From: Leptospira sp.
GTDB lineage: Bacteria > Spirochaetota > Leptospiria > Leptospirales > Leptospiraceae
Assembly: GCA_034439575.1 (NCBI GenBank)
Contig: JAWXAQ010000036.1
Location: forward strand, 64,001-128,000
Direction: 5' to 3'
Length of the DNA stretch: 64,000 bases
In this document: piece by piece, positions 1-64,000 of the stretch
Layout of the letters: each line of letters begins with the position of its first letter
Numbering within the stretch: position 1 is the first letter of the stretch
Made by a program: the position numbers and the translations under genes
Notes under the pieces: generated by a model
Databases searched by the model: none
What the model was told of the DNA's origin: nothing
Seen by the model: only the letters and a program-made list of their open reading frames with translations

Positions 1-1140
1 ATTTGGATTGGGCCATGCGGAGTAGTTCACTCTGGCACTTGAAAATCGTTTTTGAATGGAAACTTTTGGTTTTGACATGATTCCATTTTGAACGCCTTTC
101 AACCAATAATCAAACCAGTCATAAGCATTGGTCCAAACATAGTTTTCAATACCAAGGATTCCACCGATTTCGGCAGTGGCATGAATTCCATTGTTTAGAT
201 CCAATTTTTTTGGAACCGTTAGTTGTTCAAAATAAGGAAGGATTTGGTTTGGTTGGAAAAGATTGTCCTGTGAGTTATTGGAAATATACACAGGTTTTCC
301 GGAGGCATTGAGTGCCGCCACAGCATTGTTTGGTGAGCGTTCACTTGCCCATGTTAAAACAGTCGCAACATCTCTAGTGTCCAAAAGTTTTTGAAAATTT
401 TCTGCAATGACTGGATCCATCTTTCCTGTGATATAACCTGCTGTGACAAGTAGGAGTCCCCAAACTAGTCTTGGAGTTTGGTTTCCATACAGCGAATCAG
501 GTAAACTTCCCCATCCACTCATTGCCACGGCTGTTGTAATTCTTGGTTCTTTGCTAAGACCGAGCAAAGCAATCCCTGCTCCATATGAAATTCCAGAAAG
601 GGCAATTTTGGAATTGATGGGTGCGTTTGCTTGTAAGTAGTCTATAATCGCAGAAAGGTCTTCCATATCTTTTGGACCTGCAACGTTAATGAGTCCTTCT
701 GAGGCTCCAAAACCTCTTGTGCTATAACTGAAAACTACATATCCTTTTTTTGCTAACTTAGAAGCAGGAACAATGTATTCATATTCATTGAGAGCCCAAC
801 TATTAACAAAGATTACCGCGGGAAAGGGGCCTGTTCCCGATTTGGGAACAAATATATTTCCGGCAATTTTGGTTCCGTCGTTTGATGTCACTTTGATGCT
901 GTCATCAAAACTAAAACTTCCATCATTTTCTCTATCAAATGCGGATTGAATGTCCCGGGAGAGTGCCGCGTTACTTTGTTGCAATGCTTCTGGTGATGCG
1001 CTTGTAGCGGAAGTAGTTCCGCTTAACATACCTAATACGGCATTACTTTGGTTCGAGTTTTGGTTTCCATTTTGTCCGCAAGCTACAAGGAGGAAGACTC
1101 CAAGTGGCAAGAGCAGATTGTAAATTTTTTGCTTTTTCAT
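1..1140 (-). CDS. CocE/NonD (peptidase S15) family alpha/beta hydrolase lipoprotein; 3' end runs off the window
   Basis: Not in the ORF track because it is truncated. Manual translation from ATG at 1140 (GAGG RBS upstream): MKKQKIYNLLLPLGVFLLVAC lipobox, then PFPAVIF...STRGFGASEG...GISYGAG nucleophile motif and a GIHA motif. Confidence 0.85.
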   Translation of the reverse strand, partial: MKKQKIYNLLLPLGVFLLVACGQNGNQNSNQSNAVLGMLSGTTSATSASPEALQQSNAALSRDIQSAFDRENDGSFSFDDSIKVTSNDGTKIAGNIFVPKSGTGPFPAVIFVNSWALNEYEYIVPASKLAKKGYVVFSYSTRGFGASEGLINVAGPKDMEDLSAIIDYLQANAPINSKIALSGISYGAGIALLGLSKEPRITTAVAMSGWGSLPDSLYGNQTPRLVWGLLLVTAGYITGKMDPVIAENFQKLLDTRDVATVLTWASERSPNNAVAALNASGKPVYISNNSQDNLFQPNQILPYFEQLTVPKKLDLNNGIHATAEIGGILGIENYVWTNAYDWFDYWLKGVQNGIMSKPKVSIQKRFSSARVNYSAWPNPN

Positions 1141-1188
1141 GATTCGCCTCTGAATTGCCTCAAATTTACCACGAATGAAATTGTTTTG

Positions 1189-1212
1189 CGTCCTAAATGG
1201 CGATTTTGGACG
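1189..1212. promoter_or_regulatory. Inverted repeat, candidate operator of the divergent AraC regulator
   Basis: CGTCCTAAAT-GGCG-ATTTTGGACG (10-4-10, one mismatch) in the intergenic region between the hydrolase and araC. Confidence 0.45.
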
Positions 1213-1309
1213 AATTTTTGAGTCAAATATTATGATTATGTACTGATTCTTTGTACGAAAGGTCTCCAAAGGGTTGACGGATGCGTGCAGTTCGTCCGTA
1301 TTTTGGTTC

Positions 1310-2401
1310 ATGTTCGAATTTATCGGTTCTTGGCTTCAGTTTGGGGCTTGGTATCATTTCATTTTAGGCATTGGAATCTTTGTCAAAGAGAAAGGTAGCA
1401 AAGGATTTCCATTTGCTGTCGTTGCGGCCTTCTCTGGTGGAACTTTAGTATTTTACGCCTATCGCTTGTATGCTGGTCTGGAGTTTGAAACTTCGATCTT
1501 AAACCACGGCTATGTTCCTATCATTTATTTAATCCCTGGGAGTATGCAGTACACGATCGAACAGTTTTTAAGTTTGGAACCAGTTCCTTTAGGTAAACTC
1601 TATCGTTTGTATCCCACCTTTGCTGTGGTATTGCTTCTCATCGTATTGTTATGGTTAGTTCCAGATACACTTTCCCAAAGCATGAATCAAAGTTTTGCGG
1701 GAGCTCCCATTTCGATTCCAGAAATCATTGCTGCCATTGGATGTGTTTATTGGGTAGGAGCTTTTTTGTGGATGATTTACCAATATAGAAGCATTCTTTA
1801 TAACAATCCAAACAAAGCCGCACAACTCGGTGTGCAAGTCCTTGGAATGATCCTGAAAGGTAACATTGTATTTGCGAGTTTTATCTTACTCAGCACTATC
1901 TTGCGATGGCATTCAGGAATATATTTTACAGCTGGACTTGCGACACTCATGGCAGTTGTCGCCTTTATTAGTACCGAAATCAACCATGAATTATTCAAAG
2001 ATATTTTACCAGGTCTTCGTCAATCCTACCGCACCTCTCGCATCTTAAATTTAGATTTAGAAAAATTGCAAAAGGAACTGGATCACTTATTGAACGTAGA
2101 ATGTATCTACCGAGAAGAAGATTTAAGTTTGGCATCATTATCTGAAAAGTTAGGAATTAAAGACTACCAACTCAGCGAATACATCAATGCTTATTTGGGT
2201 ATGAACTTCAATCGTTTGGTAAATGAATATCGCATATCAGAAGTTTGTCGGTTAATAGAAAAAGAACCCAAGGCAAACCTATTGTCACTAGCATACAAAG
2301 TCGGGTTTAACTCCAAAGCAAACTTCAATTTAGCCTTTAAATCCTTAAAAAAAATGTCACCAAGTGAATATACGAAATCCTTCCATTCTAAAAAAGTTTA
2401 G
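1310..2401 (+). CDS. Membrane-anchored AraC family transcriptional regulator
   Basis: Several N-terminal TM segments and a C-terminal AraC HTH (LSEYIN..GMNFNRLVNEYRI..LAYKVGFNSKANFNLAFK). ATG at 1310 preferred over TTG at 1274. Confidence 0.88.
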   Translation: MFEFIGSWLQFGAWYHFILGIGIFVKEKGSKGFPFAVVAAFSGGTLVFYAYRLYAGLEFETSILNHGYVPIIYLIPGSMQYTIEQFLSLEPVPLGKLYRLYPTFAVVLLLIVLLWLVPDTLSQSMNQSFAGAPISIPEIIAAIGCVYWVGAFLWMIYQYRSILYNNPNKAAQLGVQVLGMILKGNIVFASFILLSTILRWHSGIYFTAGLATLMAVVAFISTEINHELFKDILPGLRQSYRTSRILNLDLEKLQKELDHLLNVECIYREEDLSLASLSEKLGIKDYQLSEYINAYLGMNFNRLVNEYRISEVCRLIEKEPKANLLSLAYKVGFNSKANFNLAFKSLKKMSPSEYTKSFHSKKV

Positions 2402-2467
2402 AATCTTAGTTTGCAAATCTCTTTCGCAAAAGAAAGATGTATTATAAATTAACTGAGAAAAGATTCA

Positions 2468-3565
2468 TTGAAAACTCAAAAAAAATCAAATACTAAGACA
2501 AATATTTTTTGGAAACTCTACCAAGACGAACCAATCCTAAAACCAACATTTCCTTCGCCCATACTCGCAGATCCAACGTTTTTATTTCCAGAATCTACTA
2601 TCGATCACAAATGGCATCTTTTTGCGCATAACATATTCGGAATTTTGCATTATACATCCGAAAATGGTATGGAATGGTCAAAACCAAAATCAATAGTAAA
2701 AAATGGAATGCGTCCATTTATATTTCAAGAGAAGGGTGATTATTATTTATACTATGAAAAATATAAACCTTTTCATGTTTTAATGTCCTGGTTTCCTTTT
2801 AGAAAATGGAAATCAGAAATTCAAGTCATACATAGTAAGGACTTAAAGAATTGGAGCGAACCTGTAACACTCATTACACCGACAAAGGATTTTCACAAAA
2901 ATGATAAATGGGGAGAATCTGTCAGTAATCCTTGTTTGGTGAAAATTACTGATAATAAATATCGCTTATATTATTCTTCGTCCCTTGTGTTTGTAAAAGA
3001 CTGTGGATTTTGTGAACCAGAACATATCAGCGTCGCAGAGAGTCATTCACCACTTGGTCCATTTCGTTTGTTTACCCAACCATTATTTTCACCTAACATA
3101 AATGACCCTTATGTAAATTTGGGAGCTGGTGCTATCAAGGTTTTAAGGTGGAGAGATAGATTTTTTGGATTTCAAAATGGAATATTTTGGAATGAAGTTC
3201 GTAAATCATCAGGTTCCGCAATTTTATTTTTACAAAGCGAAGACGGCTTACACTGGGACCGTATCAATCCAGGCCCGATACTTGGACCGACAGGTGTAGG
3301 CTGGAAGGCGAGCCACATATATGCTTGTGATGTGAGATATTCCTTGGAAGAAAAATTATTTATTATGTATTTCAATGCCAGGGATAAGGCACACTGGACC
3401 AAGGGAAAAGAAGCGATTGGTTTATTTGTCGGAAAGGTAGAAGAAGAAGAAGTTCAAGATAAAAGTCCATCCAACAAAGTACAGAAGAAAATTAGCATTA
3501 AAAAACCAATTAAGAAAAAAACAAAACCCAAAAATTCAAAAATCAAAGTGTCTAAAAAGAAATGA
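2468..3565 (+). CDS. GH43-like five-bladed beta-propeller glycoside hydrolase with Lys-rich C-terminal tail
   Basis: ILADP motif, repeated SxDL/GxxW Asp-box-like motifs, AES.SPLGPF; tail KKISIKKPIKKKTKPK. Confidence 0.65.
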   Translation: MKTQKKSNTKTNIFWKLYQDEPILKPTFPSPILADPTFLFPESTIDHKWHLFAHNIFGILHYTSENGMEWSKPKSIVKNGMRPFIFQEKGDYYLYYEKYKPFHVLMSWFPFRKWKSEIQVIHSKDLKNWSEPVTLITPTKDFHKNDKWGESVSNPCLVKITDNKYRLYYSSSLVFVKDCGFCEPEHISVAESHSPLGPFRLFTQPLFSPNINDPYVNLGAGAIKVLRWRDRFFGFQNGIFWNEVRKSSGSAILFLQSEDGLHWDRINPGPILGPTGVGWKASHIYACDVRYSLEEKLFIMYFNARDKAHWTKGKEAIGLFVGKVEEEEVQDKSPSNKVQKKISIKKPIKKKTKPKNSKIKVSKKK

Positions 3566-4425
3566 ATATAATTTTAAAAGGTCATAAAAAAGATTTAGGG
3601 GATCAATTTATTATCCGCAGAGTTTTGCCAGCTATGGAAAAACGAAGCGTTGGACCTTTTGTTTTTTTTGATCACTTTGGTCCTGTTAGCCTAACGAAAG
3701 GTGATGAAATGGTTGTGCGTTCCCATCCACACATCGGCCTTGCTACGATCACTTTTTTATATGATGGATTGATCCACCATAGAGATAGTCTCGGAATCTC
3801 ACAGCTCATTCGTCCCTTTGAAACAAATTGGATGACAGCTGGCAAAGGCATTGCTCATAGCGAACGTTCCGAAAAAAATCCAGAATCGGATCTTTTGGAA
3901 GGCATACAGACTTGGATCGCACTCCCGAAAGAAAAAGAAGATATAGAACCTTCCTTCCAACATATATCAAAAATCGATATTCCTATTCACAAGGAAAAAG
4001 GAATCACTTTAAGTTTATTAGGTGGTAGTTTTATGCATTTAACTTCACCAGCTAATGTCCATTCACCTTTAATATATGCAGATATTCAGGTCGAAGAAAA
4101 TGCAAGCGATGTATCTTGGCCACTAGATGCGAATCAGGAAGCTGGCATTTATGTATCGAAAGGAAAGATTCAAATCAATGGTGAGATCATTGATGAAGGT
4201 AAAATGTTTGTTTTCCCATTAGGAAGTCAGATAAATTTTAAACCGTTGGAAAAAAGTAGATTAATGCTGTTAGGTGGAGAACCTTTGCCGGAAAAAAGGA
4301 TTTTATGGTGGAACTTTGTTTCTACGAGTCAGGAAAAAATTGATAGTGCGAAAGATTTATGGGCTAAGGATTTATTTCCGAAAGTAAAAGGCGAAACAGA
4401 TCGAATTCCATTGCCTGAAAAATAG
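3562..4425 (+). CDS. Pirin family protein
   Basis: GPFVFFDH, HPHIGLATIT, HRDSLG, WMTAGKGIAHSE, WWNFVS motifs. Confidence 0.95.
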   Translation: MNIILKGHKKDLGDQFIIRRVLPAMEKRSVGPFVFFDHFGPVSLTKGDEMVVRSHPHIGLATITFLYDGLIHHRDSLGISQLIRPFETNWMTAGKGIAHSERSEKNPESDLLEGIQTWIALPKEKEDIEPSFQHISKIDIPIHKEKGITLSLLGGSFMHLTSPANVHSPLIYADIQVEENASDVSWPLDANQEAGIYVSKGKIQINGEIIDEGKMFVFPLGSQINFKPLEKSRLMLLGGEPLPEKRILWWNFVSTSQEKIDSAKDLWAKDLFPKVKGETDRIPLPEK

Positions 4426-4430
4426 TTTAT

Positions 4431-5450
4431 TTAAGACCAATTCACCCAATCGGATCCAGCTCCCATAAATGCAATTTCTGTATTTTCTGAAATGTAAAGA
4501 TCCTCGTGGGAAGCAAATGCTTCTGCGGTGATAAAAACCGTATCGCCTTTGTTATATGTAGTCCAGTTTTTTTTAGAAATCATTGAACCGTTTTTTATAT
4601 GAGCTATCCCGAAGCTGATAGGATTTGAAAGAGGGGACAGTGTCAGGTTTTGCGCTTGTTTGAATTCCCATAATTCAAGTCTAAACTTATCATTAGTCGT
4701 AAAAACACTTCTATGAAAAGGAAAAAATGAAATGATAGTTTTGTTTTGTTTTTCACGAGAATCAGAAACTTTATAATTCAAGACAGCTAGAGCTTTTTCT
4801 AAATGTAATTCTCTTTGCTTTCCATCATCTCCCAATCTACCATAATCGTAAACTCGATATGTGGAATCAGATGATTGTTGCACTTCTAAAAGTAAAACTC
4901 CTGCACCTATTGCATGTATGGTGCCAGGATTTAATAAAAAAACATCTCCAGGTTTTACCTTCCATTTTTTTAAAACTTGTTCTGCTTCATTTTGTAAAAC
5001 CAGATTTTTATACGATTCTTTGTCTGTATCTTTTTCAAAACCTATAACAAGTTCGGCTTCGTTATCTGCAGAAAGCACCATCCAACATTCTTTTTTACCC
5101 GCAGAGCTAGGATCATATTTTTCAGCATAGGCATCGTCTGGATGAACTTGGACTGATAATTTTTCTTTGGCATCGATGATTTTGATAAGTAAAGGAAAAG
5201 GTTGATTAACGAAAGGTTTTCCTAAAAATGATTCCGTATAAGTTTGATATAAATCCCGAAAGGAATTATTCGTTAACTCTCCGTTATGTGAGAATCGTGA
5301 GATATCTGTACCATAGTCTGATAATTCCCATGATTCACCGATTTGACCAGGTGGAGTATCTCTACCCATCATCTTTTTTAATTTCTCGCCCCCCCAAATT
5401 TTTTCTTTATATATAGGATTAAATTTTAGGATGGAAGGATGGGAACTCAT
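4431..5450 (-). CDS. manA: Class I mannose-6-phosphate isomerase
   Basis: KIWGG, IGESWE, PLLIKIIDA, LSVQVHP, GKKECW, PGTIHAIG, EVQQSSDSTYRVYDY. Confidence 0.92.
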   Translation of the reverse strand: MSSHPSILKFNPIYKEKIWGGEKLKKMMGRDTPPGQIGESWELSDYGTDISRFSHNGELTNNSFRDLYQTYTESFLGKPFVNQPFPLLIKIIDAKEKLSVQVHPDDAYAEKYDPSSAGKKECWMVLSADNEAELVIGFEKDTDKESYKNLVLQNEAEQVLKKWKVKPGDVFLLNPGTIHAIGAGVLLLEVQQSSDSTYRVYDYGRLGDDGKQRELHLEKALAVLNYKVSDSREKQNKTIISFFPFHRSVFTTNDKFRLELWEFKQAQNLTLSPLSNPISFGIAHIKNGSMISKKNWTTYNKGDTVFITAEAFASHEDLYISENTEIAFMGAGSDWVNWS

Positions 5451-5474
5451 ATCAACGTTTCTCTGCCTTGGTAC

Positions 5475-6170
5475 TTAGACGGCAAGGGATATTTTCTTAG
5501 AGACTTGCAGTTTTACTTTGAGTGATTTTTTTTTGAAATGGGTATATGAATCCGGTCGGAATTTTGATAGATCAAACTCATAAATGCGATTATCTTGAAT
5601 TGTATTAGGTGGAAATTCTACATTTAGATTTCGTGAGCCTTTATAACTTCCCGCACCATCGCAAGACGGACAATGAGGATCGCCACCCATACAAACGCGA
5701 CAAACTATGCGAACCGTCAAAGGAATCATCGCTATCACTCGACGGAATGATTCCTTCTCTTTGATTTGAATGATGATATCGTAATTGATGCCAGTGACCT
5801 TTCTGCGGTCTTTTTCCCTAAAGCCTTTTCTCATTAATCCTTTTTTCGCAAGATCTAAAATCCCATTTCCAAAATTGACTCTTGAAGGTGGTAAAACAAT
5901 GGGCGCTGATTTGTTAATTTCATCTTTGATAAATTGTATTGCACGAAATTTTCTAAAAGATTCATCGTAAGCTTTCCGTTTGGTGGAGCTTAAAATTTTA
6001 TATGCATTTAAGATTGTTAAAAATTTTGATGCAGAACCAGTTCCTGGAACATCAGGATGAAAAATTTTGGCGATACGACGAAAGTTTGATCGAATGTCTT
6101 CCGTCGTAGCTCCAAAGGGGAGGTCTAGTGCTTCATAATAATCAGGAAATGGTGGAATGTGTGTTTTCAT
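5475..6170 (-). CDS. DnaJ-domain protein with partial zinc finger
   Basis: DYYEAL...FHPD J-domain motif; CRVCMG..HCPSCDGAG. Confidence 0.85.
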   Translation of the reverse strand: MKTHIPPFPDYYEALDLPFGATTEDIRSNFRRIAKIFHPDVPGTGSASKFLTILNAYKILSSTKRKAYDESFRKFRAIQFIKDEINKSAPIVLPPSRVNFGNGILDLAKKGLMRKGFREKDRRKVTGINYDIIIQIKEKESFRRVIAMIPLTVRIVCRVCMGGDPHCPSCDGAGSYKGSRNLNVEFPPNTIQDNRIYEFDLSKFRPDSYTHFKKKSLKVKLQVSKKISLAV

Positions 6171-6184
6171 GCCACCTCATATCA

Positions 6185-6907
6185 CTATGGTTCTTGGAAA
6201 TCTCCGCCAATTGAAACTTCAAGAATTGAATCTGAAACTTCACGTGACTCAAGAGCTCCTTTGGCCATAATATAACGGTCAATTGCTCGTAAAACTTGAA
6301 TTTGGCGATCGCGGTAATTGGTAGCTAGTTTGAGTCTTTCCCAAGGGCTTTGGATTTTTTCCAATTCATAAGTCGTTGTGGTGTCACTAGAGTGTGTTAC
6401 AGTTCGTACGGTAAGAGTGATTCCTTTGATTCCGCCTGCAGTTGCCGAATTTTTAAGATCTCTATATGTTGTGACTGGTTCTCTATTTTTTGTGGTTAAA
6501 GATTTTCTGGACCAAAAGCTAAGTTCATCTAAAGAAAAACCACCACCTTCTGCTCCACCACCACCTTTCAATTTCATCACAAAGCGGCTATGTTGAACAT
6601 AACTTGGTTCGAATGGAAGTTTGATCTCTCTCGCATAACCGACTTGGCCATAACGTGAATCTTTGATTTTTTTCTCAAAACTAAGAAACTTTAGTTTCTC
6701 ATTGATCTGAGCATTGTATGTATCAATGTCTTTTGCCAAATTCTCCATTCTATCTTTTTGTTTGGCATTGTATGGAATGATGGCAATGCTTCCATCAGCA
6801 TTGAGTTTGGGAGAATCAGATTGGCTGATCTCCTTATTGTCCTCGTCGGCGGCAAAAAGCCCGAGTGAACTTATGAATAATATAGAAATGGCAATTATGA
6901 CTCGCAT
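6185..6907 (-). CDS. Exported hypothetical protein (signal peptide)
   Basis: ATG at 6907 with GGGAG RBS; MRVIIAISILFISSLGLFA signal peptide. Confidence 0.75.
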   Translation of the reverse strand: MRVIIAISILFISSLGLFAADEDNKEISQSDSPKLNADGSIAIIPYNAKQKDRMENLAKDIDTYNAQINEKLKFLSFEKKIKDSRYGQVGYAREIKLPFEPSYVQHSRFVMKLKGGGGAEGGGFSLDELSFWSRKSLTTKNREPVTTYRDLKNSATAGGIKGITLTVRTVTHSSDTTTTYELEKIQSPWERLKLATNYRDRQIQVLRAIDRYIMAKGALESREVSDSILEVSIGGDFQEP

Positions 6908-7030
6908 AGAAACTCCCAAAAATTTTTTCTCTATATCTATTTTCGACTTTTGAAATGAAATCATTAATTTGAATAAAAATAAGGTTGAATAAAAATTGAG
7001 AAATCAAATTCTGTAGGCAAGAACCGAAAG

Positions 7031-7375
7031 ATGGAAATAAACCTAAAGAAAAACGCCGATGCCTTTGTGATCAGTATTTCTGGCAGTTTAGACATATATA
7101 CATCTTTAGATTTTAAAAACTTTCTAGAAACAAATATTCCACAAAACGGCGCCGATGCTTTGCACGTTGTGGTAAATTTAGAAAAATTGAACTATATTGA
7201 CTCTTCTGGCATTGGAATGTTGATAAAACAACTGAATTATGTCCAAGAATTAAAAGGTAAGTTCTCCATTGCCAATATGAAACCCGCGATCGAGAAGGTT
7301 TTCAAAGTGGCAGGTTTGACAAGTTACTTTCAAACCATCAGTGAAGACGATTATCGCACAAAATACGCTAGTTAA
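7031..7375 (+). CDS. STAS-domain anti-sigma factor antagonist
   Basis: ISGSLD...LNYIDSSGIG...VFKVAGL signature. Confidence 0.92.
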   Translation: MEINLKKNADAFVISISGSLDIYTSLDFKNFLETNIPQNGADALHVVVNLEKLNYIDSSGIGMLIKQLNYVQELKGKFSIANMKPAIEKVFKVAGLTSYFQTISEDDYRTKYAS

Positions 7376-7384
7376 TTTTCCTTT

Positions 7385-7957
7385 TCACTCTTTCCATTGA
7401 TTCTCAACTAAAAACGCATCCCATACTCCCCAAAAACGTCCGATCTCATTTTTACTGGGTATAAGTTCGACTGAAACTTTGCCATCTGGAATTTCACTCG
7501 CTTCAATCGAGATTTCAACAGGATTGGAAAAATTTTTTTGCTTACTGGCATAAATTTCCTTTTTCAGCCGACCATTTACAAAAACAGAAAGTTTCCTGGA
7601 TTTGAATCTCGCTTTTTTCTTAGGAAGGTACTTTGTGAGATCTAAATAAAGAAAGATGCGACCAGCGTGATGGTTTTTATGTTCGAGTAAAAATCGCAAT
7701 CCAGTTTCAGGAATCATTCGACAGACTTGATTTTGCAATCCGTACGCAGGAGAATCCTCTTCTAATTCATAAAACTGGTAAAGGGCCCAAGTTTTTAATT
7801 CTGGATACGTGCCAATATCTTCTGGCAATAACCCTTCCAGTGTTCCAAAATCATTGTAAGATTTGATCGGCTCTTCCGCAGAAATCTCTCGGAGTTGAAA
7901 AGCAACTGAGAAAAAGATTGCCGTGAAAAGAAGAGACTTTAGTTTCAAATGTAGCAC
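7385..7957 (-). CDS. Exported hypothetical protein
   Basis: 190 aa ORF with N-terminal hydrophobic signal; no catalytic motif recognised. Confidence 0.7.
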   Translation of the reverse strand: MLHLKLKSLLFTAIFFSVAFQLREISAEEPIKSYNDFGTLEGLLPEDIGTYPELKTWALYQFYELEEDSPAYGLQNQVCRMIPETGLRFLLEHKNHHAGRIFLYLDLTKYLPKKKARFKSRKLSVFVNGRLKKEIYASKQKNFSNPVEISIEASEIPDGKVSVELIPSKNEIGRFWGVWDAFLVENQWKE

Positions 7958-7993
7958 CTAAATTTAAGTATCGGATTTTCCAACCAACTAACC

Positions 7994-8929
7994 TTGAAAA
8001 TTATCAGATCCATAGATTCTTTGTCTGGACTCTTTCCGAATGGATCTGCTCTCACTCTAGGCAATTTTGATGGTATCCATTTAGGCCATCAAACACTTCT
8101 TCAAAAAACCGTCGAACAATCAAAAATCTTACATATTCCTTCTGTTGTTGTCACATATTATCCAAATCCTTCGGTGGTCCTTGGCAAACGACCCAATTTT
8201 AAATATTTGACTCTAGAAGAAACAAAAGAGCATCTTATTTCTTCATTTAACATTGATTATCTTTTGGTTCTTGAATTTACAGAAGAATTATCAAGAATGT
8301 CTGCGGAAGATTTTTTAGAAAAAATAATCATACAAAAACTAAATGCCAAGTACATTGTGATCGGATACAATCACTTTTTTGGTGCTAATAGAAGAGGTGA
8401 CATTCATCTATTAGAGGCCAATACACAAAAGTTTGGTTATACGGTCGAATTGAAAGATGCAGTATTGAACGGTGATAAAAAAATATCTAGTTCTGAAATA
8501 CGGAAGTATTTAGAAATCGGTGATGTGACTTCTGCCAATTTACTACTCGGTCGTCCTTTTTTTCTAGAAGGTATAGTGAAGGAGGGTGACAAAAGAGGTA
8601 GAACCATCGGATACCCGACTGCAAATTTGGAAATTCACAAAGATGTATTACTTCCTGCAATTGGAGTTTATGCAAGTTATACGATAGTCGATGGAAATAA
8701 ATATATTTCTATGACAAATGTCGGAAAGAATCCAACTTTCGATGGACATAGTATGCATATCGAAACAAACATATTTGATTTTTCAGAAGAGATTTATAAT
8801 AAAAAGATTCAAGTGCAATTATTACATAAAATCAGAGACGAAGTGAAGTTTGCTGGTATCGAAGAACTTAAAAAACAATTAGCGAAAGATAAAGAAGAAA
8901 CATTAATGTATTTAAAGAAGTTTGATTAA
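7994..8929 (+). CDS. ribF: Bifunctional riboflavin kinase/FAD synthetase
   Basis: GNFDGIHLGHQ, KISSSEIR, GRTIGYPTAN, NVGKNPTF, IETNIFDF, IRDEVKF. Confidence 0.97.
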   Translation: MKIIRSIDSLSGLFPNGSALTLGNFDGIHLGHQTLLQKTVEQSKILHIPSVVVTYYPNPSVVLGKRPNFKYLTLEETKEHLISSFNIDYLLVLEFTEELSRMSAEDFLEKIIIQKLNAKYIVIGYNHFFGANRRGDIHLLEANTQKFGYTVELKDAVLNGDKKISSSEIRKYLEIGDVTSANLLLGRPFFLEGIVKEGDKRGRTIGYPTANLEIHKDVLLPAIGVYASYTIVDGNKYISMTNVGKNPTFDGHSMHIETNIFDFSEEIYNKKIQVQLLHKIRDEVKFAGIEELKKQLAKDKEETLMYLKKFD

Positions 8930-9679
8930 ATGATAGTTGATTCCTTTTCTACGAATTTTCCCTAATATTTTAGTATTTTTGTTTTCAGCTAACAACATAT
9001 GATTGATAGAGTCTTTGGAAATCGCCCAGTCTTCCAACAATTCATCAAAATAAAATCCCTCTTCTTTTACACCTGAAGATTTAATCAGTAAAATATTTTT
9101 TCGGATCGGATCATCATCTTCCTTTAAGGGAAAGCCTGGTCCTGGAAACAAAGGAATGGATTTTCCTTTCAAAGTTAACATTGATTTGTAAGCTGGAATA
9201 TTTTTTAAAATACGATAAGGTCGTTTAGGAATTAAAAAATAAATGCCTCCGGTTTTGAATGAGGTAAATATTTCTTTGCCATCTAAATCTATTTTTTGTT
9301 TGGTTAAATTTGTTCCTGTTAGGTTTTTAGCAACTTTTGTAATTCTATTTTTTAAAGCAGAATCCAAAAACTCTATGCGATCCTCACTTTTAATTTTTTC
9401 TAATATGTGATAAATCCCATCAAATTCTTCTTTCACATAACCTTTTTTGATTTTTAAGGTATGATACAAAACTTGGAGTTTTTTGACTCTTTGGAGAAAA
9501 TAAGCAGAATTGTTTTGCTCTGCGAGAAGATTCATTTGTTTTAATGAATCTTCAATTGTATCCAAAAATTCACTTCCCTCAACGATTATTTTTTCAAAAT
9601 CAATGACTGCTTGTTCTAAACGAATTTTCTCTGTAAAAAAAAGATTACTACTCGTGACTTTTTTAGAGGGAACGCCCAT
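8912..9679 (-). CDS. Hypothetical protein: helical N-terminus, degenerate CheW-like C-terminus
   Basis: Start overlaps the rodA stop; C-terminal pattern FTSFKTGGIYFLIP..LKGKSIPLF..ILLIK..GFYFDEL..ILGKI resembles CheW. Confidence 0.6.
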   Translation of the reverse strand: MGVPSKKVTSSNLFFTEKIRLEQAVIDFEKIIVEGSEFLDTIEDSLKQMNLLAEQNNSAYFLQRVKKLQVLYHTLKIKKGYVKEEFDGIYHILEKIKSEDRIEFLDSALKNRITKVAKNLTGTNLTKQKIDLDGKEIFTSFKTGGIYFLIPKRPYRILKNIPAYKSMLTLKGKSIPLFPGPGFPLKEDDDPIRKNILLIKSSGVKEEGFYFDELLEDWAISKDSINHMLLAENKNTKILGKIRRKGINYHLIKLL

Positions 9680-11193
9680 TAGTTGGCAAACTTTCTCTTT
9701 TTAATAGATAATATAATTCCAACGGCTGTCATTGCCATCACCAAGTGTGACCCACCATAACTCATAAATGTAAGTGGAACGCCTGTTACTGGCAGTAATC
9801 CAATCACGATGCCAACATTTATCGCAATATGAAAAAATATCATGGCAACGATTCCTGCCGCAAGTAATGATCCAAATCTATCTTTACTTTCAAAACTTAT
9901 TTGCAAGCCTCGAAGAGGTATCGACATTAGAAAAAATAATAATAATACACTACCGATAAAACCCGTTTGCTCTGCCCAGGATGCGAAGATAAAATCTGTT
10001 CCCGCCTCTGGTACATGGGGAACTCTCCCTTCTGTCATCTCACCATGAAATAATCCTTTGCCAAAAACTTTTCCTGAACCAACAGCAGGTTTTGAGGCAC
10101 GAAGTTGATAACCTGCTCCTTGTTTGAACTGATCAGGATTTAAAAATGCAGTGAGTCGAATCACTTGATTTTCACGGAAAGGAATCGATTTATGAACAGC
10201 CATCGCAGAAAGAATAGAGAGACCGATGATACCAATCGGAATATAATATTGACGAATGGCTTTAGATCCGCGAGCGATTCTGATTCCAATCATTGTTAAA
10301 CTAACGAGTAGTAAAATGGCCCCCAAACTAATCATAAATGGTTCGTTTGAAAGTATTTTAAAACCGATGCTACCATATTCATCTTTGACAGTATCCGCAG
10401 CTTCTCGTATTAGTTGTAAATTTTTTTGATTTTGAAAACCAGGCATTTCAATTCCTGATATTTTTTTACCTTCAATGATTGGCCATACTTTGCCTTGGAC
10501 TTGACTGACGAGGGAAACTAATTCGAGTTTATTTTCTTTTCTTAATAAATCAATCAATGGTTGAACCAATGTTAATTTATAATAAGCTAAATACATGGGA
10601 ACGATCAAAGAAATACTACCAAATGTTAATAGGGAGCCAACATGAAGGATGTCAGCACCACCGAGAAATAACATGGTAAATAACATCGGTAAAAAGGAAA
10701 CGGCTGTTCCAAAGTCGGGTTGCAAAATGATAAAAAGCATGGGAACCAAACAGATTATAAATGGAACAATCAATACCGTGATTTTGTGCATTTCTTTTTC
10801 GCGTAACACAAGGTATTGACCTAGCAAAATAACTGTGGCAAGTTTTGAAAATTCGGATGCTTGTAAGGTAATAGGTCCGAGTTTTAACCATGATCTAGCT
10901 CCACGGCCAGATGGTAAATATCCAATCCCAGGAATCAATGTTAGTATCAGTAACAATATAGAAAACAGATATATAAAAAGTGCATAAGAACCAATCAGTT
11001 GATAGTTGATTCTAGACATAAACCACATACTGCCTAAACCAACAAAGAAAAATATAAATTGTTTATACCAACGTCCCAATCCATCTGCGGTATTTGCTTC
11101 TTGGGTATAAAGAGTGAGTACGCCAGCAAGTGCCACAAGGCACACTGAAAAAATTAGAAAAAAATCCAGCTTCTCTGTGTTACGTTCTGCCAT
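9679..11193 (-). CDS. rodA: Rod shape-determining peptidoglycan polymerase RodA
   Basis: [48 protein letters not shown]; downstream of PBP2. Confidence 0.96.
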
Positions 11194-13130
11194 TAAAATG
11201 CTTCCTCCTCAACAGGAGCTTCTTCTTCCATCGTTTTGACTCTTGATCTATCCGTTCTCGGATAAGAGCCAGGAGGAAACGCGGCTTTAAATATTTCACG
11301 TGCGGCTGGAGCAGCAGAGGCAGCTCCACCTACTCCGTATTCAACGAATGTAGCAACTAATATTTGTTTTTCTGGAGGTGCATTGAAAGGCGCATAACCG
11401 ATAAACCAAGCGTGGTTTGAAGAGGATGCACCACGTCGTCTTGTTTGTGCTGTTCCTGTTTTACCTGCCACTTCCGGCAAACCAGGAGCATTTAATACAC
11501 CCGAAGCAGTTCCAGAATAACCTACTAAATACAATCCTTCTTTGATCGCTTCCACAGTAGATTTTTTAAGAGGTACATCTCTGAGAATAGAAGGTTGTGT
11601 TTTTTGAATGATTGAATTATCAAGTGGGCTACGTATTTCAGATATTAAGAAAGGTTTATAAATTTTTCCATTGTTGATGATGGCCATAAAAAACAATGCC
11701 ATCTCAATCGGTGTCACGGAAATAAATCCTTGTCCAATCGACAAGTTTACAGTATCACCGTCGAACCATTTGTTTCCGTAAGTTCTTTTTTTCCATTCTG
11801 AACTCGGCACAAATCCAGTAATTTCCCCAGGTAAATCGATCCCAGTTTTCTTTTCTAGACCAAATAATCTCGAATAGGCGAGAATTGGTTCGGCACCTAA
11901 CTTGTATCCTAATTGATAAAAGTAAACAGAATTTGATTTTTCTATCGCTTGGGCAAGAGTTAACTCCCCATGATTTTTTTTATCCCAATTGTAAAAAACT
12001 TGATCAGGTACACCTTTAAAAGTTGATTTTAAAGTAAAATTCGCAGGGCAAGAAAAAGTTTGTTTAGGATCATAATTAATTTTGTGTTCACTTTCCATAG
12101 CTGCAAGTGCTACTAACACCTTAAAGGTGGAGGCTGGAGGAAATTTTGATTGGATGGCAAGATTTAAAAAACCACCGTTATTAGAAACTCGACCAAAATG
12201 ATTTGCTCTTTCTTGTTTATTTTTACCAGAAAGAATATTTGGGTCATAAGATGGGTTAGACGCCATAGCCAAAACTTCGCCCGTTGTCGGCCTTAGAGCA
12301 AGCACTGTGCCTCGGACTCCTTTTAATGCTCGGTAGGCGGCGATTTGGAGATCGCGATCTATGGTGAGAATTAAATTGTTTCCTGGTATCGCATGTTCGA
12401 TGACACGTTCTTCTTCAATATTTCCTTCGGTATTTCTTTTTTGAATACGGAACCCATCTTGCCCACGTAGAATCGTATCATATAAAGATTCGATTCCTCC
12501 TTTACCGACAAGCTGGTAAGATTTTATCTCTTTCTCTTGGATATCGTTTGTTGTGGGTTTTCCCACATAACCAGAGACATGTGCGAGAGCTGGTCCCATA
12601 TGATAGATTCTCGCAGGAGAGGAAACGAGATATACAAAACGATTTATATTATCTAAAACTAATATACGTTCTTGTTGTTCACGAGATATCCCTTCTAATA
12701 AAATAAAGGGTTCTCTGGATCGAATTTTTTTAATTAAACGACTTTCTTGGAGGTCTTTTTCAAAGTAAGCCAGTGGAATGGACAAGGCTTCACAAAATTT
12801 GATTATGTATTCTTTTACTTTTTTAGGATCGTTTTTTAACAAATTCGTATTTAATATCACATCAAGTGAAGCAGAATTTGAAACTAAAGGCTGGGAAGTT
12901 TCTGGTGTGATAAAATTTCGATCAAAAATTTGACCTCTATCTGCGGGAATGGATTCACTTCGCCGAACAAACCTTTCTGCTTTGAGAGAATTCTCACTTC
13001 CTTGTACGACTTGTAAGTTAAACAATTGGAAAATGTATATAGAAAGTGTAAAAACGATCATTCCAGTGAAGAAATAAAGTCTTCTTCGAAATGAACTTTC
13101 TAAACGAAACTCAGTGGCCGAACCACTCAT
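11193..13130 (-). CDS. mrdA: Penicillin-binding protein 2
   Basis: PPASTFK (SxxK), [14 protein letters not shown]; mre operon context. Confidence 0.96.
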
Positions 13131-13642
13131 TGTCTTACCTCATCTGGCTCTAAACGAAATGCCCAAGTAAATAAGAAAAAGAGGGCAGGGCCAATAAAAG
13201 CATTGTAAAGAGATACATATAAAAACGAATAACTTTGGTTAGAGTGAAAAAACATCCAAAACAAAAGATAAGTGATGATTCTAGAAAAAAGTGTAAAACC
13301 AAATACGTAAATAGTTATCGAAATATAATTTTCTGTATAAGCATTGCGCGTCACTTTTCCAATGATATATCCGATCAAAGAGTAAGATAAGGAATGTAAA
13401 CCTATCTTATAATAAACCACATCATCAGGTCCGATCTCCCCACCTAATGCTGTATCTGCGAGAAGTCCTCCGATAAAACCCAACCAAAGTCCATACATCG
13501 CACCTTTTCTAAACGCAAAAAAGATGACAAATATGATCATAAAATCTGGTCGAATCGCATTACCAAGTTCAAACAAATTAGACCCATTTAAAAAATGAGA
13601 TAACAACATTCCGATGATAATGAAAACTTTTTCTAAGATCAT
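13127..13642 (-). CDS. mreD: Rod shape-determining protein MreD
   Basis: Polytopic membrane protein, [12 protein letters not shown]; between mreC and mrdA. Confidence 0.93.
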
Positions 13643-14787
13643 GGTGTTACCTCCGTATTGCCTGTGTCTGGCGGTGACGTAACTGGGATATTCTCAATTG
13701 GAGTTTCAGGTTTAATCGTAGACCTTTGTGGATTTAATATTGGTTTTTTAGGAGAATTGGACTTTTGAGAATTGTAATCTTTTTCTTTTGGAAAATCGAT
13801 TTCACCAAAATAAGGGCCTTCGATCTGAATTGTTTTTTCCGCAGGCCACTCTTCTCTCCATTTTTCTGGTAATTTTTTTAGAACGATCACATTTAATAAT
13901 TTGTCAAATTCTACAAATGGTCTCACATAAGCCGTCTTAAACGATCCGTTTCTCGCACCTTCTTCGATGATGATACCAACTGGAATTCCTTGTGGATAAA
14001 CTCCGGAACCACCAGAACTAAATACTGGTTTTCCAATTTTACTAAAACCTTCTGTAAAAAAAGTATTTCCTGTGTTAGCTTGCGTTGGGCCCATGGGAAA
14101 AGTTCCTATGGCTTTCGGATCTATCACAATTCCAGAATCTATATAATCTAATAATACATCTGTTCCTCGTCCACTATTGCCTGTTAATGAGGCCCATAAG
14201 TTTGTTCCTGGGACAGAAACACCCATAGAAAAATTTGAGTTGATCAAAGGTTGCACAACAGCCGATCCTTTGGAAACAGCGATGATTTTTCCAACAAGGG
14301 CTTCTGTGAATCGTCCTTTATCATCTAGCGCCCGTGCTACGACTGGCATGTATGGTTTGATTCCGACTTCTGATCCTTTGTTAATAATAATTGTTCTATA
14401 AATGGAATTCAATCGAACACTAAGAACTTCTGCGCGGACTGCTGGATAATCTGTACGAATTGGAAAATTAAGCTCTTGTCTAAGGATTGCATTCTCAGCC
14501 TTCAAACGATCCACGTCTTTGGAGAGTTGGCGGTATTCTTCCATAACATTTAAACATGAGTCTCGTTCTTCACGAACTCTCTCGAACGACTCTAGTTTGT
14601 TATATGAACTTTTAATCAAACTTCCGAATGAGTCAAAGGAACCTGAAAAAAAATCGCCGACCCCTTGGAACGTGGCGATGCCTTTTACCATGAAATTTCC
14701 ATTCCAGATAAGTGAGGTAAAAGAAAAAATAAGGACAAACCCAATCGAAAGGGCCTCTCCATTTCGGCTATATCGGTTCCAAATCAT
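13639..14787 (-). CDS. mreC: Rod shape-determining protein MreC
   Basis: TM, coiled coil ([12 protein letters not shown]), [25 protein letters not shown] at 14787 preferred. Confidence 0.93.
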
Positions 14788-14948
14788 GGATATTATGTCA
14801 CATGAAATAGAAGGGAAAGAAAAATTCAAGTAGTTATCTTTATTGCAATATTTTGACCAAAGAATTCGCAATTTACTGCTTTACAATGCCCAAAGTCGTT
14901 CCTACACTTCACAAGTTTTGAAGGTAATCTTTGAGAGATAAATGATTC

Positions 14949-17900
14949 ATGTATTCTTTGATTAATTGGCTTGAATCTGTTTTTTTGGGAATTCCTTTGC
15001 CCTTATTAGAAGTTTGGGGGCGTTTCGGATACATTCTTGGTTTATTTATCATGATTGTCGCGTTTGGAGGGTTTACCTTTCGCCCTGGAGGTCGTTGGGG
15101 GTTTGGAAAGGAAAGACAATCTTGGGATCTTCGAGCACTTCTTAGCATTTTATTTACTATTTTTTTAGTTTTTGTCACGGGTTATCTGGGATCATTCCTC
15201 GTCCTAGTTCCCGGAGCCCAAACGTTTGAGTCTTTAAAGGACCTTTCTGTTTTTCTTTGCATCACTCTTTTTGGTTACCCAGCCCTCCTTGCGATTCCCT
15301 TTGTTTATGGTTTGTCAGATTTGATGGAAGGGGTACCACCCGAGTATCTTTGGGATTGGATACTTGGTTATTTTATCAACCCAGCTTGCTTTTGGATCGG
15401 ATACCAATTGATAGGACGTTCCCCTGATTTTCGAAAATTCAGTGTTTGGTTAAAGTATATCCTTTTCGTCGCCATTTTTATGTTAGTGGAGCCATTACTT
15501 TGGGGTTATCTCTGCTCGACTCAATTCACTCCTGAAATTTCTTATCGAACCATTACACCTGCTTTGTTTTTCACGACAGCGATCACTTGGGTAATTGCCC
15601 CCTTTGCAATGTTAGTTGCATTGCCTATTGCCAGGAAATACGGATTCTTTTGGGCAGAGATTCCTGGGCATGTAAAAGAATTTGTAATCAGTTGGAAGGA
15701 AGGAAAGTTTTCAAATCCAGATGAAGGGATTGATTCGGAACGTCCAACGCAAGGACTTCCGATTCGAATGTTTCTTGTGACTCCCTTTATCATTCTCGTT
15801 TTAGTAATGGTCGGTATCACAGCGTATCTGGCATTAAAAAATTCAGAGTTAGGCGCCGCTAAACTTGCGTCGAGATTACACGAAGAAATATCGAATCACA
15901 TACATTTTAGATTGGAAAACTATATAAAAGAAAATCCTGGAAAAATTTATCCCATACAAAAATCACAAATTCAATCTATCTTATCAAGTTCAACATTAAC
16001 ATCCGCAGGAAAGGCCTTTATTATTGATAGAAGAGGCCATTTGATAGCAACCTCAAATGCCAATTTGTCAAATGATAAATCGGAACTCGAAGTTTCTTTG
16101 GAATCTGAAAGGATCTATCAAAATATAGTAAAAAACTTAAATGAAAGATTTAGTGACTTAAGTTCGATTCAATCCCCGCATCAATTAACATTTGATATAG
16201 TTACAGCTAAACCATTGTCTAGACAAGTCTGGCTTATGCAAGTGACTCCATTTGATAACCAAACATTAGATTGGTTAATTGTGACTTCCATACCTTCATC
16301 TTATTATTTAGAAGGAGTCAATGCGGGAAATAGCCAAACGGCTATGGTATTCGCCATTGCACTTGTATTATCTTTGTTAATTGCAATTATTTTAGCAGGA
16401 ATTGTTGCAGGACCAATCAGAAAAATTACCATTGCTAGTCGTGAGATTGCAAAGGGAGATTTCAGCCAACGAGTTCCACTTAGTAACTTAGAAGAATTGG
16501 GCGCACTTGCTGTTTATTTCAATAATATGGCTTCCCAATTGCAAGATTCATTTTCTCGAACAAAAACTAGCGAATCCCGATTTCGTAATATAGCAGAAAC
16601 AATCGAAGATGTATTTTGGATCACTTCAACTAACAAAGAAAAAATTATTTATATCAGCAAAGCCTATGAAAAAATCTGGGGGAGATCATGTGAGAGTTTA
16701 TATGAAGATCCATACCAATGGGTGAATGCGATTCATGAAGATGATAGGGAAGCTGTTAGAATCGCCAGTATTAAACAAATTGCAGAAGAATATGACTTAG
16801 AATATAGAATCATTCGTCCAAATGGTGAAATCAGATGGGTTCGAGATCGAGGTTTCCCAGCGCAAGATTTGAATGGGGAATATACCCAAATCGTTGGTGT
16901 GGCGAGAGATATTTCGGAAGAAAAACGATTTGTTAAAATGATATTGGATTTAAATACAAATTTAGAAGCTAAAGTGTTGGAGCGAACTGAAGATTTACGT
17001 AAAGCAAATGAAGAATTGAAAAATGCATTTATAAAACAAGAATTGGTGATGACGGAATTGGAAAATACTCAGGATCACTTATTGCGTTCTGAAAAAATGG
17101 CCGCATTGGGTCAGTTAGCCGCCGGAATGACTCATGAATTAAAAACACCACTTGGTGCCATCGTTTCCTCAAATAGAGCTATATTAGAAATATTGAATGA
17201 AGATATTGATTTACTTTCTAGCACATTGATGTCCATGAGTGAAGAAGATGGAAGAGTATTTCGTAGTTTACTGAAGGATTGTATTTCTTTACTCGCATCT
17301 CCAGATAATTTTCCTTCTCGGGCACAAAGAAAACAAATGAGTGAAGATCTAAAAAATGTTGGAATAGAAAATGTTACTAAAGTAACAGAGATGATTTTGG
17401 ATCTTGGAATCTATCAAGTAAATGAAAAAATATTAGAACTTGTTAAAAGTGAGAATCATTTAAAAATTCTAAAATCATTATTATCAATTATTATTTTGAT
17501 TCGAATGAGCAAAGTCATATCACTTGCAACAGGTAAAGCAGCGCATGTAGTGGATGCATTAAAAAATTACTTAAGACCAAATGGTGATGCCCAAGAGATA
17601 GAAATGACTCAAGTTGATATTATCTCCGAAATTGAATCGATACTCACTCTCTATCACAGTAAGTTAAAACAAGGCATCGAGCTGATTAAAGATTATCAAA
17701 CGACTGCATTTTGTATAGGAAATGGGAATAAATTAAACCAAGTATGGATTAATTTATTAAATAATAGTTTGCAAGCCATGAATTACCAGGGTAAACTAGA
17801 GATAGTTGTTCGAGTAGAAAATCATTGGGTGGTCGTTTCCTTTACGGATTCAGGCCAAGGTATTCCTGAAGAGATAAAAAACAAAATTTTTGAACCATTC

Positions 17901-18062
17901 TTCACAACTAAGAAACATGGTGAAGGCATTGGATTGGGATTGGACATCACAAAAAAAATTATAAATCAGTTAGGCGGCAAAATTGAATTTGAAAGTGTTC
18001 CCGGGCGAACCAAATTTTCAGTTTTTTTGCGTCCTGCTGAATCAAAAATAGGAGGAGGCTGA
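14949..18062 (+). CDS. Sensor histidine kinase: N-terminal polytopic domain, Cache-like region, HAMP, PAS, HisKA, HATPase
   Basis: HAMP (PIRKIT..EELGALAVYFNNMA), PAS/PAC (EYRIIRPNGEIRWV), H-box AGMTHELKTPL, N/G boxes (FEPFFTTK..GIGLGL). Confidence 0.92.
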   Translation: MYSLINWLESVFLGIPLPLLEVWGRFGYILGLFIMIVAFGGFTFRPGGRWGFGKERQSWDLRALLSILFTIFLVFVTGYLGSFLVLVPGAQTFESLKDLSVFLCITLFGYPALLAIPFVYGLSDLMEGVPPEYLWDWILGYFINPACFWIGYQLIGRSPDFRKFSVWLKYILFVAIFMLVEPLLWGYLCSTQFTPEISYRTITPALFFTTAITWVIAPFAMLVALPIARKYGFFWAEIPGHVKEFVISWKEGKFSNPDEGIDSERPTQGLPIRMFLVTPFIILVLVMVGITAYLALKNSELGAAKLASRLHEEISNHIHFRLENYIKENPGKIYPIQKSQIQSILSSSTLTSAGKAFIIDRRGHLIATSNANLSNDKSELEVSLESERIYQNIVKNLNERFSDLSSIQSPHQLTFDIVTAKPLSRQVWLMQVTPFDNQTLDWLIVTSIPSSYYLEGVNAGNSQTAMVFAIALVLSLLIAIILAGIVAGPIRKITIASREIAKGDFSQRVPLSNLEELGALAVYFNNMASQLQDSFSRTKTSESRFRNIAETIEDVFWITSTNKEKIIYISKAYEKIWGRSCESLYEDPYQWVNAIHEDDREAVRIASIKQIAEEYDLEYRIIRPNGEIRWVRDRGFPAQDLNGEYTQIVGVARDISEEKRFVKMILDLNTNLEAKVLERTEDLRKANEELKNAFIKQELVMTELENTQDHLLRSEKMAALGQLAAGMTHELKTPLGAIVSSNRAILEILNEDIDLLSSTLMSMSEEDGRVFRSLLKDCISLLASPDNFPSRAQRKQMSEDLKNVGIENVTKVTEMILDLGIYQVNEKILELVKSENHLKILKSLLSIIILIRMSKVISLATGKAAHVVDALKNYLRPNGDAQEIEMTQVDIISEIESILTLYHSKLKQGIELIKDYQTTAFCIGNGNKLNQVWINLLNNSLQAMNYQGKLEIVVRVENHWVVVSFTDSGQGIPEEIKNKIFEPFFTTKKHGEGIGLGLDITKKIINQLGGKIEFESVPGRTKFSVFLRPAESKIGGG

Positions 18063-18065
18063 GAT

Positions 18066-18470
18066 ATGGAAGATACAAATCAAAATCGTGCCATTGTTTG
18101 TGTAGACGATGAAGCTATACTCCTAATTGCTCTCAAACAAGAATTGAAAAAAACATTTGGCGATGATTACCAGTATGAGGTAGCACTCAATGCGAACGAA
18201 GGTATGTTACTTATAGATGACTTAGTTGAATCTGGCGTAAATATTTTATTGATACTTTCGGACTGGCTTATGCCAGGAATCAAAGGGGATGAATTTTTGG
18301 TACAAGTACATCGAAAATATCCTAACATTCGTTCCATTATGATTTCGGGCCATATTGATGATGCTGTGGTCGCGAAAGTAAAAAGAGAAGCTGGAACCTA
18401 TGAAGTTTTCCCAAAGCCTTGGGATGCGGCTAAATTGATAGCGGCTGTTAAGCATTGCTGTTTGAATTAA
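18066..18470 (+). CDS. Single-domain response regulator
   Basis: VDDE, SDWLMPG, SG, KPW receiver motifs; 3 bp after the kinase. Confidence 0.93.
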
Positions 18471-18482
18471 TTCTTTAAAATT

Positions 18483-19124
18483 TTAATTCGCAGAAAATAA
18501 AATCTGATTGTGTGATATTTTTTGTGCTTTTCCGTTCAGGGAGATAATTCCGTGTCCAGGTCTATAAACAAATGTTTGTAAGTTGCCATAATTTGGCAGG
18601 GTCCTATATTTTTTGCCCTTGACCTTCAAGATCATTTGACCATCCAATTTTTCATAAACGCGAGCAAATCCAGAAAATTTATTTTGTCTATAGGCAACTA
18701 ACTCATCAGAATCAATATCAAATATTCCTTTAAATTCCTTTTTTTGATTCAAATTAGTTTTATTGTTATTATCTAATTTGCCAATTAATTCTAAATAAAG
18801 ATACGAATCTTCACTTTCTAGATTTACGAAATAATGAATGAGTTGATTTAATAAATTTGATTTTGTCCGAAATAAATGCTCTTGTTCTTTTAATTTTAAT
18901 TGAAAAAAGAAATGATGTAGGATTTTTTTTTCGCTAAGTTTGAGACCTCTTCGCGTCGCCAAACTATGTAGTTTGTACCAATTATACTTCGCATTTTCCA
19001 TTCGTTTGGAAAAGTACGATGTAACTTTTATAATTATATAAATAAATAATACAAATAAACAGAACTGAAAAAAACTAGTAATCCCAGATTTGGGCCAGAG
19101 CCAGATAACTTTTTCAGGTGGCAT
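18483..19124 (-). CDS. Membrane-anchored hypothetical protein
   Basis: One N-terminal TM followed by a soluble domain. Confidence 0.65.
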   Translation of the reverse strand: MPPEKVIWLWPKSGITSFFQFCLFVLFIYIIIKVTSYFSKRMENAKYNWYKLHSLATRRGLKLSEKKILHHFFFQLKLKEQEHLFRTKSNLLNQLIHYFVNLESEDSYLYLELIGKLDNNNKTNLNQKKEFKGIFDIDSDELVAYRQNKFSGFARVYEKLDGQMILKVKGKKYRTLPNYGNLQTFVYRPGHGIISLNGKAQKISHNQILFSAN

Positions 19125-19164
19125 TCAATTTAAGAATTTGAAAAAATAGAATTTAAGTCAAGCA

Positions 19165-19797
19165 TCAAGAAACAAAATATTTGGTCAATAATTGGCGATT
19201 CAAAACTTTCAAATGCCCTTTTGTAGATTCTATGGCTCCAATATCTTTGAATTCTTTTAATGTACGTGAAAAAGTTTCTGCACGAATAAGCAACATAGAC
19301 GCTATTTGGTTGTGTTTCAGTTCTGGAAATTCATCAGGCATATAATATAAAAAATGTGCTACACGTTGTTGTGCATCCATTGTTAGGCTACGGTTAATTG
19401 TTAGATTAAGTGTCTGTAGTTTTTCCAATAAACATTGGATTAAAAAATGATTTATTTTTGGGTCATTCACTATGAGTTCACGTAAGGAATTGATAGGAAT
19501 GCGTGTCACTTTTCCATCACTGAAAAACCTGGCAGAGGCCGGATAATTAAAGTTACATAGACTTGCGAGTTCAGCAATTAAAGAGATAGGAGAAAAAAAA
19601 CCAAGAGTGATTTCATTAGAATTAGAATCATACTTAAATAATTGAAGATTTCCTTCTATCAGCAAATCAAGATATACTGGAGTTTCGCCTTCTTGAAATA
19701 GAAATTCACCCTTTTGATACGTTTGAACTTTCGCATTACCGAAGTGTTGTAAGATAATTTCTTCCGTTAGAGGTTCAAATAGTACGTTTTTGAGCAA
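19165..19797 (-). CDS. Crp/Fnr family regulator, Dnr/NnrR-like
   Basis: cNMP-binding fold plus HTH with RAETFSR recognition helix; no N-terminal Cys cluster; divergent from norC. Confidence 0.88.
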   Translation of the reverse strand: MLKNVLFEPLTEEIILQHFGNAKVQTYQKGEFLFQEGETPVYLDLLIEGNLQLFKYDSNSNEITLGFFSPISLIAELASLCNFNYPASARFFSDGKVTRIPINSLRELIVNDPKINHFLIQCLLEKLQTLNLTINRSLTMDAQQRVAHFLYYMPDEFPELKHNQIASMLLIRAETFSRTLKEFKDIGAIESTKGHLKVLNRQLLTKYFVS

Positions 19798-19831
19798 TTT
19801 TAAATCCTTTTGCCATATAATTACGCAGCAA

Positions 19832-19845
19832 TTGATCTATATCAA
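19832..19845. promoter_or_regulatory. FNR/DNR box of the norC promoter
   Basis: TTGAT-CTAT-ATCAA, perfect consensus; TAATAT -10 at 19869-19874 gives class II activator spacing. Confidence 0.85.
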
Positions 19846-19899
19846 TGCAATTTCTTTGATTTCAGAAATAATATTGAGATCTGAAAAAAGGAGTGGCTA

Positions 19900-20601
19900 A
19901 TGCTTTCAAAATCGCAGGCTAGAGCATTTTTCCTAGGTGGAACGATACTATTTAGTGTCATTTTTCTAGCACTCACTGTTGATACCGTCCGACAAACAGC
20001 TGCAAGAACAAATGCAGTCAACCTAACGGAATCAGTGGTGAGAGGTAAGGAAATTTGGGAAAAGAACAATTGTATGGGTTGCCATACAATCATGGGTGAA
20101 GGTGCATATTATGCGCCTGATTTAACTAAAGTTGTGGAACGTCGCGGTGACGCTTGGATTCGTGTGTTTTTAGACGATCCAGAAGCAATGTTTCCTGGCG
20201 AAAGGAAGATGGTTAAATATAAATTCTCCGATGCAGAAAAGACAGACCTGATCGGATTTTTGGATTGGGTGGGAAAAATTGATTTAAATGGTTGGCCACC
20301 TAAACCAAACATTAAGCCCATTTTAAATACAGAAAACAAAAATGTATCCGTCAATACTCAATCAAATATAGCAGTGCCTGAAAAGTTTAGCCAATTATGC
20401 GTCGCCTGCCATGCGATTGGTGGACAAGGTGGAGTCGTCGGCCCAGCTCTAGATAAAGTTGGTAATAAGTTTAATGCAGAGTATTTAGACCGTTGGTTGA
20501 AAGATCCTCAGAGCGTAAAAGCAGGTACAGCTATGCCTAAACTTCCGTTAACTGATACTGAAAGGAAAGATATAGTAAGTTATCTTTCTACATTAAAATA
20601 G
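19900..20601 (+). CDS. norC: Nitric oxide reductase subunit C with extra C-terminal cytochrome c domain
   Basis: TM anchor, CMGCHTIMGEGAYYAPDLT NorC motif, second heme motif CVACH...AMP. Confidence 0.92.
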   Translation: MLSKSQARAFFLGGTILFSVIFLALTVDTVRQTAARTNAVNLTESVVRGKEIWEKNNCMGCHTIMGEGAYYAPDLTKVVERRGDAWIRVFLDDPEAMFPGERKMVKYKFSDAEKTDLIGFLDWVGKIDLNGWPPKPNIKPILNTENKNVSVNTQSNIAVPEKFSQLCVACHAIGGQGGVVGPALDKVGNKFNAEYLDRWLKDPQSVKAGTAMPKLPLTDTERKDIVSYLSTLK

Positions 20602-20611
20602 GAGGGCAAAA

Positions 20612-21961
20612 ATGAAATTTAAATCACAGAAAATTGCGTTTTGGTTTTTTGCAGTCTGTATGTTGCTCTTAACTTTGCAAATTGTTTACGGTTTTATTAT
20701 GGGATTTGCAAGAATCGGAATGGATGGACTACATGAGTACATTCCTTTCAATGTTGCTAGAACCACTCATACAAATTTACTCGTTGTTTGGTTGCTAACA
20801 GGATTTATGGGAGCCGCCTATTATATCATACCAGAAGAATCTGATACAGAACTCTATAGTGTTAAACTCGCTTGGATACAATTGATTTCATGGGTTGTAG
20901 TCGGTGTAGTTGCAATTATTGGATTTCACTTTGGATGGTGGGAAGGGAGAAAGTTTTTAGAAATCCCTAGACCGCTTGATTACCTAGTAGTAGTAAATGT
21001 GCTTACATTCTTATTTAACATTGGTATGACGATTTGGAATGCTAAAAAAAGAAGTACCACTCAATTAGTTTTGTATTTCGGTTTGTTTTCTGCCGCCTTA
21101 CTTTATTTACCTGGAATGTTATATTTCGACAACCAAACAATGGATTCATATTTTCGTTGGTGGGTTGTTCATCTTTGGGTTGAGGGTGTATGGGAACTCA
21201 TTATGGGTGGTATCTTATCTTTCTTGTTAATTAAGTTAACAGGTGTTGATAGAGAGATCATTGAAAAATGGTTATATGTTGTTGTAGGACTTACTTTTCT
21301 TTCTGGAATCTTGGGAACAGGTCACCATTACTATTGGATCGGTACTCCAAAATACTGGCTTTTGATCGGTGGATTATTTTCTGCCTTAGAACCGCTCGCA
21401 TTTTTAGCAATGGCTATATGGGCATTAAATATGTATCGAAAAAAAGGAAAAGATCATCCAAACAAAATTGCTCTATATTGGACTCTTGGTAGTGCTATCA
21501 TGTCTTTTATCGGAGCGGGATTTCTTGGATTTGCTCATACTTGGCCGCAAGTAAATCAATGGACTCATGGTACATTGATTACTGCGATGCATGGACATTT
21601 GGCTTTTTGGGGAGCCTACGCCATGTTAGTGTTAGCTGTAATCGCTTATGCATTGCCAAATTTGACAGGGCGTAAGTTGTTTAATGGAATGAATGGATAT
21701 ATTGCATTTTGGGCATCCAATGTGGGTATGTTAGGAATGACTGGCGCACTCGCAGTAGCTGGGATCACACAAGTTTATCTAGAGAGGAAGCTCGGTATGG
21801 ATTTTTTAACGGTACAGAAGGAAGTAGAATTTCACTTCATTGGAATGCTTCTTGCTGCATCATTATTTTCATTTGGTATCGGACTCTATATTTATGATTT
21901 CCTTAGACATGGATTTCCAAATGATGAAGCCGTAGGAACAAATTCGGATGATCTCAATTAA
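20612..21961 (+). CDS. norB: Cytochrome c-dependent nitric oxide reductase subunit B
   Basis: WWVVHLWVEGVWE, GTGHHYYWIG, FSALEP, HGHLAFWGAY. Confidence 0.96.
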   Translation: MKFKSQKIAFWFFAVCMLLLTLQIVYGFIMGFARIGMDGLHEYIPFNVARTTHTNLLVVWLLTGFMGAAYYIIPEESDTELYSVKLAWIQLISWVVVGVVAIIGFHFGWWEGRKFLEIPRPLDYLVVVNVLTFLFNIGMTIWNAKKRSTTQLVLYFGLFSAALLYLPGMLYFDNQTMDSYFRWWVVHLWVEGVWELIMGGILSFLLIKLTGVDREIIEKWLYVVVGLTFLSGILGTGHHYYWIGTPKYWLLIGGLFSALEPLAFLAMAIWALNMYRKKGKDHPNKIALYWTLGSAIMSFIGAGFLGFAHTWPQVNQWTHGTLITAMHGHLAFWGAYAMLVLAVIAYALPNLTGRKLFNGMNGYIAFWASNVGMLGMTGALAVAGITQVYLERKLGMDFLTVQKEVEFHFIGMLLAASLFSFGIGLYIYDFLRHGFPNDEAVGTNSDDLN

Positions 21962-21970
21962 GGAAAATCT

Positions 21971-22759
21971 ATGATTCAAAAATTGGATACTCAACCGTTT
22001 TATCAAATTATTTCGAAAGAGGTTGAAGTGTTTCAAATGGCGGCAGAACAAAAACTGCCGCTTCTTTTAAAGGGACCTACAGGTACTGGTAAGTCCCGTT
22101 TTTTAGAGTATGTAGCCCACCTAATGAATCGTCGTTTAATTACAATTTTATGTAATGATGAAACTTCTGCAATTGATCTAGTGGGGCGTTATATTGTAAA
22201 GGGTGCCGATACTGTATGGTTAGACGGTCCATTGACAGTTGGTGTTAAGGAAGGTGCAATTGTGTATTTGGATGAAATTGCGGAAGCAAGGCCAGATACG
22301 ATTGTGGCGATTCATTCACTCACTGACCATAGGAGGACTTTGTTTATGGAACGAAAAAATGAAGAAATCAAAGCTCACCCCGATTTTTTGTTAGTCGCTT
22401 CGTTTAATCCTGGTTATCAAAAAGGTTTTAAAGAACTTAAACCCTCTACAAGGCAAAGATTTATTTCTTTGGATTTTGAATACCCAAGCCAAGATTTAGA
22501 AGAAAAAATCATCGTAGGGGAAACACAAATAGATTCAAAAATTGCGAATAAACTCGTAAAATTTGCCAATTTAATTAGAAACAAACAAGAATTAGGATTA
22601 GCTGAAACTATTTCTACACGTCTTCTTGTTTCTTGTTCCCTATTAATAAAAAGTGGTCTGCCAATTCGTTTAGCTGGGAGAACAGCTATCATATTACCTT
22701 TGTCAGATGATAAGGATACAGTGGACGCCCTTCAAGATTGTTTCAATTTGATATTTTAG
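21971..22759 (+). CDS. norQ: NorQ/CbbQ MoxR-type AAA+ ATPase
   Basis: LKGPTGTGKSRF, YLDEIAEAR, LKPSTRQRF. Confidence 0.94.
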   Translation: MIQKLDTQPFYQIISKEVEVFQMAAEQKLPLLLKGPTGTGKSRFLEYVAHLMNRRLITILCNDETSAIDLVGRYIVKGADTVWLDGPLTVGVKEGAIVYLDEIAEARPDTIVAIHSLTDHRRTLFMERKNEEIKAHPDFLLVASFNPGYQKGFKELKPSTRQRFISLDFEYPSQDLEEKIIVGETQIDSKIANKLVKFANLIRNKQELGLAETISTRLLVSCSLLIKSGLPIRLAGRTAIILPLSDDKDTVDALQDCFNLIF

Positions 22760-22763
22760 ATTT

Positions 22764-24488
22764 ATGGAATGGGATCAGCTTTTATTTTATAAGGGACTTC
22801 AGACTTATAAAAAATTAAAAAAAGTATTAAAACCAAAATCACCATTCTATGAATATAAAATTTTAGAGAATGAAAAATACCTTCTGAAATTAGCATTTTT
22901 AATCATTGGTAAGGAAATAAAAATTAGATTGGGAGATGGGCCAATTAGTTTAAATTCCAATCATCTAAATTTTCCGGAATCTATTTCTGTATTTGAAACA
23001 AAAGAGAGAAGTTTAAATTATATTAAAATGCTTTTGACTTATATTTTTCTCTGTCAAAAAGAAAAAATGACTCTCAACTTTCTATCAGCTAATGCGTATT
23101 ATAAAATTCTTAGAAAGTATGAAGGATTTAGAAAAGATTTAAAGTCAATTCATAAAGAAGTAAAACATTTCAAATATAAACATCCAAAACAAATTGCTAT
23201 ATGGACAAAGCGCATTTCAGAAACTACAATTTCCAATGAAACCTCGTTTTCTTTGAGCTCAAATTTTAAAGTGTCTCAACCAACACCAAGCTCCATACAA
23301 AAACCAAAGTCTGAGTTTAAGTTAAAGTTTGATTTAGACGAAGCAGAGTTATTGGAAATTGACCGTAAAAAAATCGAAGAATATACATTGGGTCATAATT
23401 TTGAAAAAATAGAAACTGTGGAAGAGTTTGATGGACAATGGCGTGATTTGGATGGTTCCGATAATGCTGAAGAAGAGAGTGAAGCCCTCAGTGAATTGAA
23501 TTTAAAATATATCATTCGAAGTGAAGATTCTGTTCATACAACAGTTAGTACTGACTCAGGTTCTGGAACTACTTTAGAAGTGAAAGAAGAGACTCAGCAA
23601 ACAAGTAATTATAGTTATCACGAATGGGATTTTAAAGCACGAGCATATAAAGAAAATTATTGTTTTGTACAAGAAGAAAACTTTCAAGAGACTAAGTTAA
23701 ATTATGCGATAAATGTGATTACAAAAAATAAACAAAGTTTTATGTTATTGAGACAAAAATTATTTTCACTTGTCCAAGAAAGAATTATTAAAAAAAAATT
23801 ACCGACTGGTGACTCAGTCGATTTAGATGCCATGGTAGATCGTTATGCGGACTTAGTTGCTAAGATTACTCCTAGTGAATTAGTTTACACTCGTAATACG
23901 AAAGAAATATCAAATCTAACTTTATATTTCTTATTAGATTTGAGTTTATCCACGGATTCCTGGATCCATGGAAGACGAATCCTGGATGTTGAAAGAGAAT
24001 CGCTTCTCTTGTTTGCTGAAGCATTAAATTCTTTAGATATACCTTTTGAAATTGGCGCTTTTTATTCACGAACGCGTAATCAATGTAAGTTTATGAGGAT
24101 AAAAAGGGATAAGGATACTTGGTTAAATACTAGAGATAAACTCGGTGCTTTAGAACCTACTGGTTATACACGAATTGGCCCCGCCCTTCGCCATGCAGGT
24201 GTTTTGTTAGAAAAATCAAAGACGAGGCAGAAGTGGATCATTCTTTTAACCGATGCGAATCCGAATGACTATGATCGATATGAAGGGAAGTATGGAACGG
24301 AAGATGTCAATCAAGCTGTTAAAGAGCTGAAAAACAAAGGAATTTTTGTACATACTTTAGCGATTGGTAAAGATGAAAAACCAGTAATTCCTAAAATGAT
24401 GAGAGAGGCAAGTTTCCAAATGTTGTCAGATCCAATTGGCATTTCTAATTCTCTCCAAAGTTTTTTTGCAAAAGCATTGAAAGTTTGA
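22764..24488 (+). CDS. norD: NorD VWA-domain activation protein
   Basis: YHEWDF, DLSLSTD MIDAS motif, YTRIGPALRHA, LTDANPNDYDRYEG. Confidence 0.93.
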   Translation: MEWDQLLFYKGLQTYKKLKKVLKPKSPFYEYKILENEKYLLKLAFLIIGKEIKIRLGDGPISLNSNHLNFPESISVFETKERSLNYIKMLLTYIFLCQKEKMTLNFLSANAYYKILRKYEGFRKDLKSIHKEVKHFKYKHPKQIAIWTKRISETTISNETSFSLSSNFKVSQPTPSSIQKPKSEFKLKFDLDEAELLEIDRKKIEEYTLGHNFEKIETVEEFDGQWRDLDGSDNAEEESEALSELNLKYIIRSEDSVHTTVSTDSGSGTTLEVKEETQQTSNYSYHEWDFKARAYKENYCFVQEENFQETKLNYAINVITKNKQSFMLLRQKLFSLVQERIIKKKLPTGDSVDLDAMVDRYADLVAKITPSELVYTRNTKEISNLTLYFLLDLSLSTDSWIHGRRILDVERESLLLFAEALNSLDIPFEIGAFYSRTRNQCKFMRIKRDKDTWLNTRDKLGALEPTGYTRIGPALRHAGVLLEKSKTRQKWIILLTDANPNDYDRYEGKYGTEDVNQAVKELKNKGIFVHTLAIGKDEKPVIPKMMREASFQMLSDPIGISNSLQSFFAKALKV

Positions 24489-24594
24489 TCTGTATCCATT
24501 CAAAAATCGAAATTTTATTCACTTGCATACCATATAGATTCAAAAAAGTTTTAATTATCAATTAGAACCTTTTTATTTTACTGGAGTCCCTTGG

Positions 24595-25308
24595 ATGTTT
24601 CGAACCCTATCATTTTATATATTTTTTTTCACACGCGGATTGTTTAGCTTTATAGCAAGATGGAAAGCACGAAGAGTCAATTTACCAAATGTAGAAGAGT
24701 CCGATTGGGCTAAAAATACAGTTCCGCGCAGCTGGTCTAAAACCTTACTTTGGATAGTTGGTGCCAATGTTTCCATTTCAAAAGAGACTGATTTGCCAAG
24801 CGGTCCCGTACTCTTTGTTTCGAATCACGAGGGTAATTTTGATATCCCAACTTTAATTTCTTCACTTCCAAAACCATTTGGATTTATTTCAAAAATAGAG
24901 GTTTTAAAAATTCCCGTCGTCGGCTCATGGATGAAAATAATGAATTGTGTGTTTCTCGATCGGACAAATCGAAACGATTCCACAAAAGCTATGGCAACAG
25001 GTGTTTCCGTTTTGAAGGAAGGTCATTCATTATTAATTTTTCCAGAAGGAACTCGTAGTAAAGGTGGTGCTATGCGATCATTCAAAGCTGGAAGTTTTCG
25101 TTTGGCGATGGATGCAGGTGTACCAATTGTCCCGATCGCGATTAAAGGTACTTCAAATATTATGGAAAAAAATAATTCCATCATGAAACCAGCCGATGTA
25201 AAAGTGAAAATACTTTCAGCTATTCCCTTCAGTGAATTTGAAAAATTATCGAGTAAAGAAATTGCAGAAAGGGTAGAGAACCAAATAAAAAATGCTTTAA
25301 TTACTTAA
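24595..25308 (+). CDS. plsC: 1-acyl-sn-glycerol-3-phosphate acyltransferase
   Basis: NHEGNFD (HxxxxD), FLDR, IFPEGTRS, PIVPIAI. Confidence 0.88.
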   Translation: MFRTLSFYIFFFTRGLFSFIARWKARRVNLPNVEESDWAKNTVPRSWSKTLLWIVGANVSISKETDLPSGPVLFVSNHEGNFDIPTLISSLPKPFGFISKIEVLKIPVVGSWMKIMNCVFLDRTNRNDSTKAMATGVSVLKEGHSLLIFPEGTRSKGGAMRSFKAGSFRLAMDAGVPIVPIAIKGTSNIMEKNNSIMKPADVKVKILSAIPFSEFEKLSSKEIAERVENQIKNALIT

Positions 25309-25312
25309 ACAT

Positions 25313-26080
25313 TTAATTAAATAGCATGTGATCCAATTCCTTTTTTTTATTTATCATTAGATTCTCAGCTGTATGAAGATAGGAATCAAAATCTTGATGA
25401 TCATTTGATTTTATCGTTCCGCAATAATGAAATAATATTTTTTTATTATGATTTGGTTGAATGAATTTTGGATCAGATGAAAAACTCATCATTCCGCTAA
25501 CTACAAATACATCTAAATCAATATTATATTTATAAGCAATTTTCATCACACCAGTTTCAAAAGGTTGAATGTCTTCTGTGAATGTGCGGCGACCTTCAGG
25601 ATATAAAAATATAGATCTTCTATTCAAAACATCTAATACATTCTTTTTAAAGTTTCTAAAATCTGGTTTTATTTCTGAATAAATAACTGCCTCCACAATC
25701 CTTGAATGCATCATAAGTGGAATGATTTTATATCTTTGAATTATATCACCTCCAAGGTATGATAAGTTCACATCTTTTGACTTAGACAAATAGGGCAATG
25801 AAACGATCAAAGGAACTTCCAATGAGTTCGTATGATTACAAATCAAAAATCTTTTTTTGTTTTCCGGTTTCCAATCACCAAGATCGAATTCTAATTTTCG
25901 GCCAGTTAAAAATAAAAATACCCTTAACCAAAGATAGGCTAAATAATTATTTATCCGATTAGAAGCTTGGTCATGTTTGGTGATCTTAAGAAAGTAAGAA
26001 AGAGTAAGACCAATGGGAAAGTGTGGTAAGATTACTGGAATAAAGTAACAAAGCACAACATACAAAGAGAGTTTAGACAT
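25313..26080 (-). CDS. PlsC-family lysophospholipid acyltransferase (divergent)
   Basis: CNHTNSLE and YPEGRRT..PFETG motifs; ATG at 26080 preferred. Confidence 0.75.
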   Translation of the reverse strand: MSKLSLYVVLCYFIPVILPHFPIGLTLSYFLKITKHDQASNRINNYLAYLWLRVFLFLTGRKLEFDLGDWKPENKKRFLICNHTNSLEVPLIVSLPYLSKSKDVNLSYLGGDIIQRYKIIPLMMHSRIVEAVIYSEIKPDFRNFKKNVLDVLNRRSIFLYPEGRRTFTEDIQPFETGVMKIAYKYNIDLDVFVVSGMMSFSSDPKFIQPNHNKKILFHYCGTIKSNDHQDFDSYLHTAENLMINKKKELDHMLFN

Positions 26081-26349
26081 AGTTTTACCTTTCAAAAGAT
26101 AAGACTATCAAAGGAGTAAACAGGAATAATGCAATCCTTTTGGGATAAGATTTCATTATCATAAGAATCGATTTTAATTTGTATAAATAATTTATATCAT
26201 AAAAATAAAATATTCTTAACTAGATAAACATTACATAGAAGATATTACAATTCAATCAAATAATTATTCAATCTAACGGTGATAGATATTGGCAAATTGA
26301 TTATCAATAGGATTTAAATAGTTTATAGATTGAAAGTTCAACTTTAAAT

Positions 26350-27204
26350 TTAACTTAAAAATTCTAAAATCTTTCCAACAACTAACTGTGATCTTAAGAT
26401 CAATCGGTGACCCAATCCTTCAGTTTCAAAAAGTTCCGATTTTTTCCAAGCCTTTGCAACGGCCCGTCCTAAATCAATAGGAATTTCGATATCATTTTTA
26501 TCATGAATCACTAACAACTGATTGTTAAATTTTTTTCCAGCATATTCTAAATCAATACTACTAAGTGGTCGTTTGACTTTTCTTTCGATGATGGATCTCA
26601 TATAATCACCTTCGATAGAACTTAAATTGAATTCTTTACAAAAGTTTTCTCTAAGTATTTCTAATTTGAGTGGTGGGGCAATATATACTAATTTCTCTGC
26701 AGTAACACCTAATTCTTGTGCAACGGTTGAGACTGCGCCTCCAAATGAATGAGAAATAATTATTTCTGGATTCCCAACGATGGATACTAGTTGTCGTATC
26801 GATTTTGCGGATATTACAATATTTGAATATCTTCCATTAGAATTTCCATGACCTGGTAAATCTATACCAAAGACATCATAGCCTTTAGCAACGAGTTCAG
26901 GGATAATTTTAAAAAAATTGCCAGTATTTCCATTCCAACCGTGAACAAGTAGAATTTTTTGACCATTTCCTTTCCAATGATAATACTGGATGTTTTGATT
27001 TTCAAAATGAAATATATCTTCCTCAGCGATAGATAAAATTTGAATTTCTTTTCTTGATAATTCTTGTTTTTGCGTACTGAGGAAAATGCTACTCGTTACA
27101 TAACCAATAAACTCGGGATGTTTTTTAGCAAATTCCAACTTTTGGTTGATTCCGTGAATTTTCCCTCTGCGATAAGGACGAACGATCGTGCTATTATTTT
27201 CCAT
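26350..27204 (-). CDS. Alpha/beta hydrolase
   Basis: LLVHGW, DLPGHG, SHSFGG, HDKND, GLGH. Confidence 0.9.
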   Translation of the reverse strand: MENNSTIVRPYRRGKIHGINQKLEFAKKHPEFIGYVTSSIFLSTQKQELSRKEIQILSIAEEDIFHFENQNIQYYHWKGNGQKILLVHGWNGNTGNFFKIIPELVAKGYDVFGIDLPGHGNSNGRYSNIVISAKSIRQLVSIVGNPEIIISHSFGGAVSTVAQELGVTAEKLVYIAPPLKLEILRENFCKEFNLSSIEGDYMRSIIERKVKRPLSSIDLEYAGKKFNNQLLVIHDKNDIEIPIDLGRAVAKAWKKSELFETEGLGHRLILRSQLVVGKILEFLS

Positions 27205-27272
27205 GTTTTTATCCTATAATCTTAATTAATCTAACAATTTATGTTGCATTTAATGATTTAATTTGCTACTTA

Positions 27273-27863
27273 TCAAATTTGAATCTTTGTAATCATTTCA
27301 TTTAAGGTAGATTTGGCTCTAACTTTTGCCTTCGGGTCTTTTAGTAATCGATTATAAAAATGGAAACCTAAAATAATGCCCCAAATTTCTTGTATGATTT
27401 GATTTAAATCCGCTTTTTGGCTTATTTCTTTTTTTTCGACAGCTTCTAAAAAGAATTTTTTTAATGTTTGTTGCCATTCTAACTGCGATTTTACGAGAAA
27501 ATCTCTAACTATACCTGGTTTATCATCATATTCTAAGCTTGATGAAAGAAAAATACATCCACCTGGTAACTCAGCTTTGGTGGACCAATTTAACCATGAA
27601 TTAACTGCCGTGATAATCCTTTCAATTCCGGGTTTGGTTTTTAGTGATGGGTAAATAACGTTTCGCCTGAATAATTCAATACCTGATTTTAAAACATCAA
27701 TTTGTAAATTTTCTTTAGATTGGAATTTGGCAAATAGTCCGCTTTTGGACATCTGCAATTCAGTAGCAAGGGTTCCAATGGTTAATCCATCTAATCCATG
27801 CACACTGGCAATTTTTAAAGCTGAATCTAAAATGAGGGATTTTGTATCTTCGCCTTTTCCCAT
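27273..27863 (-). CDS. TetR/AcrR family transcriptional regulator
   Basis: GLTIGTLATELQMSKSGLFAKF.SKENL HTH; GGCIF C-terminal motif. Confidence 0.93.
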   Translation of the reverse strand: MGKGEDTKSLILDSALKIASVHGLDGLTIGTLATELQMSKSGLFAKFQSKENLQIDVLKSGIELFRRNVIYPSLKTKPGIERIITAVNSWLNWSTKAELPGGCIFLSSSLEYDDKPGIVRDFLVKSQLEWQQTLKKFFLEAVEKKEISQKADLNQIIQEIWGIILGFHFYNRLLKDPKAKVRAKSTLNEMITKIQI

Positions 27864-27867
27864 AAAT

Positions 27868-27884
27868 ATAGTACGACCGTTCGT
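27868..27884. promoter_or_regulatory. Candidate TetR operator overlapping the tetR promoter
   Basis: ATAGTACGACCGTTCGT; 15/17 identical inverted copy at 27178-27194; TTGACA (minus strand) at 27893-27898. Confidence 0.6.
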
Positions 27885-27965
27885 TTAAAATTTGTCAACT
27901 ATTTTTGAAAAAAAATCAAACCTTAGTTTAGAAATAGTAATAAAACTTGAAATTTAGTTTATTAA

Positions 27966-29456
27966 TTAGGGAAGAATGGCTATTGTATTGCAAATTGAAT
28001 CAATATCATAATTCAATTTTGATTTTAAGCAGGAATTCCAAGAGATTTTTGACAATTCTGATTCAGGTTTTGAAATTAAATAGTATAAATAATTAGAATC
28101 TGGATTTGAAATTAAATTAAATTTTACTTCACTTGAATTAACGCATTTATTGCTCCAATCAATAGTTAAGAAAGTTTTTTCACAAACAAAACCCAGAATT
28201 GTTTCTGACGAAACTAACCCGTCTGTTCTGGAAGTTCTATAACTTATATGCCAAGGATAAGGATTGATCGGAATATAGTAGTGAGTATCATTTAGAAGTT
28301 TATGATATTGATTCCAATCAGAATGAGAAAGTGATTTTTCTGATTCAAATTCCTTATCTTTACCTAAACTATAAAGCAAACAATTTGCAAAAAAATAAAT
28401 GATTAGAATATATAATTGATACTTTTTCAAATTTAAAGGTAGAAATCGAATGATCAATAGAATCACAGAACTAAATAACATAAAGTTCATACGATTAAAT
28501 ATAACGAATGTTTCTCGATTTCTTAAAATATTTGCATTTGGCATTGATAATTCGACTAATATGATACTTCCGATGGATAAGTATAACAAAAGGACTGGGG
28601 AAAAAAGAAATTTAAATAAATTACTTAGTTTTAGTTTGTGAATGAAAAAAATCGGAAATAGGATGAATAAAATTCCTATGTCAAAGAATAATATTTTTTT
28701 TAGATTTAAATAAATATATTCCATCGAGTATAGAAGTATTTTAAAATTGCTAAGATATGATTTAATGTGATTCAACTCAGGATGATTTGCCTTATAATTT
28801 AACATGACTAGAAGTTCAGTAAAATTGAAAGTAAATAGAATCATGAGAACGAATAATAGTTTTAAATTCTTTTTCAAAATAGAATAAAGAATTAAGAAAC
28901 TAATTATAGGTAAAAATAGAATCATCGTTCCTTTAGAACAAAGAAAAATGCCAATAAGGAAAGATATAAAAATATCTTTGGTAGTAACCAATGTTTGAGT
29001 AACTCTAACTAAAAATAATATAATTATCGGTATACTAAAGTATATAAAATTTGTATAAGTTCTAATTTCATAATTTGGTAATAATCCAAATAAAATTGAA
29101 AATAGAAAAATCACATTTTTGTTTCCGTAAGTTAGGCGAAAATAATTCAAATTCCATAGGGAACAAAAGAATGAAACAAAAAAAATAGCGCAAAATTGTG
29201 AAGCAAAATTATAGTATTTAACAATACCTAAAATTTTTACTATAACAAAAGCCAATAAACGTGGAAATAAAGGAATATAACTAAAATCAAGTTTGGTGAT
29301 ATTTGCCCAAATTCCTTCATAAAATGCCGTAGTAAAATAATTATTGCCAGCTTCTGCCCAAATCTCCGCTCTATAAGATAAAGAAGGATATGAAAAAATA
29401 TTATGTAAAAATATTATTACGAAGGCAAAGATAAAATGAGAATTGATTCTATGCAT
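27966..29456 (-). CDS. Polytopic membrane protein, probable GT-C (GtrII/GtrC-like) glycosyltransferase
   Basis: About 11-13 TM segments; first loop RAEIWAEAG..Y.PLFPRL; last gene of the GtrA/GT2 operon. ATG at 29456 overlaps the upstream stop. Confidence 0.65.
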   Translation of the reverse strand: MHRINSHFIFAFVIIFLHNIFSYPSLSYRAEIWAEAGNNYFTTAFYEGIWANITKLDFSYIPLFPRLLAFVIVKILGIVKYYNFASQFCAIFFVSFFCSLWNLNYFRLTYGNKNVIFLFSILFGLLPNYEIRTYTNFIYFSIPIIILFLVRVTQTLVTTKDIFISFLIGIFLCSKGTMILFLPIISFLILYSILKKNLKLLFVLMILFTFNFTELLVMLNYKANHPELNHIKSYLSNFKILLYSMEYIYLNLKKILFFDIGILFILFPIFFIHKLKLSNLFKFLFSPVLLLYLSIGSIILVELSMPNANILRNRETFVIFNRMNFMLFSSVILLIIRFLPLNLKKYQLYILIIYFFANCLLYSLGKDKEFESEKSLSHSDWNQYHKLLNDTHYYIPINPYPWHISYRTSRTDGLVSSETILGFVCEKTFLTIDWSNKCVNSSEVKFNLISNPDSNYLYYLISKPESELSKISWNSCLKSKLNYDIDSICNTIAILP

Positions 29457-30051
29457 CTGATTCGCCTTTCCAAATCGGTATATTTGATAATTTAGTACAA
29501 ATTGCGTCGAAGATGATATTTTCATTTATTATAATGTTCTTAAATAGTTCGATATCTTCTTTTCTGCCTTGTAATTCGGGAGAGACAAGGCACAATTTAA
29601 AGCCATTAGATTTTAATATATTATAAGTTTTATTATCTAAAGGAAATTTAGTAAAACAATCTACCCATACCCAGTCAATTTTCCCACTTAAACTTAAAAC
29701 AGTTTCGATAGTTTCAAATTCAGAAAACCTGACTGCGATATTTTTTTCCAATTGATTTGAAAGTTGAATAATCATCGGAAAGGAAGAATCCAGAAAAAAA
29801 TATTTATGAATATTGAATTTGGATAATAGCTCTTTGACGCGGTTTTCAATTCGTTCTGATTTAACATTGCATATCATCAGTTCGTGATTGTATGATTTCA
29901 AATACTCTTCAAAGTTAGTTCCAGCTTTAAATGGATCATGTTGGATGATTATTTGATTACCATTATCACGTAAATCAAGTTCGACTCCGAATTCAAGAGG
30001 AACTGATTTTAATTCTTCAATTGTATTGATTCTGTGAGCAATATAAAGCAT
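29449..30051 (-). CDS. PI-PLC/glycerophosphodiester phosphodiesterase-like protein
   Basis: IAHRIN, GVELDLR, IIQHDPF, NVK, WVWVDCF, LCLVSPELQGR, AICT. Confidence 0.75.
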   Translation of the reverse strand: MLYIAHRINTIEELKSVPLEFGVELDLRDNGNQIIIQHDPFKAGTNFEEYLKSYNHELMICNVKSERIENRVKELLSKFNIHKYFFLDSSFPMIIQLSNQLEKNIAVRFSEFETIETVLSLSGKIDWVWVDCFTKFPLDNKTYNILKSNGFKLCLVSPELQGRKEDIELFKNIIINENIIFDAICTKLSNIPIWKGESDA

Positions 30052-30056
30052 TGTTT

Positions 30057-30761
30057 TTAATTTATTAATCTTTGTTTCAATTTTTTTGAAAAATCTAATG
30101 TACGTTTAATAAATTTGATCTTGGATTTTATTCCCGTATTCCAACTTGAATGCCCATGAATTCGCGGCGGGAATAAAACATCAAATCGAATCAAATTTAA
30201 TTTTTTGACTTTTGCAAGATAGTATGCATATAGATCTAATGAGAAATCAAACGGTGGGTCAATCCATGATTCAAAAAAGCTTTTATGGAATAAATTTGGT
30301 TGTGCATTGATATCCCAGAAAATTTTTTTCAAATACATACTTTCAAATAGGCTCATACCAATTGTGAAAAAAAGGTCAAATATCCCTCTACCTTTTCTAT
30401 TTCCTTTAACGTATGATAGATGAGGTTCTTTTGAAAATTCCAACAATTCAAGAGCCTTTAGCAAATCAGAAGGATCAGTTTGCATATCGGCGTGAGTCCA
30501 ACCCAAAAATTCTCCTTTTGCAATTTTTAAACCAGTAAGAATTCCATAACCGTAACCTTGATTTATTTCAACATTAGCGATTTTTAAAAACTCAAACTTG
30601 GTTTTTAGCAAATTTAATTCATTCGCCGAATTGTCAGTCGAACCATTGTTAACTAATATTATTTCTATATCCTTTCTATTTATCACAGAATGCAATTTAT
30701 TTAACAACAATGGTAAATTCTTTTCTTCATTATAACAAGGGATGACGATTGATAATTTCAT
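30057..30761 (-). CDS. GT2 polyprenol-phosphate glycosyltransferase (GtrB/DPM1-like)
   Basis: SIVIPCYNE, NNGSTD, NQGYG, HADMQTDP, RIHGHS. Confidence 0.88.
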   Translation of the reverse strand: MKLSIVIPCYNEEKNLPLLLNKLHSVINRKDIEIILVNNGSTDNSANELNLLKTKFEFLKIANVEINQGYGYGILTGLKIAKGEFLGWTHADMQTDPSDLLKALELLEFSKEPHLSYVKGNRKGRGIFDLFFTIGMSLFESMYLKKIFWDINAQPNLFHKSFFESWIDPPFDFSLDLYAYYLAKVKKLNLIRFDVLFPPRIHGHSSWNTGIKSKIKFIKRTLDFSKKLKQRLIN

Positions 30762-30780
30762 CTTTATTTCCAGATTTATA

Positions 30781-31542
30781 TTAGTAAGCTATTTGGAAAA
30801 AATGTTTCCAATATTCATAAGTTTTTAGATCATTTGGTGTGCCATAACATAAGTAATGATCAATTTCAAATACTTTCACTTTTTGTTTTTTTTCAATCAA
30901 TTCATTCATCAATTCATCAATATAAAATTCATTATTGATTCTTCGATTTTTTGAAAACATTACTTCATAAGCATTAAAAAAATCTTTCGCTTTTTTAAAA
31001 TAGAATGAACCAACAATCGCATGATCTTGCACTGGATTATCAGAAATGGGAATTTTGCAAGAAACTGAAATAGCATTATTGCCTTCTGTTTTTACCCATC
31101 CGTACATTTTTGGATTTCGTTTAACAGTCGCATTATTTCTAAAAGTCCAGATACATGCATCTACTTGCGCATCATTCAAAATTTTTTTCCATTCCAGTTC
31201 ATTCCAGGTCATTCCATTGTCACACGGCCCGATAAATAATTCAGAATTTTCTGGAATCAGATCCTTTGCAAGTGAAGCGGTAGTCGCCTGACCCTCTGTT
31301 AAATAATCTATAGAGATAAATTTAGAATTTGGAAATTCCTTTAATAAGGTTTCCTTAAGAGGAAATTGAGATTGATGTTCTTCTCTTATAACAAATATCC
31401 AAAGATCTGCTTGAGGTAAAGATTGACAAGCTTCTATAATCATTGGTTTTCCATTAACATCAATTAGTGGTTTAGGTAAAGTATAGCCTTCATCAGAGAA
31501 TCTTTTTCCAGCTCCTGCCATTGGGATCAAATTAACTCGCAT
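30781..31542 (-). CDS. Sugar-phosphate nucleotidyltransferase family protein
   Basis: IPMAGAGKRF..GY.LPKPLI, TEGQA, NNEFYI, GTPNDL. Confidence 0.85.
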   Translation of the reverse strand: MRVNLIPMAGAGKRFSDEGYTLPKPLIDVNGKPMIIEACQSLPQADLWIFVIREEHQSQFPLKETLLKEFPNSKFISIDYLTEGQATTASLAKDLIPENSELFIGPCDNGMTWNELEWKKILNDAQVDACIWTFRNNATVKRNPKMYGWVKTEGNNAISVSCKIPISDNPVQDHAIVGSFYFKKAKDFFNAYEVMFSKNRRINNEFYIDELMNELIEKKQKVKVFEIDHYLCYGTPNDLKTYEYWKHFFQIAY

Positions 31543-31957
31543 TATACTGCCCTGATTCCTTTTTCTTTTTATTATTAAAAACGAAAAAATTCGTTCCGAG
31601 AAAATTCAAAATTGTTGAGATACAAATTGCAAAGATATTTCCGATTTGAGCATTGAATAAAGCGATATCGTCAACTATGAATTTTAAGAAAATCGTACTA
31701 AGCACAAGGGAAAATGTATAAACGATTAAATATTTAAAAAATACATCCTTATGTGTAACATCTGCTTGTTTTTTATATGTCCAAGTTTTATTTAAAAAGT
31801 AACCAACAATTAATCCAATTACATATCCCATTATGGAAGAGATGATATAATGCATAAAATTCATAAATAAAGTAAATGAAAGATAATTTATTATGGTACT
31901 TATGCCACCAACAATTAAGAAACGAATCAAATTTTTGAATGTCTGATTCAGAATCAT
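31532..31957 (-). CDS. GtrA family flippase
   Basis: Four TM segments; RFLIVGG..T.INY, YFLNKTWTY, NFLG..FFVF. Confidence 0.88.
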   Translation of the reverse strand: MILNQTFKNLIRFLIVGGISTIINYLSFTLFMNFMHYIISSIMGYVIGLIVGYFLNKTWTYKKQADVTHKDVFFKYLIVYTFSLVLSTIFLKFIVDDIALFNAQIGNIFAICISTILNFLGTNFFVFNNKKKKESGQYNAS

Positions 31958-32712
31958 TTTGTTTTTGTAAAAAAATTAGACCAATACAAATATTCTTCAA
32001 GGTCTTCCGGAGTTCCCCATTGTAACATAAATGGGATTTCGTAAATATAAACTTTTAACCCACTTTCGACTAACTGATTGTAAGTTAGTGAAACATAATA
32101 TTCTCCATTCAATTCTATATTTTTTTCCATCAAGGCATTGAATGAGTTTTTTAAAATTCTTCCATTTTTGTAATAGTACGTTCCAGAGGATTGGAAACAA
32201 TCCATCTTGTTAGGTGTAAAAGTATGTTTTTCTTTAATTTCAAACATCCAATTATTTTCTTCTCGCATAGAGGCATAAAGATTTGGATGCAATAGATGAG
32301 GATGAAAGCCTTTGTAAGATATTACACAACCATCACATTCATTTTCACTGACCGTTTTTTTGAAATTTTCAAAATTCCAACGCCATGAAAAATCGCAATA
32401 GTTAACGATACATTGTTCATCATCATTTATTTTTTCGTAAGCACGCGATACTGCATAAACGGGGCCTTTCTTATGAGGCTTTATAGAGATGATTTCCGAA
32501 TTAGGTGCAATAGAATTTAATAATTCTCTCATATTCGTTGTTTGGAGATGATCTTCGTTGCAAATAAATATAAAATTTGAATCTTTTGGAAATCTTTCGA
32601 CAACATGTTGAATGATAGGCTTACCTTCAACTTGAATTAAAGGTTTAGGTTCTTTGTAACCAGCCTTTAAAAATCTTTGCCCAGTGCCTGACATTGGAAT
32701 TATTATTTTCAT
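31954..32712 (-). CDS. Sugar-phosphate nucleotidyltransferase family protein
   Basis: IPMSGTGQRF..AGY..PKPLI, NYCDF, NGEYYVS, QWGTPEDL. Confidence 0.85.
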   Translation of the reverse strand: MKIIIPMSGTGQRFLKAGYKEPKPLIQVEGKPIIQHVVERFPKDSNFIFICNEDHLQTTNMRELLNSIAPNSEIISIKPHKKGPVYAVSRAYEKINDDEQCIVNYCDFSWRWNFENFKKTVSENECDGCVISYKGFHPHLLHPNLYASMREENNWMFEIKEKHTFTPNKMDCFQSSGTYYYKNGRILKNSFNALMEKNIELNGEYYVSLTYNQLVESGLKVYIYEIPFMLQWGTPEDLEEYLYWSNFFTKTK

Positions 32713-32713
32713 A

Positions 32714-33781
32714 TTATTTATTTTGCCTAAATTTTTCAGATTCCCAATTACCTAAATAAGCTAGTTCACTTTTAGGTAATGTGATAATATCATTTTTACC
32801 AGCCAATTTCAAACTTAATAAATGCAATTTCATTACTTCTTCCATTTCTTTCGCCTTACGTAAGTTTTTTGCGAAAAAGTGAAGTTTGCCATGCCAATAT
32901 ACAACTTTCGGAAGTTCATGATACTCAGTTTTGTATTTTAAAATTTCTTTTTTATCGAGAGTTTCATTAGCCATTAGAGCTTTAGCGCCATTAAAAACAA
33001 AACTATCGGGGAAAGTTGGATCAATATTTAAAAATTCAAAATTTGATTCTAAAATTGAGTTTATTTCTTTATCATCTGATGAATAAAATATTCCAGTCAT
33101 TTCACCTAGCGAGTGATACATTGAGTTGAGTGTTTCACTTTCTCGAAATTTTTTAAAATTATATTCCAGTTTAGTTTCAAGTTCGAGTAAAATTTTTTCT
33201 AACAATCCCCAAGTTTCTAAATAAGTATCCCCATTTATAATCAATCCATGGTTTTTTAAAAAGATTACATTTGGTAATTCTTTAGAATTTTGTATTTTAT
33301 CTAAAAGTAAAAGTGCGAGTTCAATACCAGGGGTTCCATAATCAACTATACATGCATCTGGAAATAATTCTTTTATCGTCTTGATTCCATTATCTGAAAT
33401 TAAGAAAGGTAAAGTTTGTAATGGATGAACATGGAGAGTAAATTTTCGAAAGAAAACATGTAAAAAAGTTTCGATGGAAGGACGCTGCGTTGTCGTTGAA
33501 TTACTTTCCGTTAAAAGTTGATTCGCTTTCTTTTCTTTATCTTCTTTTGAAATTAAAGATATCCAATCAATATTAGAAATTTGTTCCTTTAATGATAAAT
33601 AATTTACGATAGAATAACCAGAATCCAAGGAAACTTCTGACAATAAACAACCTGATGATTTAATCCACATTGAACCATTATTATCTTTAACACTTGTATT
33701 GCCCCCACCAGCTTGTGTGAGATCTAATCTCATGCCAGCACGTTTTGACATAATCACAAAATCCGAAAAATCAGGATTCAT
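32714..33781 (-). CDS. Class II aldolase/adducin family protein (RhaD-like)
   Basis: AGGGNTSVK, IKSSG, RPSIETFLH, LHVHP, PGIELA, LKNHGLI Zn-binding motifs. Confidence 0.88.
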   Translation of the reverse strand: MNPDFSDFVIMSKRAGMRLDLTQAGGGNTSVKDNNGSMWIKSSGCLLSEVSLDSGYSIVNYLSLKEQISNIDWISLISKEDKEKKANQLLTESNSTTTQRPSIETFLHVFFRKFTLHVHPLQTLPFLISDNGIKTIKELFPDACIVDYGTPGIELALLLLDKIQNSKELPNVIFLKNHGLIINGDTYLETWGLLEKILLELETKLEYNFKKFRESETLNSMYHSLGEMTGIFYSSDDKEINSILESNFEFLNIDPTFPDSFVFNGAKALMANETLDKKEILKYKTEYHELPKVVYWHGKLHFFAKNLRKAKEMEEVMKLHLLSLKLAGKNDIITLPKSELAYLGNWESEKFRQNK

Positions 33782-34466
33782 TTATAATAGTCCTTAGTTC
33801 AAAAAAGTTCTGGAATTGAGTAAATGATTTTTTCTCTTTGATAACATTTTCATGTTTTTGATTAAAATAAAAAGCAAATATTCCTACGTTAGTTGCACCA
33901 AGAATATCCTTTTCCCAATCGTCACCGATCATGCATACTTCGTTAGGTGACAATTTAACCTTATTGAGAGCATTTAAATACATATATGGATGAGGTTTTT
34001 CATGACCAGTTTCTTCGCTTGTTACGATTGATATATTTTTAGATTTTCCTAATCCAAGTGAGATTAATTTTTGAAATTGAATTTGGGATGTGAGGTCAGT
34101 GACAAAACAAATTGGAAAATTCTTAATTAATTCATAAAATTCCAACCAACCGGATTTGGGTTTCATATTTGAAATAAAATTATCCCAATAGATTTTTTCG
34201 GCACCGAAAGCTATTTCTGGAACTGGAATCTGTAAATTTTCGCAAATGATTTGAAAATAAAACAAACGACTGTGCGATTGCGCAGTCCCTCTATTTCTAA
34301 ACTTATTAATAACTTTAGCTTCATCATATTGATTTTTCAATTCTGATATAGTTATTTGAGTTTTATTCGCAATCCACTCTAAACTATTCTGGAGGGCGAC
34401 TTTATGAACTGGTTCATAATCATAAATCGTATTGTCTATATCTATTAGAAAACCTTTATATTTCAT
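33771..34466 (-). CDS. HAD-superfamily phosphatase
   Basis: DIDNTIY, SEETGHEKPHP, MIGDDWEKDILGA. ATG at 34466 with GAGG RBS. Confidence 0.9.
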   Translation of the reverse strand: MKYKGFLIDIDNTIYDYEPVHKVALQNSLEWIANKTQITISELKNQYDEAKVINKFRNRGTAQSHSRLFYFQIICENLQIPVPEIAFGAEKIYWDNFISNMKPKSGWLEFYELIKNFPICFVTDLTSQIQFQKLISLGLGKSKNISIVTSEETGHEKPHPYMYLNALNKVKLSPNEVCMIGDDWEKDILGATNVGIFAFYFNQKHENVIKEKKSFTQFQNFFELRTIINES

Positions 34467-34470
34467 ATTG

Positions 34471-36504
34471 TTATCCTCGTCGTCTAAGACGATCACTTAT
34501 AAATAACATTAATATATAATTCCTAATTGATGTTAATCCATCACTCCATTCAATTCCATCTGATATAATCTCTTCTTTGTTAAGAACTGATTCGTCTAGA
34601 ATAGGCTTTAAATCAATAATCGATGTTAAATTAGATATATTCAATATTTGTTTGCTAAGATCTATTTCATAGTCATGTGAATGTTGGAGTTTGTTTTTTT
34701 CTAAAAAATCAATTAGTGGTTCCAAATTTAAAGACGAATCAAGCCTAATTTCGAGTGAAACTTTTGGTCTATGATCCATATTGCCAATTTCAAAATCATC
34801 ATCTGAATACAAACGGAAAACAATATCCGCAAATTCTTTTTGCGGATAAATAAACTTCTGAGCATCTTCATTCCGTTTATTTATCTGTTCTAATATTTTT
34901 TCTATGGAATAACCTCTCTCTTTACTATCACGAATAATTTTCCAATGTTGTCTTAATTTTTCATCAGTATCCAAATATATTTTTAAATCGAGAGCCTTTC
35001 TTGAAATAGGTAAATAGAAAGTATGTAAACCGCTAATTAATATAAAATCCTTTGAACGAACTCTTTTTGGGTGTGTAAATTTTCCTGTATGATGGTCATA
35101 ATCAGTTCTTAGAATTTCATCTCGACTTTTTAATTGCAAAATTTGTTCGGCTTGTCTGTGCAGAAAATTTGCTTTAGGATTAAGATGTGTTAATTCATCC
35201 CATTTATCATGACCTCGTTCCCACTTGTGATCTCCGTCACCTTCTAATTCTACGACTCTATCAGATGATAAAAGTTTTTTTAATGCATTCAGTAATGAAG
35301 TTTTTCCAACACTACTATCTCCGGCTATACCAATTACAAATGGTTGTTGGAATTTATATATAGAATTACTGAGAATGCCATACCTGTATAAGGCAAAAAT
35401 AAAAAGTGAAAGGGTTGCCTCCATTCCTGTAAATGTAATATTTTTGAAAAATTCTGAATTAATTTTTAATGAAATGGGAGTTCCTAAAAATTTTAAATCT
35501 GATATATTTGAACGAAAGAAAAAAATACTATATGATAATATTAGAATGTTTAATAATCCAAAAAGAATATATATGTTAAAGTTTTTCTTTTGCTGTTTTG
35601 CTATAAATATTGTTACAAACGGTAGAATCCATATAAACCAACCCGGTGCTGGAACGATTAAAGATATTAGCACAAAGAACAAAATTCCCAAAAAGTTAAG
35701 AAATAAATCTGCATTAATCTTTTGGTAACTAAAAAAACGAGCATAAAGTATAGTGAGTGCGAATATAGGTAAAATTAATTTTAAATCTCCCATCCTATAG
35801 TAAACATCGTATGCTCGCGCTTGTTGTTCATTCGCGAGAACGAAATGTTGAAAGCCTTTGGAGTCTAAAAATGGACATATGAAAATAAAAATCGGAAATA
35901 AAAGGATTAACAAGTAGTAGATGGAAAACTTCTTTTCATAATTTTTAAATATATAAATAAGTAAGATTGGAAGTGCGGCAATAACATGAAATTTAGTACT
36001 GAAGCTTAAGCCAAACAGTAAAGCGGATTGCCATAATTTCGCTTTCATTAAAAAATAGATCGAAAAAATTAATAGAGCAGTCGGGATCAGATCCAATTGA
36101 GAGTGAATAAAATTTGCATAGAGAATGATGGGAGATAAAAAATAAAATATAAGTATTTCCTTTTTTTTTGAAGGAATGATTTTTAATAGTATAATATAGG
36201 TTAGAATATCAAAAACCAATAAACTAAGTTTTGATATAAAAATTGCCAAGTAATGTCCTTGTCCAAATAAACAATTTCCAATAAAAACGAATGGAGTTAA
36301 CACGAATAACATGAGAGATCCATATGGAAAAGGAGATGGTAAATTAGGATCCCAGTTTCCTAAATAAAGGTTCCAAGGATTCAAGCCAGTCTTAATAAAA
36401 TCAGAAATAAATGGGTAAAATAAATTATCAAAATAATCCGAAGAAAAAAAATACAAAAATGATATTTTGACAAGTATAATTAGATAAGTGCTTAATAATT
36501 TCAT
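34471..36504 (-). CDS. Fusion: GT-C-like polytopic membrane domain plus phosphoribulokinase/uridine kinase domain
   Basis: N-terminal ~380 aa with FPYG, SKL..LVFD, SP..LY..FIHSQLDLIPT, STKF; C-terminal IGIAGDSSVGKT, DGDHKWER, LNPKANF, YDHHTGKF, RDSKERG, FIYPQKEFAD. Confidence 0.82.
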   Translation of the reverse strand: MKLLSTYLIILVKISFLYFFSSDYFDNLFYPFISDFIKTGLNPWNLYLGNWDPNLPSPFPYGSLMLFVLTPFVFIGNCLFGQGHYLAIFISKLSLLVFDILTYIILLKIIPSKKKEILIFYFLSPIILYANFIHSQLDLIPTALLIFSIYFLMKAKLWQSALLFGLSFSTKFHVIAALPILLIYIFKNYEKKFSIYYLLILLFPIFIFICPFLDSKGFQHFVLANEQQARAYDVYYRMGDLKLILPIFALTILYARFFSYQKINADLFLNFLGILFFVLISLIVPAPGWFIWILPFVTIFIAKQQKKNFNIYILFGLLNILILSYSIFFFRSNISDLKFLGTPISLKINSEFFKNITFTGMEATLSLFIFALYRYGILSNSIYKFQQPFVIGIAGDSSVGKTSLLNALKKLLSSDRVVELEGDGDHKWERGHDKWDELTHLNPKANFLHRQAEQILQLKSRDEILRTDYDHHTGKFTHPKRVRSKDFILISGLHTFYLPISRKALDLKIYLDTDEKLRQHWKIIRDSKERGYSIEKILEQINKRNEDAQKFIYPQKEFADIVFRLYSDDDFEIGNMDHRPKVSLEIRLDSSLNLEPLIDFLEKNKLQHSHDYEIDLSKQILNISNLTSIIDLKPILDESVLNKEEIISDGIEWSDGLTSIRNYILMLFISDRLRRRG

Positions 36505-37043
36505 TTTTTAATTTATAAGGCAGTAACTTTAGTGTTTCGATCTTGATTCAAATTTTTCAATTCCATTCAATTAGTCGATCATTTTTGATCTGAAATATTT
36601 CAGTTTAGAATTTTTAGAAGTAAAGAACTGAAGTTGATTCGAATTCCTTTTTTGGTTTTAGATAAAAATATTAAGCGAAAATTAAATCTATGATCAATTT
36701 ATTTTTGACTCAAAGAATTTGAAAAATCAAATAACACTTGTACATGTTATATGACAATATAAACAAATAAAATTTTTTGAAAAATATACAGTTTTTATTA
36801 AAAATATTGTAAGAATATTAGGTATCCTCTTTTTCTCTTTTTAAGTTCTACAGCAACAAATTTTTCAATCAAGCTCACCTTCACGTATTGGTACGGGAGA
36901 AAATCCACCAAGAAAGTGAAATACTGTTTCTTTTGTGATTAATAAATATAATATAAAACTAAATTGGCACTTTAAAATTTAATTCTAAAAAGTTCGATTT
37001 GATGAAAATTAATCGTCTTTATAGTTAGCCTTATATTTTAAAT

Positions 37044-39779
37044 ATGGAAAGTCTTAAATCGAAGATATTACAGTTTGTCCGCGAATTGCTATTGATTTTC
37101 TTTGTTACAATCGTTTATTTGATCGCTGGCAAAATGAGTCTAAATTTAGCTTCCTTGGATGGCTATAGTACCCCAGTTTGGCCACCTGCAGGGCTTGCAC
37201 TCGGATTTGCTGTTATATTTGGAAAGAAAGTTTGGCCTGCTATTTTTTTAGGAGCCCTTTTTACAAACACTCCTCAGATTTCTTCCTTCGAAAATTTTAT
37301 TTCCTTAATACTTCAAAATCCACAAAATATAACCATTTCTTTAGGTAATGCGACATCTGCTTTGCTTGGTGCTTTTCTATTGAAGAAATACAGCGATTCA
37401 AATTTAAATTTATTTCAAATTCATCAAATTATTATATTTTTTGTATTCGCTGGACCCTTAAGCTCCGTCATAGCTGCGTTAATAGGTAGTTTATCTCTAT
37501 ACTATTTTCATATTATATATTTTGAATATCTCTTTCAGGCTTGGCTTACTTGGTGGATGGGTGATTCTATCGGTATCATCATTTTTGCTCCACTAGTAAT
37601 TCTGATTTGGAAGTGGTATAATAAAGAAGAAAGTTTAATCAGACTTTCTATTTTTGCATCTGCAATAATTGGAACTTTTACTTTCACAATAATGATTTTT
37701 TTCTTAACTAGAAGTTGGGAAAAGGACTTTTTATCAAATAGAATTAAAGCAGATGGGATAATTATAGCGAAGTCGATAATATCTCGTTTTCATGAACATC
37801 AAAGTATAGTTAGATCTTTGGCATCATTTATTTCATTATCAGAAACTCTCGACAAAAGGAAATTTGAAACATTTGCTAAAGAAAGTTTAGCAGAAGCAGA
37901 TAGTGTTACAGGGCTATCATGGAATCCAATGATCCAACATACAGATAGAAATTATCATGAAAAAATAATGAAAGCTGATTATGAGAATTCAATTGGAATA
38001 ACAGTCCTGGAAGATAAAAAAATAATATTATCCCCAAAATTTGAAGAGTATGTTTATGTGAAATATATTTATCCTTATGAAGAGAATAAACAGGCATTAG
38101 GTCTCAATATTTTTTCGGATAAAGAAAGAAAAGAGGCATTACTTAGTTCAATGGAAAGAAATGCATTCGAAACCACTTCACGAATTTCTCTTGTGCAGGA
38201 TCATCAAAATAATTTTGGTCTCTTGTTTTTTTATCCTATAACTTCTGCCCGCGATAGAAAAGGGTTTGCTACAGCTGTTGTTCGCATATCTACAGTTATA
38301 GAGAAAGCCTTAGCAGGTTTCGAACAGGATGAAATATGTATTAAAATTCAAGAATCAAAAACGAACGGAGAAAGTATAATTTTTTCAAAAAATTGTTTAA
38401 ATTCTGATGAAAAAATTTTCGAAGAATATACTTATTTTCAAAACATTCCACTCGGAACTCATATACTCAATGTTAAACTGCAAGCTACCAAAAAATACTT
38501 TATTGCCAATTTAACAAATGCATCGCGATTTATTTTAGTTATCTCTTCTATTCTCACTGGCTTACTCGGAATTCTAGTTTTGATAGTAATGGGCAAAGAA
38601 AAAAGCATACAAGATATTGTTGAAAAAAGAACTTTTGAATTAGAAAATGCAAACAAAGTAAAATCGGAATTTTTAGCCAATATGAGTCATGAGATTCGAA
38701 CGCCAATGAATGGTGTTTTGGGTATGCTCACTTTATTAGAAATGACAAAGATTGATAATGATCAGAAGGATTATATAGAAAATGCTAAAAAATCAGTTAT
38801 TTCACTTCTAATTATAATTAACGATATATTAGATGTTTCAAAAATGGAAGATAAAAAATTAGAGATAATTCCATTAGCAACTAACATAAATAAACTCTGT
38901 CGGGATGTTCGATTACTTTTTGAATCAGATACTATACATAAAAATTTAAATTTTCATTTGAATTTAATGAATTATGATTCGGACTTAATTGCTTTAGTAG
39001 ATGAGAATAGATTAAGACAAATATTAATCAATTTAATAGGCAATGCAATAAAATTTACATTTCAAGGTTCAATCAGTTTAGAAGTAAAATTAAATGAGGA
39101 TGAATCATTTCTAATCTTTAAAATCATTGATACTGGAATAGGTATTTCTGAAGAAAATATTCATCGACTCTTTGATCGATTTGTCCAACTCGAAGATGCA
39201 AGGACAAAAAAATTCGAAGGTTCAGGATTGGGTTTGTATATTTCGAAACAACTTGTTAACATGATGGGTGGAGAAATTTCAGTGGATAGTAAACTTCATT
39301 TTGGGTCTACTTTTCAATTTACAATTCCCTTTGTTAAAAATGATAAACTTAGCATTGATGTAATGAATCCCTTGCCGAATTCTTTGGAATTAAGAAAAAA
39401 TATCAGAATCTTAGTAGTGGAAGATAATCTTTTAAATCAAAAATTTGTGCTAAAAGTTTTAGAAAAAGAGAGAATAGAAGTCTCTCTTGCTTCAAATGGA
39501 AACGAAGCAATAGGTTTATTAGATGAATCAATGCAAAAGAATACGGATAAATTTAATTTGATTCTTATGGATATTCAGATGCCTATCTTAGATGGACTTG
39601 AGACTACAAAATTAATTCGAAAAAGATCAGATATTTATTGCACTATTCCGATCATTGCCCTAACAGCGAATAGCATGGATTCACAATTAAACGAATATTT
39701 TGAGAACGGAATGAATGCCTGTGTTAAAAAACCTATTATACTATCTGAGCTGTTGGGAACTATTTATAAATGGACTTAA
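37044..39779 (+). CDS. Hybrid histidine kinase (MASE1-CHASE-HisKA-HATPase-REC)
   Basis: PVWPPAG and WWMGDSIG (MASE1), YIYP..N..ALGL (CHASE), ANMSHEIRTPMNG, GSGLGL, VEDN..MDIQMP..KP. Confidence 0.93.
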   Translation: MESLKSKILQFVRELLLIFFVTIVYLIAGKMSLNLASLDGYSTPVWPPAGLALGFAVIFGKKVWPAIFLGALFTNTPQISSFENFISLILQNPQNITISLGNATSALLGAFLLKKYSDSNLNLFQIHQIIIFFVFAGPLSSVIAALIGSLSLYYFHIIYFEYLFQAWLTWWMGDSIGIIIFAPLVILIWKWYNKEESLIRLSIFASAIIGTFTFTIMIFFLTRSWEKDFLSNRIKADGIIIAKSIISRFHEHQSIVRSLASFISLSETLDKRKFETFAKESLAEADSVTGLSWNPMIQHTDRNYHEKIMKADYENSIGITVLEDKKIILSPKFEEYVYVKYIYPYEENKQALGLNIFSDKERKEALLSSMERNAFETTSRISLVQDHQNNFGLLFFYPITSARDRKGFATAVVRISTVIEKALAGFEQDEICIKIQESKTNGESIIFSKNCLNSDEKIFEEYTYFQNIPLGTHILNVKLQATKKYFIANLTNASRFILVISSILTGLLGILVLIVMGKEKSIQDIVEKRTFELENANKVKSEFLANMSHEIRTPMNGVLGMLTLLEMTKIDNDQKDYIENAKKSVISLLIIINDILDVSKMEDKKLEIIPLATNINKLCRDVRLLFESDTIHKNLNFHLNLMNYDSDLIALVDENRLRQILINLIGNAIKFTFQGSISLEVKLNEDESFLIFKIIDTGIGISEENIHRLFDRFVQLEDARTKKFEGSGLGLYISKQLVNMMGGEISVDSKLHFGSTFQFTIPFVKNDKLSIDVMNPLPNSLELRKNIRILVVEDNLLNQKFVLKVLEKERIEVSLASNGNEAIGLLDESMQKNTDKFNLILMDIQMPILDGLETTKLIRKRSDIYCTIPIIALTANSMDSQLNEYFENGMNACVKKPIILSELLGTIYKWT

Positions 39780-39812
39780 GTTTCATTTTTTAAAATAAAT
39801 CTTTTTAATTAT

Positions 39813-40610
39813 TTATACATTTGATTTTTGATATTCTTCAGGGGTAAGGCCAATTGTTTTTTTAAAATCTTTAATAAAGTGAGACTGATCAAAATAATTC
39901 ATATCTAAAGCAAAATCAGCATAATTAATTTTATTTGCTTTCTCCAACCGTTCTGCTGCTTCATGAAGCCTGAACCTTTGGATTACCCATTTGGGTGTGG
40001 CTCCCACATATACATGAAATAGTCTTTGGATCTTTCTTTCACTCATTGTAAATATTTTTGCCAATTGGTTTACAGTTTGAATACTACGATGGGATTTAAT
40101 TTTCTCTATAATTTGATTTATAATTAGTATATTAGGATCGTTATCGGGTAGAATTGACTCTAACCAATTTTCGATATATTTAATTTTCTCAAAGTCTGAT
40201 TGCAAAGATAAAATTTTATTATCTAATGTTATATTATAAGACTTTAATATAGTTTTTGTAACGTAAGTTTTATTACTAAGATTGCTTATATTTTGTTTGC
40301 AAAAAGGGTAGAATGCTCCAGGGCGAAATTTTACTCCAAATACGGAACCTTTGCCACTCAAAAGAATTGAAAATTTTTTTTTCATAACACCATATATTTT
40401 TGATCCATTATTATCAAAAACGATGTGTACGCTAGGAAAGGGAAGAGTCTCAGCAAGGAATGGATTTTTTCCAGTTAAATCCCATTTTACACTCCAATAA
40501 TGTTCAATGAAAAATTCAAATTTTTGACTTGGGAAAAATCTGGCACTTTGCGTTGCACTGTTGTTTTTAGTTTGACGAAGGACTCCTCTTGTAGCTTTAC
40601 CTTTTTCCAT
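39813..40610 (-). CDS. AraC family transcriptional regulator
   Basis: GVKFRPG N-terminal domain; YFDQSHFIKDFK...TP HTH. Confidence 0.9.
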   Translation of the reverse strand: MEKGKATRGVLRQTKNNSATQSARFFPSQKFEFFIEHYWSVKWDLTGKNPFLAETLPFPSVHIVFDNNGSKIYGVMKKKFSILLSGKGSVFGVKFRPGAFYPFCKQNISNLSNKTYVTKTILKSYNITLDNKILSLQSDFEKIKYIENWLESILPDNDPNILIINQIIEKIKSHRSIQTVNQLAKIFTMSERKIQRLFHVYVGATPKWVIQRFRLHEAAERLEKANKINYADFALDMNYFDQSHFIKDFKKTIGLTPEEYQKSNV

Positions 40611-40703
40611 TTATCAGTTCTCTTTTTTATAATTGTCGTGTTTTTACAATCAAAATACAACCATATGTTATAAACTGAATATGTATTAGGAAGGAAAACA
40701 TTT

Positions 40704-41138
40704 ATGAAATTGAATCATAATTTAATATTAACTATGGAGAAAGATATTGTTTCTACTATAGAAAAAGTCTGGGAAATTTTGACAGAACCGAAATACATCA
40801 AAGAATACCTATATGGAACTGAAGCGATTTCGGATTGGAAAGAAGGAAGTTCACTTATTTTTAAAGGAGAATGGGAAGGGAAGGCTTACCTAGAAAAAGG
40901 AACAATTCTTGAATTTCAAAAACCAGAAAAATTCTCATATTCCTATTTCACATTGTTTTATGAATTGCCGGACCTTCCTGAAAATTATGCAAAGATTGAG
41001 AACAAACTAACAGAAAAAAATGGAATTGTAACTTTACAATTAACGCAAACTGGATTTGTGTCTGAGGAAAAATTAAATCATTCGATCCAGAATTGGAATC
41101 AGTGTTTAGAAATTATTAAGAATATTGCAGAAAAATAA
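40704..41138 (+). CDS. SRPBCC/AHSA1 domain protein
   Basis: KVWEILTEP..DWKEGS..LTQTGF..NW pattern. Confidence 0.85.
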   Translation: MKLNHNLILTMEKDIVSTIEKVWEILTEPKYIKEYLYGTEAISDWKEGSSLIFKGEWEGKAYLEKGTILEFQKPEKFSYSYFTLFYELPDLPENYAKIENKLTEKNGIVTLQLTQTGFVSEEKLNHSIQNWNQCLEIIKNIAEK

Positions 41139-41170
41139 AGACATTCTTCTTTGACGGATTATAGCTGTAT

Positions 41171-41746
41171 CTAAACTCGTAATGATCCTCTAAACCCTCG
41201 CACTGCATAATAAGATTGGGCACCATTGTGATAAACAAATACTTGTCCATAGCGATAATCTGCAAAGAGGGCACCACCGAGATCACGGATGTTTGTGGGG
41301 GTTTTAATCCAACTAGAAGTTTTTTGGTCAAATTTTCCTAACTTTTGTAAGTCGCGGTATTCATCTTCAGATAAAAGTTCGATACCGATTTCCTTAGCTA
41401 AATCGATGGCACTATGTTCAGGTCTATGTTCTTTTCGCGATTCAAGGCCTTCGCGGTCATAACAAACACTTCTGCGACCGGTAGGGGTCTCTGCAGAACA
41501 ATCTACAAAGATAAATTCATCTGTCTTTTTATCATAGCCGACAACATCTGGTTCACCGCCTGTTCGTTCCATCTCGAATAAGGAAAAAAGCTTTTTAGAA
41601 TTACCATTTAACTTCGATTCTATTTTTTTCCATTCCAATCCCTTATGTCGATTTTTGTTTTTTTCAAAACGTATTTTTAAGGCTTCAAGTAAATCTTGGA
41701 TTTGTTTTGGCGATAATTTCTTTTCTGGGTTGTTCGATTTTTTCAT
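41171..41746 (-). CDS. DUF4256-like protein
   Basis: RFEKNKNRH, MERTGGEPDVV, GRRSVCYD, YHNGAQSYY..RGFRG. Confidence 0.75.
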   Translation of the reverse strand: MKKSNNPEKKLSPKQIQDLLEALKIRFEKNKNRHKGLEWKKIESKLNGNSKKLFSLFEMERTGGEPDVVGYDKKTDEFIFVDCSAETPTGRRSVCYDREGLESRKEHRPEHSAIDLAKEIGIELLSEDEYRDLQKLGKFDQKTSSWIKTPTNIRDLGGALFADYRYGQVFVYHNGAQSYYAVRGFRGSLRV

Positions 41747-42807
41747 ACTTTAGCTCCACTTTCATTAATCAATGCTACAACTTCCATTGCTTCCTTTTTT
41801 CCGCGGAGGGGTGTTGGCCCTAAGGGTTTTGTTTTCCATTCTAATGGTAAGTCCAATTGACTGGAAAGTGTTTCTGATACAATGAGACGATCATTTGTTA
41901 TTCGGCAATGTCCCGCCAAACGTGCTGCCGTATTCATGACATCACCTACATGAACGATTTCTTGTTTCAAGTCTCCCATCTCCCCAGTCATCACCAAGCC
42001 AATATGCATACCTGCTCTGTATTCTGGAATATTTTGGTATTCACTTTTATAAAAATTTTGTCTATCCGTCAATTGTTTATCAAGTAATGTAAAAAGCTTT
42101 ATACAATTCGAATTATTCAATCCTTCTTTTTTAGGCCAAGTTAGAATGATTTCATCTCCTACATATTTATAAATTTCAGCACCTGTTTCTAGAATGGGTT
42201 CTGTGAATTCATTAAAGAAAGAATCTAAAAATCGCAAAAATTTCTCATCACCTAATTCCTCTGCGATACGCGTTGAAGAAGCTATATCTAAAAATAGAAT
42301 GATTCTTTCTTCAGCCCTTGGAGTGTGATACCGACCTGTGATAAAACTTGTAAGTATCCTTGGACCTAGAAGATGGTTGACTTGTAAAAAAAAATGGAAC
42401 AAGACGGATCCAACAATAGCCATGGTAAGGGCTTGCATAAAATGAAGTCGTTCGATTTCGCCTTTCACTGGAAATAGAATGAAATGATCATATTCCATAA
42501 TATATCTGCCTGTCGCCCGCCCGATCAAAATTAGCAAAACATATGCTAGGCTATGTAAAAGAACATTAGTAGTAAAGTTTAATCGTTTGAAATATTTTTT
42601 AAGTAAAAACTCCGTGAGAATTAAAGTGTAAGAACTTAAAAGAAAAACGATTAAAAATCCATCGATAATTCCATTAAAAACATTTCGAATTTCTATCTGA
42701 CTTGTGGAATAAGCTTGATAAGTACTTAATATTGATCCCAAAAAGGCGGCAGTCATAGAAAGTTTCAATACCGTTAATGATTGTTTATTCCATTTATTAC
42801 TCTGCAT
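41743..42807 (-). CDS. Membrane-bound class III adenylate/guanylate cyclase
   Basis: N-terminal TM segments; LFLDIASST, KYVGDEI, GDVMNTAARL, LRGK. Confidence 0.9.
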   Translation of the reverse strand: MQSNKWNKQSLTVLKLSMTAAFLGSILSTYQAYSTSQIEIRNVFNGIIDGFLIVFLLSSYTLILTEFLLKKYFKRLNFTTNVLLHSLAYVLLILIGRATGRYIMEYDHFILFPVKGEIERLHFMQALTMAIVGSVLFHFFLQVNHLLGPRILTSFITGRYHTPRAEERIILFLDIASSTRIAEELGDEKFLRFLDSFFNEFTEPILETGAEIYKYVGDEIILTWPKKEGLNNSNCIKLFTLLDKQLTDRQNFYKSEYQNIPEYRAGMHIGLVMTGEMGDLKQEIVHVGDVMNTAARLAGHCRITNDRLIVSETLSSQLDLPLEWKTKPLGPTPLRGKKEAMEVVALINESGAKV

Positions 42808-42939
42808 GATCCTACCTATTTATAATTCCGCATACATAAAGCAAGGCCAAAGTTCACCTAACAAAATATTTTAATTTTAATTCTTAATTATTGTTGAAGT
42901 AATCATTTTCAATGTAATGATAGCCAGAGATAAAACGAA

Positions 42940-43401
42940 ATGTCTCGAACAAAAGAACAAAAAACTTCGCGCCTTATTGATACTGCATTTGCCTATTACT
43001 TTCATAGAACAGATCGCCTATTAAGACTCCATTTTACTAAACTCATGTCTGAATTTAAAGAAGATATCACGGTGGAACAATGGATTCTACTTAATCAGCT
43101 TTCGGCAACTGGTTCTGCTTCCCAAACAGATCTGGTCGATAAAACTTTTAAAGATAGGCCGAACGTAACTCGTTTATTGGATGGTTTAGAAAAAAGGGAC
43201 TTAGTGCAAAGGGAAGACGACCCCAGTGACAGGAGAAAATTTCAAATAATATTAACAAAAAAAGGAAAATCCCTTTTGGATAGGACGGTTCCACTTATGC
43301 TAAAAGAAAGAAAAAATATCTATAAAGGTCTTAGTGATTCCGATTTACAGGTATTAAAAAAAATTTCTGAAACGATTGAAAACAATATTTTGACTATCTG
43401 A
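42940..43401 (+). CDS. MarR family transcriptional regulator
   Basis: TRLLDGLEKRDLV.R..DPSDRR..I.LT.KG. Confidence 0.93.
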   Translation: MSRTKEQKTSRLIDTAFAYYFHRTDRLLRLHFTKLMSEFKEDITVEQWILLNQLSATGSASQTDLVDKTFKDRPNVTRLLDGLEKRDLVQREDDPSDRRKFQIILTKKGKSLLDRTVPLMLKERKNIYKGLSDSDLQVLKKISETIENNILTI

Positions 43402-43461
43402 ATCAAATATGCTTCTCGTTTCAGAATCTAATTATATGAGCTATCTTCAATAATAGTTAAC

Positions 43462-43998
43462 TTAATTTAGATGAGATTTTATTTCATCTATTGAAATATG
43501 ATCTGTTACTTTGTTTGAAAATTTTACGATCTGCATTCTTAAATCAGGTCCAATTAAAAATTCTGCAGGCATACGATCCATTTTCATTCCAGGAACTTTT
43601 TTCATCTGAAACCCAAGTTTTTCAGCTTCCTTGATTTCTTTTTTTCCAGTAATAATTGTCTTAATTACACCTAACCAAGAAGATTCGACATCATATAGTT
43701 GATAAAGTTTTTTTGTTGGATCTGGAATTAGAGAAAAAGGCATTTCCTTATTTCCAACACTATTTTTTATGCTTTCTTCGGTTGATTCAAAAACAGCTAA
43801 AATTTGAAGCCCCTTCTTTTGAAGTTCTGGGTAAACATTTAAAAGTTGATGAACTCTTAAATTACAAAGGGCACATTCCGCGTTTCGAAAAAAAGCCAAT
43901 AGAGTGAATTTTCCTTTTAAATCAGCCAGTTTTATCGTATTCCCGAGATAGTCCTTTATTGTAAAATCTTTAGCAATATCTCCTGTTTTTATACTCAT
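43462..43998 (-). CDS. AhpC/TSA-type redoxin (peroxiredoxin-like)
   Basis: FFRNAECALCNL CxxC motif, DP...LY..Y, MPAEFLIG. Confidence 0.82.
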   Translation of the reverse strand: MSIKTGDIAKDFTIKDYLGNTIKLADLKGKFTLLAFFRNAECALCNLRVHQLLNVYPELQKKGLQILAVFESTEESIKNSVGNKEMPFSLIPDPTKKLYQLYDVESSWLGVIKTIITGKKEIKEAEKLGFQMKKVPGMKMDRMPAEFLIGPDLRMQIVKFSNKVTDHISIDEIKSHLN

Positions 43999-44037
43999 AA
44001 AATTTCTCCTTGTATTCTAAAATTCATATTACTTAAA

Positions 44038-44061
44038 TAATTGTTGCATAGGCAACAATTA
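44038..44061. promoter_or_regulatory. Perfect 10-4-10 palindrome, candidate MarR operator of the redoxin gene
   Basis: TAATTGTTGC-ATAG-GCAACAATTA, 40 bp upstream of the redoxin start. Confidence 0.6.
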
Positions 44062-44343
44062 ATTAAGCCTCAAATGTGATTTTTGATACATTGTTCACCA
44101 TTTTTTGCAAGACTCAAAAATAGCCTTCAAACAATCGGAAAATAATTGGTATTGTTTTGTACATTGATTGGTCTTTATCGGTTTAATTCCGAATTTTATC
44201 ATTTGCTAAATTTTTTTTCCAAATGATGACTTCTTTTTCGAAGGAATTTTTTCCAATTTTAGAACCGATTCAAGGGTTTTAGGAAATTCAAATTTCATAT
44301 GTTGCCTCCATAAAAACGAAAATGCATGGTTTCTTTGGTTTGA

Positions 44344-44680
44344 TCATTTTCTTAAAGTCGTTATAATAGTTAATAGTATGGGAATACTAAACGATATAGT
44401 ATATAAAATCCAACCTCCCCAAATTCGAAATCCAGATTGGCTAACAGCATAAAATTTTCCAAAATTTTCTGTAAGAAAAAAGAATTTTAATATTTCTTTT
44501 CCCGAAGCAGTAAAAAAATATAAAATGCTTAAACGATATTTTAAAATGACTTTTTCTTACACGTATCATTTTCAAATAAAGATAACTTAAGAAAAATAGA
44601 ATGATATAAATATGTAATATAGGACCTTTGAGTAAATATCCAAACCCAAAAAAAAACTCCCTAAAGCTAAATAATTTGAG
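44344..44680 (-). pseudogene. Fragment of an ArnT/PMT-like membrane glycosyltransferase
   Basis: Manual translation in two different frames: FGFGYLLKGPILHIYIILFFLSYLYLK and SGKEILKFFFLTENFGKFY..RIWGGWILYT; no start codon or long ORF. Confidence 0.5.
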
Positions 44681-44953
44681 TTCCCTTTTATCTTTGCACG
44701 GGAAGTGTGTAATTTCTTGTTTCCAAACTCTCGAGTAAAGAACGAATGTGCATGATTTCGTCCCCGAAAAAAAATACTGACCGATCAGTCATTAAAATAA
44801 AATGTTAATTTTTTAAAATTATGCAAACTACCAAAGTCTAAATTCCAAATAGAGGATTTTAGATAGATGAAAGAAGGTAATGTCAATAAATTTCGCATGG
44901 AACATCATAGGATGAGTCCTTCTTTTTAAATTTAAAATATATTTTATTTCTGT

Positions 44954-45057
44954 GGGCGCCTCGCAATGGTTAGATGTCGTATACATTTTTTAATCGCGAC
45001 CAGGCTTTCCGTTGCAATCTTCGCTATCGCTTCGATTTTCACTACAATCCTTGGCGC
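44954..45057 (+). repeat. GC-rich REP-like intergenic element
   Basis: GGGCGCC...GGCTTTCC...ATCCTTGGCGC; shares ends and a core with the element at 57568-57621. Confidence 0.45.
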
Positions 45058-45108
45058 TTAGATTTTTAAAGAAATGGGAAATTTATTAGATTATAAAAGC
45101 CAATTGTA

Positions 45109-45122
45109 TTGATTTCGATCAA
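45109..45122. promoter_or_regulatory. FNR/DNR box of the nnrS promoter
   Basis: TTGAT-TTCG-ATCAA; extended -10 TGtTAATAT at 45142-45150. Confidence 0.85.
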
Positions 45123-45156
45123 TTACATTTCAACTCCAATATGTTAATATGTTGGA

Positions 45157-46317
45157 ATGTTGACTTTATGGATGACAGCGTTTCGCCCTTTTTTTCTCTT
45201 TGGTTCGTTTTATTCGATACTAATCATTCTACTTTGGTTATTCATTTTATTTGATTTCATTGGTTCACCCTTTAAAAGTTCCGTCATAAATTGGCATGCC
45301 TATGAAATGGTATTTGGTTTTTTACGAGCCATACTACTCGGCTTTTTATTTACAGCAGGGCAGAATTGGACGGGGAAAACTTTGCTCAAAGGCAAATCAC
45401 TTCAATTTGTAACACTATTGTGGTTACTCGGAAGATTTACGTTTATAAAATTTAATCTCTTTGCATCAATTTCTTTCGGAATTGATATGATGTCAGATGT
45501 ATTTGTCTTGTACTTGTTAGTTCCTGTATTTATGGAGAAAGGGCAAGAACGTAATCGTATTATTGTTTATGCATATTCATTGTTATTTATCTTCCATTTA
45601 TTTGCAGGTTTAGCTAGTTTTCAAATCATTTCAGAAAATTTTGTATTACATTTTGTTCACCTAGCAATATTTATATTTCTGCTTTTTATCATATTAATTG
45701 CCGGTCGAATATTGCCTTTTTTTACATCTGCGGTATTGAAAGAAGCAAATCCTAAAAATAATGTGATTATTGAAAAATTGATTCATCCTTTATTTTTCTT
45801 TTTTCTACTATGTGAATTTCTTTTACCATGGTTTGGTCAACTTCGATATATCTCAGCACTTTCGGCATTCATTCTCGCGATCGTTCATTTTGTTCGCTTA
45901 TCAAATTGGAATTCACTCAAAAGTTTTAAGATTTCGATCTTATTTATTTTGCATCTTGCATACCTTTGGCTTGGATTTGGTTTTCTATTTTTTTCTGGCA
46001 GTCGAATGAATTTATTTCCAGAGTCATCCGCGTATCATCTTTTTACTATTGGTGCCGTCAGTACATTTATATATGGAATGATTACAAGAATTCCACTTGG
46101 GCATACTGGTAGGAAAATTATTGCTTCATTTTGGACAAAATTTGCCTATTTGATTCTAAATATAGCGATGTTCATTCGTGTTATTTTACCCGTTTTATCA
46201 TTCTATAAGGCGTCTTATGCGATCTCAGGTATACTCTGGCTTTTTGCATTTTTCATTTATATGATTCAATTTACTCATATACTCATTAAACCAAGAGTTG
46301 ATGGAAAAATGGGATAA
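45157..46317 (+). CDS. nnrS: NnrS family protein
   Basis: AFRPFFL, WHAYEMVFG, GFLFTA..NWTG, GRILPFFT, LGHTGR, PRVDG. Confidence 0.93.
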   Translation: MLTLWMTAFRPFFLFGSFYSILIILLWLFILFDFIGSPFKSSVINWHAYEMVFGFLRAILLGFLFTAGQNWTGKTLLKGKSLQFVTLLWLLGRFTFIKFNLFASISFGIDMMSDVFVLYLLVPVFMEKGQERNRIIVYAYSLLFIFHLFAGLASFQIISENFVLHFVHLAIFIFLLFIILIAGRILPFFTSAVLKEANPKNNVIIEKLIHPLFFFFLLCEFLLPWFGQLRYISALSAFILAIVHFVRLSNWNSLKSFKISILFILHLAYLWLGFGFLFFSGSRMNLFPESSAYHLFTIGAVSTFIYGMITRIPLGHTGRKIIASFWTKFAYLILNIAMFIRVILPVLSFYKASYAISGILWLFAFFIYMIQFTHILIKPRVDGKMG

Positions 46318-46340
46318 TTGGGTAGTTATAATTAAAAACT

Positions 46341-46356
46341 TATGACATATGTCATA
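46341..46356. promoter_or_regulatory. Perfect 16 bp palindrome upstream of the nos operon
   Basis: TATGACATATGTCATA. Confidence 0.55.
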
Positions 46357-46374
46357 GAAAAAATATTTTCGGTC

Positions 46375-46388
46375 TTGATTTAGATCAA
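46375..46388. promoter_or_regulatory. FNR/DNR box of the nos operon promoter
   Basis: TTGAT-TTAG-ATCAA; TAAACT -10 at 46411-46416. Confidence 0.85.
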
Positions 46389-46469
46389 TGCGGATCATTC
46401 ACAGGATGCTTAAACTCAGATTCAGATACAAATGAATAAGAATCATAAATCTAATTGGATGATACTCGA

Positions 46470-47045
46470 ATGAAAAATCAAAACCAGAAAATATTACAAA
46501 GTATTTTAAAATCAATGTTCTTAATATCAGTTCTTGCCTTGCCTCTCACATATTGTGGTGATAGCGGAAATGAAGCAGGAAAAGGTATATCTGCAGTTTC
46601 CGATGATAAATCAAAGGCAGATGTATTAAAGATAGCCATGGGATCAAAAGATCATACAACTCTCGTAACAGCTGTTTCAGCTGCGGGTCTTGTCGATTCA
46701 CTTGCCAATCAGGGACCTTTTACAGTCTTTGCTCCAACAAATGCAGCTTTTGAAAAATTGCCTTCGGGTACCGTTGATAATCTACTCAAAAGTAGTCAAA
46801 AAGACAGCCTTAAGGATATATTGGAATATCATGTTGCAGTAGGAAACCTAACAGAAGATATACTGAAATCTGAATATACTGGAAAAGAAGATCAACTTGG
46901 TATGGCTAACGGCGGAAATGCGAAGATCTCTCTAAAAAATGGAAAAATCATGATTAATAATGCAACTGTGATAGCATCTATAACAGCTACAAATGGTATC
47001 ATCCACGTCATTGATACAGTGATTCTTCCGCCGGAAAACAAATAG
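46470..47045 (+). CDS. Fasciclin (FAS1) domain lipoprotein
   Basis: LTYC lipobox; GPFTVFAPTNAAF, ILEYHV, NGIIHVIDTVILP. Confidence 0.92.
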   Translation: MKNQNQKILQSILKSMFLISVLALPLTYCGDSGNEAGKGISAVSDDKSKADVLKIAMGSKDHTTLVTAVSAAGLVDSLANQGPFTVFAPTNAAFEKLPSGTVDNLLKSSQKDSLKDILEYHVAVGNLTEDILKSEYTGKEDQLGMANGGNAKISLKNGKIMINNATVIASITATNGIIHVIDTVILPPENK

Positions 47046-47072
47046 GATTTTTATTATACATAAGGAGTAATT

Positions 47073-47537
47073 ATGAAAAATAGCATTAAACAAAAAAAAG
47101 TAAAACAAAAGTTAAATATAAGTTTAATTCTGGTCTTATTCGCCATATTAATGTTAACTTATTGTGGGGGAGAAAAGTCTGGTGAGTCTTCAGATACAGG
47201 TGAAGGATCCAAAGGTATTGGTCCGATCACATCTGTTTCGTTAGGAGAAATAAACCCAGAGATGGCAAATAAGGGTAAGGGTCATTTTGAAGCCAAGTGT
47301 AGTGCATGTCATAAGTTTGATGAAAAAGTCGTAGGCCCTGGACTTCAAGATATAACGCTTCGCAGAACACCAGAATGGATTATGAATATGATACTTAACC
47401 CAGTAGAAATGACTCAAAAAGATCCCATCGCCAAAGGATTGCTAGAAGAGCATCTAACACAAATGACATTTCAAAATATTCAAGAATCGGAAGCACGAGA
47501 AATTTTAGAATATTTTAGAAAAATGGATAAAAAATAG
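47073..47537 (+). CDS. Monoheme cytochrome c lipoprotein (NosC-like electron donor)
   Basis: LTYC lipobox; CSACH, VGP.L, RRTPEWIMNMILNP. Confidence 0.88.
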   Translation: MKNSIKQKKVKQKLNISLILVLFAILMLTYCGGEKSGESSDTGEGSKGIGPITSVSLGEINPEMANKGKGHFEAKCSACHKFDEKVVGPGLQDITLRRTPEWIMNMILNPVEMTQKDPIAKGLLEEHLTQMTFQNIQESEAREILEYFRKMDKK

Positions 47538-47546
47538 GATATTTAT

Positions 47547-49469
47547 ATGATTCACCTTCCCAAAAAAAGTCTTTCCTTCTTTTTTTTAGTATTAGTTTTA
47601 TCAATTGCATCTAACTGCAAGAAGGGTGCATCGACAGCAGTTCTTGCCTCAGATGCCGCAAGTCGAGTTTACGTAGCACCAGGTGAAAAAGACGAAGTTT
47701 ATGCTTTTTTATCTGGTGGTTTCAATGGTCAAATGTCGGTTTACGGTATTCCTTCATCAAGGCTTTTCAAAATCATTCCAGTATTTTCTGTTTTTCCGGA
47801 AAATGGTTATGGCTTTGATGAAGAAACAAAAGATATGCTTAAAACTACTCATGGTTATGTGCCATGGGATGACAGTCATCATGTGGAAGCGTCTATGACA
47901 GACGGAAAACAAGATGGACGTTGGATGTTTTTAAATGCGAACAATACTCCTAGGCTTGCTCGAATTGATTTAAAATCTTTCGAAACTAAAGAGATTATAG
48001 AAATTCCAAATACAGCTGGTAACCATGCTTCACCATTCGCTACCGAAAATACCGAATTTTTGATGGCAGCAACTCGCTTTTCAGTACCTATTCCAAACGT
48101 TCCACTTCCTATCGAAAATTTTTCTAAAGGAGATTTCAAAGGAACTATCACGATGGTAAAAGTTGAAAAAGATACAGGAAGACTTTCCATCGATCTTCAA
48201 ATTCTTGTTCCTGGTTTCAATTATGATCTTTCTCATTGTGGAAAAAATAAGTCACACGATTGGTGTTTTTTTAGTTCGTATAACTCAGAACAGGCGCATA
48301 AAATGCTTGAAGTAGGTGCTTCTAAAAAAGACAAAGATTTCATTCTCGCATTTAACTGGGTTCGGGCGCAAGAATGTAAAGCTCAAGGCAAAGCGGCTAA
48401 TTTTGGTGGAGAATATGTAAATAATTTTCGTCCCGAAAATAAACCAGCAGTATCTACGCGATTGAGCGGTGTGAAAATGTTACAACCAAAAGATTGCCCA
48501 GGTATGATGTATTATATGCCAACTCCAAAGAGCCCGCACGGTACTGACGTTGATCCGACCGGCGAATATATTGTAGGTGGAGGTAAATTGGCATCCGTGA
48601 TTCCAGTTCATTCTTTTTCTAAAATGATCGAAGTAAAAGATAAAGCAGAACATCAGTCAGGTGATATAAATGGGATTCCTATTCTTAAATATGAATCAAC
48701 ATTAGCAGGGGAAGTTAAAAAACCATGCCTTGGTCCATTACATACAGAATTTGATGGAAAAGGGTTTGCTTACACATCTTGTTTTGTAAGTTCTGAAGTA
48801 GTTAAATGGGAATTAGGAACATGGGAAGTTGTACAACATTTACCTGCTTATTATAGTGTAGGTCACCTATCCATTGTAGGTGGTAGCTCAAAAGAACCAT
48901 ACGGGAAATATTTAGTCGCTATGAATAAAATCACTAAAGATAGATATTTACCGGTCGGTATGGAACTTCCACAAAGTGCTCAGCTTTATGACATTTCATC
49001 AGGTAAAGCTGAACTTCTGTCAGACTTTCCAACTGTTGGTGAGCCACACTATTCGCAAATGATTCCTGCTAAACTCATTATGGATAAGACAACGAAACTT
49101 TATCCCTTGGAAGAAAACAATCATCCATACGCTGTAAAAAGCGAAAAAGATACAAGAGTTGTGAGAGAAGGTGGGGCGGTTCATGTATATATGACAGCCA
49201 TCAGATCACATTTTAAACCAGATACAATCGAAGCTCGGTCAGGTGAGACACTTTACTTCCATGTCACAAACCTAGAACAAGATTATGATATACCTCATGG
49301 ATTTGCAATAAGCGGTGCTCCAAATATGCCGAACTTGCTTATCATGCCAGGTGAAACTAAAACTTTCAAATGGATCGCTCCGAAACCAGGGATTTATCCA
49401 TTTTATTGCACGGATTTTTGTTCTGCACTCCACCAAGAGATGCAACAGTATATCCGCGTAAGCCAGTAA
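47547..49469 (+). CDS. nosZ: Clade II (Sec-dependent) nitrous oxide reductase
   Basis: CuZ histidines DDSHH, GNHAS, SPHG, GPLHTEFD, GHL, EPHY; CuA PHGF...CTDFCSALHQEM; no twin-arginine motif; lipobox-like ASNC. Confidence 0.97.
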   Translation: MIHLPKKSLSFFFLVLVLSIASNCKKGASTAVLASDAASRVYVAPGEKDEVYAFLSGGFNGQMSVYGIPSSRLFKIIPVFSVFPENGYGFDEETKDMLKTTHGYVPWDDSHHVEASMTDGKQDGRWMFLNANNTPRLARIDLKSFETKEIIEIPNTAGNHASPFATENTEFLMAATRFSVPIPNVPLPIENFSKGDFKGTITMVKVEKDTGRLSIDLQILVPGFNYDLSHCGKNKSHDWCFFSSYNSEQAHKMLEVGASKKDKDFILAFNWVRAQECKAQGKAANFGGEYVNNFRPENKPAVSTRLSGVKMLQPKDCPGMMYYMPTPKSPHGTDVDPTGEYIVGGGKLASVIPVHSFSKMIEVKDKAEHQSGDINGIPILKYESTLAGEVKKPCLGPLHTEFDGKGFAYTSCFVSSEVVKWELGTWEVVQHLPAYYSVGHLSIVGGSSKEPYGKYLVAMNKITKDRYLPVGMELPQSAQLYDISSGKAELLSDFPTVGEPHYSQMIPAKLIMDKTTKLYPLEENNHPYAVKSEKDTRVVREGGAVHVYMTAIRSHFKPDTIEARSGETLYFHVTNLEQDYDIPHGFAISGAPNMPNLLIMPGETKTFKWIAPKPGIYPFYCTDFCSALHQEMQQYIRVSQ

Positions 49470-49482
49470 TATTCGAAAGCAT

Positions 49483-50091
49483 ATGAAATCTCTATTGTTT
49501 CAAAAGCTAACAAAAATTAACCGACTTCTAATCTTAGGAGTCGGTCTTGTGTTGATCTCCGTATATTTTTTGCCTATTTGGTCCATATCCCTTGCTGCTC
49601 CTCAATACCCAGAGGGACTTGGGATGAAGATTTGGATTAACAAATTAATTGGAGATACATCCTACGACCTTCAAAATATCAACCTATTAAACCACTACAT
49701 TGGTATGCAGGAAATAGTTTCTAGTTCTATTCCAGAACTTCTATTTATGCCGTATGTTCTTGGTTATTTGATTTTTGGAGCATTTTTTACTGAGCTTGTC
49801 CCGAGAGTGGGAATGGCATTGCTCGGTATCGTAAATCTAATTCTCGTCGGCCTTGTGGGTTTCTATGATTTTTGGAGATGGGAGTACAATTACGGACATA
49901 ATTTAAATCCAGAAGCACCTATCATAGTAGAAGGAATGGTTTATCAACCACCACTCCTTGGATGTAAAGAGATGTTGAATATCACTGCTTGCAGTTTTCC
50001 ATCTTATGGTGGTTATATATTGATCGGATCTCTATTTCTATTAAGTTATGTGGTGTGGTCAGAGTATAAAAAAAATAAAAATGCATTTTAG
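49483..50091 (+). CDS. nosB: NosB-like membrane protein
   Basis: L.APQYPEGL, INLLNHYIGM, YNYGHNL, YQPPLLG; directly after clade II nosZ. Confidence 0.8.
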   Translation: MKSLLFQKLTKINRLLILGVGLVLISVYFLPIWSISLAAPQYPEGLGMKIWINKLIGDTSYDLQNINLLNHYIGMQEIVSSSIPELLFMPYVLGYLIFGAFFTELVPRVGMALLGIVNLILVGLVGFYDFWRWEYNYGHNLNPEAPIIVEGMVYQPPLLGCKEMLNITACSFPSYGGYILIGSLFLLSYVVWSEYKKNKNAF

Positions 50092-50470
50092 AATCCGTAA
50101 CTTTACCATATTTGCAATTGTTTTATCATTTTTATCTGGATGTGGGAACTCACAACCCGTACACATTGAACCAGGTAAAGTGAGTTGTGCACATTGTTCT
50201 ATGTCCATAGTTGATATGAGATTTCACACACAAACGCTTACATCAAAAGGCAGAAGGTATCATTTTGATTCCATTGAGTGTTACTATCACTTTCATGAGA
50301 AAATTGGTGGCCAGAGTAAAAAAGTATGGATGTCAAATTTTCAAAATCCTAATGAATACTTGGATGAAGACCATGCATTTATTATAAAATCAAATCAAAT
50401 TCGTTCTCCGATGGGAGAAGGTTATGCTGCCTTCAAATCAAAATATGATTACGATTCTATTTTCCAATAA
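50081..50470 (+). CDS. nosL: Copper chaperone lipoprotein NosL
   Basis: LSGC lipobox, CAHCSMSI, FDSIEC, SPMG. ATG at 50081. Confidence 0.9.
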   Translation: MHFRIRNFTIFAIVLSFLSGCGNSQPVHIEPGKVSCAHCSMSIVDMRFHTQTLTSKGRRYHFDSIECYYHFHEKIGGQSKKVWMSNFQNPNEYLDEDHAFIIKSNQIRSPMGEGYAAFKSKYDYDSIFQ

Positions 50471-51719
50471 TCGGAAACTCATCTATTTGGTTAAATCAAT
50501 TTTATATTGTGCTATATTTCTAAATACTGTTTCTCTCTATTCAAAAAGAATAGATGTTTGCCAACAATGCATTGTTAAATCTATAAAAACTGCCATTCAT
50601 TTAGCAAAGGCAGGCGATACAATTATCATTGATAATGGTACTTACAAAGAAGGACTTGTGATCATTGATAAAAGTATAAGTATAATTGGTAAAAACGATG
50701 TTATCATTGATGGGAATTCGGAAAATCACGTTTTCGATGTGCGGGCAAACGATGTTAAAATTCAAAACCTTAAGATTATAAACGGAGGAGTTTCCGATTT
50801 ATTTGAGTTTGCTGGAATCCATGCAGAAAGAGTCAAAGGTTGTCAATTTTTGAATAACCAATTTGAAAACACTGCTTATGCACTTTATTTGGCAGAAGTG
50901 AATAACTGCGTTTTGAGAGATAACAAATCAATAGGGCAAGCCAAAAATGAAGTATCAGGTGGAAATGGGATTCACCTTTGGTCATCAGAACAAATTGAAA
51001 TATATAATAATACTTTAGAACATCACAGAGATGGAATTTATCTCGAATTCTCAAAACTACTTAAGATTGAAGGCAACACCTCACGAGATAACATTCGTTA
51101 TGGAATGCATTTTATGTTTTCGTCGGAAAATCAATTTCGCAAAAATATTTTTGAAAATAATTCGGCTGGTGTTGCAGTAATGTATAGCAAAAAAATTTTA
51201 GTTGAAGGAAATATATTTAAAGACAATTGGGGACAAGCATCTAATGGTTTATTATTAAAAGATATCTCGGATAGTTTTTTCCTAAAAAATTTATTTATCA
51301 ACAATACTATAGCCATTTTCGCTGACGGTTCTAATACAAATCAATTTATAAAAAATGATTTTATCAATAATGGATGGGGAATAAAAATTTTAGGGAATAG
51401 CGATTTCAATCAAGTATTTGAAAATAATTTTCAGCATAATGTGTTTGATGTTAGTACAAATTCAAAATCAACATCTAATGTATTTTTGCGAAATTTTTGG
51501 GACAAATACAAAGGCTTTGATTTGAATCATGATATCCAAGGAGATATTCCGCACAAACCAATTCATTTTTTTAGTTATTGGGTTGCGGTTTATCCATTTC
51601 TTATGATCTTATATGACTCCCCCGTTGTCTTGTTTTTGCAAGGTATAGAAAAAGCATTTCCCATTGTTACACCAATTGATTTTGAAGATAAACATCCTAT
51701 GATGAGAGTAAATAATTGA
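50445..51719 (+). CDS. nosD: Nitrous oxide reductase maturation protein NosD
   Basis: Beta-helix repeats; GNGIHLW, HRDGIY.EFS, RYGMHFMFS, NFWDKY.GFDL..D..GD.P. Confidence 0.93.
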   Translation: MITILFSNNRKLIYLVKSILYCAIFLNTVSLYSKRIDVCQQCIVKSIKTAIHLAKAGDTIIIDNGTYKEGLVIIDKSISIIGKNDVIIDGNSENHVFDVRANDVKIQNLKIINGGVSDLFEFAGIHAERVKGCQFLNNQFENTAYALYLAEVNNCVLRDNKSIGQAKNEVSGGNGIHLWSSEQIEIYNNTLEHHRDGIYLEFSKLLKIEGNTSRDNIRYGMHFMFSSENQFRKNIFENNSAGVAVMYSKKILVEGNIFKDNWGQASNGLLLKDISDSFFLKNLFINNTIAIFADGSNTNQFIKNDFINNGWGIKILGNSDFNQVFENNFQHNVFDVSTNSKSTSNVFLRNFWDKYKGFDLNHDIQGDIPHKPIHFFSYWVAVYPFLMILYDSPVVLFLQGIEKAFPIVTPIDFEDKHPMMRVNN

Positions 51720-52417
51720 TAACTTTAAAAAATATAAATGTCAGCTATGGGAAAATGTTAGCTGTTAAGAATATGAATTTTCATTCTCCTGGCGGAAATA
51801 TACTTTCTATCATTGGGCCAAATGGATCAGGAAAAAGTACTCTATTGAAAAGTATTTTGGGACTCGTAAAACCGACATCAGGTGAAATTGAATATTTTGG
51901 TTTTGAGAATACAAAATCTAAGTTTGGTTATATGCCACAAACTCCTTCATTTCCAAAAAATCTCAAATTGAGCGAATTGATTTCATTTTTAAATTCCCTA
52001 GAGACCGTCGATCAAATCAATTTTGATTATTTGTTTAAAATTTTAGATTTACAAAAGTACATGAATCAAAAATTCGGATCTCTTTCCGGTGGAACAAAAC
52101 AAAAAGTGAGTATCCTTCAATGTTTTTCTAGCTCAAAACCCATATATATCATTGATGAACCGACAGCAAGCTTGGATCCATATATATCAAATCTATTAAA
52201 AGGTATTATGATCGAAAGAAAAAAGCAAGGAGCACTTGTTATCTTTTCAACTCATATATTGACAGAGGTTCAAGAAATAGCAGACCGATTTATATTGATT
52301 TCTGAAGGTTCGTTGTTAATTGATCAATCACCAATGAAATTTTTAGAAAAAACACAGGCTACAAATTTGCAGACTGCGTTGATGAATTTTTGGAATCAAG
52401 AGTACACAAAAAAATAA
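51716..52417 (+). CDS. nosF: ABC transporter ATPase NosF
   Basis: GPNGSGKST, LSGGTKQK, IIDEPT, STH; nos context. Confidence 0.88.
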   Translation: MITLKNINVSYGKMLAVKNMNFHSPGGNILSIIGPNGSGKSTLLKSILGLVKPTSGEIEYFGFENTKSKFGYMPQTPSFPKNLKLSELISFLNSLETVDQINFDYLFKILDLQKYMNQKFGSLSGGTKQKVSILQCFSSSKPIYIIDEPTASLDPYISNLLKGIMIERKKQGALVIFSTHILTEVQEIADRFILISEGSLLIDQSPMKFLEKTQATNLQTALMNFWNQEYTKK

Positions 52418-53193
52418 TGAAAGAAATTTTATTTTTCGAAATCAAAGAAAATATTCGAAGCCGTTGGATTTTTTTATATGCTGGTTTGCTTGCAATTGCT
52501 CTAATTCTTTTAAGTTTTTTTGGTGATCAAAATGGCATACGATTGGTTGTAAGTTTAATGAACTTAATTTTAATTGTTGTTCCATTATTTTCCATCACTT
52601 TTTCTGGACTGTCCTTTCTCGAGTCAATGCCTTTTGCTGAAGTCTTATTGACCAAATCAGTTACACGAAGTGAACTATTTTTTGGGAAATATTTGGGCAT
52701 ATTAGTTTCTCTAATAATCGGATTGTTGGCAGGAGTAGGTATTCCTGGATTATTTATTTTATATAGTCATTTATTTGTATATATACAAATCATAATATTC
52801 GGAATATTGTTATCATCAATTTTTGTTTCCATATCATTTCTCATCGCTAGTTTATTCCGTCGGGGCGAGATTGTTCTCACGGCTTCATTACTTGTTTGGT
52901 TCTATTTTTTTATTTTCTTTGATGCACTCATTTTTATTTTCAGTATGTATCTCGGGGATTACCCGATTGAAATTCCTTCACTTATTATCGTTATGTTAAA
53001 TCCCATTGATTTAATTCGTATTCTGATAATTCTTCAGACGAGTTCATCAGCATTGCTGGGATTTTCTGGCGCTATACTCATGGAGACTTTTGGAATCGGA
53101 GGTGTAGTTTCCATTTCCATATCATTTATTCTAGCCTGGATTCTAATTCCAATCTATGTCGCTTATCGAAGATTTTTAAATCTGAATTTTTAA
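52417..53193 (+). CDS. nosY: ABC transporter permease NosY
   Basis: RSRW, FFGKYLG, LNPIDLIR; TAATG overlap with nosF. Confidence 0.88.
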   Translation: MKEILFFEIKENIRSRWIFLYAGLLAIALILLSFFGDQNGIRLVVSLMNLILIVVPLFSITFSGLSFLESMPFAEVLLTKSVTRSELFFGKYLGILVSLIIGLLAGVGIPGLFILYSHLFVYIQIIIFGILLSSIFVSISFLIASLFRRGEIVLTASLLVWFYFFIFFDALIFIFSMYLGDYPIEIPSLIIVMLNPIDLIRILIILQTSSSALLGFSGAILMETFGIGGVVSISISFILAWILIPIYVAYRRFLNLNF

Positions 53194-53672
53194 ATCGGAC
53201 AGAGTGTACGAATTATAATCTTAATTATCCGAGAAAGTATGACATAAGTTCCTGAGCTACTGTTATCTGTTTTGTGGCATTTTTCCAACTTAGTAGAATC
53301 AAAATCATTTCGATCTAGCTAAATATTCCAAAATCATTTATACCAAGGTAGCAATGGAGAATTTACCAAGTGGTAGAAAGGCAAGTTTGAAGGCTTTCAT
53401 GACAATCATGAAAGTACCAGATAACATATATGAAGTGGACGAAATCATATAATACTTTAGTTCTTGATTCAGCTGTCTTTTTTTTGCCAAAGCAAACTAA
53501 CTTATACTAGAGAATTAATCTAATAAAAATAAAGGTTGGTTGTAAAGCGCTAGGTGATCCAAGCGATTTAGATAAATAAATACCAAAATAGAAATACCGA
53601 TTTTACCAAAAGTAATTTTTTCAGAAGATTCAATATTGTATTTCCCACAAATTACAGGGATATCGTAAAGTA

Positions 53673-53701
53673 TTGTCACAATGCTTTAACCTGATTGTAA
53701 C
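53673..53701 (+). promoter_or_regulatory. Pho-box-like direct repeats
   Basis: TTGTCAC-N4-CTTTAAC-N4-TTGTAAC at an 11 bp period, upstream of a phosphate transporter. Confidence 0.6.
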
Positions 53702-53773
53702 TAAATAATTAAAATTAAAATTGTTACCTTCCATCGACTGTGTTCAGTAGTTTTAGAGCACACAAATCACAAT

Positions 53774-55993
53774 ATGGAATTCAGCATTTTTTATTTTGTC
53801 TTAGTTTTAATGGTATTTTTAGCAATTTTTGATCTCATTGTTGGTGTTGCCAATGATGCAGTAAATTTTACGAATTCCGCAATTGGATCTCGAGTCTCTT
53901 CCAAAAGAAGTATTCTAATCATTGCTTCATTAGGTGTTTTGTTAGGTGCCATGAGTTCCACTGGCATGATGGAAGTGGCAAGAAAGGGAATTTTTAAACC
54001 CGAGTTATTTACTCTCGAAGCACTTGTTTATATTTTTTTATCAGTTATGATCACCGATGTTTTGTTATTGGATTTTTATAATACATTTGGATTGCCCACA
54101 TCCACCACTGTTTCATTGGTGTTTGAACTTTTTGGGGCTTCTTTGATGATGGCTTACTTAACAAAACCAGTCGGTGTCGACGCTTTTAGTTATATAAATT
54201 CAGAAAGTGCCATTAAAATAATTTCTGGAATTTTTATGAGTGTGATGATCGCCTTTTTCGTTGGCATTGTGATACAAACTTTTTTGCGTATTATATTTTC
54301 ATTTCAAATTGAAAAAACAATAAAGACCTTTGGTAGCCCATTTGCCGCTTTCAGTTCATCTATACTTATATTTTTTATTATCATATCTGCCTTAAAGGGT
54401 TCACACCTAATTGATAAAGATTTTTTAACTTTTATAGAAACAAATTTATTCCTACTATTCTCTTTGGTGTTTTTAACTCTTTTGATATTTTTCCAATTAT
54501 TGATTTGGTATCAAATCAACGTATTCAAAATCATTATTCTTTTTGGAACTTTTGCACTTGCTATGGCGTTTGCTAGTAACGACTTAGTCAATTTTGTCGG
54601 TGTGCCATTAGCAAGCATTAACGTTGTCCAATTAATTTTAGAATCTGGAAGTGCATTGGGCTTAGGTATCGCCTTAAGTGGGAAAGTACAAACACCACAA
54701 GTTTTTCTTTTGATTTCAGCTCTCATCATGATTGCTACATTAGTACTTTCGAAAAAAGCGGCATCCGTAACAAAAACAGAAATTTCTTTAGCGAGTGAAA
54801 AAACAGAAATCGAATTATTTACTTCGAATCAAGTTTCAAGACGAATTGTTAAAGTGTTTTTAGAGGTATGGAATTTTTTTAAAACGTTTACCCCCAGTTT
54901 CCTTACATCTTTTCTAAAATCTAGGTATGAAAAAATAGGTCACAAAAACAACAAAACCGAATCTTTTGATTTACTTCGAGCCAGCGTAAATGTTACCGCA
55001 TCAAGTTTGTTAATATTAACAGGTACACTTTATAAATTGCCTTTATCGACAACATTCGTAACCTTTATGGTAGCCATGGGTACTTCTTTAGCAGATAGAG
55101 CTTGGGTTCGATATAATGCAGTGAATCGTGTTAGTGGTGTGCTTACTGTGATTGGTGGCTGGTTTCTGACTGCGATGATCACAACGATTTTAAGTGGTTT
55201 GATCGCTTTATCTTTTTACTCATTTGGATTTTATGCATTTATTTATATTTTGCCCATCTCATTCTTTTTGTTTGTTTCTTTTAATAAAATTCATAAATTA
55301 AGAATCAATTTAAGTAATGAATTCAGTTTACCATTAGAGGACATCAACTCAAATCCTAAATTAGCAATTCATTATATATTTGAACATCTAATGGAAAACA
55401 TTCAAGATACTGATAAAATTCTCTCTTCAATTGTAAAATCTTTATCGACTGGAAAAAAATCACACCAAAAAGGTTCCGGAAAAAAACTGGAAAGGCTTAG
55501 TTATTTATATGGTGCTTATATGGTCGGAATCGCTGAAGTAGACAATAGTGATTTTAACCAAACAGAGATTATTCATACATACAATTTAGAAAGTTCAATT
55601 CATAATTTCAGAAAACTAATAAACAATACTTTATCAATTCGTAAAAATGTTTTATACAAAATCGATTTTCAATTTTCAGCTTTAAATGCAGAAGAGAAAG
55701 AAGACCTAAAAGAAATTAAAAACTTTATACAATCTATTTTTGATGAAATTCAAACTTTGGTTAAAAAAAGAAAACGCAATGAATCAAAGATCAAAGGCTT
55801 TAGAAAAGAGTTTTCAGTTCTCAAATTCAAAATTCATAGAAAACAAATCAAAAGATTAAAATCAAAAACTGCGCAAATGGCAGGCCTCGTTCCCTTTCTA
55901 ACTATTGTGGAAGAACTTTTTGACTTTAGTCATCATTTGATCGAGTTGTATAATAACGTCGAACGCGTGTTACCTATTATGGATGAAGGTTAA
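53774..55993 (+). CDS. PiT family inorganic phosphate transporter with long helical C-terminus
   Basis: GVANDAVNF, GLPTSTT, FASNDLVNF, LPLSTT repeats. Confidence 0.9.
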   Translation: MEFSIFYFVLVLMVFLAIFDLIVGVANDAVNFTNSAIGSRVSSKRSILIIASLGVLLGAMSSTGMMEVARKGIFKPELFTLEALVYIFLSVMITDVLLLDFYNTFGLPTSTTVSLVFELFGASLMMAYLTKPVGVDAFSYINSESAIKIISGIFMSVMIAFFVGIVIQTFLRIIFSFQIEKTIKTFGSPFAAFSSSILIFFIIISALKGSHLIDKDFLTFIETNLFLLFSLVFLTLLIFFQLLIWYQINVFKIIILFGTFALAMAFASNDLVNFVGVPLASINVVQLILESGSALGLGIALSGKVQTPQVFLLISALIMIATLVLSKKAASVTKTEISLASEKTEIELFTSNQVSRRIVKVFLEVWNFFKTFTPSFLTSFLKSRYEKIGHKNNKTESFDLLRASVNVTASSLLILTGTLYKLPLSTTFVTFMVAMGTSLADRAWVRYNAVNRVSGVLTVIGGWFLTAMITTILSGLIALSFYSFGFYAFIYILPISFFLFVSFNKIHKLRINLSNEFSLPLEDINSNPKLAIHYIFEHLMENIQDTDKILSSIVKSLSTGKKSHQKGSGKKLERLSYLYGAYMVGIAEVDNSDFNQTEIIHTYNLESSIHNFRKLINNTLSIRKNVLYKIDFQFSALNAEEKEDLKEIKNFIQSIFDEIQTLVKKRKRNESKIKGFRKEFSVLKFKIHRKQIKRLKSKTAQMAGLVPFLTIVEELFDFSHHLIELYNNVERVLPIMDEG

Positions 55994-56019
55994 AGGGGAA
56001 ACTTCGGTTTATCCTTTAA
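55990..56019 (+). terminator. Stem-loop after the PiT gene
   Basis: TTAAAGGGGAAAC-TTCG-GTTTATCCTTTAA with a C(UUCG)G loop; no clear U-tract. Confidence 0.45.
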
Positions 56020-56304
56020 ATTAGTATATTTAATTCGGGATAAATTATTAAGTTAATATATGTTAGGATATAATGAAGAAGGATTCACTCTCTACAAAAA
56101 TTTCGGATTTTAAGCATTAGATAATTTTACTTTAGATTGAAATTCAAAGAAATTTGAATCTAAGTTTCGATAAAATAAAGTTTTAGAAAATGATAGGCAG
56201 TAATTAGCATTTGTTTGACAATAGTGCGTTGAACCTAATTTTGCTTGAGTCAAGTGCATGTCGGTAAAATTGGAATACAAAATGGGCACGAGCCTTAGAG
56301 AAAA

Positions 56305-57171
56305 ATGAAATACATAAAACAGCTTATCGCTTATTTAATTTTAGTCCTTATTTTTCAAAATTGTAATAAGATAAATGAGATTGGTTATAGTCCAGCGTTA
56401 ACTCCAGATTTGTTCCTTTCATCTCACCATTGGATGGATATTAAGATTGGGAATGATACGATAGTGCTTAGCCAGCCCACTTCTACCTTCTTTGTATATC
56501 TCTTGAGTTTTTTTTATTTATTTGTGGGCTATCAATTCTTCAGTGACCAGCGAAATCAAAAATCTCGTTATTATTGGGCATGGGGATTTTTTTTGACAGG
56601 TATCGCTGCAATTTTTGCAGGTACGAGCTATCAGGCATTTGGATACGAACTCAAATGTCGTGGGCGTGAATTTTGTCGATGGACAACATGGTGGGAAATT
56701 AATTATGAAATTCTACAAAATGCAGGTATGAATGGGTTTTTAATCGCCTTCGCCTATTCCAATGTTAATGGAAACTTAAGAAAGATACTGATTGGATACT
56801 CCATTGTCAATTTTCTAGTATATACCATACTCGTGTTATATGGGGCATTTGTACCATATCAGTTTTTTATATCTTTTGAATTTCTCGAGTTATCTTGTTT
56901 GCCTGCCGTTTTGTATTTTTTAGTGAGTTCAATTGTTTTGTATTTTAAACAAAAGGATCAAACTAATAAATACCAACTCATTACTTGGATACTTTTAATC
57001 TTGGTAATGATTGCTTATGTTCTTTATATGGATCTAGGTATAACGGCGATTCTATGGGGTAGGGGCATTTGGTTTTCTGAGAATGATGTTTTACACGTTG
57101 CGCTGATTCTGTGGGTTTATTATATCCAATCAACGCTTTTGAAAGTTGTCAATGATGCAGAATCAGTATGA
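56305..57171 (+). CDS. Multi-pass membrane hypothetical protein
   Basis: Possible lipobox FQNC, about 7 TM segments, ENDVLH motif. Confidence 0.7.
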   Translation: MKYIKQLIAYLILVLIFQNCNKINEIGYSPALTPDLFLSSHHWMDIKIGNDTIVLSQPTSTFFVYLLSFFYLFVGYQFFSDQRNQKSRYYWAWGFFLTGIAAIFAGTSYQAFGYELKCRGREFCRWTTWWEINYEILQNAGMNGFLIAFAYSNVNGNLRKILIGYSIVNFLVYTILVLYGAFVPYQFFISFEFLELSCLPAVLYFLVSSIVLYFKQKDQTNKYQLITWILLILVMIAYVLYMDLGITAILWGRGIWFSENDVLHVALILWVYYIQSTLLKVVNDAESV

Positions 57172-57285
57172 TGTCAATTCGTATTTCTAGGACAATTTAC
57201 AAAGACTAACGAGGATTCGTTTAGAGAAAAGGAGAAAATCTATGAAAGGTGCAGTATTATTTTCTATATTAGATTCCTGTATAAA

Positions 57286-57483
57286 CTAAATCTGCTCTTT
57301 TACAAATCTTGGTGCTACGTTTGCTTTTTTATCTGAACCAAACAGCCTGATCAATTGTTTACGTGAAGATTCTTTGATTAATGTTTCAAGTGCGAGGTGA
57401 ACCAATTTTGTTTTCTCTTGAATTCCAGTATACTTTGCCGCTTGTTCCATCAATTCATCAGAAAGATTGATTGTTGTTTTCAT
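57286..57483 (-). CDS. vapB: VapB-family antitoxin (no adjacent toxin)
   Basis: MKTTINLSDELMEQA..YTGI.EKTKLVH.ALE.LI ribbon-helix-helix pattern. Confidence 0.8.
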   Translation of the reverse strand: MKTTINLSDELMEQAAKYTGIQEKTKLVHLALETLIKESSRKQLIRLFGSDKKANVAPRFVKEQI

Positions 57484-57490
57484 CGATTTT

Positions 57491-57519
57491 AGTATGGATC
57501 ATTTATACAAACATGTCAA
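57491..57519 (-). promoter_or_regulatory. Sigma70 promoter of vapB, probably leaderless
   Basis: TTGACA-N17-CATACT, then 7 nt to the ATG. Confidence 0.6.
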
Positions 57520-57567
57520 TCGATTTTAGAATCCGTGTAATACGATTCGTCAGAACAACCAAACACT

Positions 57568-57621
57568 GCGCCCCGGATCGACTGAGCGCCCTCGTCGAAG
57601 GAGAGCCGGAAATGTGCGCCC
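57568..57621 (-). repeat. GC-rich REP-like intergenic element
   Basis: Minus strand GGGCGC...GGCTCTCC...ATCCGGGGCGC, similar to 44954-45057. Confidence 0.4.
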
Positions 57622-57653
57622 AAAAAAAAAGAGAACAGCCGTTCTCCTTTTTT
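57622..57653 (-). terminator. Intrinsic (possibly bidirectional) terminator
   Basis: Minus strand GAGAAC-GGCT-GTTCTC followed by T9, 30 bp after the scramblase-like gene stop. Confidence 0.75.
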
Positions 57654-57682
57654 AACAATGCTTAATTACCGTCTAATAGGTA

Positions 57683-58261
57683 TTAGTTTTGTTTGCCTTC
57701 GATGATCTGAAGTAAAGTAACAGTGGCTATGCCCAATCTTCGATCCAAAACTTTTCCAGAATCCATAGAGAAATCAACCCGGAACTGCGGTAAAAAAGGG
57801 TTAAATGACTGTTTTAGAATCCCTATAGTGGTTCCTCCTGCTGTGATGAAAAATGTTTGTGGGATGAGATTTGTGAGAAATCTCCGTAACAAAGCTTTAA
57901 AGATACTATCTTCAGCCACAAGAGCGATGACATTTCCAGATGCATCCAATACATCCCACTCATCTTTAAGAATTGATTTAAATCCCTTTCGGCGGAGAGA
58001 CCCAACCTTTTCATTTGTTGCAGAATCAAAGACGTCGTAGGTTCCTGAAAAATCTACGATCGACTCGGTACGTATCTTCAATAATTCTTTTGTTTTTGAC
58101 TCATCAGAAAAGATAGATATGTCTTCTTTTAGCTTGAAGGCTTTTTGTTTCACGAAAAAAAGGATAGCATTTTGATTTTCATCAAATATCCGCAGTTCGC
58201 CGCCAAACACAGCAAGAAAAGACTTTTTAGAATAATATTTAGTTAATAGAAATGGATTCAT
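57683..58261 (-). CDS. LURP-one/phospholipid scramblase-like protein
   Basis: FVKQKAFKLKEDI, YDVFD..VGSLRRKG..S...DEW, LDRRLGIA pattern. Start uncertain (58261-58297). Confidence 0.7.
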   Translation of the reverse strand: MNPFLLTKYYSKKSFLAVFGGELRIFDENQNAILFFVKQKAFKLKEDISIFSDESKTKELLKIRTESIVDFSGTYDVFDSATNEKVGSLRRKGFKSILKDEWDVLDASGNVIALVAEDSIFKALLRRFLTNLIPQTFFITAGGTTIGILKQSFNPFLPQFRVDFSMDSGKVLDRRLGIATVTLLQIIEGKQN

Positions 58262-58353
58262 ACATATAAAATTTGGATCCATTTCTTTTTTCTTCAATCA
58301 TTTTATTTATTTATTTGTTTGGAATGACCTAACAAAAAAGCAATTCATCATAT

Positions 58354-59622
58354 TTAACGATCATGGCCTATCACAAGAAAATTAAATACCCACATGAATG
58401 CGACAAAAAGAAGGATATAAATAAACGTAAATAAATTAAACAATTCCTTCTGACTAAAACTAGTGATTATGGAAATTATGCCTACACCAAACATGGAACA
58501 GGTGTATAGCGGTAATAATTTTGGATATCTAGTTTTTTGAAACATATTACCCAATGGAGGCAATATACCAAATGCTACGATTGACAATGAAATATAAGTA
58601 GAGTCTTTGAATAGCCCAGTGAGAACAATGCCGAGAATAAAAATAAGTATACTTACCGCTACTAGATTTGAGCTCAACTTTTCTTTTTGAGATAGCAAAT
58701 GAACTCCGAACGGATGGAGTCTGAGTATCAGATTTGATATCGGCTTTATGATCCAAGTTGAAAACGCCAAAACACCCAAAATACCAATGATAGGATATAA
58801 GAACCATTGAAGATTTTCATTATGTTTCGCTATAGTTCTTAGTACCTTAACCAAAAACATATAACCTAACAAAAAAGACCATTGGAATGTAGCGGTCAGA
58901 TTATTTATAAAGAAGCTATATTTCAGAAAGATACGATAAATTAGATAACTAGACTTAAGCGACTCAGTCATTCCGTCTTTTGCATATTCAAAATCTGGAT
59001 CGCGAGTTAGAGCCTCCCGGAAATGAATTTGTGCTTTTTTATAATCACCCTTTTCCAATAAACTCCAACCATAGTTGGCATGGGTGTAGGGGTCATTCGG
59101 ATCATTTCTGAGTGCACCTTCGATCGTTTGAAAAGCTTCAGGACTTCGATTTAATTTAACTAATGCTTGGCTTCGGGCATTTAAAGATATTGAATCTTCT
59201 GCATCGATGGATAAGGCACGGTTCGAAATTTCCAGAGCGTCATTGAATTGTTTTTTTTGGAGTTTGATTTCGGCTAAAAATCCTAAATGAGATGCCACAT
59301 CTGGATCTAGTTCGATCGCTTTCTTTATGTAGTTTTCTGCATCTGAGAAATTTTGTTGATTAAATGATATTTCAGATTTCATTCTAAAAGTTTGAGATTC
59401 GTTAGGTGAAATCGAAATAGCATTATCAATAGCTATATGCGCCTTCGCATAATCTTTTTTTAATTGATATAGGTGAGCAAAGTAGATAAAAATATAAGAA
59501 TCATTTGGATCTAAGGAAAGCATTTCAGATAACTCTGCTTCTGCCTTTGCATAATTTTTTTGTTTAAGATAAATTTCTACCTTTGCAAATCGATGTTCTG
59601 AATTCATAAATCTATCACTCAT
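58354..59622 (-). CDS. TPR-repeat protein with C-terminal multi-TM domain
   Basis: About 6 TPR units ending in DP/SP (LSLDPND, AISISPNE, AIELDPD, ALRNDPND, ALTRDPD), then about 6 TM segments. Confidence 0.85.
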   Translation of the reverse strand: MSDRFMNSEHRFAKVEIYLKQKNYAKAEAELSEMLSLDPNDSYIFIYFAHLYQLKKDYAKAHIAIDNAISISPNESQTFRMKSEISFNQQNFSDAENYIKKAIELDPDVASHLGFLAEIKLQKKQFNDALEISNRALSIDAEDSISLNARSQALVKLNRSPEAFQTIEGALRNDPNDPYTHANYGWSLLEKGDYKKAQIHFREALTRDPDFEYAKDGMTESLKSSYLIYRIFLKYSFFINNLTATFQWSFLLGYMFLVKVLRTIAKHNENLQWFLYPIIGILGVLAFSTWIIKPISNLILRLHPFGVHLLSQKEKLSSNLVAVSILIFILGIVLTGLFKDSTYISLSIVAFGILPPLGNMFQKTRYPKLLPLYTCSMFGVGIISIITSFSQKELFNLFTFIYILLFVAFMWVFNFLVIGHDR

Positions 59623-60956
59623 TTTTTTATTTTTAAGTATTTTAAGATCTCGTCATATAACCCGGATTCATTCGCAAATAAAGCATAGTTCTTTGCAGTT
59701 TGAAACCAATCCATAGTACTCGGATGGTGCTTTTTTATTGCATTCAAAAGATCTTTGGTTTCGATAGGAGTAGGTATTCCATCTGCAAAGGATTTTTCTA
59801 ATTTTTCTTCGATGGCTATATCTATCAAAGCATCGATATCAGCACCGGAATAATTTTCCGTTTTCTTTGCAAGTGCGGAAAAATCAATATTGGAAATAGG
59901 TTTTCCATTGAGTTTTAGTTTAAAAATAGATTCTCTGGATGTTTCATCAGGTGGTGACACGAAAATAATTCGATCAAAACGACCGGGCCTTCTGAAAGCG
60001 GCATCTAAATTCCATGGTGCGTTTGTCGCGCCTATCACTAAAATCCCTTCATTCGAACCCTCTATTCCATCTAACTCTTGTAAAAATTGATTGATCAAAT
60101 GCCTGGAGTTAGATTGTTTCATATCACTTCGGCTGGCACCAAGAGCATCAATTTCATCGATAAAGAGTACGCATGGAGTGTTTGACCTAGCAAGTTCAAA
60201 GACAGAATTCAAATTCTTTTCGCTGTTTCCTATCCACATATCCAATATTTGGTTTAAGCTGATGTTTATGAATTTAGCATTCACTTGCCCTGCGGTAGCT
60301 TTAGCGATAAAGGTCTTTCCGCAACCAGGCGGACCGTATAACAAGATACCGCCGCCAATTTTTTTTCCATAAGCTTGGTATAATTCTGGGTGTAATAGGG
60401 GTTTGATGATCTTTAGATCTATTTCTTTTTTTACCCCTTCCATGCCACCGATATCAGAAAAATTGATTTTTGGTTTTTCTATGAATCTAGGATCAAAGTC
60501 TTCTTCAATACTATCTTCCAAAGAATCCTCATCTAACTCAGTAGATTCGGAAAAAGGAACCTTTGCTTTTAATTGAATTTCTAATTCTTCATCAACATAA
60601 TTTGGATCTATGGTTTGAGCTTTTCTATAAAATTCGATGGCTTTTGAGATTTGGTTTTCATGGTACAATGCCTTGGCATACAATCCGAGGAGCTTCACAT
60701 TTGTTTTATCTTTGTGAATCTCGTCTTCCAGAATCACACAACAGGCAGAATAATTTGATTTATGAAAGTAAGCGGTAGCTAAGCCAAGTTTCACCTTGGA
60801 ATCATTTGTATATTTAAGTAAAACTAAATATTCAGATTCTGCTTCAGAAAAACGACCTAACTCAATCAAGTTTTCTGCCAATAATAATCTTAAAGGTACG
60901 TTATCTGGTGATAATTTTAATGCTTCTTTTAAGCTAACAATCGTTTCCGAATTCAT
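59619..60956 (-). CDS. TPR-containing classic-clade AAA+ ATPase
   Basis: N-terminal TPRs, acidic linker, GPPGCGKT, MWIG pore loop, FIDEID, ATNAPWNLDAAFRRPGRFDR. Confidence 0.92.
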   Translation of the reverse strand: MNSETIVSLKEALKLSPDNVPLRLLLAENLIELGRFSEAESEYLVLLKYTNDSKVKLGLATAYFHKSNYSACCVILEDEIHKDKTNVKLLGLYAKALYHENQISKAIEFYRKAQTIDPNYVDEELEIQLKAKVPFSESTELDEDSLEDSIEEDFDPRFIEKPKINFSDIGGMEGVKKEIDLKIIKPLLHPELYQAYGKKIGGGILLYGPPGCGKTFIAKATAGQVNAKFINISLNQILDMWIGNSEKNLNSVFELARSNTPCVLFIDEIDALGASRSDMKQSNSRHLINQFLQELDGIEGSNEGILVIGATNAPWNLDAAFRRPGRFDRIIFVSPPDETSRESIFKLKLNGKPISNIDFSALAKKTENYSGADIDALIDIAIEEKLEKSFADGIPTPIETKDLLNAIKKHHPSTMDWFQTAKNYALFANESGLYDEILKYLKIKK

Positions 60957-61088
60957 TGAGACATTTTTTAACTCGGAATTGAAAAATCTAGCAGAATATT
61001 TTAATACGCCGTGGAAATCTTTACTTCCACCTTAAACCAAAAAAAATTTGTGGCTGAAGGATTTGAGCAAATCGCCGAAAATGAATAA

Positions 61089-61484
61089 ATGGATAACGAC
61101 AAAAAGATAGAATTTATACTTAGAGAATTGATCGATAAGAATGATACTTCTCAGATACCAAATGTTTTCTCAAAGGAATATATTGTTCATACTTCTAAAA
61201 AAGATTATCATGGGCACAAAATCATAGTTAAATGGATAAAAGACTTAAATAATTTTTTTTCTGATTTGAAAGTTGTCAAAATTCAATTTTTGGTTCAGAC
61301 GAATGAGTTTATTGTTTGGAAACGAACCATTAAGGGAAAAATTAAACCTTCCAAAAATAAAAATCTGAAACCAGGCAAATTGATAAAGTGGGAAGAAATG
61401 ATTGTGAGTAAATTCAAAGAAGGCCTAATTATGGAAGAGTGGAATAATTCGGAATTTCTTGGAAGTTTAATCTATAAAAAATAA
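61089..61484 (+). CDS. SnoaL-like/ester cyclase (NTF2 fold) protein
   Basis: FS..YIVH, FSDL.V, KFKEGLIMEEW pattern. Confidence 0.7.
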   Translation: MDNDKKIEFILRELIDKNDTSQIPNVFSKEYIVHTSKKDYHGHKIIVKWIKDLNNFFSDLKVVKIQFLVQTNEFIVWKRTIKGKIKPSKNKNLKPGKLIKWEEMIVSKFKEGLIMEEWNNSEFLGSLIYKK

Positions 61485-61504
61485 TTTCAGTGTATAATTT
61501 ATTC

Positions 61505-61864
61505 TTATCTTAAAATTTTTTCCAAAGCTTTCCCTTTTGCTAATTCATCCACAAGTTTGTCCAAATATCTGACTTGCTTGGTTATAGGATTTTTGATTTC
61601 TTCAATTCGATAACCGCATATCATTCCTTTGATGAGGTGTGCATTTTCATTTATTTTTGCTTTTTCAAAGAAAGATTGGAAATTCACTTTTTTATCGATG
61701 AGTTCTTTTATTTTTTTATCGTTATAAGAAGTTAGCCATTCAATCACTTGCAGAAGTTCTTTTTGAGTTCTGCCCTTTTTTTCTATTTTTGCAAGATAAA
61801 GGGGATAAACACTAGCAAAAGTCATTTTCGCCATTTTTTCGTTATGTTCTGATGTAGGTTCCAT
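61505..61864 (-). CDS. DUF2200-like protein
   Basis: MTFASVYP.Y..K.EKKGRT, ICGYRIEEI, RYLDKLVDELAKGK. Confidence 0.85.
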   Translation of the reverse strand: MEPTSEHNEKMAKMTFASVYPLYLAKIEKKGRTQKELLQVIEWLTSYNDKKIKELIDKKVNFQSFFEKAKINENAHLIKGMICGYRIEEIKNPITKQVRYLDKLVDELAKGKALEKILR

Positions 61865-61868
61865 AGTG

Positions 61869-62312
61869 TTAAAGTTCTTCTGCTAAGCCGATTAAAAGTC
61901 CTTCAGCTCCGCGAATATAACAAAGCCGATACATGTCTTCATATTGCACTACTTCGCCAACTAGAGTGGCACCATGTTTGGCGAGTCTGGAAACCAACTC
62001 ATCAATGTTTTCGACTGTGAACATAACGCGTAGATAACCGAGGGAGTTTACTGGAGCCGTACGGTGATCTGAAATAATTGGTGGATTGAGATACTTTGCA
62101 AGTTCAATTTTACTGTGGCCATCTGGAGTAACCATCATCGCAATCTCGACTTTCTGAGAGCTAAGTCCGGTTACGCGACCAGCCCATTCACCTTCAATTA
62201 TCGCTCTTCCTTGGAGATTCAAACCTATCTCTTCAAAAAATGAGATCACATCATCCAAAGAATTTACAACAATACTGACATTGTCCATTCTAAGTAATTT
62301 GTTTTTTGCCAT
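61869..62312 (-). CDS. VOC/glyoxalase family protein
   Basis: MDNVSIVV, IELAKY, GYLRVMF.V, RLCYIRG.EG..I.LAE; ATG at 62312 with GGAG RBS. Confidence 0.88.
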   Translation of the reverse strand: MAKNKLLRMDNVSIVVNSLDDVISFFEEIGLNLQGRAIIEGEWAGRVTGLSSQKVEIAMMVTPDGHSKIELAKYLNPPIISDHRTAPVNSLGYLRVMFTVENIDELVSRLAKHGATLVGEVVQYEDMYRLCYIRGAEGLLIGLAEEL

Positions 62313-62808
62313 AGATTTATCTCCTTTTGTATTCAAACTGATTCGCACATGATGATTCTATTTGGAAACTATAAATTCCTTCCAGACAAAACATTCTTCA
62401 CGGTATAGAATCTTAAAATTTTTAAAGGTATTTGATTTTAATATCTTGGTTGAATTCTTTTTTTAAAAATTCTGCGGCCAATCTTTGGTGGCAATAATGA
62501 GGTTTCTCTTCACTGCAAAGAAAACACGAATGTTCAAAGTTATATGAGTTTGTTTTTATTTGGTTAAATCGACCTTTTAGTAAGATTAAATATTCTTCTT
62601 CATAATTATATCAGTCGCCTTTTAAATCTACCTAACATATCTTGCGTCGGTGCATATAAAGTTAAATGATAGTAGTCAATATTTACTATTTATATACCTA
62701 CTAGTTTTTTGGTCTGAAATTTACTCATTGATTAATTTTGGAGAAAAACATTTTCATGAACGAGCCATCTCCCTTAGCTCGTTCAAATGTTTCATATATT
62801 TGATGGAG

Positions 62809-64000
62809 CTATGGCACCACTTCTGTCCAATTAGTAAAGTCGGTGGACTTAAAATACTTTTGAGTGGATGTTCCACTTGTAGTTGATCCATAAACAAAAA
62901 CAGTGTTGTTTAAGGAACCAATTTGCTGACTAGGTGATAATCCACTTGGAAGGGAAATGGTTCCTTGGCTGGACCATGTAGACCCGTTATCCGATGAGGA
63001 ATGCGCAGTATATGTAGTCGGGTTGGAACTAGAACTTGATCCGATTGCTTTTAATATACCTGAAAAATTGCCAATCCAATTGTAACTGCCCGTTGGCGCA
63101 CCCGATTGGGTTGCTGTTGTTTCCCCCGTGACATTGGCACCTGCCCAAGTGCTTGGATCGGTTGCCGTATAACGGATTGCACTACCAGAACTGTAAATCG
63201 TCCGACCACTAGAGTAGATAATACTTCCCTTGGTGCCTCCATTGGAAGTTACTGCAGAGGTAAATCCAGATCCGTTCCAGCGATAGTATATGTCCGCCAC
63301 TAAAATACCATTGAGAAGATCAATGACACCTCCAGATGAGGTGTTAGTTGCGACACCATTTGCACAAACCCACGAACTTCCGTTATTTCCTGTTCCACAA
63401 TATTTATGTGTGGTGCTCGAAGTCCCAAAGCTAAAAACAAAACCATTGCTAGATGCGGCAGAGAATAATGTGTTACTTGCTTGATAGTATGTAGATGATA
63501 GATTGCTTTCAGAAATTTCTACAAATGAAAGATCATTAACTGTCGCACCTGAAGCAAAATAAAATTTATGATCGGTGACTGAGCTCAGAGAGAAATTCTC
63601 ACCTCTGATACCAGATTGTTTCAGTGCTAATGCGTAAATCGTCGAACCTGATTTAGCAACAGAAACAATATTACAATCAGTATAGGTTGATCCATTGGAA
63701 TTCCCATTGACTGCTGTACAATTTGGCAGAGTAAAAGTCTTTTTTGTAAATGTATTTCCATCAGTGGATTCGTATAGAGAAAGAGAATTCCCAACAGCAA
63801 ATAACGATCCTCCCGAAGATTTGAAACCACGTGGTACAGTGCCACTACCACCACTGCTTGTAGTTGATAAAACACCAGGAAGGATATAGTAGATGAGTGC
63901 ATACGTTGGATTGGAAAGTGCCGAATATGTATCAATCACTTTTAGTTCATCATTTCTACATTGAAGTAATGTGAGTGAAAGAATGAGACTTAGAATTATT
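62809..64000 (-). CDS. Ser/Thr/Gly-rich Asp-box (BNR) beta-propeller lipoprotein; start lies beyond the window
   Basis: Frame stays open to the window edge (IILSLILSLTLLQC lipobox); STDGNTF, SSDNGSTW, STDFTNW repeats. Confidence 0.75.
   Translation of the reverse strand, partial: IILSLILSLTLLQCRNDELKVIDTYSALSNPTYALIYYILPGVLSTTSSGGSGTVPRGFKSSGGSLFAVGNSLSLYESTDGNTFTKKTFTLPNCTAVNGNSNGSTYTDCNIVSVAKSGSTIYALALKQSGIRGENFSLSSVTDHKFYFASGATVNDLSFVEISESNLSSTYYQASNTLFSAASSNGFVFSFGTSSTTHKYCGTGNNGSSWVCANGVATNTSSGGVIDLLNGILVADIYYRWNGSGFTSAVTSNGGTKGSIIYSSGRTIYSSGSAIRYTATDPSTWAGANVTGETTATQSGAPTGSYNWIGNFSGILKAIGSSSSSNPTTYTAHSSSDNGSTWSSQGTISLPSGLSPSQQIGSLNNTVFVYGSTTSGTSTQKYFKSTDFTNWTEVVP

Follow-up and report, generated by a model that had tools for sequence, protein, structure and literature searches.

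A widespread gene cassette in a Leptospira genome, with a proposed role in five-carbon sugar activation and surface glycosylation

The island and its nine genes

The window analysed here is a 64,000-nucleotide stretch of a Leptospira sp. contig. At positions 27966-36504 its ORF listing contains nine open reading frames, all on the minus strand, with neighbouring genes overlapping or at most 19 nt apart; the co-orientation, the tight packing and the coordinates given in the initial annotation are thus borne out. The island is also AT-richer, as had been claimed: its GC content is 0.288 against 0.342 in the rest of the window, and a value as low was found in only 2% of 111 equal-sized windows, although the adjoining flanks are likewise fairly AT-rich (GC 0.30-0.32). 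The features are:

34471-36504, minus: g1 (whole ORF), fusion of a membrane domain and a phosphoribulokinase (PRK)-like domain
35365-36504, minus: g1 N-terminal membrane domain, GT-C-like (aa 1 to ~380), 10 hydrophobic segments
34471-35364, minus: g1 C-terminal PRK-like domain (aa ~384-647), Pfam PRK 2.2e-33
33771-34496, minus: g2, HAD phosphatase, nearest ribulose-1,5-bisphosphate (RuBP) 5-phosphatase, Pfam HAD 9.9e-18
32714-33781, minus: g3, class II aldolase-fold enzyme (AldII), C-terminal extension of ~160 aa, Pfam Aldolase_II 1.5e-10 at aa 17-195
31954-32712, minus: g4, nucleotidyltransferase NT-A, NTP_transf_3 8.2e-10, NTP_transferase 1.3e-6
31532-31957, minus: g5, GtrA-family small membrane protein (putative flippase), Pfam GtrA_DPMS_TM 1.1e-23
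30781-31542, minus: g6, nucleotidyltransferase NT-B, NTP_transferase 1.8e-5, rmlA_long 2.1e-10
30057-30761, minus: g7, soluble GT2 of the polyprenyl-phosphate glycosyltransferase type, 234 aa, Pfam Glycos_transf_2 2.1e-22
29449-30051, minus: g8, GDPD-fold phosphodiesterase-like protein by predicted structure, 200 aa
27966-29456 (listed ORF to 29525), minus: g9, variable polytopic membrane protein, possibly a second GT-C, ~11 hydrophobic segments

Pfam and NCBIfam models confirm seven of the domain calls made initially, namely the PRK-like domain behind a membrane domain, the HAD phosphatase, the class II aldolase, the two NTP_transferase proteins, GtrA and GT2. As judged by sequence comparison, the g1 kinase domain is much nearer to PRKs than to uridine kinases: the closest solved structures are cyanobacterial PRKs, which align over ~190-220 residues (E 2e-34, versus 3e-13 for uridine kinases), the motifs D-x-x-H-x-x-[DE]-R and Y-x-H-x-T-G are common to this domain and PRK in the alignment, and the PRK-type sugar-phosphate motifs are invariant in the g1 family. 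Annotators label this family 'uridine kinase'. Unlike the Calvin-cycle enzyme, the domain has a membrane glycosyltransferase-like domain as its fusion partner, scores below the cut-off of the NCBIfam PRK subfamily NF005655 (194 versus 236 bits) and belongs to a genome, 99.98% complete, in which no RuBisCO was found. The top NCBIfam model for g2 is NF053830, ribulose-1,5-bisphosphate 5-phosphatase (128.9 bits, E 2.3e-37, below the 330-bit cut-off); since the kinase and the phosphatase both fall under equivalog cut-offs, their substrates may differ. The listed start of g2 is a GTG; the ATG at residue 11, were it the start, would remove the overlap with g1. In g3, the metal and phosphate residues are invariant among 25 sequences (GGGN, S102-I-E104, H117, H119 and H178); its profile matches are the uncharacterised structure 3m4r (3.9e-24) and FucA (1.9e-5), with which the S-x-E, H-x-H and NHG motifs line up in the profile alignment.

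The two nucleotidyltransferases align without gaps at 31% identity, and both retain the catalytic signature: in NT-A, G-x-G-x-R...K-P-L and D107 are kept in 22 fused homologues, and in NT-B, G272, G274, R276, K286, P287 and D370 are kept in fused homologues. Their top models are aldose-1-phosphate enzymes, e.g. RmlA, GlmU, GalU and MurU, with weak matches of the IspD/TarI type. The g8 protein has no Pfam match; its AlphaFold2 model, built from a 29-sequence alignment (pLDDT 95.8), finds its best Foldseek matches among glycerophosphodiester phosphodiesterases (TM ~0.70, E 7e-7), and H6, R7, N9, E24, D26 and H38 are invariant.

The GtrA gene sits between those of NT-A and NT-B. The nearest solved relatives of the GT2 are ArnC (6.3e-11), DPMS (3.6e-9) and GtrB sll0501 (1.8e-8), and a segment scan of the protein found no hydrophobic segment. 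All 10 hydrophobic segments of g1 fall in aa 3-329; the island's own g1 membrane domain has no Pfam match and no GT-C model, Pfam matches in the family (n=20) being to GT87 in three members, ALG3 in two and PMT_2 in one, while D99, H134, Q136 and D138 are invariant in 20 sequences. The ninth gene, listed as a 519-aa ORF, probably starts at Met24 (29456), which would abolish a 77-nt overlap with g8; the Atlas entry of the protein likewise begins at residue 24. As to its earlier description as GT-C-like, the protein is polytopic, but the likeness in fold is modest (TM 0.62 to an Alg9/PMT_2 cluster, for an Atlas model with pLDDT 0.62), and neither a Pfam match nor a GT-C model was obtained. The GT-C assignment is thus weak for both g9 and the island's g1 membrane domain.

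A cassette in bacteria and its soluble half in viruses

Relatives of the island were found at 80 loci in many bacterial phyla. The seven genes counted as the core (g1, HAD, AldII, NT-A, NT-B, GT2 and g8) are all present in 53 of these loci and at least six of them in 67, the individual genes occurring in 80, 69, 71, 71, 71, 70 and 63 loci, respectively; complete sets lie on one strand in 51 of 53 cases and span a median of 6.5 kb. As a control, eight genes flanking the island were counted in the same 80 loci and gave 0, 0, 0, 0, 0, 3, 0 and 0; the arrangement of the core therefore exceeds chance, and the co-occurrence that the initial annotation had proposed to look for does exist across phyla. 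NT-A and NT-B form one protein in 52 of the 80 loci, the GT2 shows a median identity of 59% over its 70, and GtrA was detected by tblastn in only 31. Eight of the nine genes are a conserved cassette, whereas the ninth, seen at just 6 of the 80 loci, is variable. In Azospirillum, the cassette lies inside an ABC-transporter O-antigen-type locus, and elsewhere it adjoins gmd, GT4 and DegT genes. It was not detected in any of the 24 same-genus genomes searched, and the island is located at a synteny breakpoint; we regard the island as a copy, acquired horizontally, of a widespread cassette.

Giant viruses and large viral contigs (41 loci) hold the soluble half alone, i.e. the PRK, HAD, AldII, the paired nucleotidyltransferases and the GDPD-fold phosphodiesterase. 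The PRK domain was counted in 30 loci, HAD in 29, AldII in 32, NT-A and NT-B in 36 each, but GT2 in only two and GtrA in one. This half is often fused into three proteins, with HAD-AldII fusions in 27 ORFs, NT-A-NT-B in 22 and g8-NT-A-NT-B in 14; a 716-aa protein of Bodo saltans virus carries a domain 55% identical to g8. Because the viral half contains a g8-type enzyme, g8, initially called PI-PLC/GDPD-like, is assigned to the core of donor synthesis and not to the Gtr half as an accessory. In place of GT2, GtrA and GT-C, the viral module is accompanied by a GT61 Leloir-type transferase, found beside it in 36 of 41 viral and none of 80 bacterial loci (the identity was checked by Pfam in 8 of 8 tested); one viral ORF even joins GT61, g8, NT-A and NT-B. 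This partner argues for a soluble NDP-sugar product, and the product of the cassette's donor module is, too, probably a soluble nucleotide-sugar. The claim that the island makes its own donor is supported, since the donor-synthesis module exists alone in viruses.

The viral loci also bear on the substrate of the kinase. Its score under the PRK subfamily cut-off, the membrane-protein fusion, an unusual trait in a metabolic kinase, and the 'uridine kinase' annotation could mean that the domain acts on a lipid-linked or other intermediate rather than on free ribulose 5-phosphate (Ru5P), or is a regulatory ATP-binding domain, with the soluble enzymes using another sugar phosphate. We consider this decidedly unlikely: in 28 of the 30 viral loci with a PRK domain the membrane part is missing while HAD and AldII are still there, the sugar-phosphate motifs do not vary, and the HAD partner is nearest to RuBP phosphatase.

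A proposed route from ribulose 5-phosphate to a surface glycan

No published description of the cassette was found in the literature, and, in line with the initial annotation, no characterised pathway was found to match its enzyme set. Our main reading, to which we give a probability of roughly 0.6, is that a mobile cassette of eight genes, of which the island is one copy with a variable ninth gene added, turns Ru5P into its own activated C5 sugar and uses it in extracytoplasmic glycosylation. By homology to characterised enzymes, the PRK domain would convert Ru5P to RuBP and the HAD enzyme would remove the 5-phosphate to give ribulose 1-phosphate (Ru1P), the net effect being a shift of the phosphate from C5 to C1. 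For the following steps we infer that the Zn-dependent AldII, whose family binds ketose 1-phosphates, would remodel Ru1P, preferably by a retro-aldol and aldol epimerisation to xylulose 1-phosphate, and that NT-A and NT-B, together with g8, would yield the nucleotide-activated sugar, for which a pentulose is favoured. Homology and gene context suggest that the soluble GT2 then loads the sugar on polyprenyl phosphate, GtrA flips the lipid-linked sugar, and a surface glycan, probably LPS O-antigen or a polymer like it, receives it from the GT-C-like domain of g1 and perhaps from g9. The viral fusions connect neighbouring steps of the route so proposed.

The trio of PRK, HAD and AldII mirrors the characterised non-carboxylating pentose bisphosphate pathway of haloarchaea, where a RuBP 5-phosphatase is reported to share an operon with a Zn-dependent FucA-type enzyme acting on Ru1P (PMC9700705); in the cassette, too, a RuBP 5-phosphatase-like HAD adjoins a Zn class II aldolase-fold enzyme, to which it is fused in viruses. 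The haloarchaeal pathway is described there as catabolic and its RuBP as derived from nucleosides via R15P isomerase (PMC9700705), whereas in the cassette PRK would supply the RuBP and the product would pass to nucleotidyltransferases; moreover, AldII carries an additional domain of ~160 aa, and its closer match is 3m4r, not FucA. By this precedent, and given that AldII keeps aldolase-type catalytic residues, the trio could serve catabolism or salvage, as a shunt from RuBP via Ru1P to DHAP and glycolaldehyde, beside an unrelated Gtr-type system. Such a shunt is extremely improbable: the trio co-occurs, fused or adjacent, with the nucleotidyltransferases and g8 in bacteria and viruses, ATP-made RuBP would be formed only to be degraded, and the related loci show no recurrent R15P isomerase or nucleoside phosphorylase.

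A logic of kinase, bisphosphate, HAD phosphatase and nucleotidyltransferase is familiar from the NDP-heptose route (GmhA/HldE/GmhB). Class II aldolase-fold enzymes stabilise the C2-C3 enediolate, not C1-C2, and the known ketose-1-phosphate/aldose-1-phosphate isomerase fold is MtnA/eIF2B-like; lipid-linked Araf is the substrate of GT-C arabinofuranosyltransferases, and GT61 members include pentosyl (Xyl/Araf) transferases. The phage UDP-arabinose route (AfhE/AfhF) follows the same logic, starts, as the cassette would, from Ru5P and moves the phosphate to the activating position via a 1,5-bisphosphate and a HAD 5-phosphatase (PMC13326640). Compared to both routes, the cassette employs PRK on a ketose instead of an anomeric kinase on an aldose, has no sugar-phosphate isomerase, and adds AldII, a second nucleotidyltransferase and the GDPD-fold enzyme. 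The phage precedent, the aldose-1-phosphate enzymes among the best nucleotidyltransferase models and the GT61 partner would agree with a donor of the aldopentofuranose type (NDP-D-arabinofuranose or NDP-ribofuranose). In that case, isomerisation of Ru1P would yield the aldose 1-phosphate, which one nucleotidyltransferase would activate, the other being regulatory; once placed on polyprenyl phosphate, the sugar would offer GT-C enzymes a decaprenyl-phospho-arabinose-like donor by another route. This reading is unlikely; besides the enediolate chemistry, the cassette has no known isomerase fold of the required kind, and no role would be left for g8, which is invariant, or for the second nucleotidyltransferase, which looks competent.

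The pentulose reading has its own difficulty: the phosphate of a ketose 1-phosphate is not anomeric, a simple sugar-1-phosphate nucleotidyltransferase step alone therefore gives no glycosyl donor, and the roles of the second nucleotidyltransferase and g8 require extra assumptions. The non-anomeric phosphate of Ru1P, as in ribitol 5-phosphate and glycerol 3-phosphate, would suit transfer of a sugar phosphate from an NDP-1-pentulose, or from a polyol phosphate derived from it, in the manner of CDP-ribitol or CDP-glycerol, with g8, by its phosphodiesterase fold and catalytic constellation, trimming or editing the phosphodiester-linked C5 units of a surface polymer; the weak IspD/TarI-type matches would fit as well. 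We find this very unlikely, as GT2, GT61 and GT-C belong to the glycosyl transferases and not to the phosphotransferases, the cassette has no reductase, and no TagF/LicD-type transferase recurs in the related loci.

As to the glycosylation half of the main reading, the Gtr-type lipid-carrier route proposed initially is supported: as in the three-component systems of Shigella/Salmonella phages and their ArnC/ArnT and DPMS relatives, the island combines GtrA, GT2 and polytopic GT-C-like proteins in one operon, a set that fits such a route by sequence. It differs in carrying its own six-domain donor pathway instead of drawing on a housekeeping NDP-sugar, in the fusion of the conserved GT-C-like domain to a kinase, and in its soluble GT2, GtrB having membrane helices. 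Points against the main reading are the lack of GtrB helices in the GT2, the g1 membrane domain and g9 without a GT-C Pfam match, and GtrA in 31/80 loci. The suggested link to xylulose-substituted polysaccharides proved negative in E. coli, where the locus of the sole cassette-bearing strain examined is of the O35 type and not of the O95 or O97 type, which contain Xulf, and no other copy was detectable at the DNA level in further complete genomes.

Taken together, these data describe a cassette that is widespread but unstudied and that appears to turn a common metabolite, Ru5P, into an activated five-carbon sugar for a cell-surface glycan.

Layout and genomic setting of the cassette

The nine open reading frames of the cassette overlap or are separated from their neighbours by gaps of at most 19 nt, and the ORF listing returns coordinates identical to those of the nine co-oriented, tightly packed genes described in the initial annotation. 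The island and its surroundings are arranged as follows:

27273-27863, TetR gene, on one side of the island
27966-36504, minus strand, nine-gene island (g1 to g9)
31532-31957, minus strand, gtrA (g5), inserted between the NT-A and NT-B genes
37044-39779, hybrid histidine-kinase gene, on the other side of the island

The products are a membrane protein fused to a phosphoribulokinase (PRK)-like domain (g1), a HAD protein (g2), a class II aldolase-fold enzyme (AldII, g3), two nucleotidyltransferases (NT-A, g4, and NT-B, g6) separated by the GtrA protein, a GT2 glycosyltransferase (g7), a protein with the predicted fold of the glycerophosphodiester phosphodiesterases (GDPDs), which are PI-PLC-like TIM-barrel enzymes (g8), and a variable membrane protein (g9). 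The GC content of the island is 0.288, as compared to 0.342 in the remainder of the window, and is as low in only 2% of 111 equal-sized windows. The earlier description of the island as visibly AT-richer DNA is thus correct for the genes themselves, but the flanks are fairly AT-rich too: GC stays at about 0.29-0.32 across positions 25000-46000, against 0.35-0.41 in the first 22 kb and at 47-50 kb, so that the AT-rich tract extends well past the nine genes on both sides.

When same-genus genomes were searched with g1, none of the 24 contained a counterpart, the weak matches being to the kinase part only; a full-length match (37% identical) was found in one genome of the same order. The TetR and histidine-kinase genes have orthologues in the relatives that are approximately 60% identical to the flanking genes of the window. 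In the 16 same-genus relatives where both orthologues are on one contig, they lie 264-319 kb apart, as opposed to 9 kb here, which rules out a simple, clean insertion of the island and places it at the breakpoint of a large rearrangement. Operon boundaries could be drawn neither from the promoter scan, which was at the shuffle level (58 promoter-like sites versus 60.8 expected), nor from the terminator-like sites (6 versus 2.7 +/- 2.2 expected from shuffling).

Distribution in bacteria, on plasmids and in giant viruses

Whether these genes belong together can be judged from their co-occurrence elsewhere, a check that the initial annotation had proposed. The g1 family comprises at least 804 cluster representatives. 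In a scan limited to a single genome for each species, 265 of 360 matching stretches were confirmed as relatives. The analysis was continued with the best 80 loci, which belong to Bacillota, Melainabacteria/Obscuribacterales, Leptospiraceae, Bacteroidota, Campylobacterota, Omnitrophota, Babeliales, Planctomycetota and others. In tblastn searches with the nine window proteins, relatives of g1 were found in 80, HAD in 69, AldII, NT-A and NT-B in 71 each, GT2 in 70, g8 in 63, GtrA in 31 and g9 in 6 of these best 80 of 265 loci. All seven core genes (g1, HAD, AldII, NT-A, NT-B, GT2 and g8) are present in 53 of the 80 and at least six in 67; among the 52 loci of 20 kb or longer, the set is complete in 39. 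The complete sets lie on one strand in 51 of 53 cases and have a median length of 6.5 kb, whereas control searches with eight flanking genes from the window were positive in 0, 0, 0, 0, 0, 3, 0 and 0 of the 80 loci. The association of the genes is thus borne out well beyond Leptospira. The highest conservation is that of GT2 (median identity 59%) and g8 (57%), and the other recurring neighbours are either lineage-specific or ordinary polysaccharide genes (GDP-mannose dehydratase, GT4, DegT). Many of the incomplete loci are on short contigs. Two long loci from Obscuribacterales MAGs (L031 and L045) carry the g1-type GT-C/PRK fusion alone, with nothing else of the cassette within 10 kb; the same genomes have a complete cassette elsewhere (L026 and L024).

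True g8 orthologues also occur on three plasmids. The 33-kb IncR Escherichia coli plasmid NZ_CP145712.1 carries the complete cassette, together with a gene for a 586-aa hypothetical protein, at 4986-17325, bracketed by two IS26 copies, one frameshifted and the other intact. A search of 5,426 complete E. coli genomes with the sensitivity of megablast or blastn detected the cassette in 2, each time on a plasmid of about 33 kb; the second plasmid is near-identical and is that of a frog strain. A plasmid of Azospirillum brasilense has the cassette in surroundings typical of O-antigen loci, with ABC-transporter, gmd, GT1 and GT4 genes. Azospirillum brasilense MTCC4039 and Hirschia baltica ATCC 49814 are among the natural carriers that are tractable.

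The ESM Atlas and BFVD gave leads to viral fusions, in particular, a 716-aa protein of Bodo saltans virus with a g8 domain that is 55% identical. In IMG/VR, 41 loci with g8 relatives (47-60% identity) were found, many of them in MAGs of giant viruses and in contigs 100-400 kb long; neither g8 nor GT2 had a tblastn match in 50,697 GenBank phage records, the viral copies being from IMG/VR only. The viral loci contain the PRK domain in 30 of 41 cases (in 28 of these, the membrane part is missing), HAD in 29, AldII in 32, and NT-A and NT-B in 36 each; GT2 and g9 occur in 2 of the 41 each, and GtrA in 1. The domains are frequently fused, as HAD-AldII (27 ORFs), NT-A-NT-B (22) and g8-NT-A-NT-B (14). 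The viral PRK is a protein of about 460 aa with a C-terminal kinase domain (30 ORFs); the N-terminal 210 or so residues of these stand-alone proteins (exemplified by L106:192-1565), which replace the bacterial membrane domain, have no Pfam match. The module comes with a GT61-family glycosyltransferase in 36 of the 41 loci from viruses, versus 0 of 80 bacterial ones; the Pfam GT61 assignment was confirmed for all 8 members tested, and a single 1133-aa viral ORF (L114:287-3688) joins GT61, g8, NT-A and NT-B.

With single contigs, bacterial DNA contamination of the virus bins is possible, and two of the "viral" loci (L111 and L115), which show the bacterial architecture, may be bacterial. The architecture of the viral loci, however, is consistent and differs from the bacterial one, and an isolated giant virus has one of the copies. 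We conclude that PRK, HAD, AldII, NT-A, NT-B and g8 make up the donor-making unit. Its product is probably a soluble activated sugar that is either used directly by a Leloir-type transferase or, in bacteria, passed to a lipid carrier. The occurrence of this six-component module on its own in viruses upholds the proposal of the initial annotation that the island makes its own donor.

Predicted functions of the cassette proteins

The g1 protein (677 aa) consists of a membrane region, which contains 10 hydrophobic segments, and, behind it, a PRK-family domain (aa 390-570 according to Pfam, 384-647 according to NCBIfam). The kinase domain matches Pfam PF00485, the PRK/uridine-kinase family, at 116 bits (cut-off 22) and the NCBIfam PRK subfamily NF005655 at 194 bits, under the curated cut-off of 236; against solved structures, PRKs (E 2e-34) are favoured over uridine kinases (3e-13). 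In the alignment, g1 shares with the PRK structures the D-x-x-H-x-x-[DE]-R and Y-x-H-x-T-G motifs, which are invariant in the family and which we take to be the ribulose 5-phosphate (Ru5P)-binding motifs of PRK. RuBisCO is absent from the host genome, which is 99.98% complete. As to the membrane region, g1 itself has no match to the GT-C Pfam models; among 20 of its relatives, three match GT87, two ALG3 and one PMT_2. A weak NCBIfam match (E 0.0021, 17 bits) of g1 aa 76-206 (window 35365-36504) is to the AZOBR_p60025 family cell surface glycopolymer formation protein.

For HAD, the best of 38 matching NCBIfam models is NF053830, ribulose 1,5-bisphosphate (RuBP) 5-phosphatase, at 128.9 bits, well under the equivalog cut-off of 330. 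Class II aldolase-fold proteins bind ketose 1-phosphates, and g3 matches Pfam PF00596 of this superfamily at 41.7 bits (cut-off 22.2), with an extension of about 160 aa. Its residues H117, H119, H178, E104 and G26-G27-N28 never vary among 25 sequences and align with the S-x-E, H-x-H and NHG motifs of FucA; AldII keeps the three Zn-binding histidines, the catalytic acid and the phosphate-binding loop of the class II aldolase/epimerase/dehydratase superfamily.

Both NT-A and NT-B (families PF00483/PF12804) contain the catalytic N-terminal G-x-G-x-R...K signature and a conserved Asp, and neither reaches an NCBIfam equivalog cut-off. The two proteins are paralogues that align without gaps at 31% identity and are fused into one protein of about 550 aa at 52 of the best 80 of 265 loci; their separation by gtrA in the window seems to be derived. 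The nucleotidyltransferase-like proteins KfoE and BcbE are presumably tied to fructofuranose addition.

The 200-aa g8 protein gives no match to family models, Pfam GDPD included, and sequence and profile searches of the PDB returned chance-level matches only, with no solved GDPD. AlphaFold2, however, predicts its fold with a pLDDT of 95.8 from a 29-sequence alignment (47.9 without the alignment), and the best 13 PDB matches of the model are all GDPDs (TM 0.67-0.71, 12-16% identity). The residues H6, R7, N9, E24, D26 and H38 are invariant; H6-R7, E24-x-D26 and H38 presumably correspond to the H-R...E-x-D...H-D catalytic constellation of GDPDs. The previous PI-PLC/GDPD-like label agrees with the predicted fold.

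The remaining genes resemble, in part, the Gtr-type systems. The g5 product is a small membrane protein of the GtrA family of putative flippases (PF04138, E 1.1e-23, aa 12-127), as found in those systems. The catalytic domain of the GT2 protein is nearest to ArnC, DPMS and GtrB; unlike GtrB of Gtr-type systems, which has C-terminal membrane helices, it has no hydrophobic segment in its 234 aa. The g9 protein, which probably starts at Met24, is a polytopic membrane protein with about 11 hydrophobic segments and no GT-C Pfam match; its low-confidence model aligns with an Alg9/PMT_2 cluster at TM 0.62, suggesting a modest resemblance to Alg9/PMT-type GT-C enzymes. The GT-C assignment of g1 and g9 in the window is thus weak. 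A further difference is that Gtr-type systems use a housekeeping NDP-sugar (UDP-Glc), whereas the GT2 of the cassette always comes with a dedicated module for donor synthesis, which viruses carry alone, so that the cassette does not appear to draw on a housekeeping NDP-sugar.

Proposed pathway and its implications

Based on the homology of PRK and HAD, we infer that Ru5P would be converted to RuBP and further to ribulose 1-phosphate (Ru1P). AldII would then remodel Ru1P, the resulting C5 sugar would be activated with a nucleotide and moved onto polyprenyl phosphate, GtrA would flip the lipid-linked sugar, and a GT-C enzyme would perform the final transfer. A described RuBP 5-phosphatase makes Ru1P and has a Zn-dependent FucA-type Ru1P enzyme as its operon partner (PMC9700705). 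The same logic of kinase, bisphosphate, HAD 5-phosphatase and nucleotidyltransferase as proposed here is documented for phage UDP-arabinose (PMC13326640).

A pentulose is the favoured candidate for the sugar itself, given that the ketose level would be maintained for two steps, there is no isomerase and the extra enzymes suit a ketose. This scheme has a gap, in that the phosphate of a ketose 1-phosphate is not at the anomeric position, and it would have to be the second nucleotidyltransferase and g8 that bridge it. We know of no described way in which the anomeric C2 of a pentulofuranose acquires a nucleotide. A specific solution, which we consider unlikely as it stands, is that g8, NT-A and NT-B do so via a 1,2-cyclic phosphate. 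NT-A would act on the ketose 1-phosphate to yield NDP-1-pentulose, the anomeric 2-OH of this compound would displace NMP, yielding pentulofuranose 1,2-cyclic phosphate, g8 would open the latter to the 2-phosphate, and NT-B would make the glycosyl donor NDP-2-pentulofuranose (xylulose or ribulose). The merit of this route is that each of the three always-linked, often-fused domains would have a necessary role.

Organisms whose glycans contain xylulofuranose (Xulf) or xylulose include E. coli O95/O97, chloroviruses MT325 and TN603, Yersinia enterocolitica O:5,27 and Campylobacter jejuni, the last in its capsule. Xulf residues are described without an identified activated donor in the pertinent accounts (PMC7685785, PMC9614988). 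According to the 2019 review of E. coli O-antigens, no precursor genes for D-xylulofuranose are found in the O95/O97 gene clusters, and there was as yet no demonstration of nucleotide-activated Ribf (PMC7685785); for the chlorovirus glycans, the configuration of xylulose is given as undefined (PMC9614988). A tie of the cassette to these documented glycans was considered and is unsupported: megablast or blastn searches of the 5,426 complete E. coli genomes detected the cassette in only two, the chromosome of the E. coli strain carrying NZ_CP145712.1 has an O35-family wzy rather than an O95/O97 ABC-transporter locus, and the BFVD fold search yielded no close chlorovirus homologue of g8.

Full-text searches, with most subscription journals outside their coverage, found no literature joining phosphoribulokinase, GtrA and glycosyltransferase, or ribulose-1-phosphate, nucleotidyltransferase and glycosyltransferase. 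Within the same coverage, nothing relevant was found on NDP-pentuloses, as judged by title and abstract, or, among the matches listed, on PRK, giant virus and nucleotidyltransferase together.

Taken together, a kinase of the Calvin-cycle type apparently starts sugar activation in a genome without RuBisCO, in a seemingly undescribed pathway that has spread over many bacterial phyla, plasmids (including the IS26-bracketed unit of E. coli) and giant-virus contigs. As a candidate for the activation of a C5 ketose or another rare pentose, the cassette is concrete and can be cloned, so that the question of activation is directly testable with six soluble enzymes and Ru5P. If the 1,2-cyclic phosphate route were true, it would be the missing route to the Xulf-type residues of some O-antigens and chlorovirus glycans. 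More generally, the pathway would extend the repertoire of the Gtr-type serotype-converting systems by a new sugar and would provide a marker for surface-glycan variation moving between hosts.
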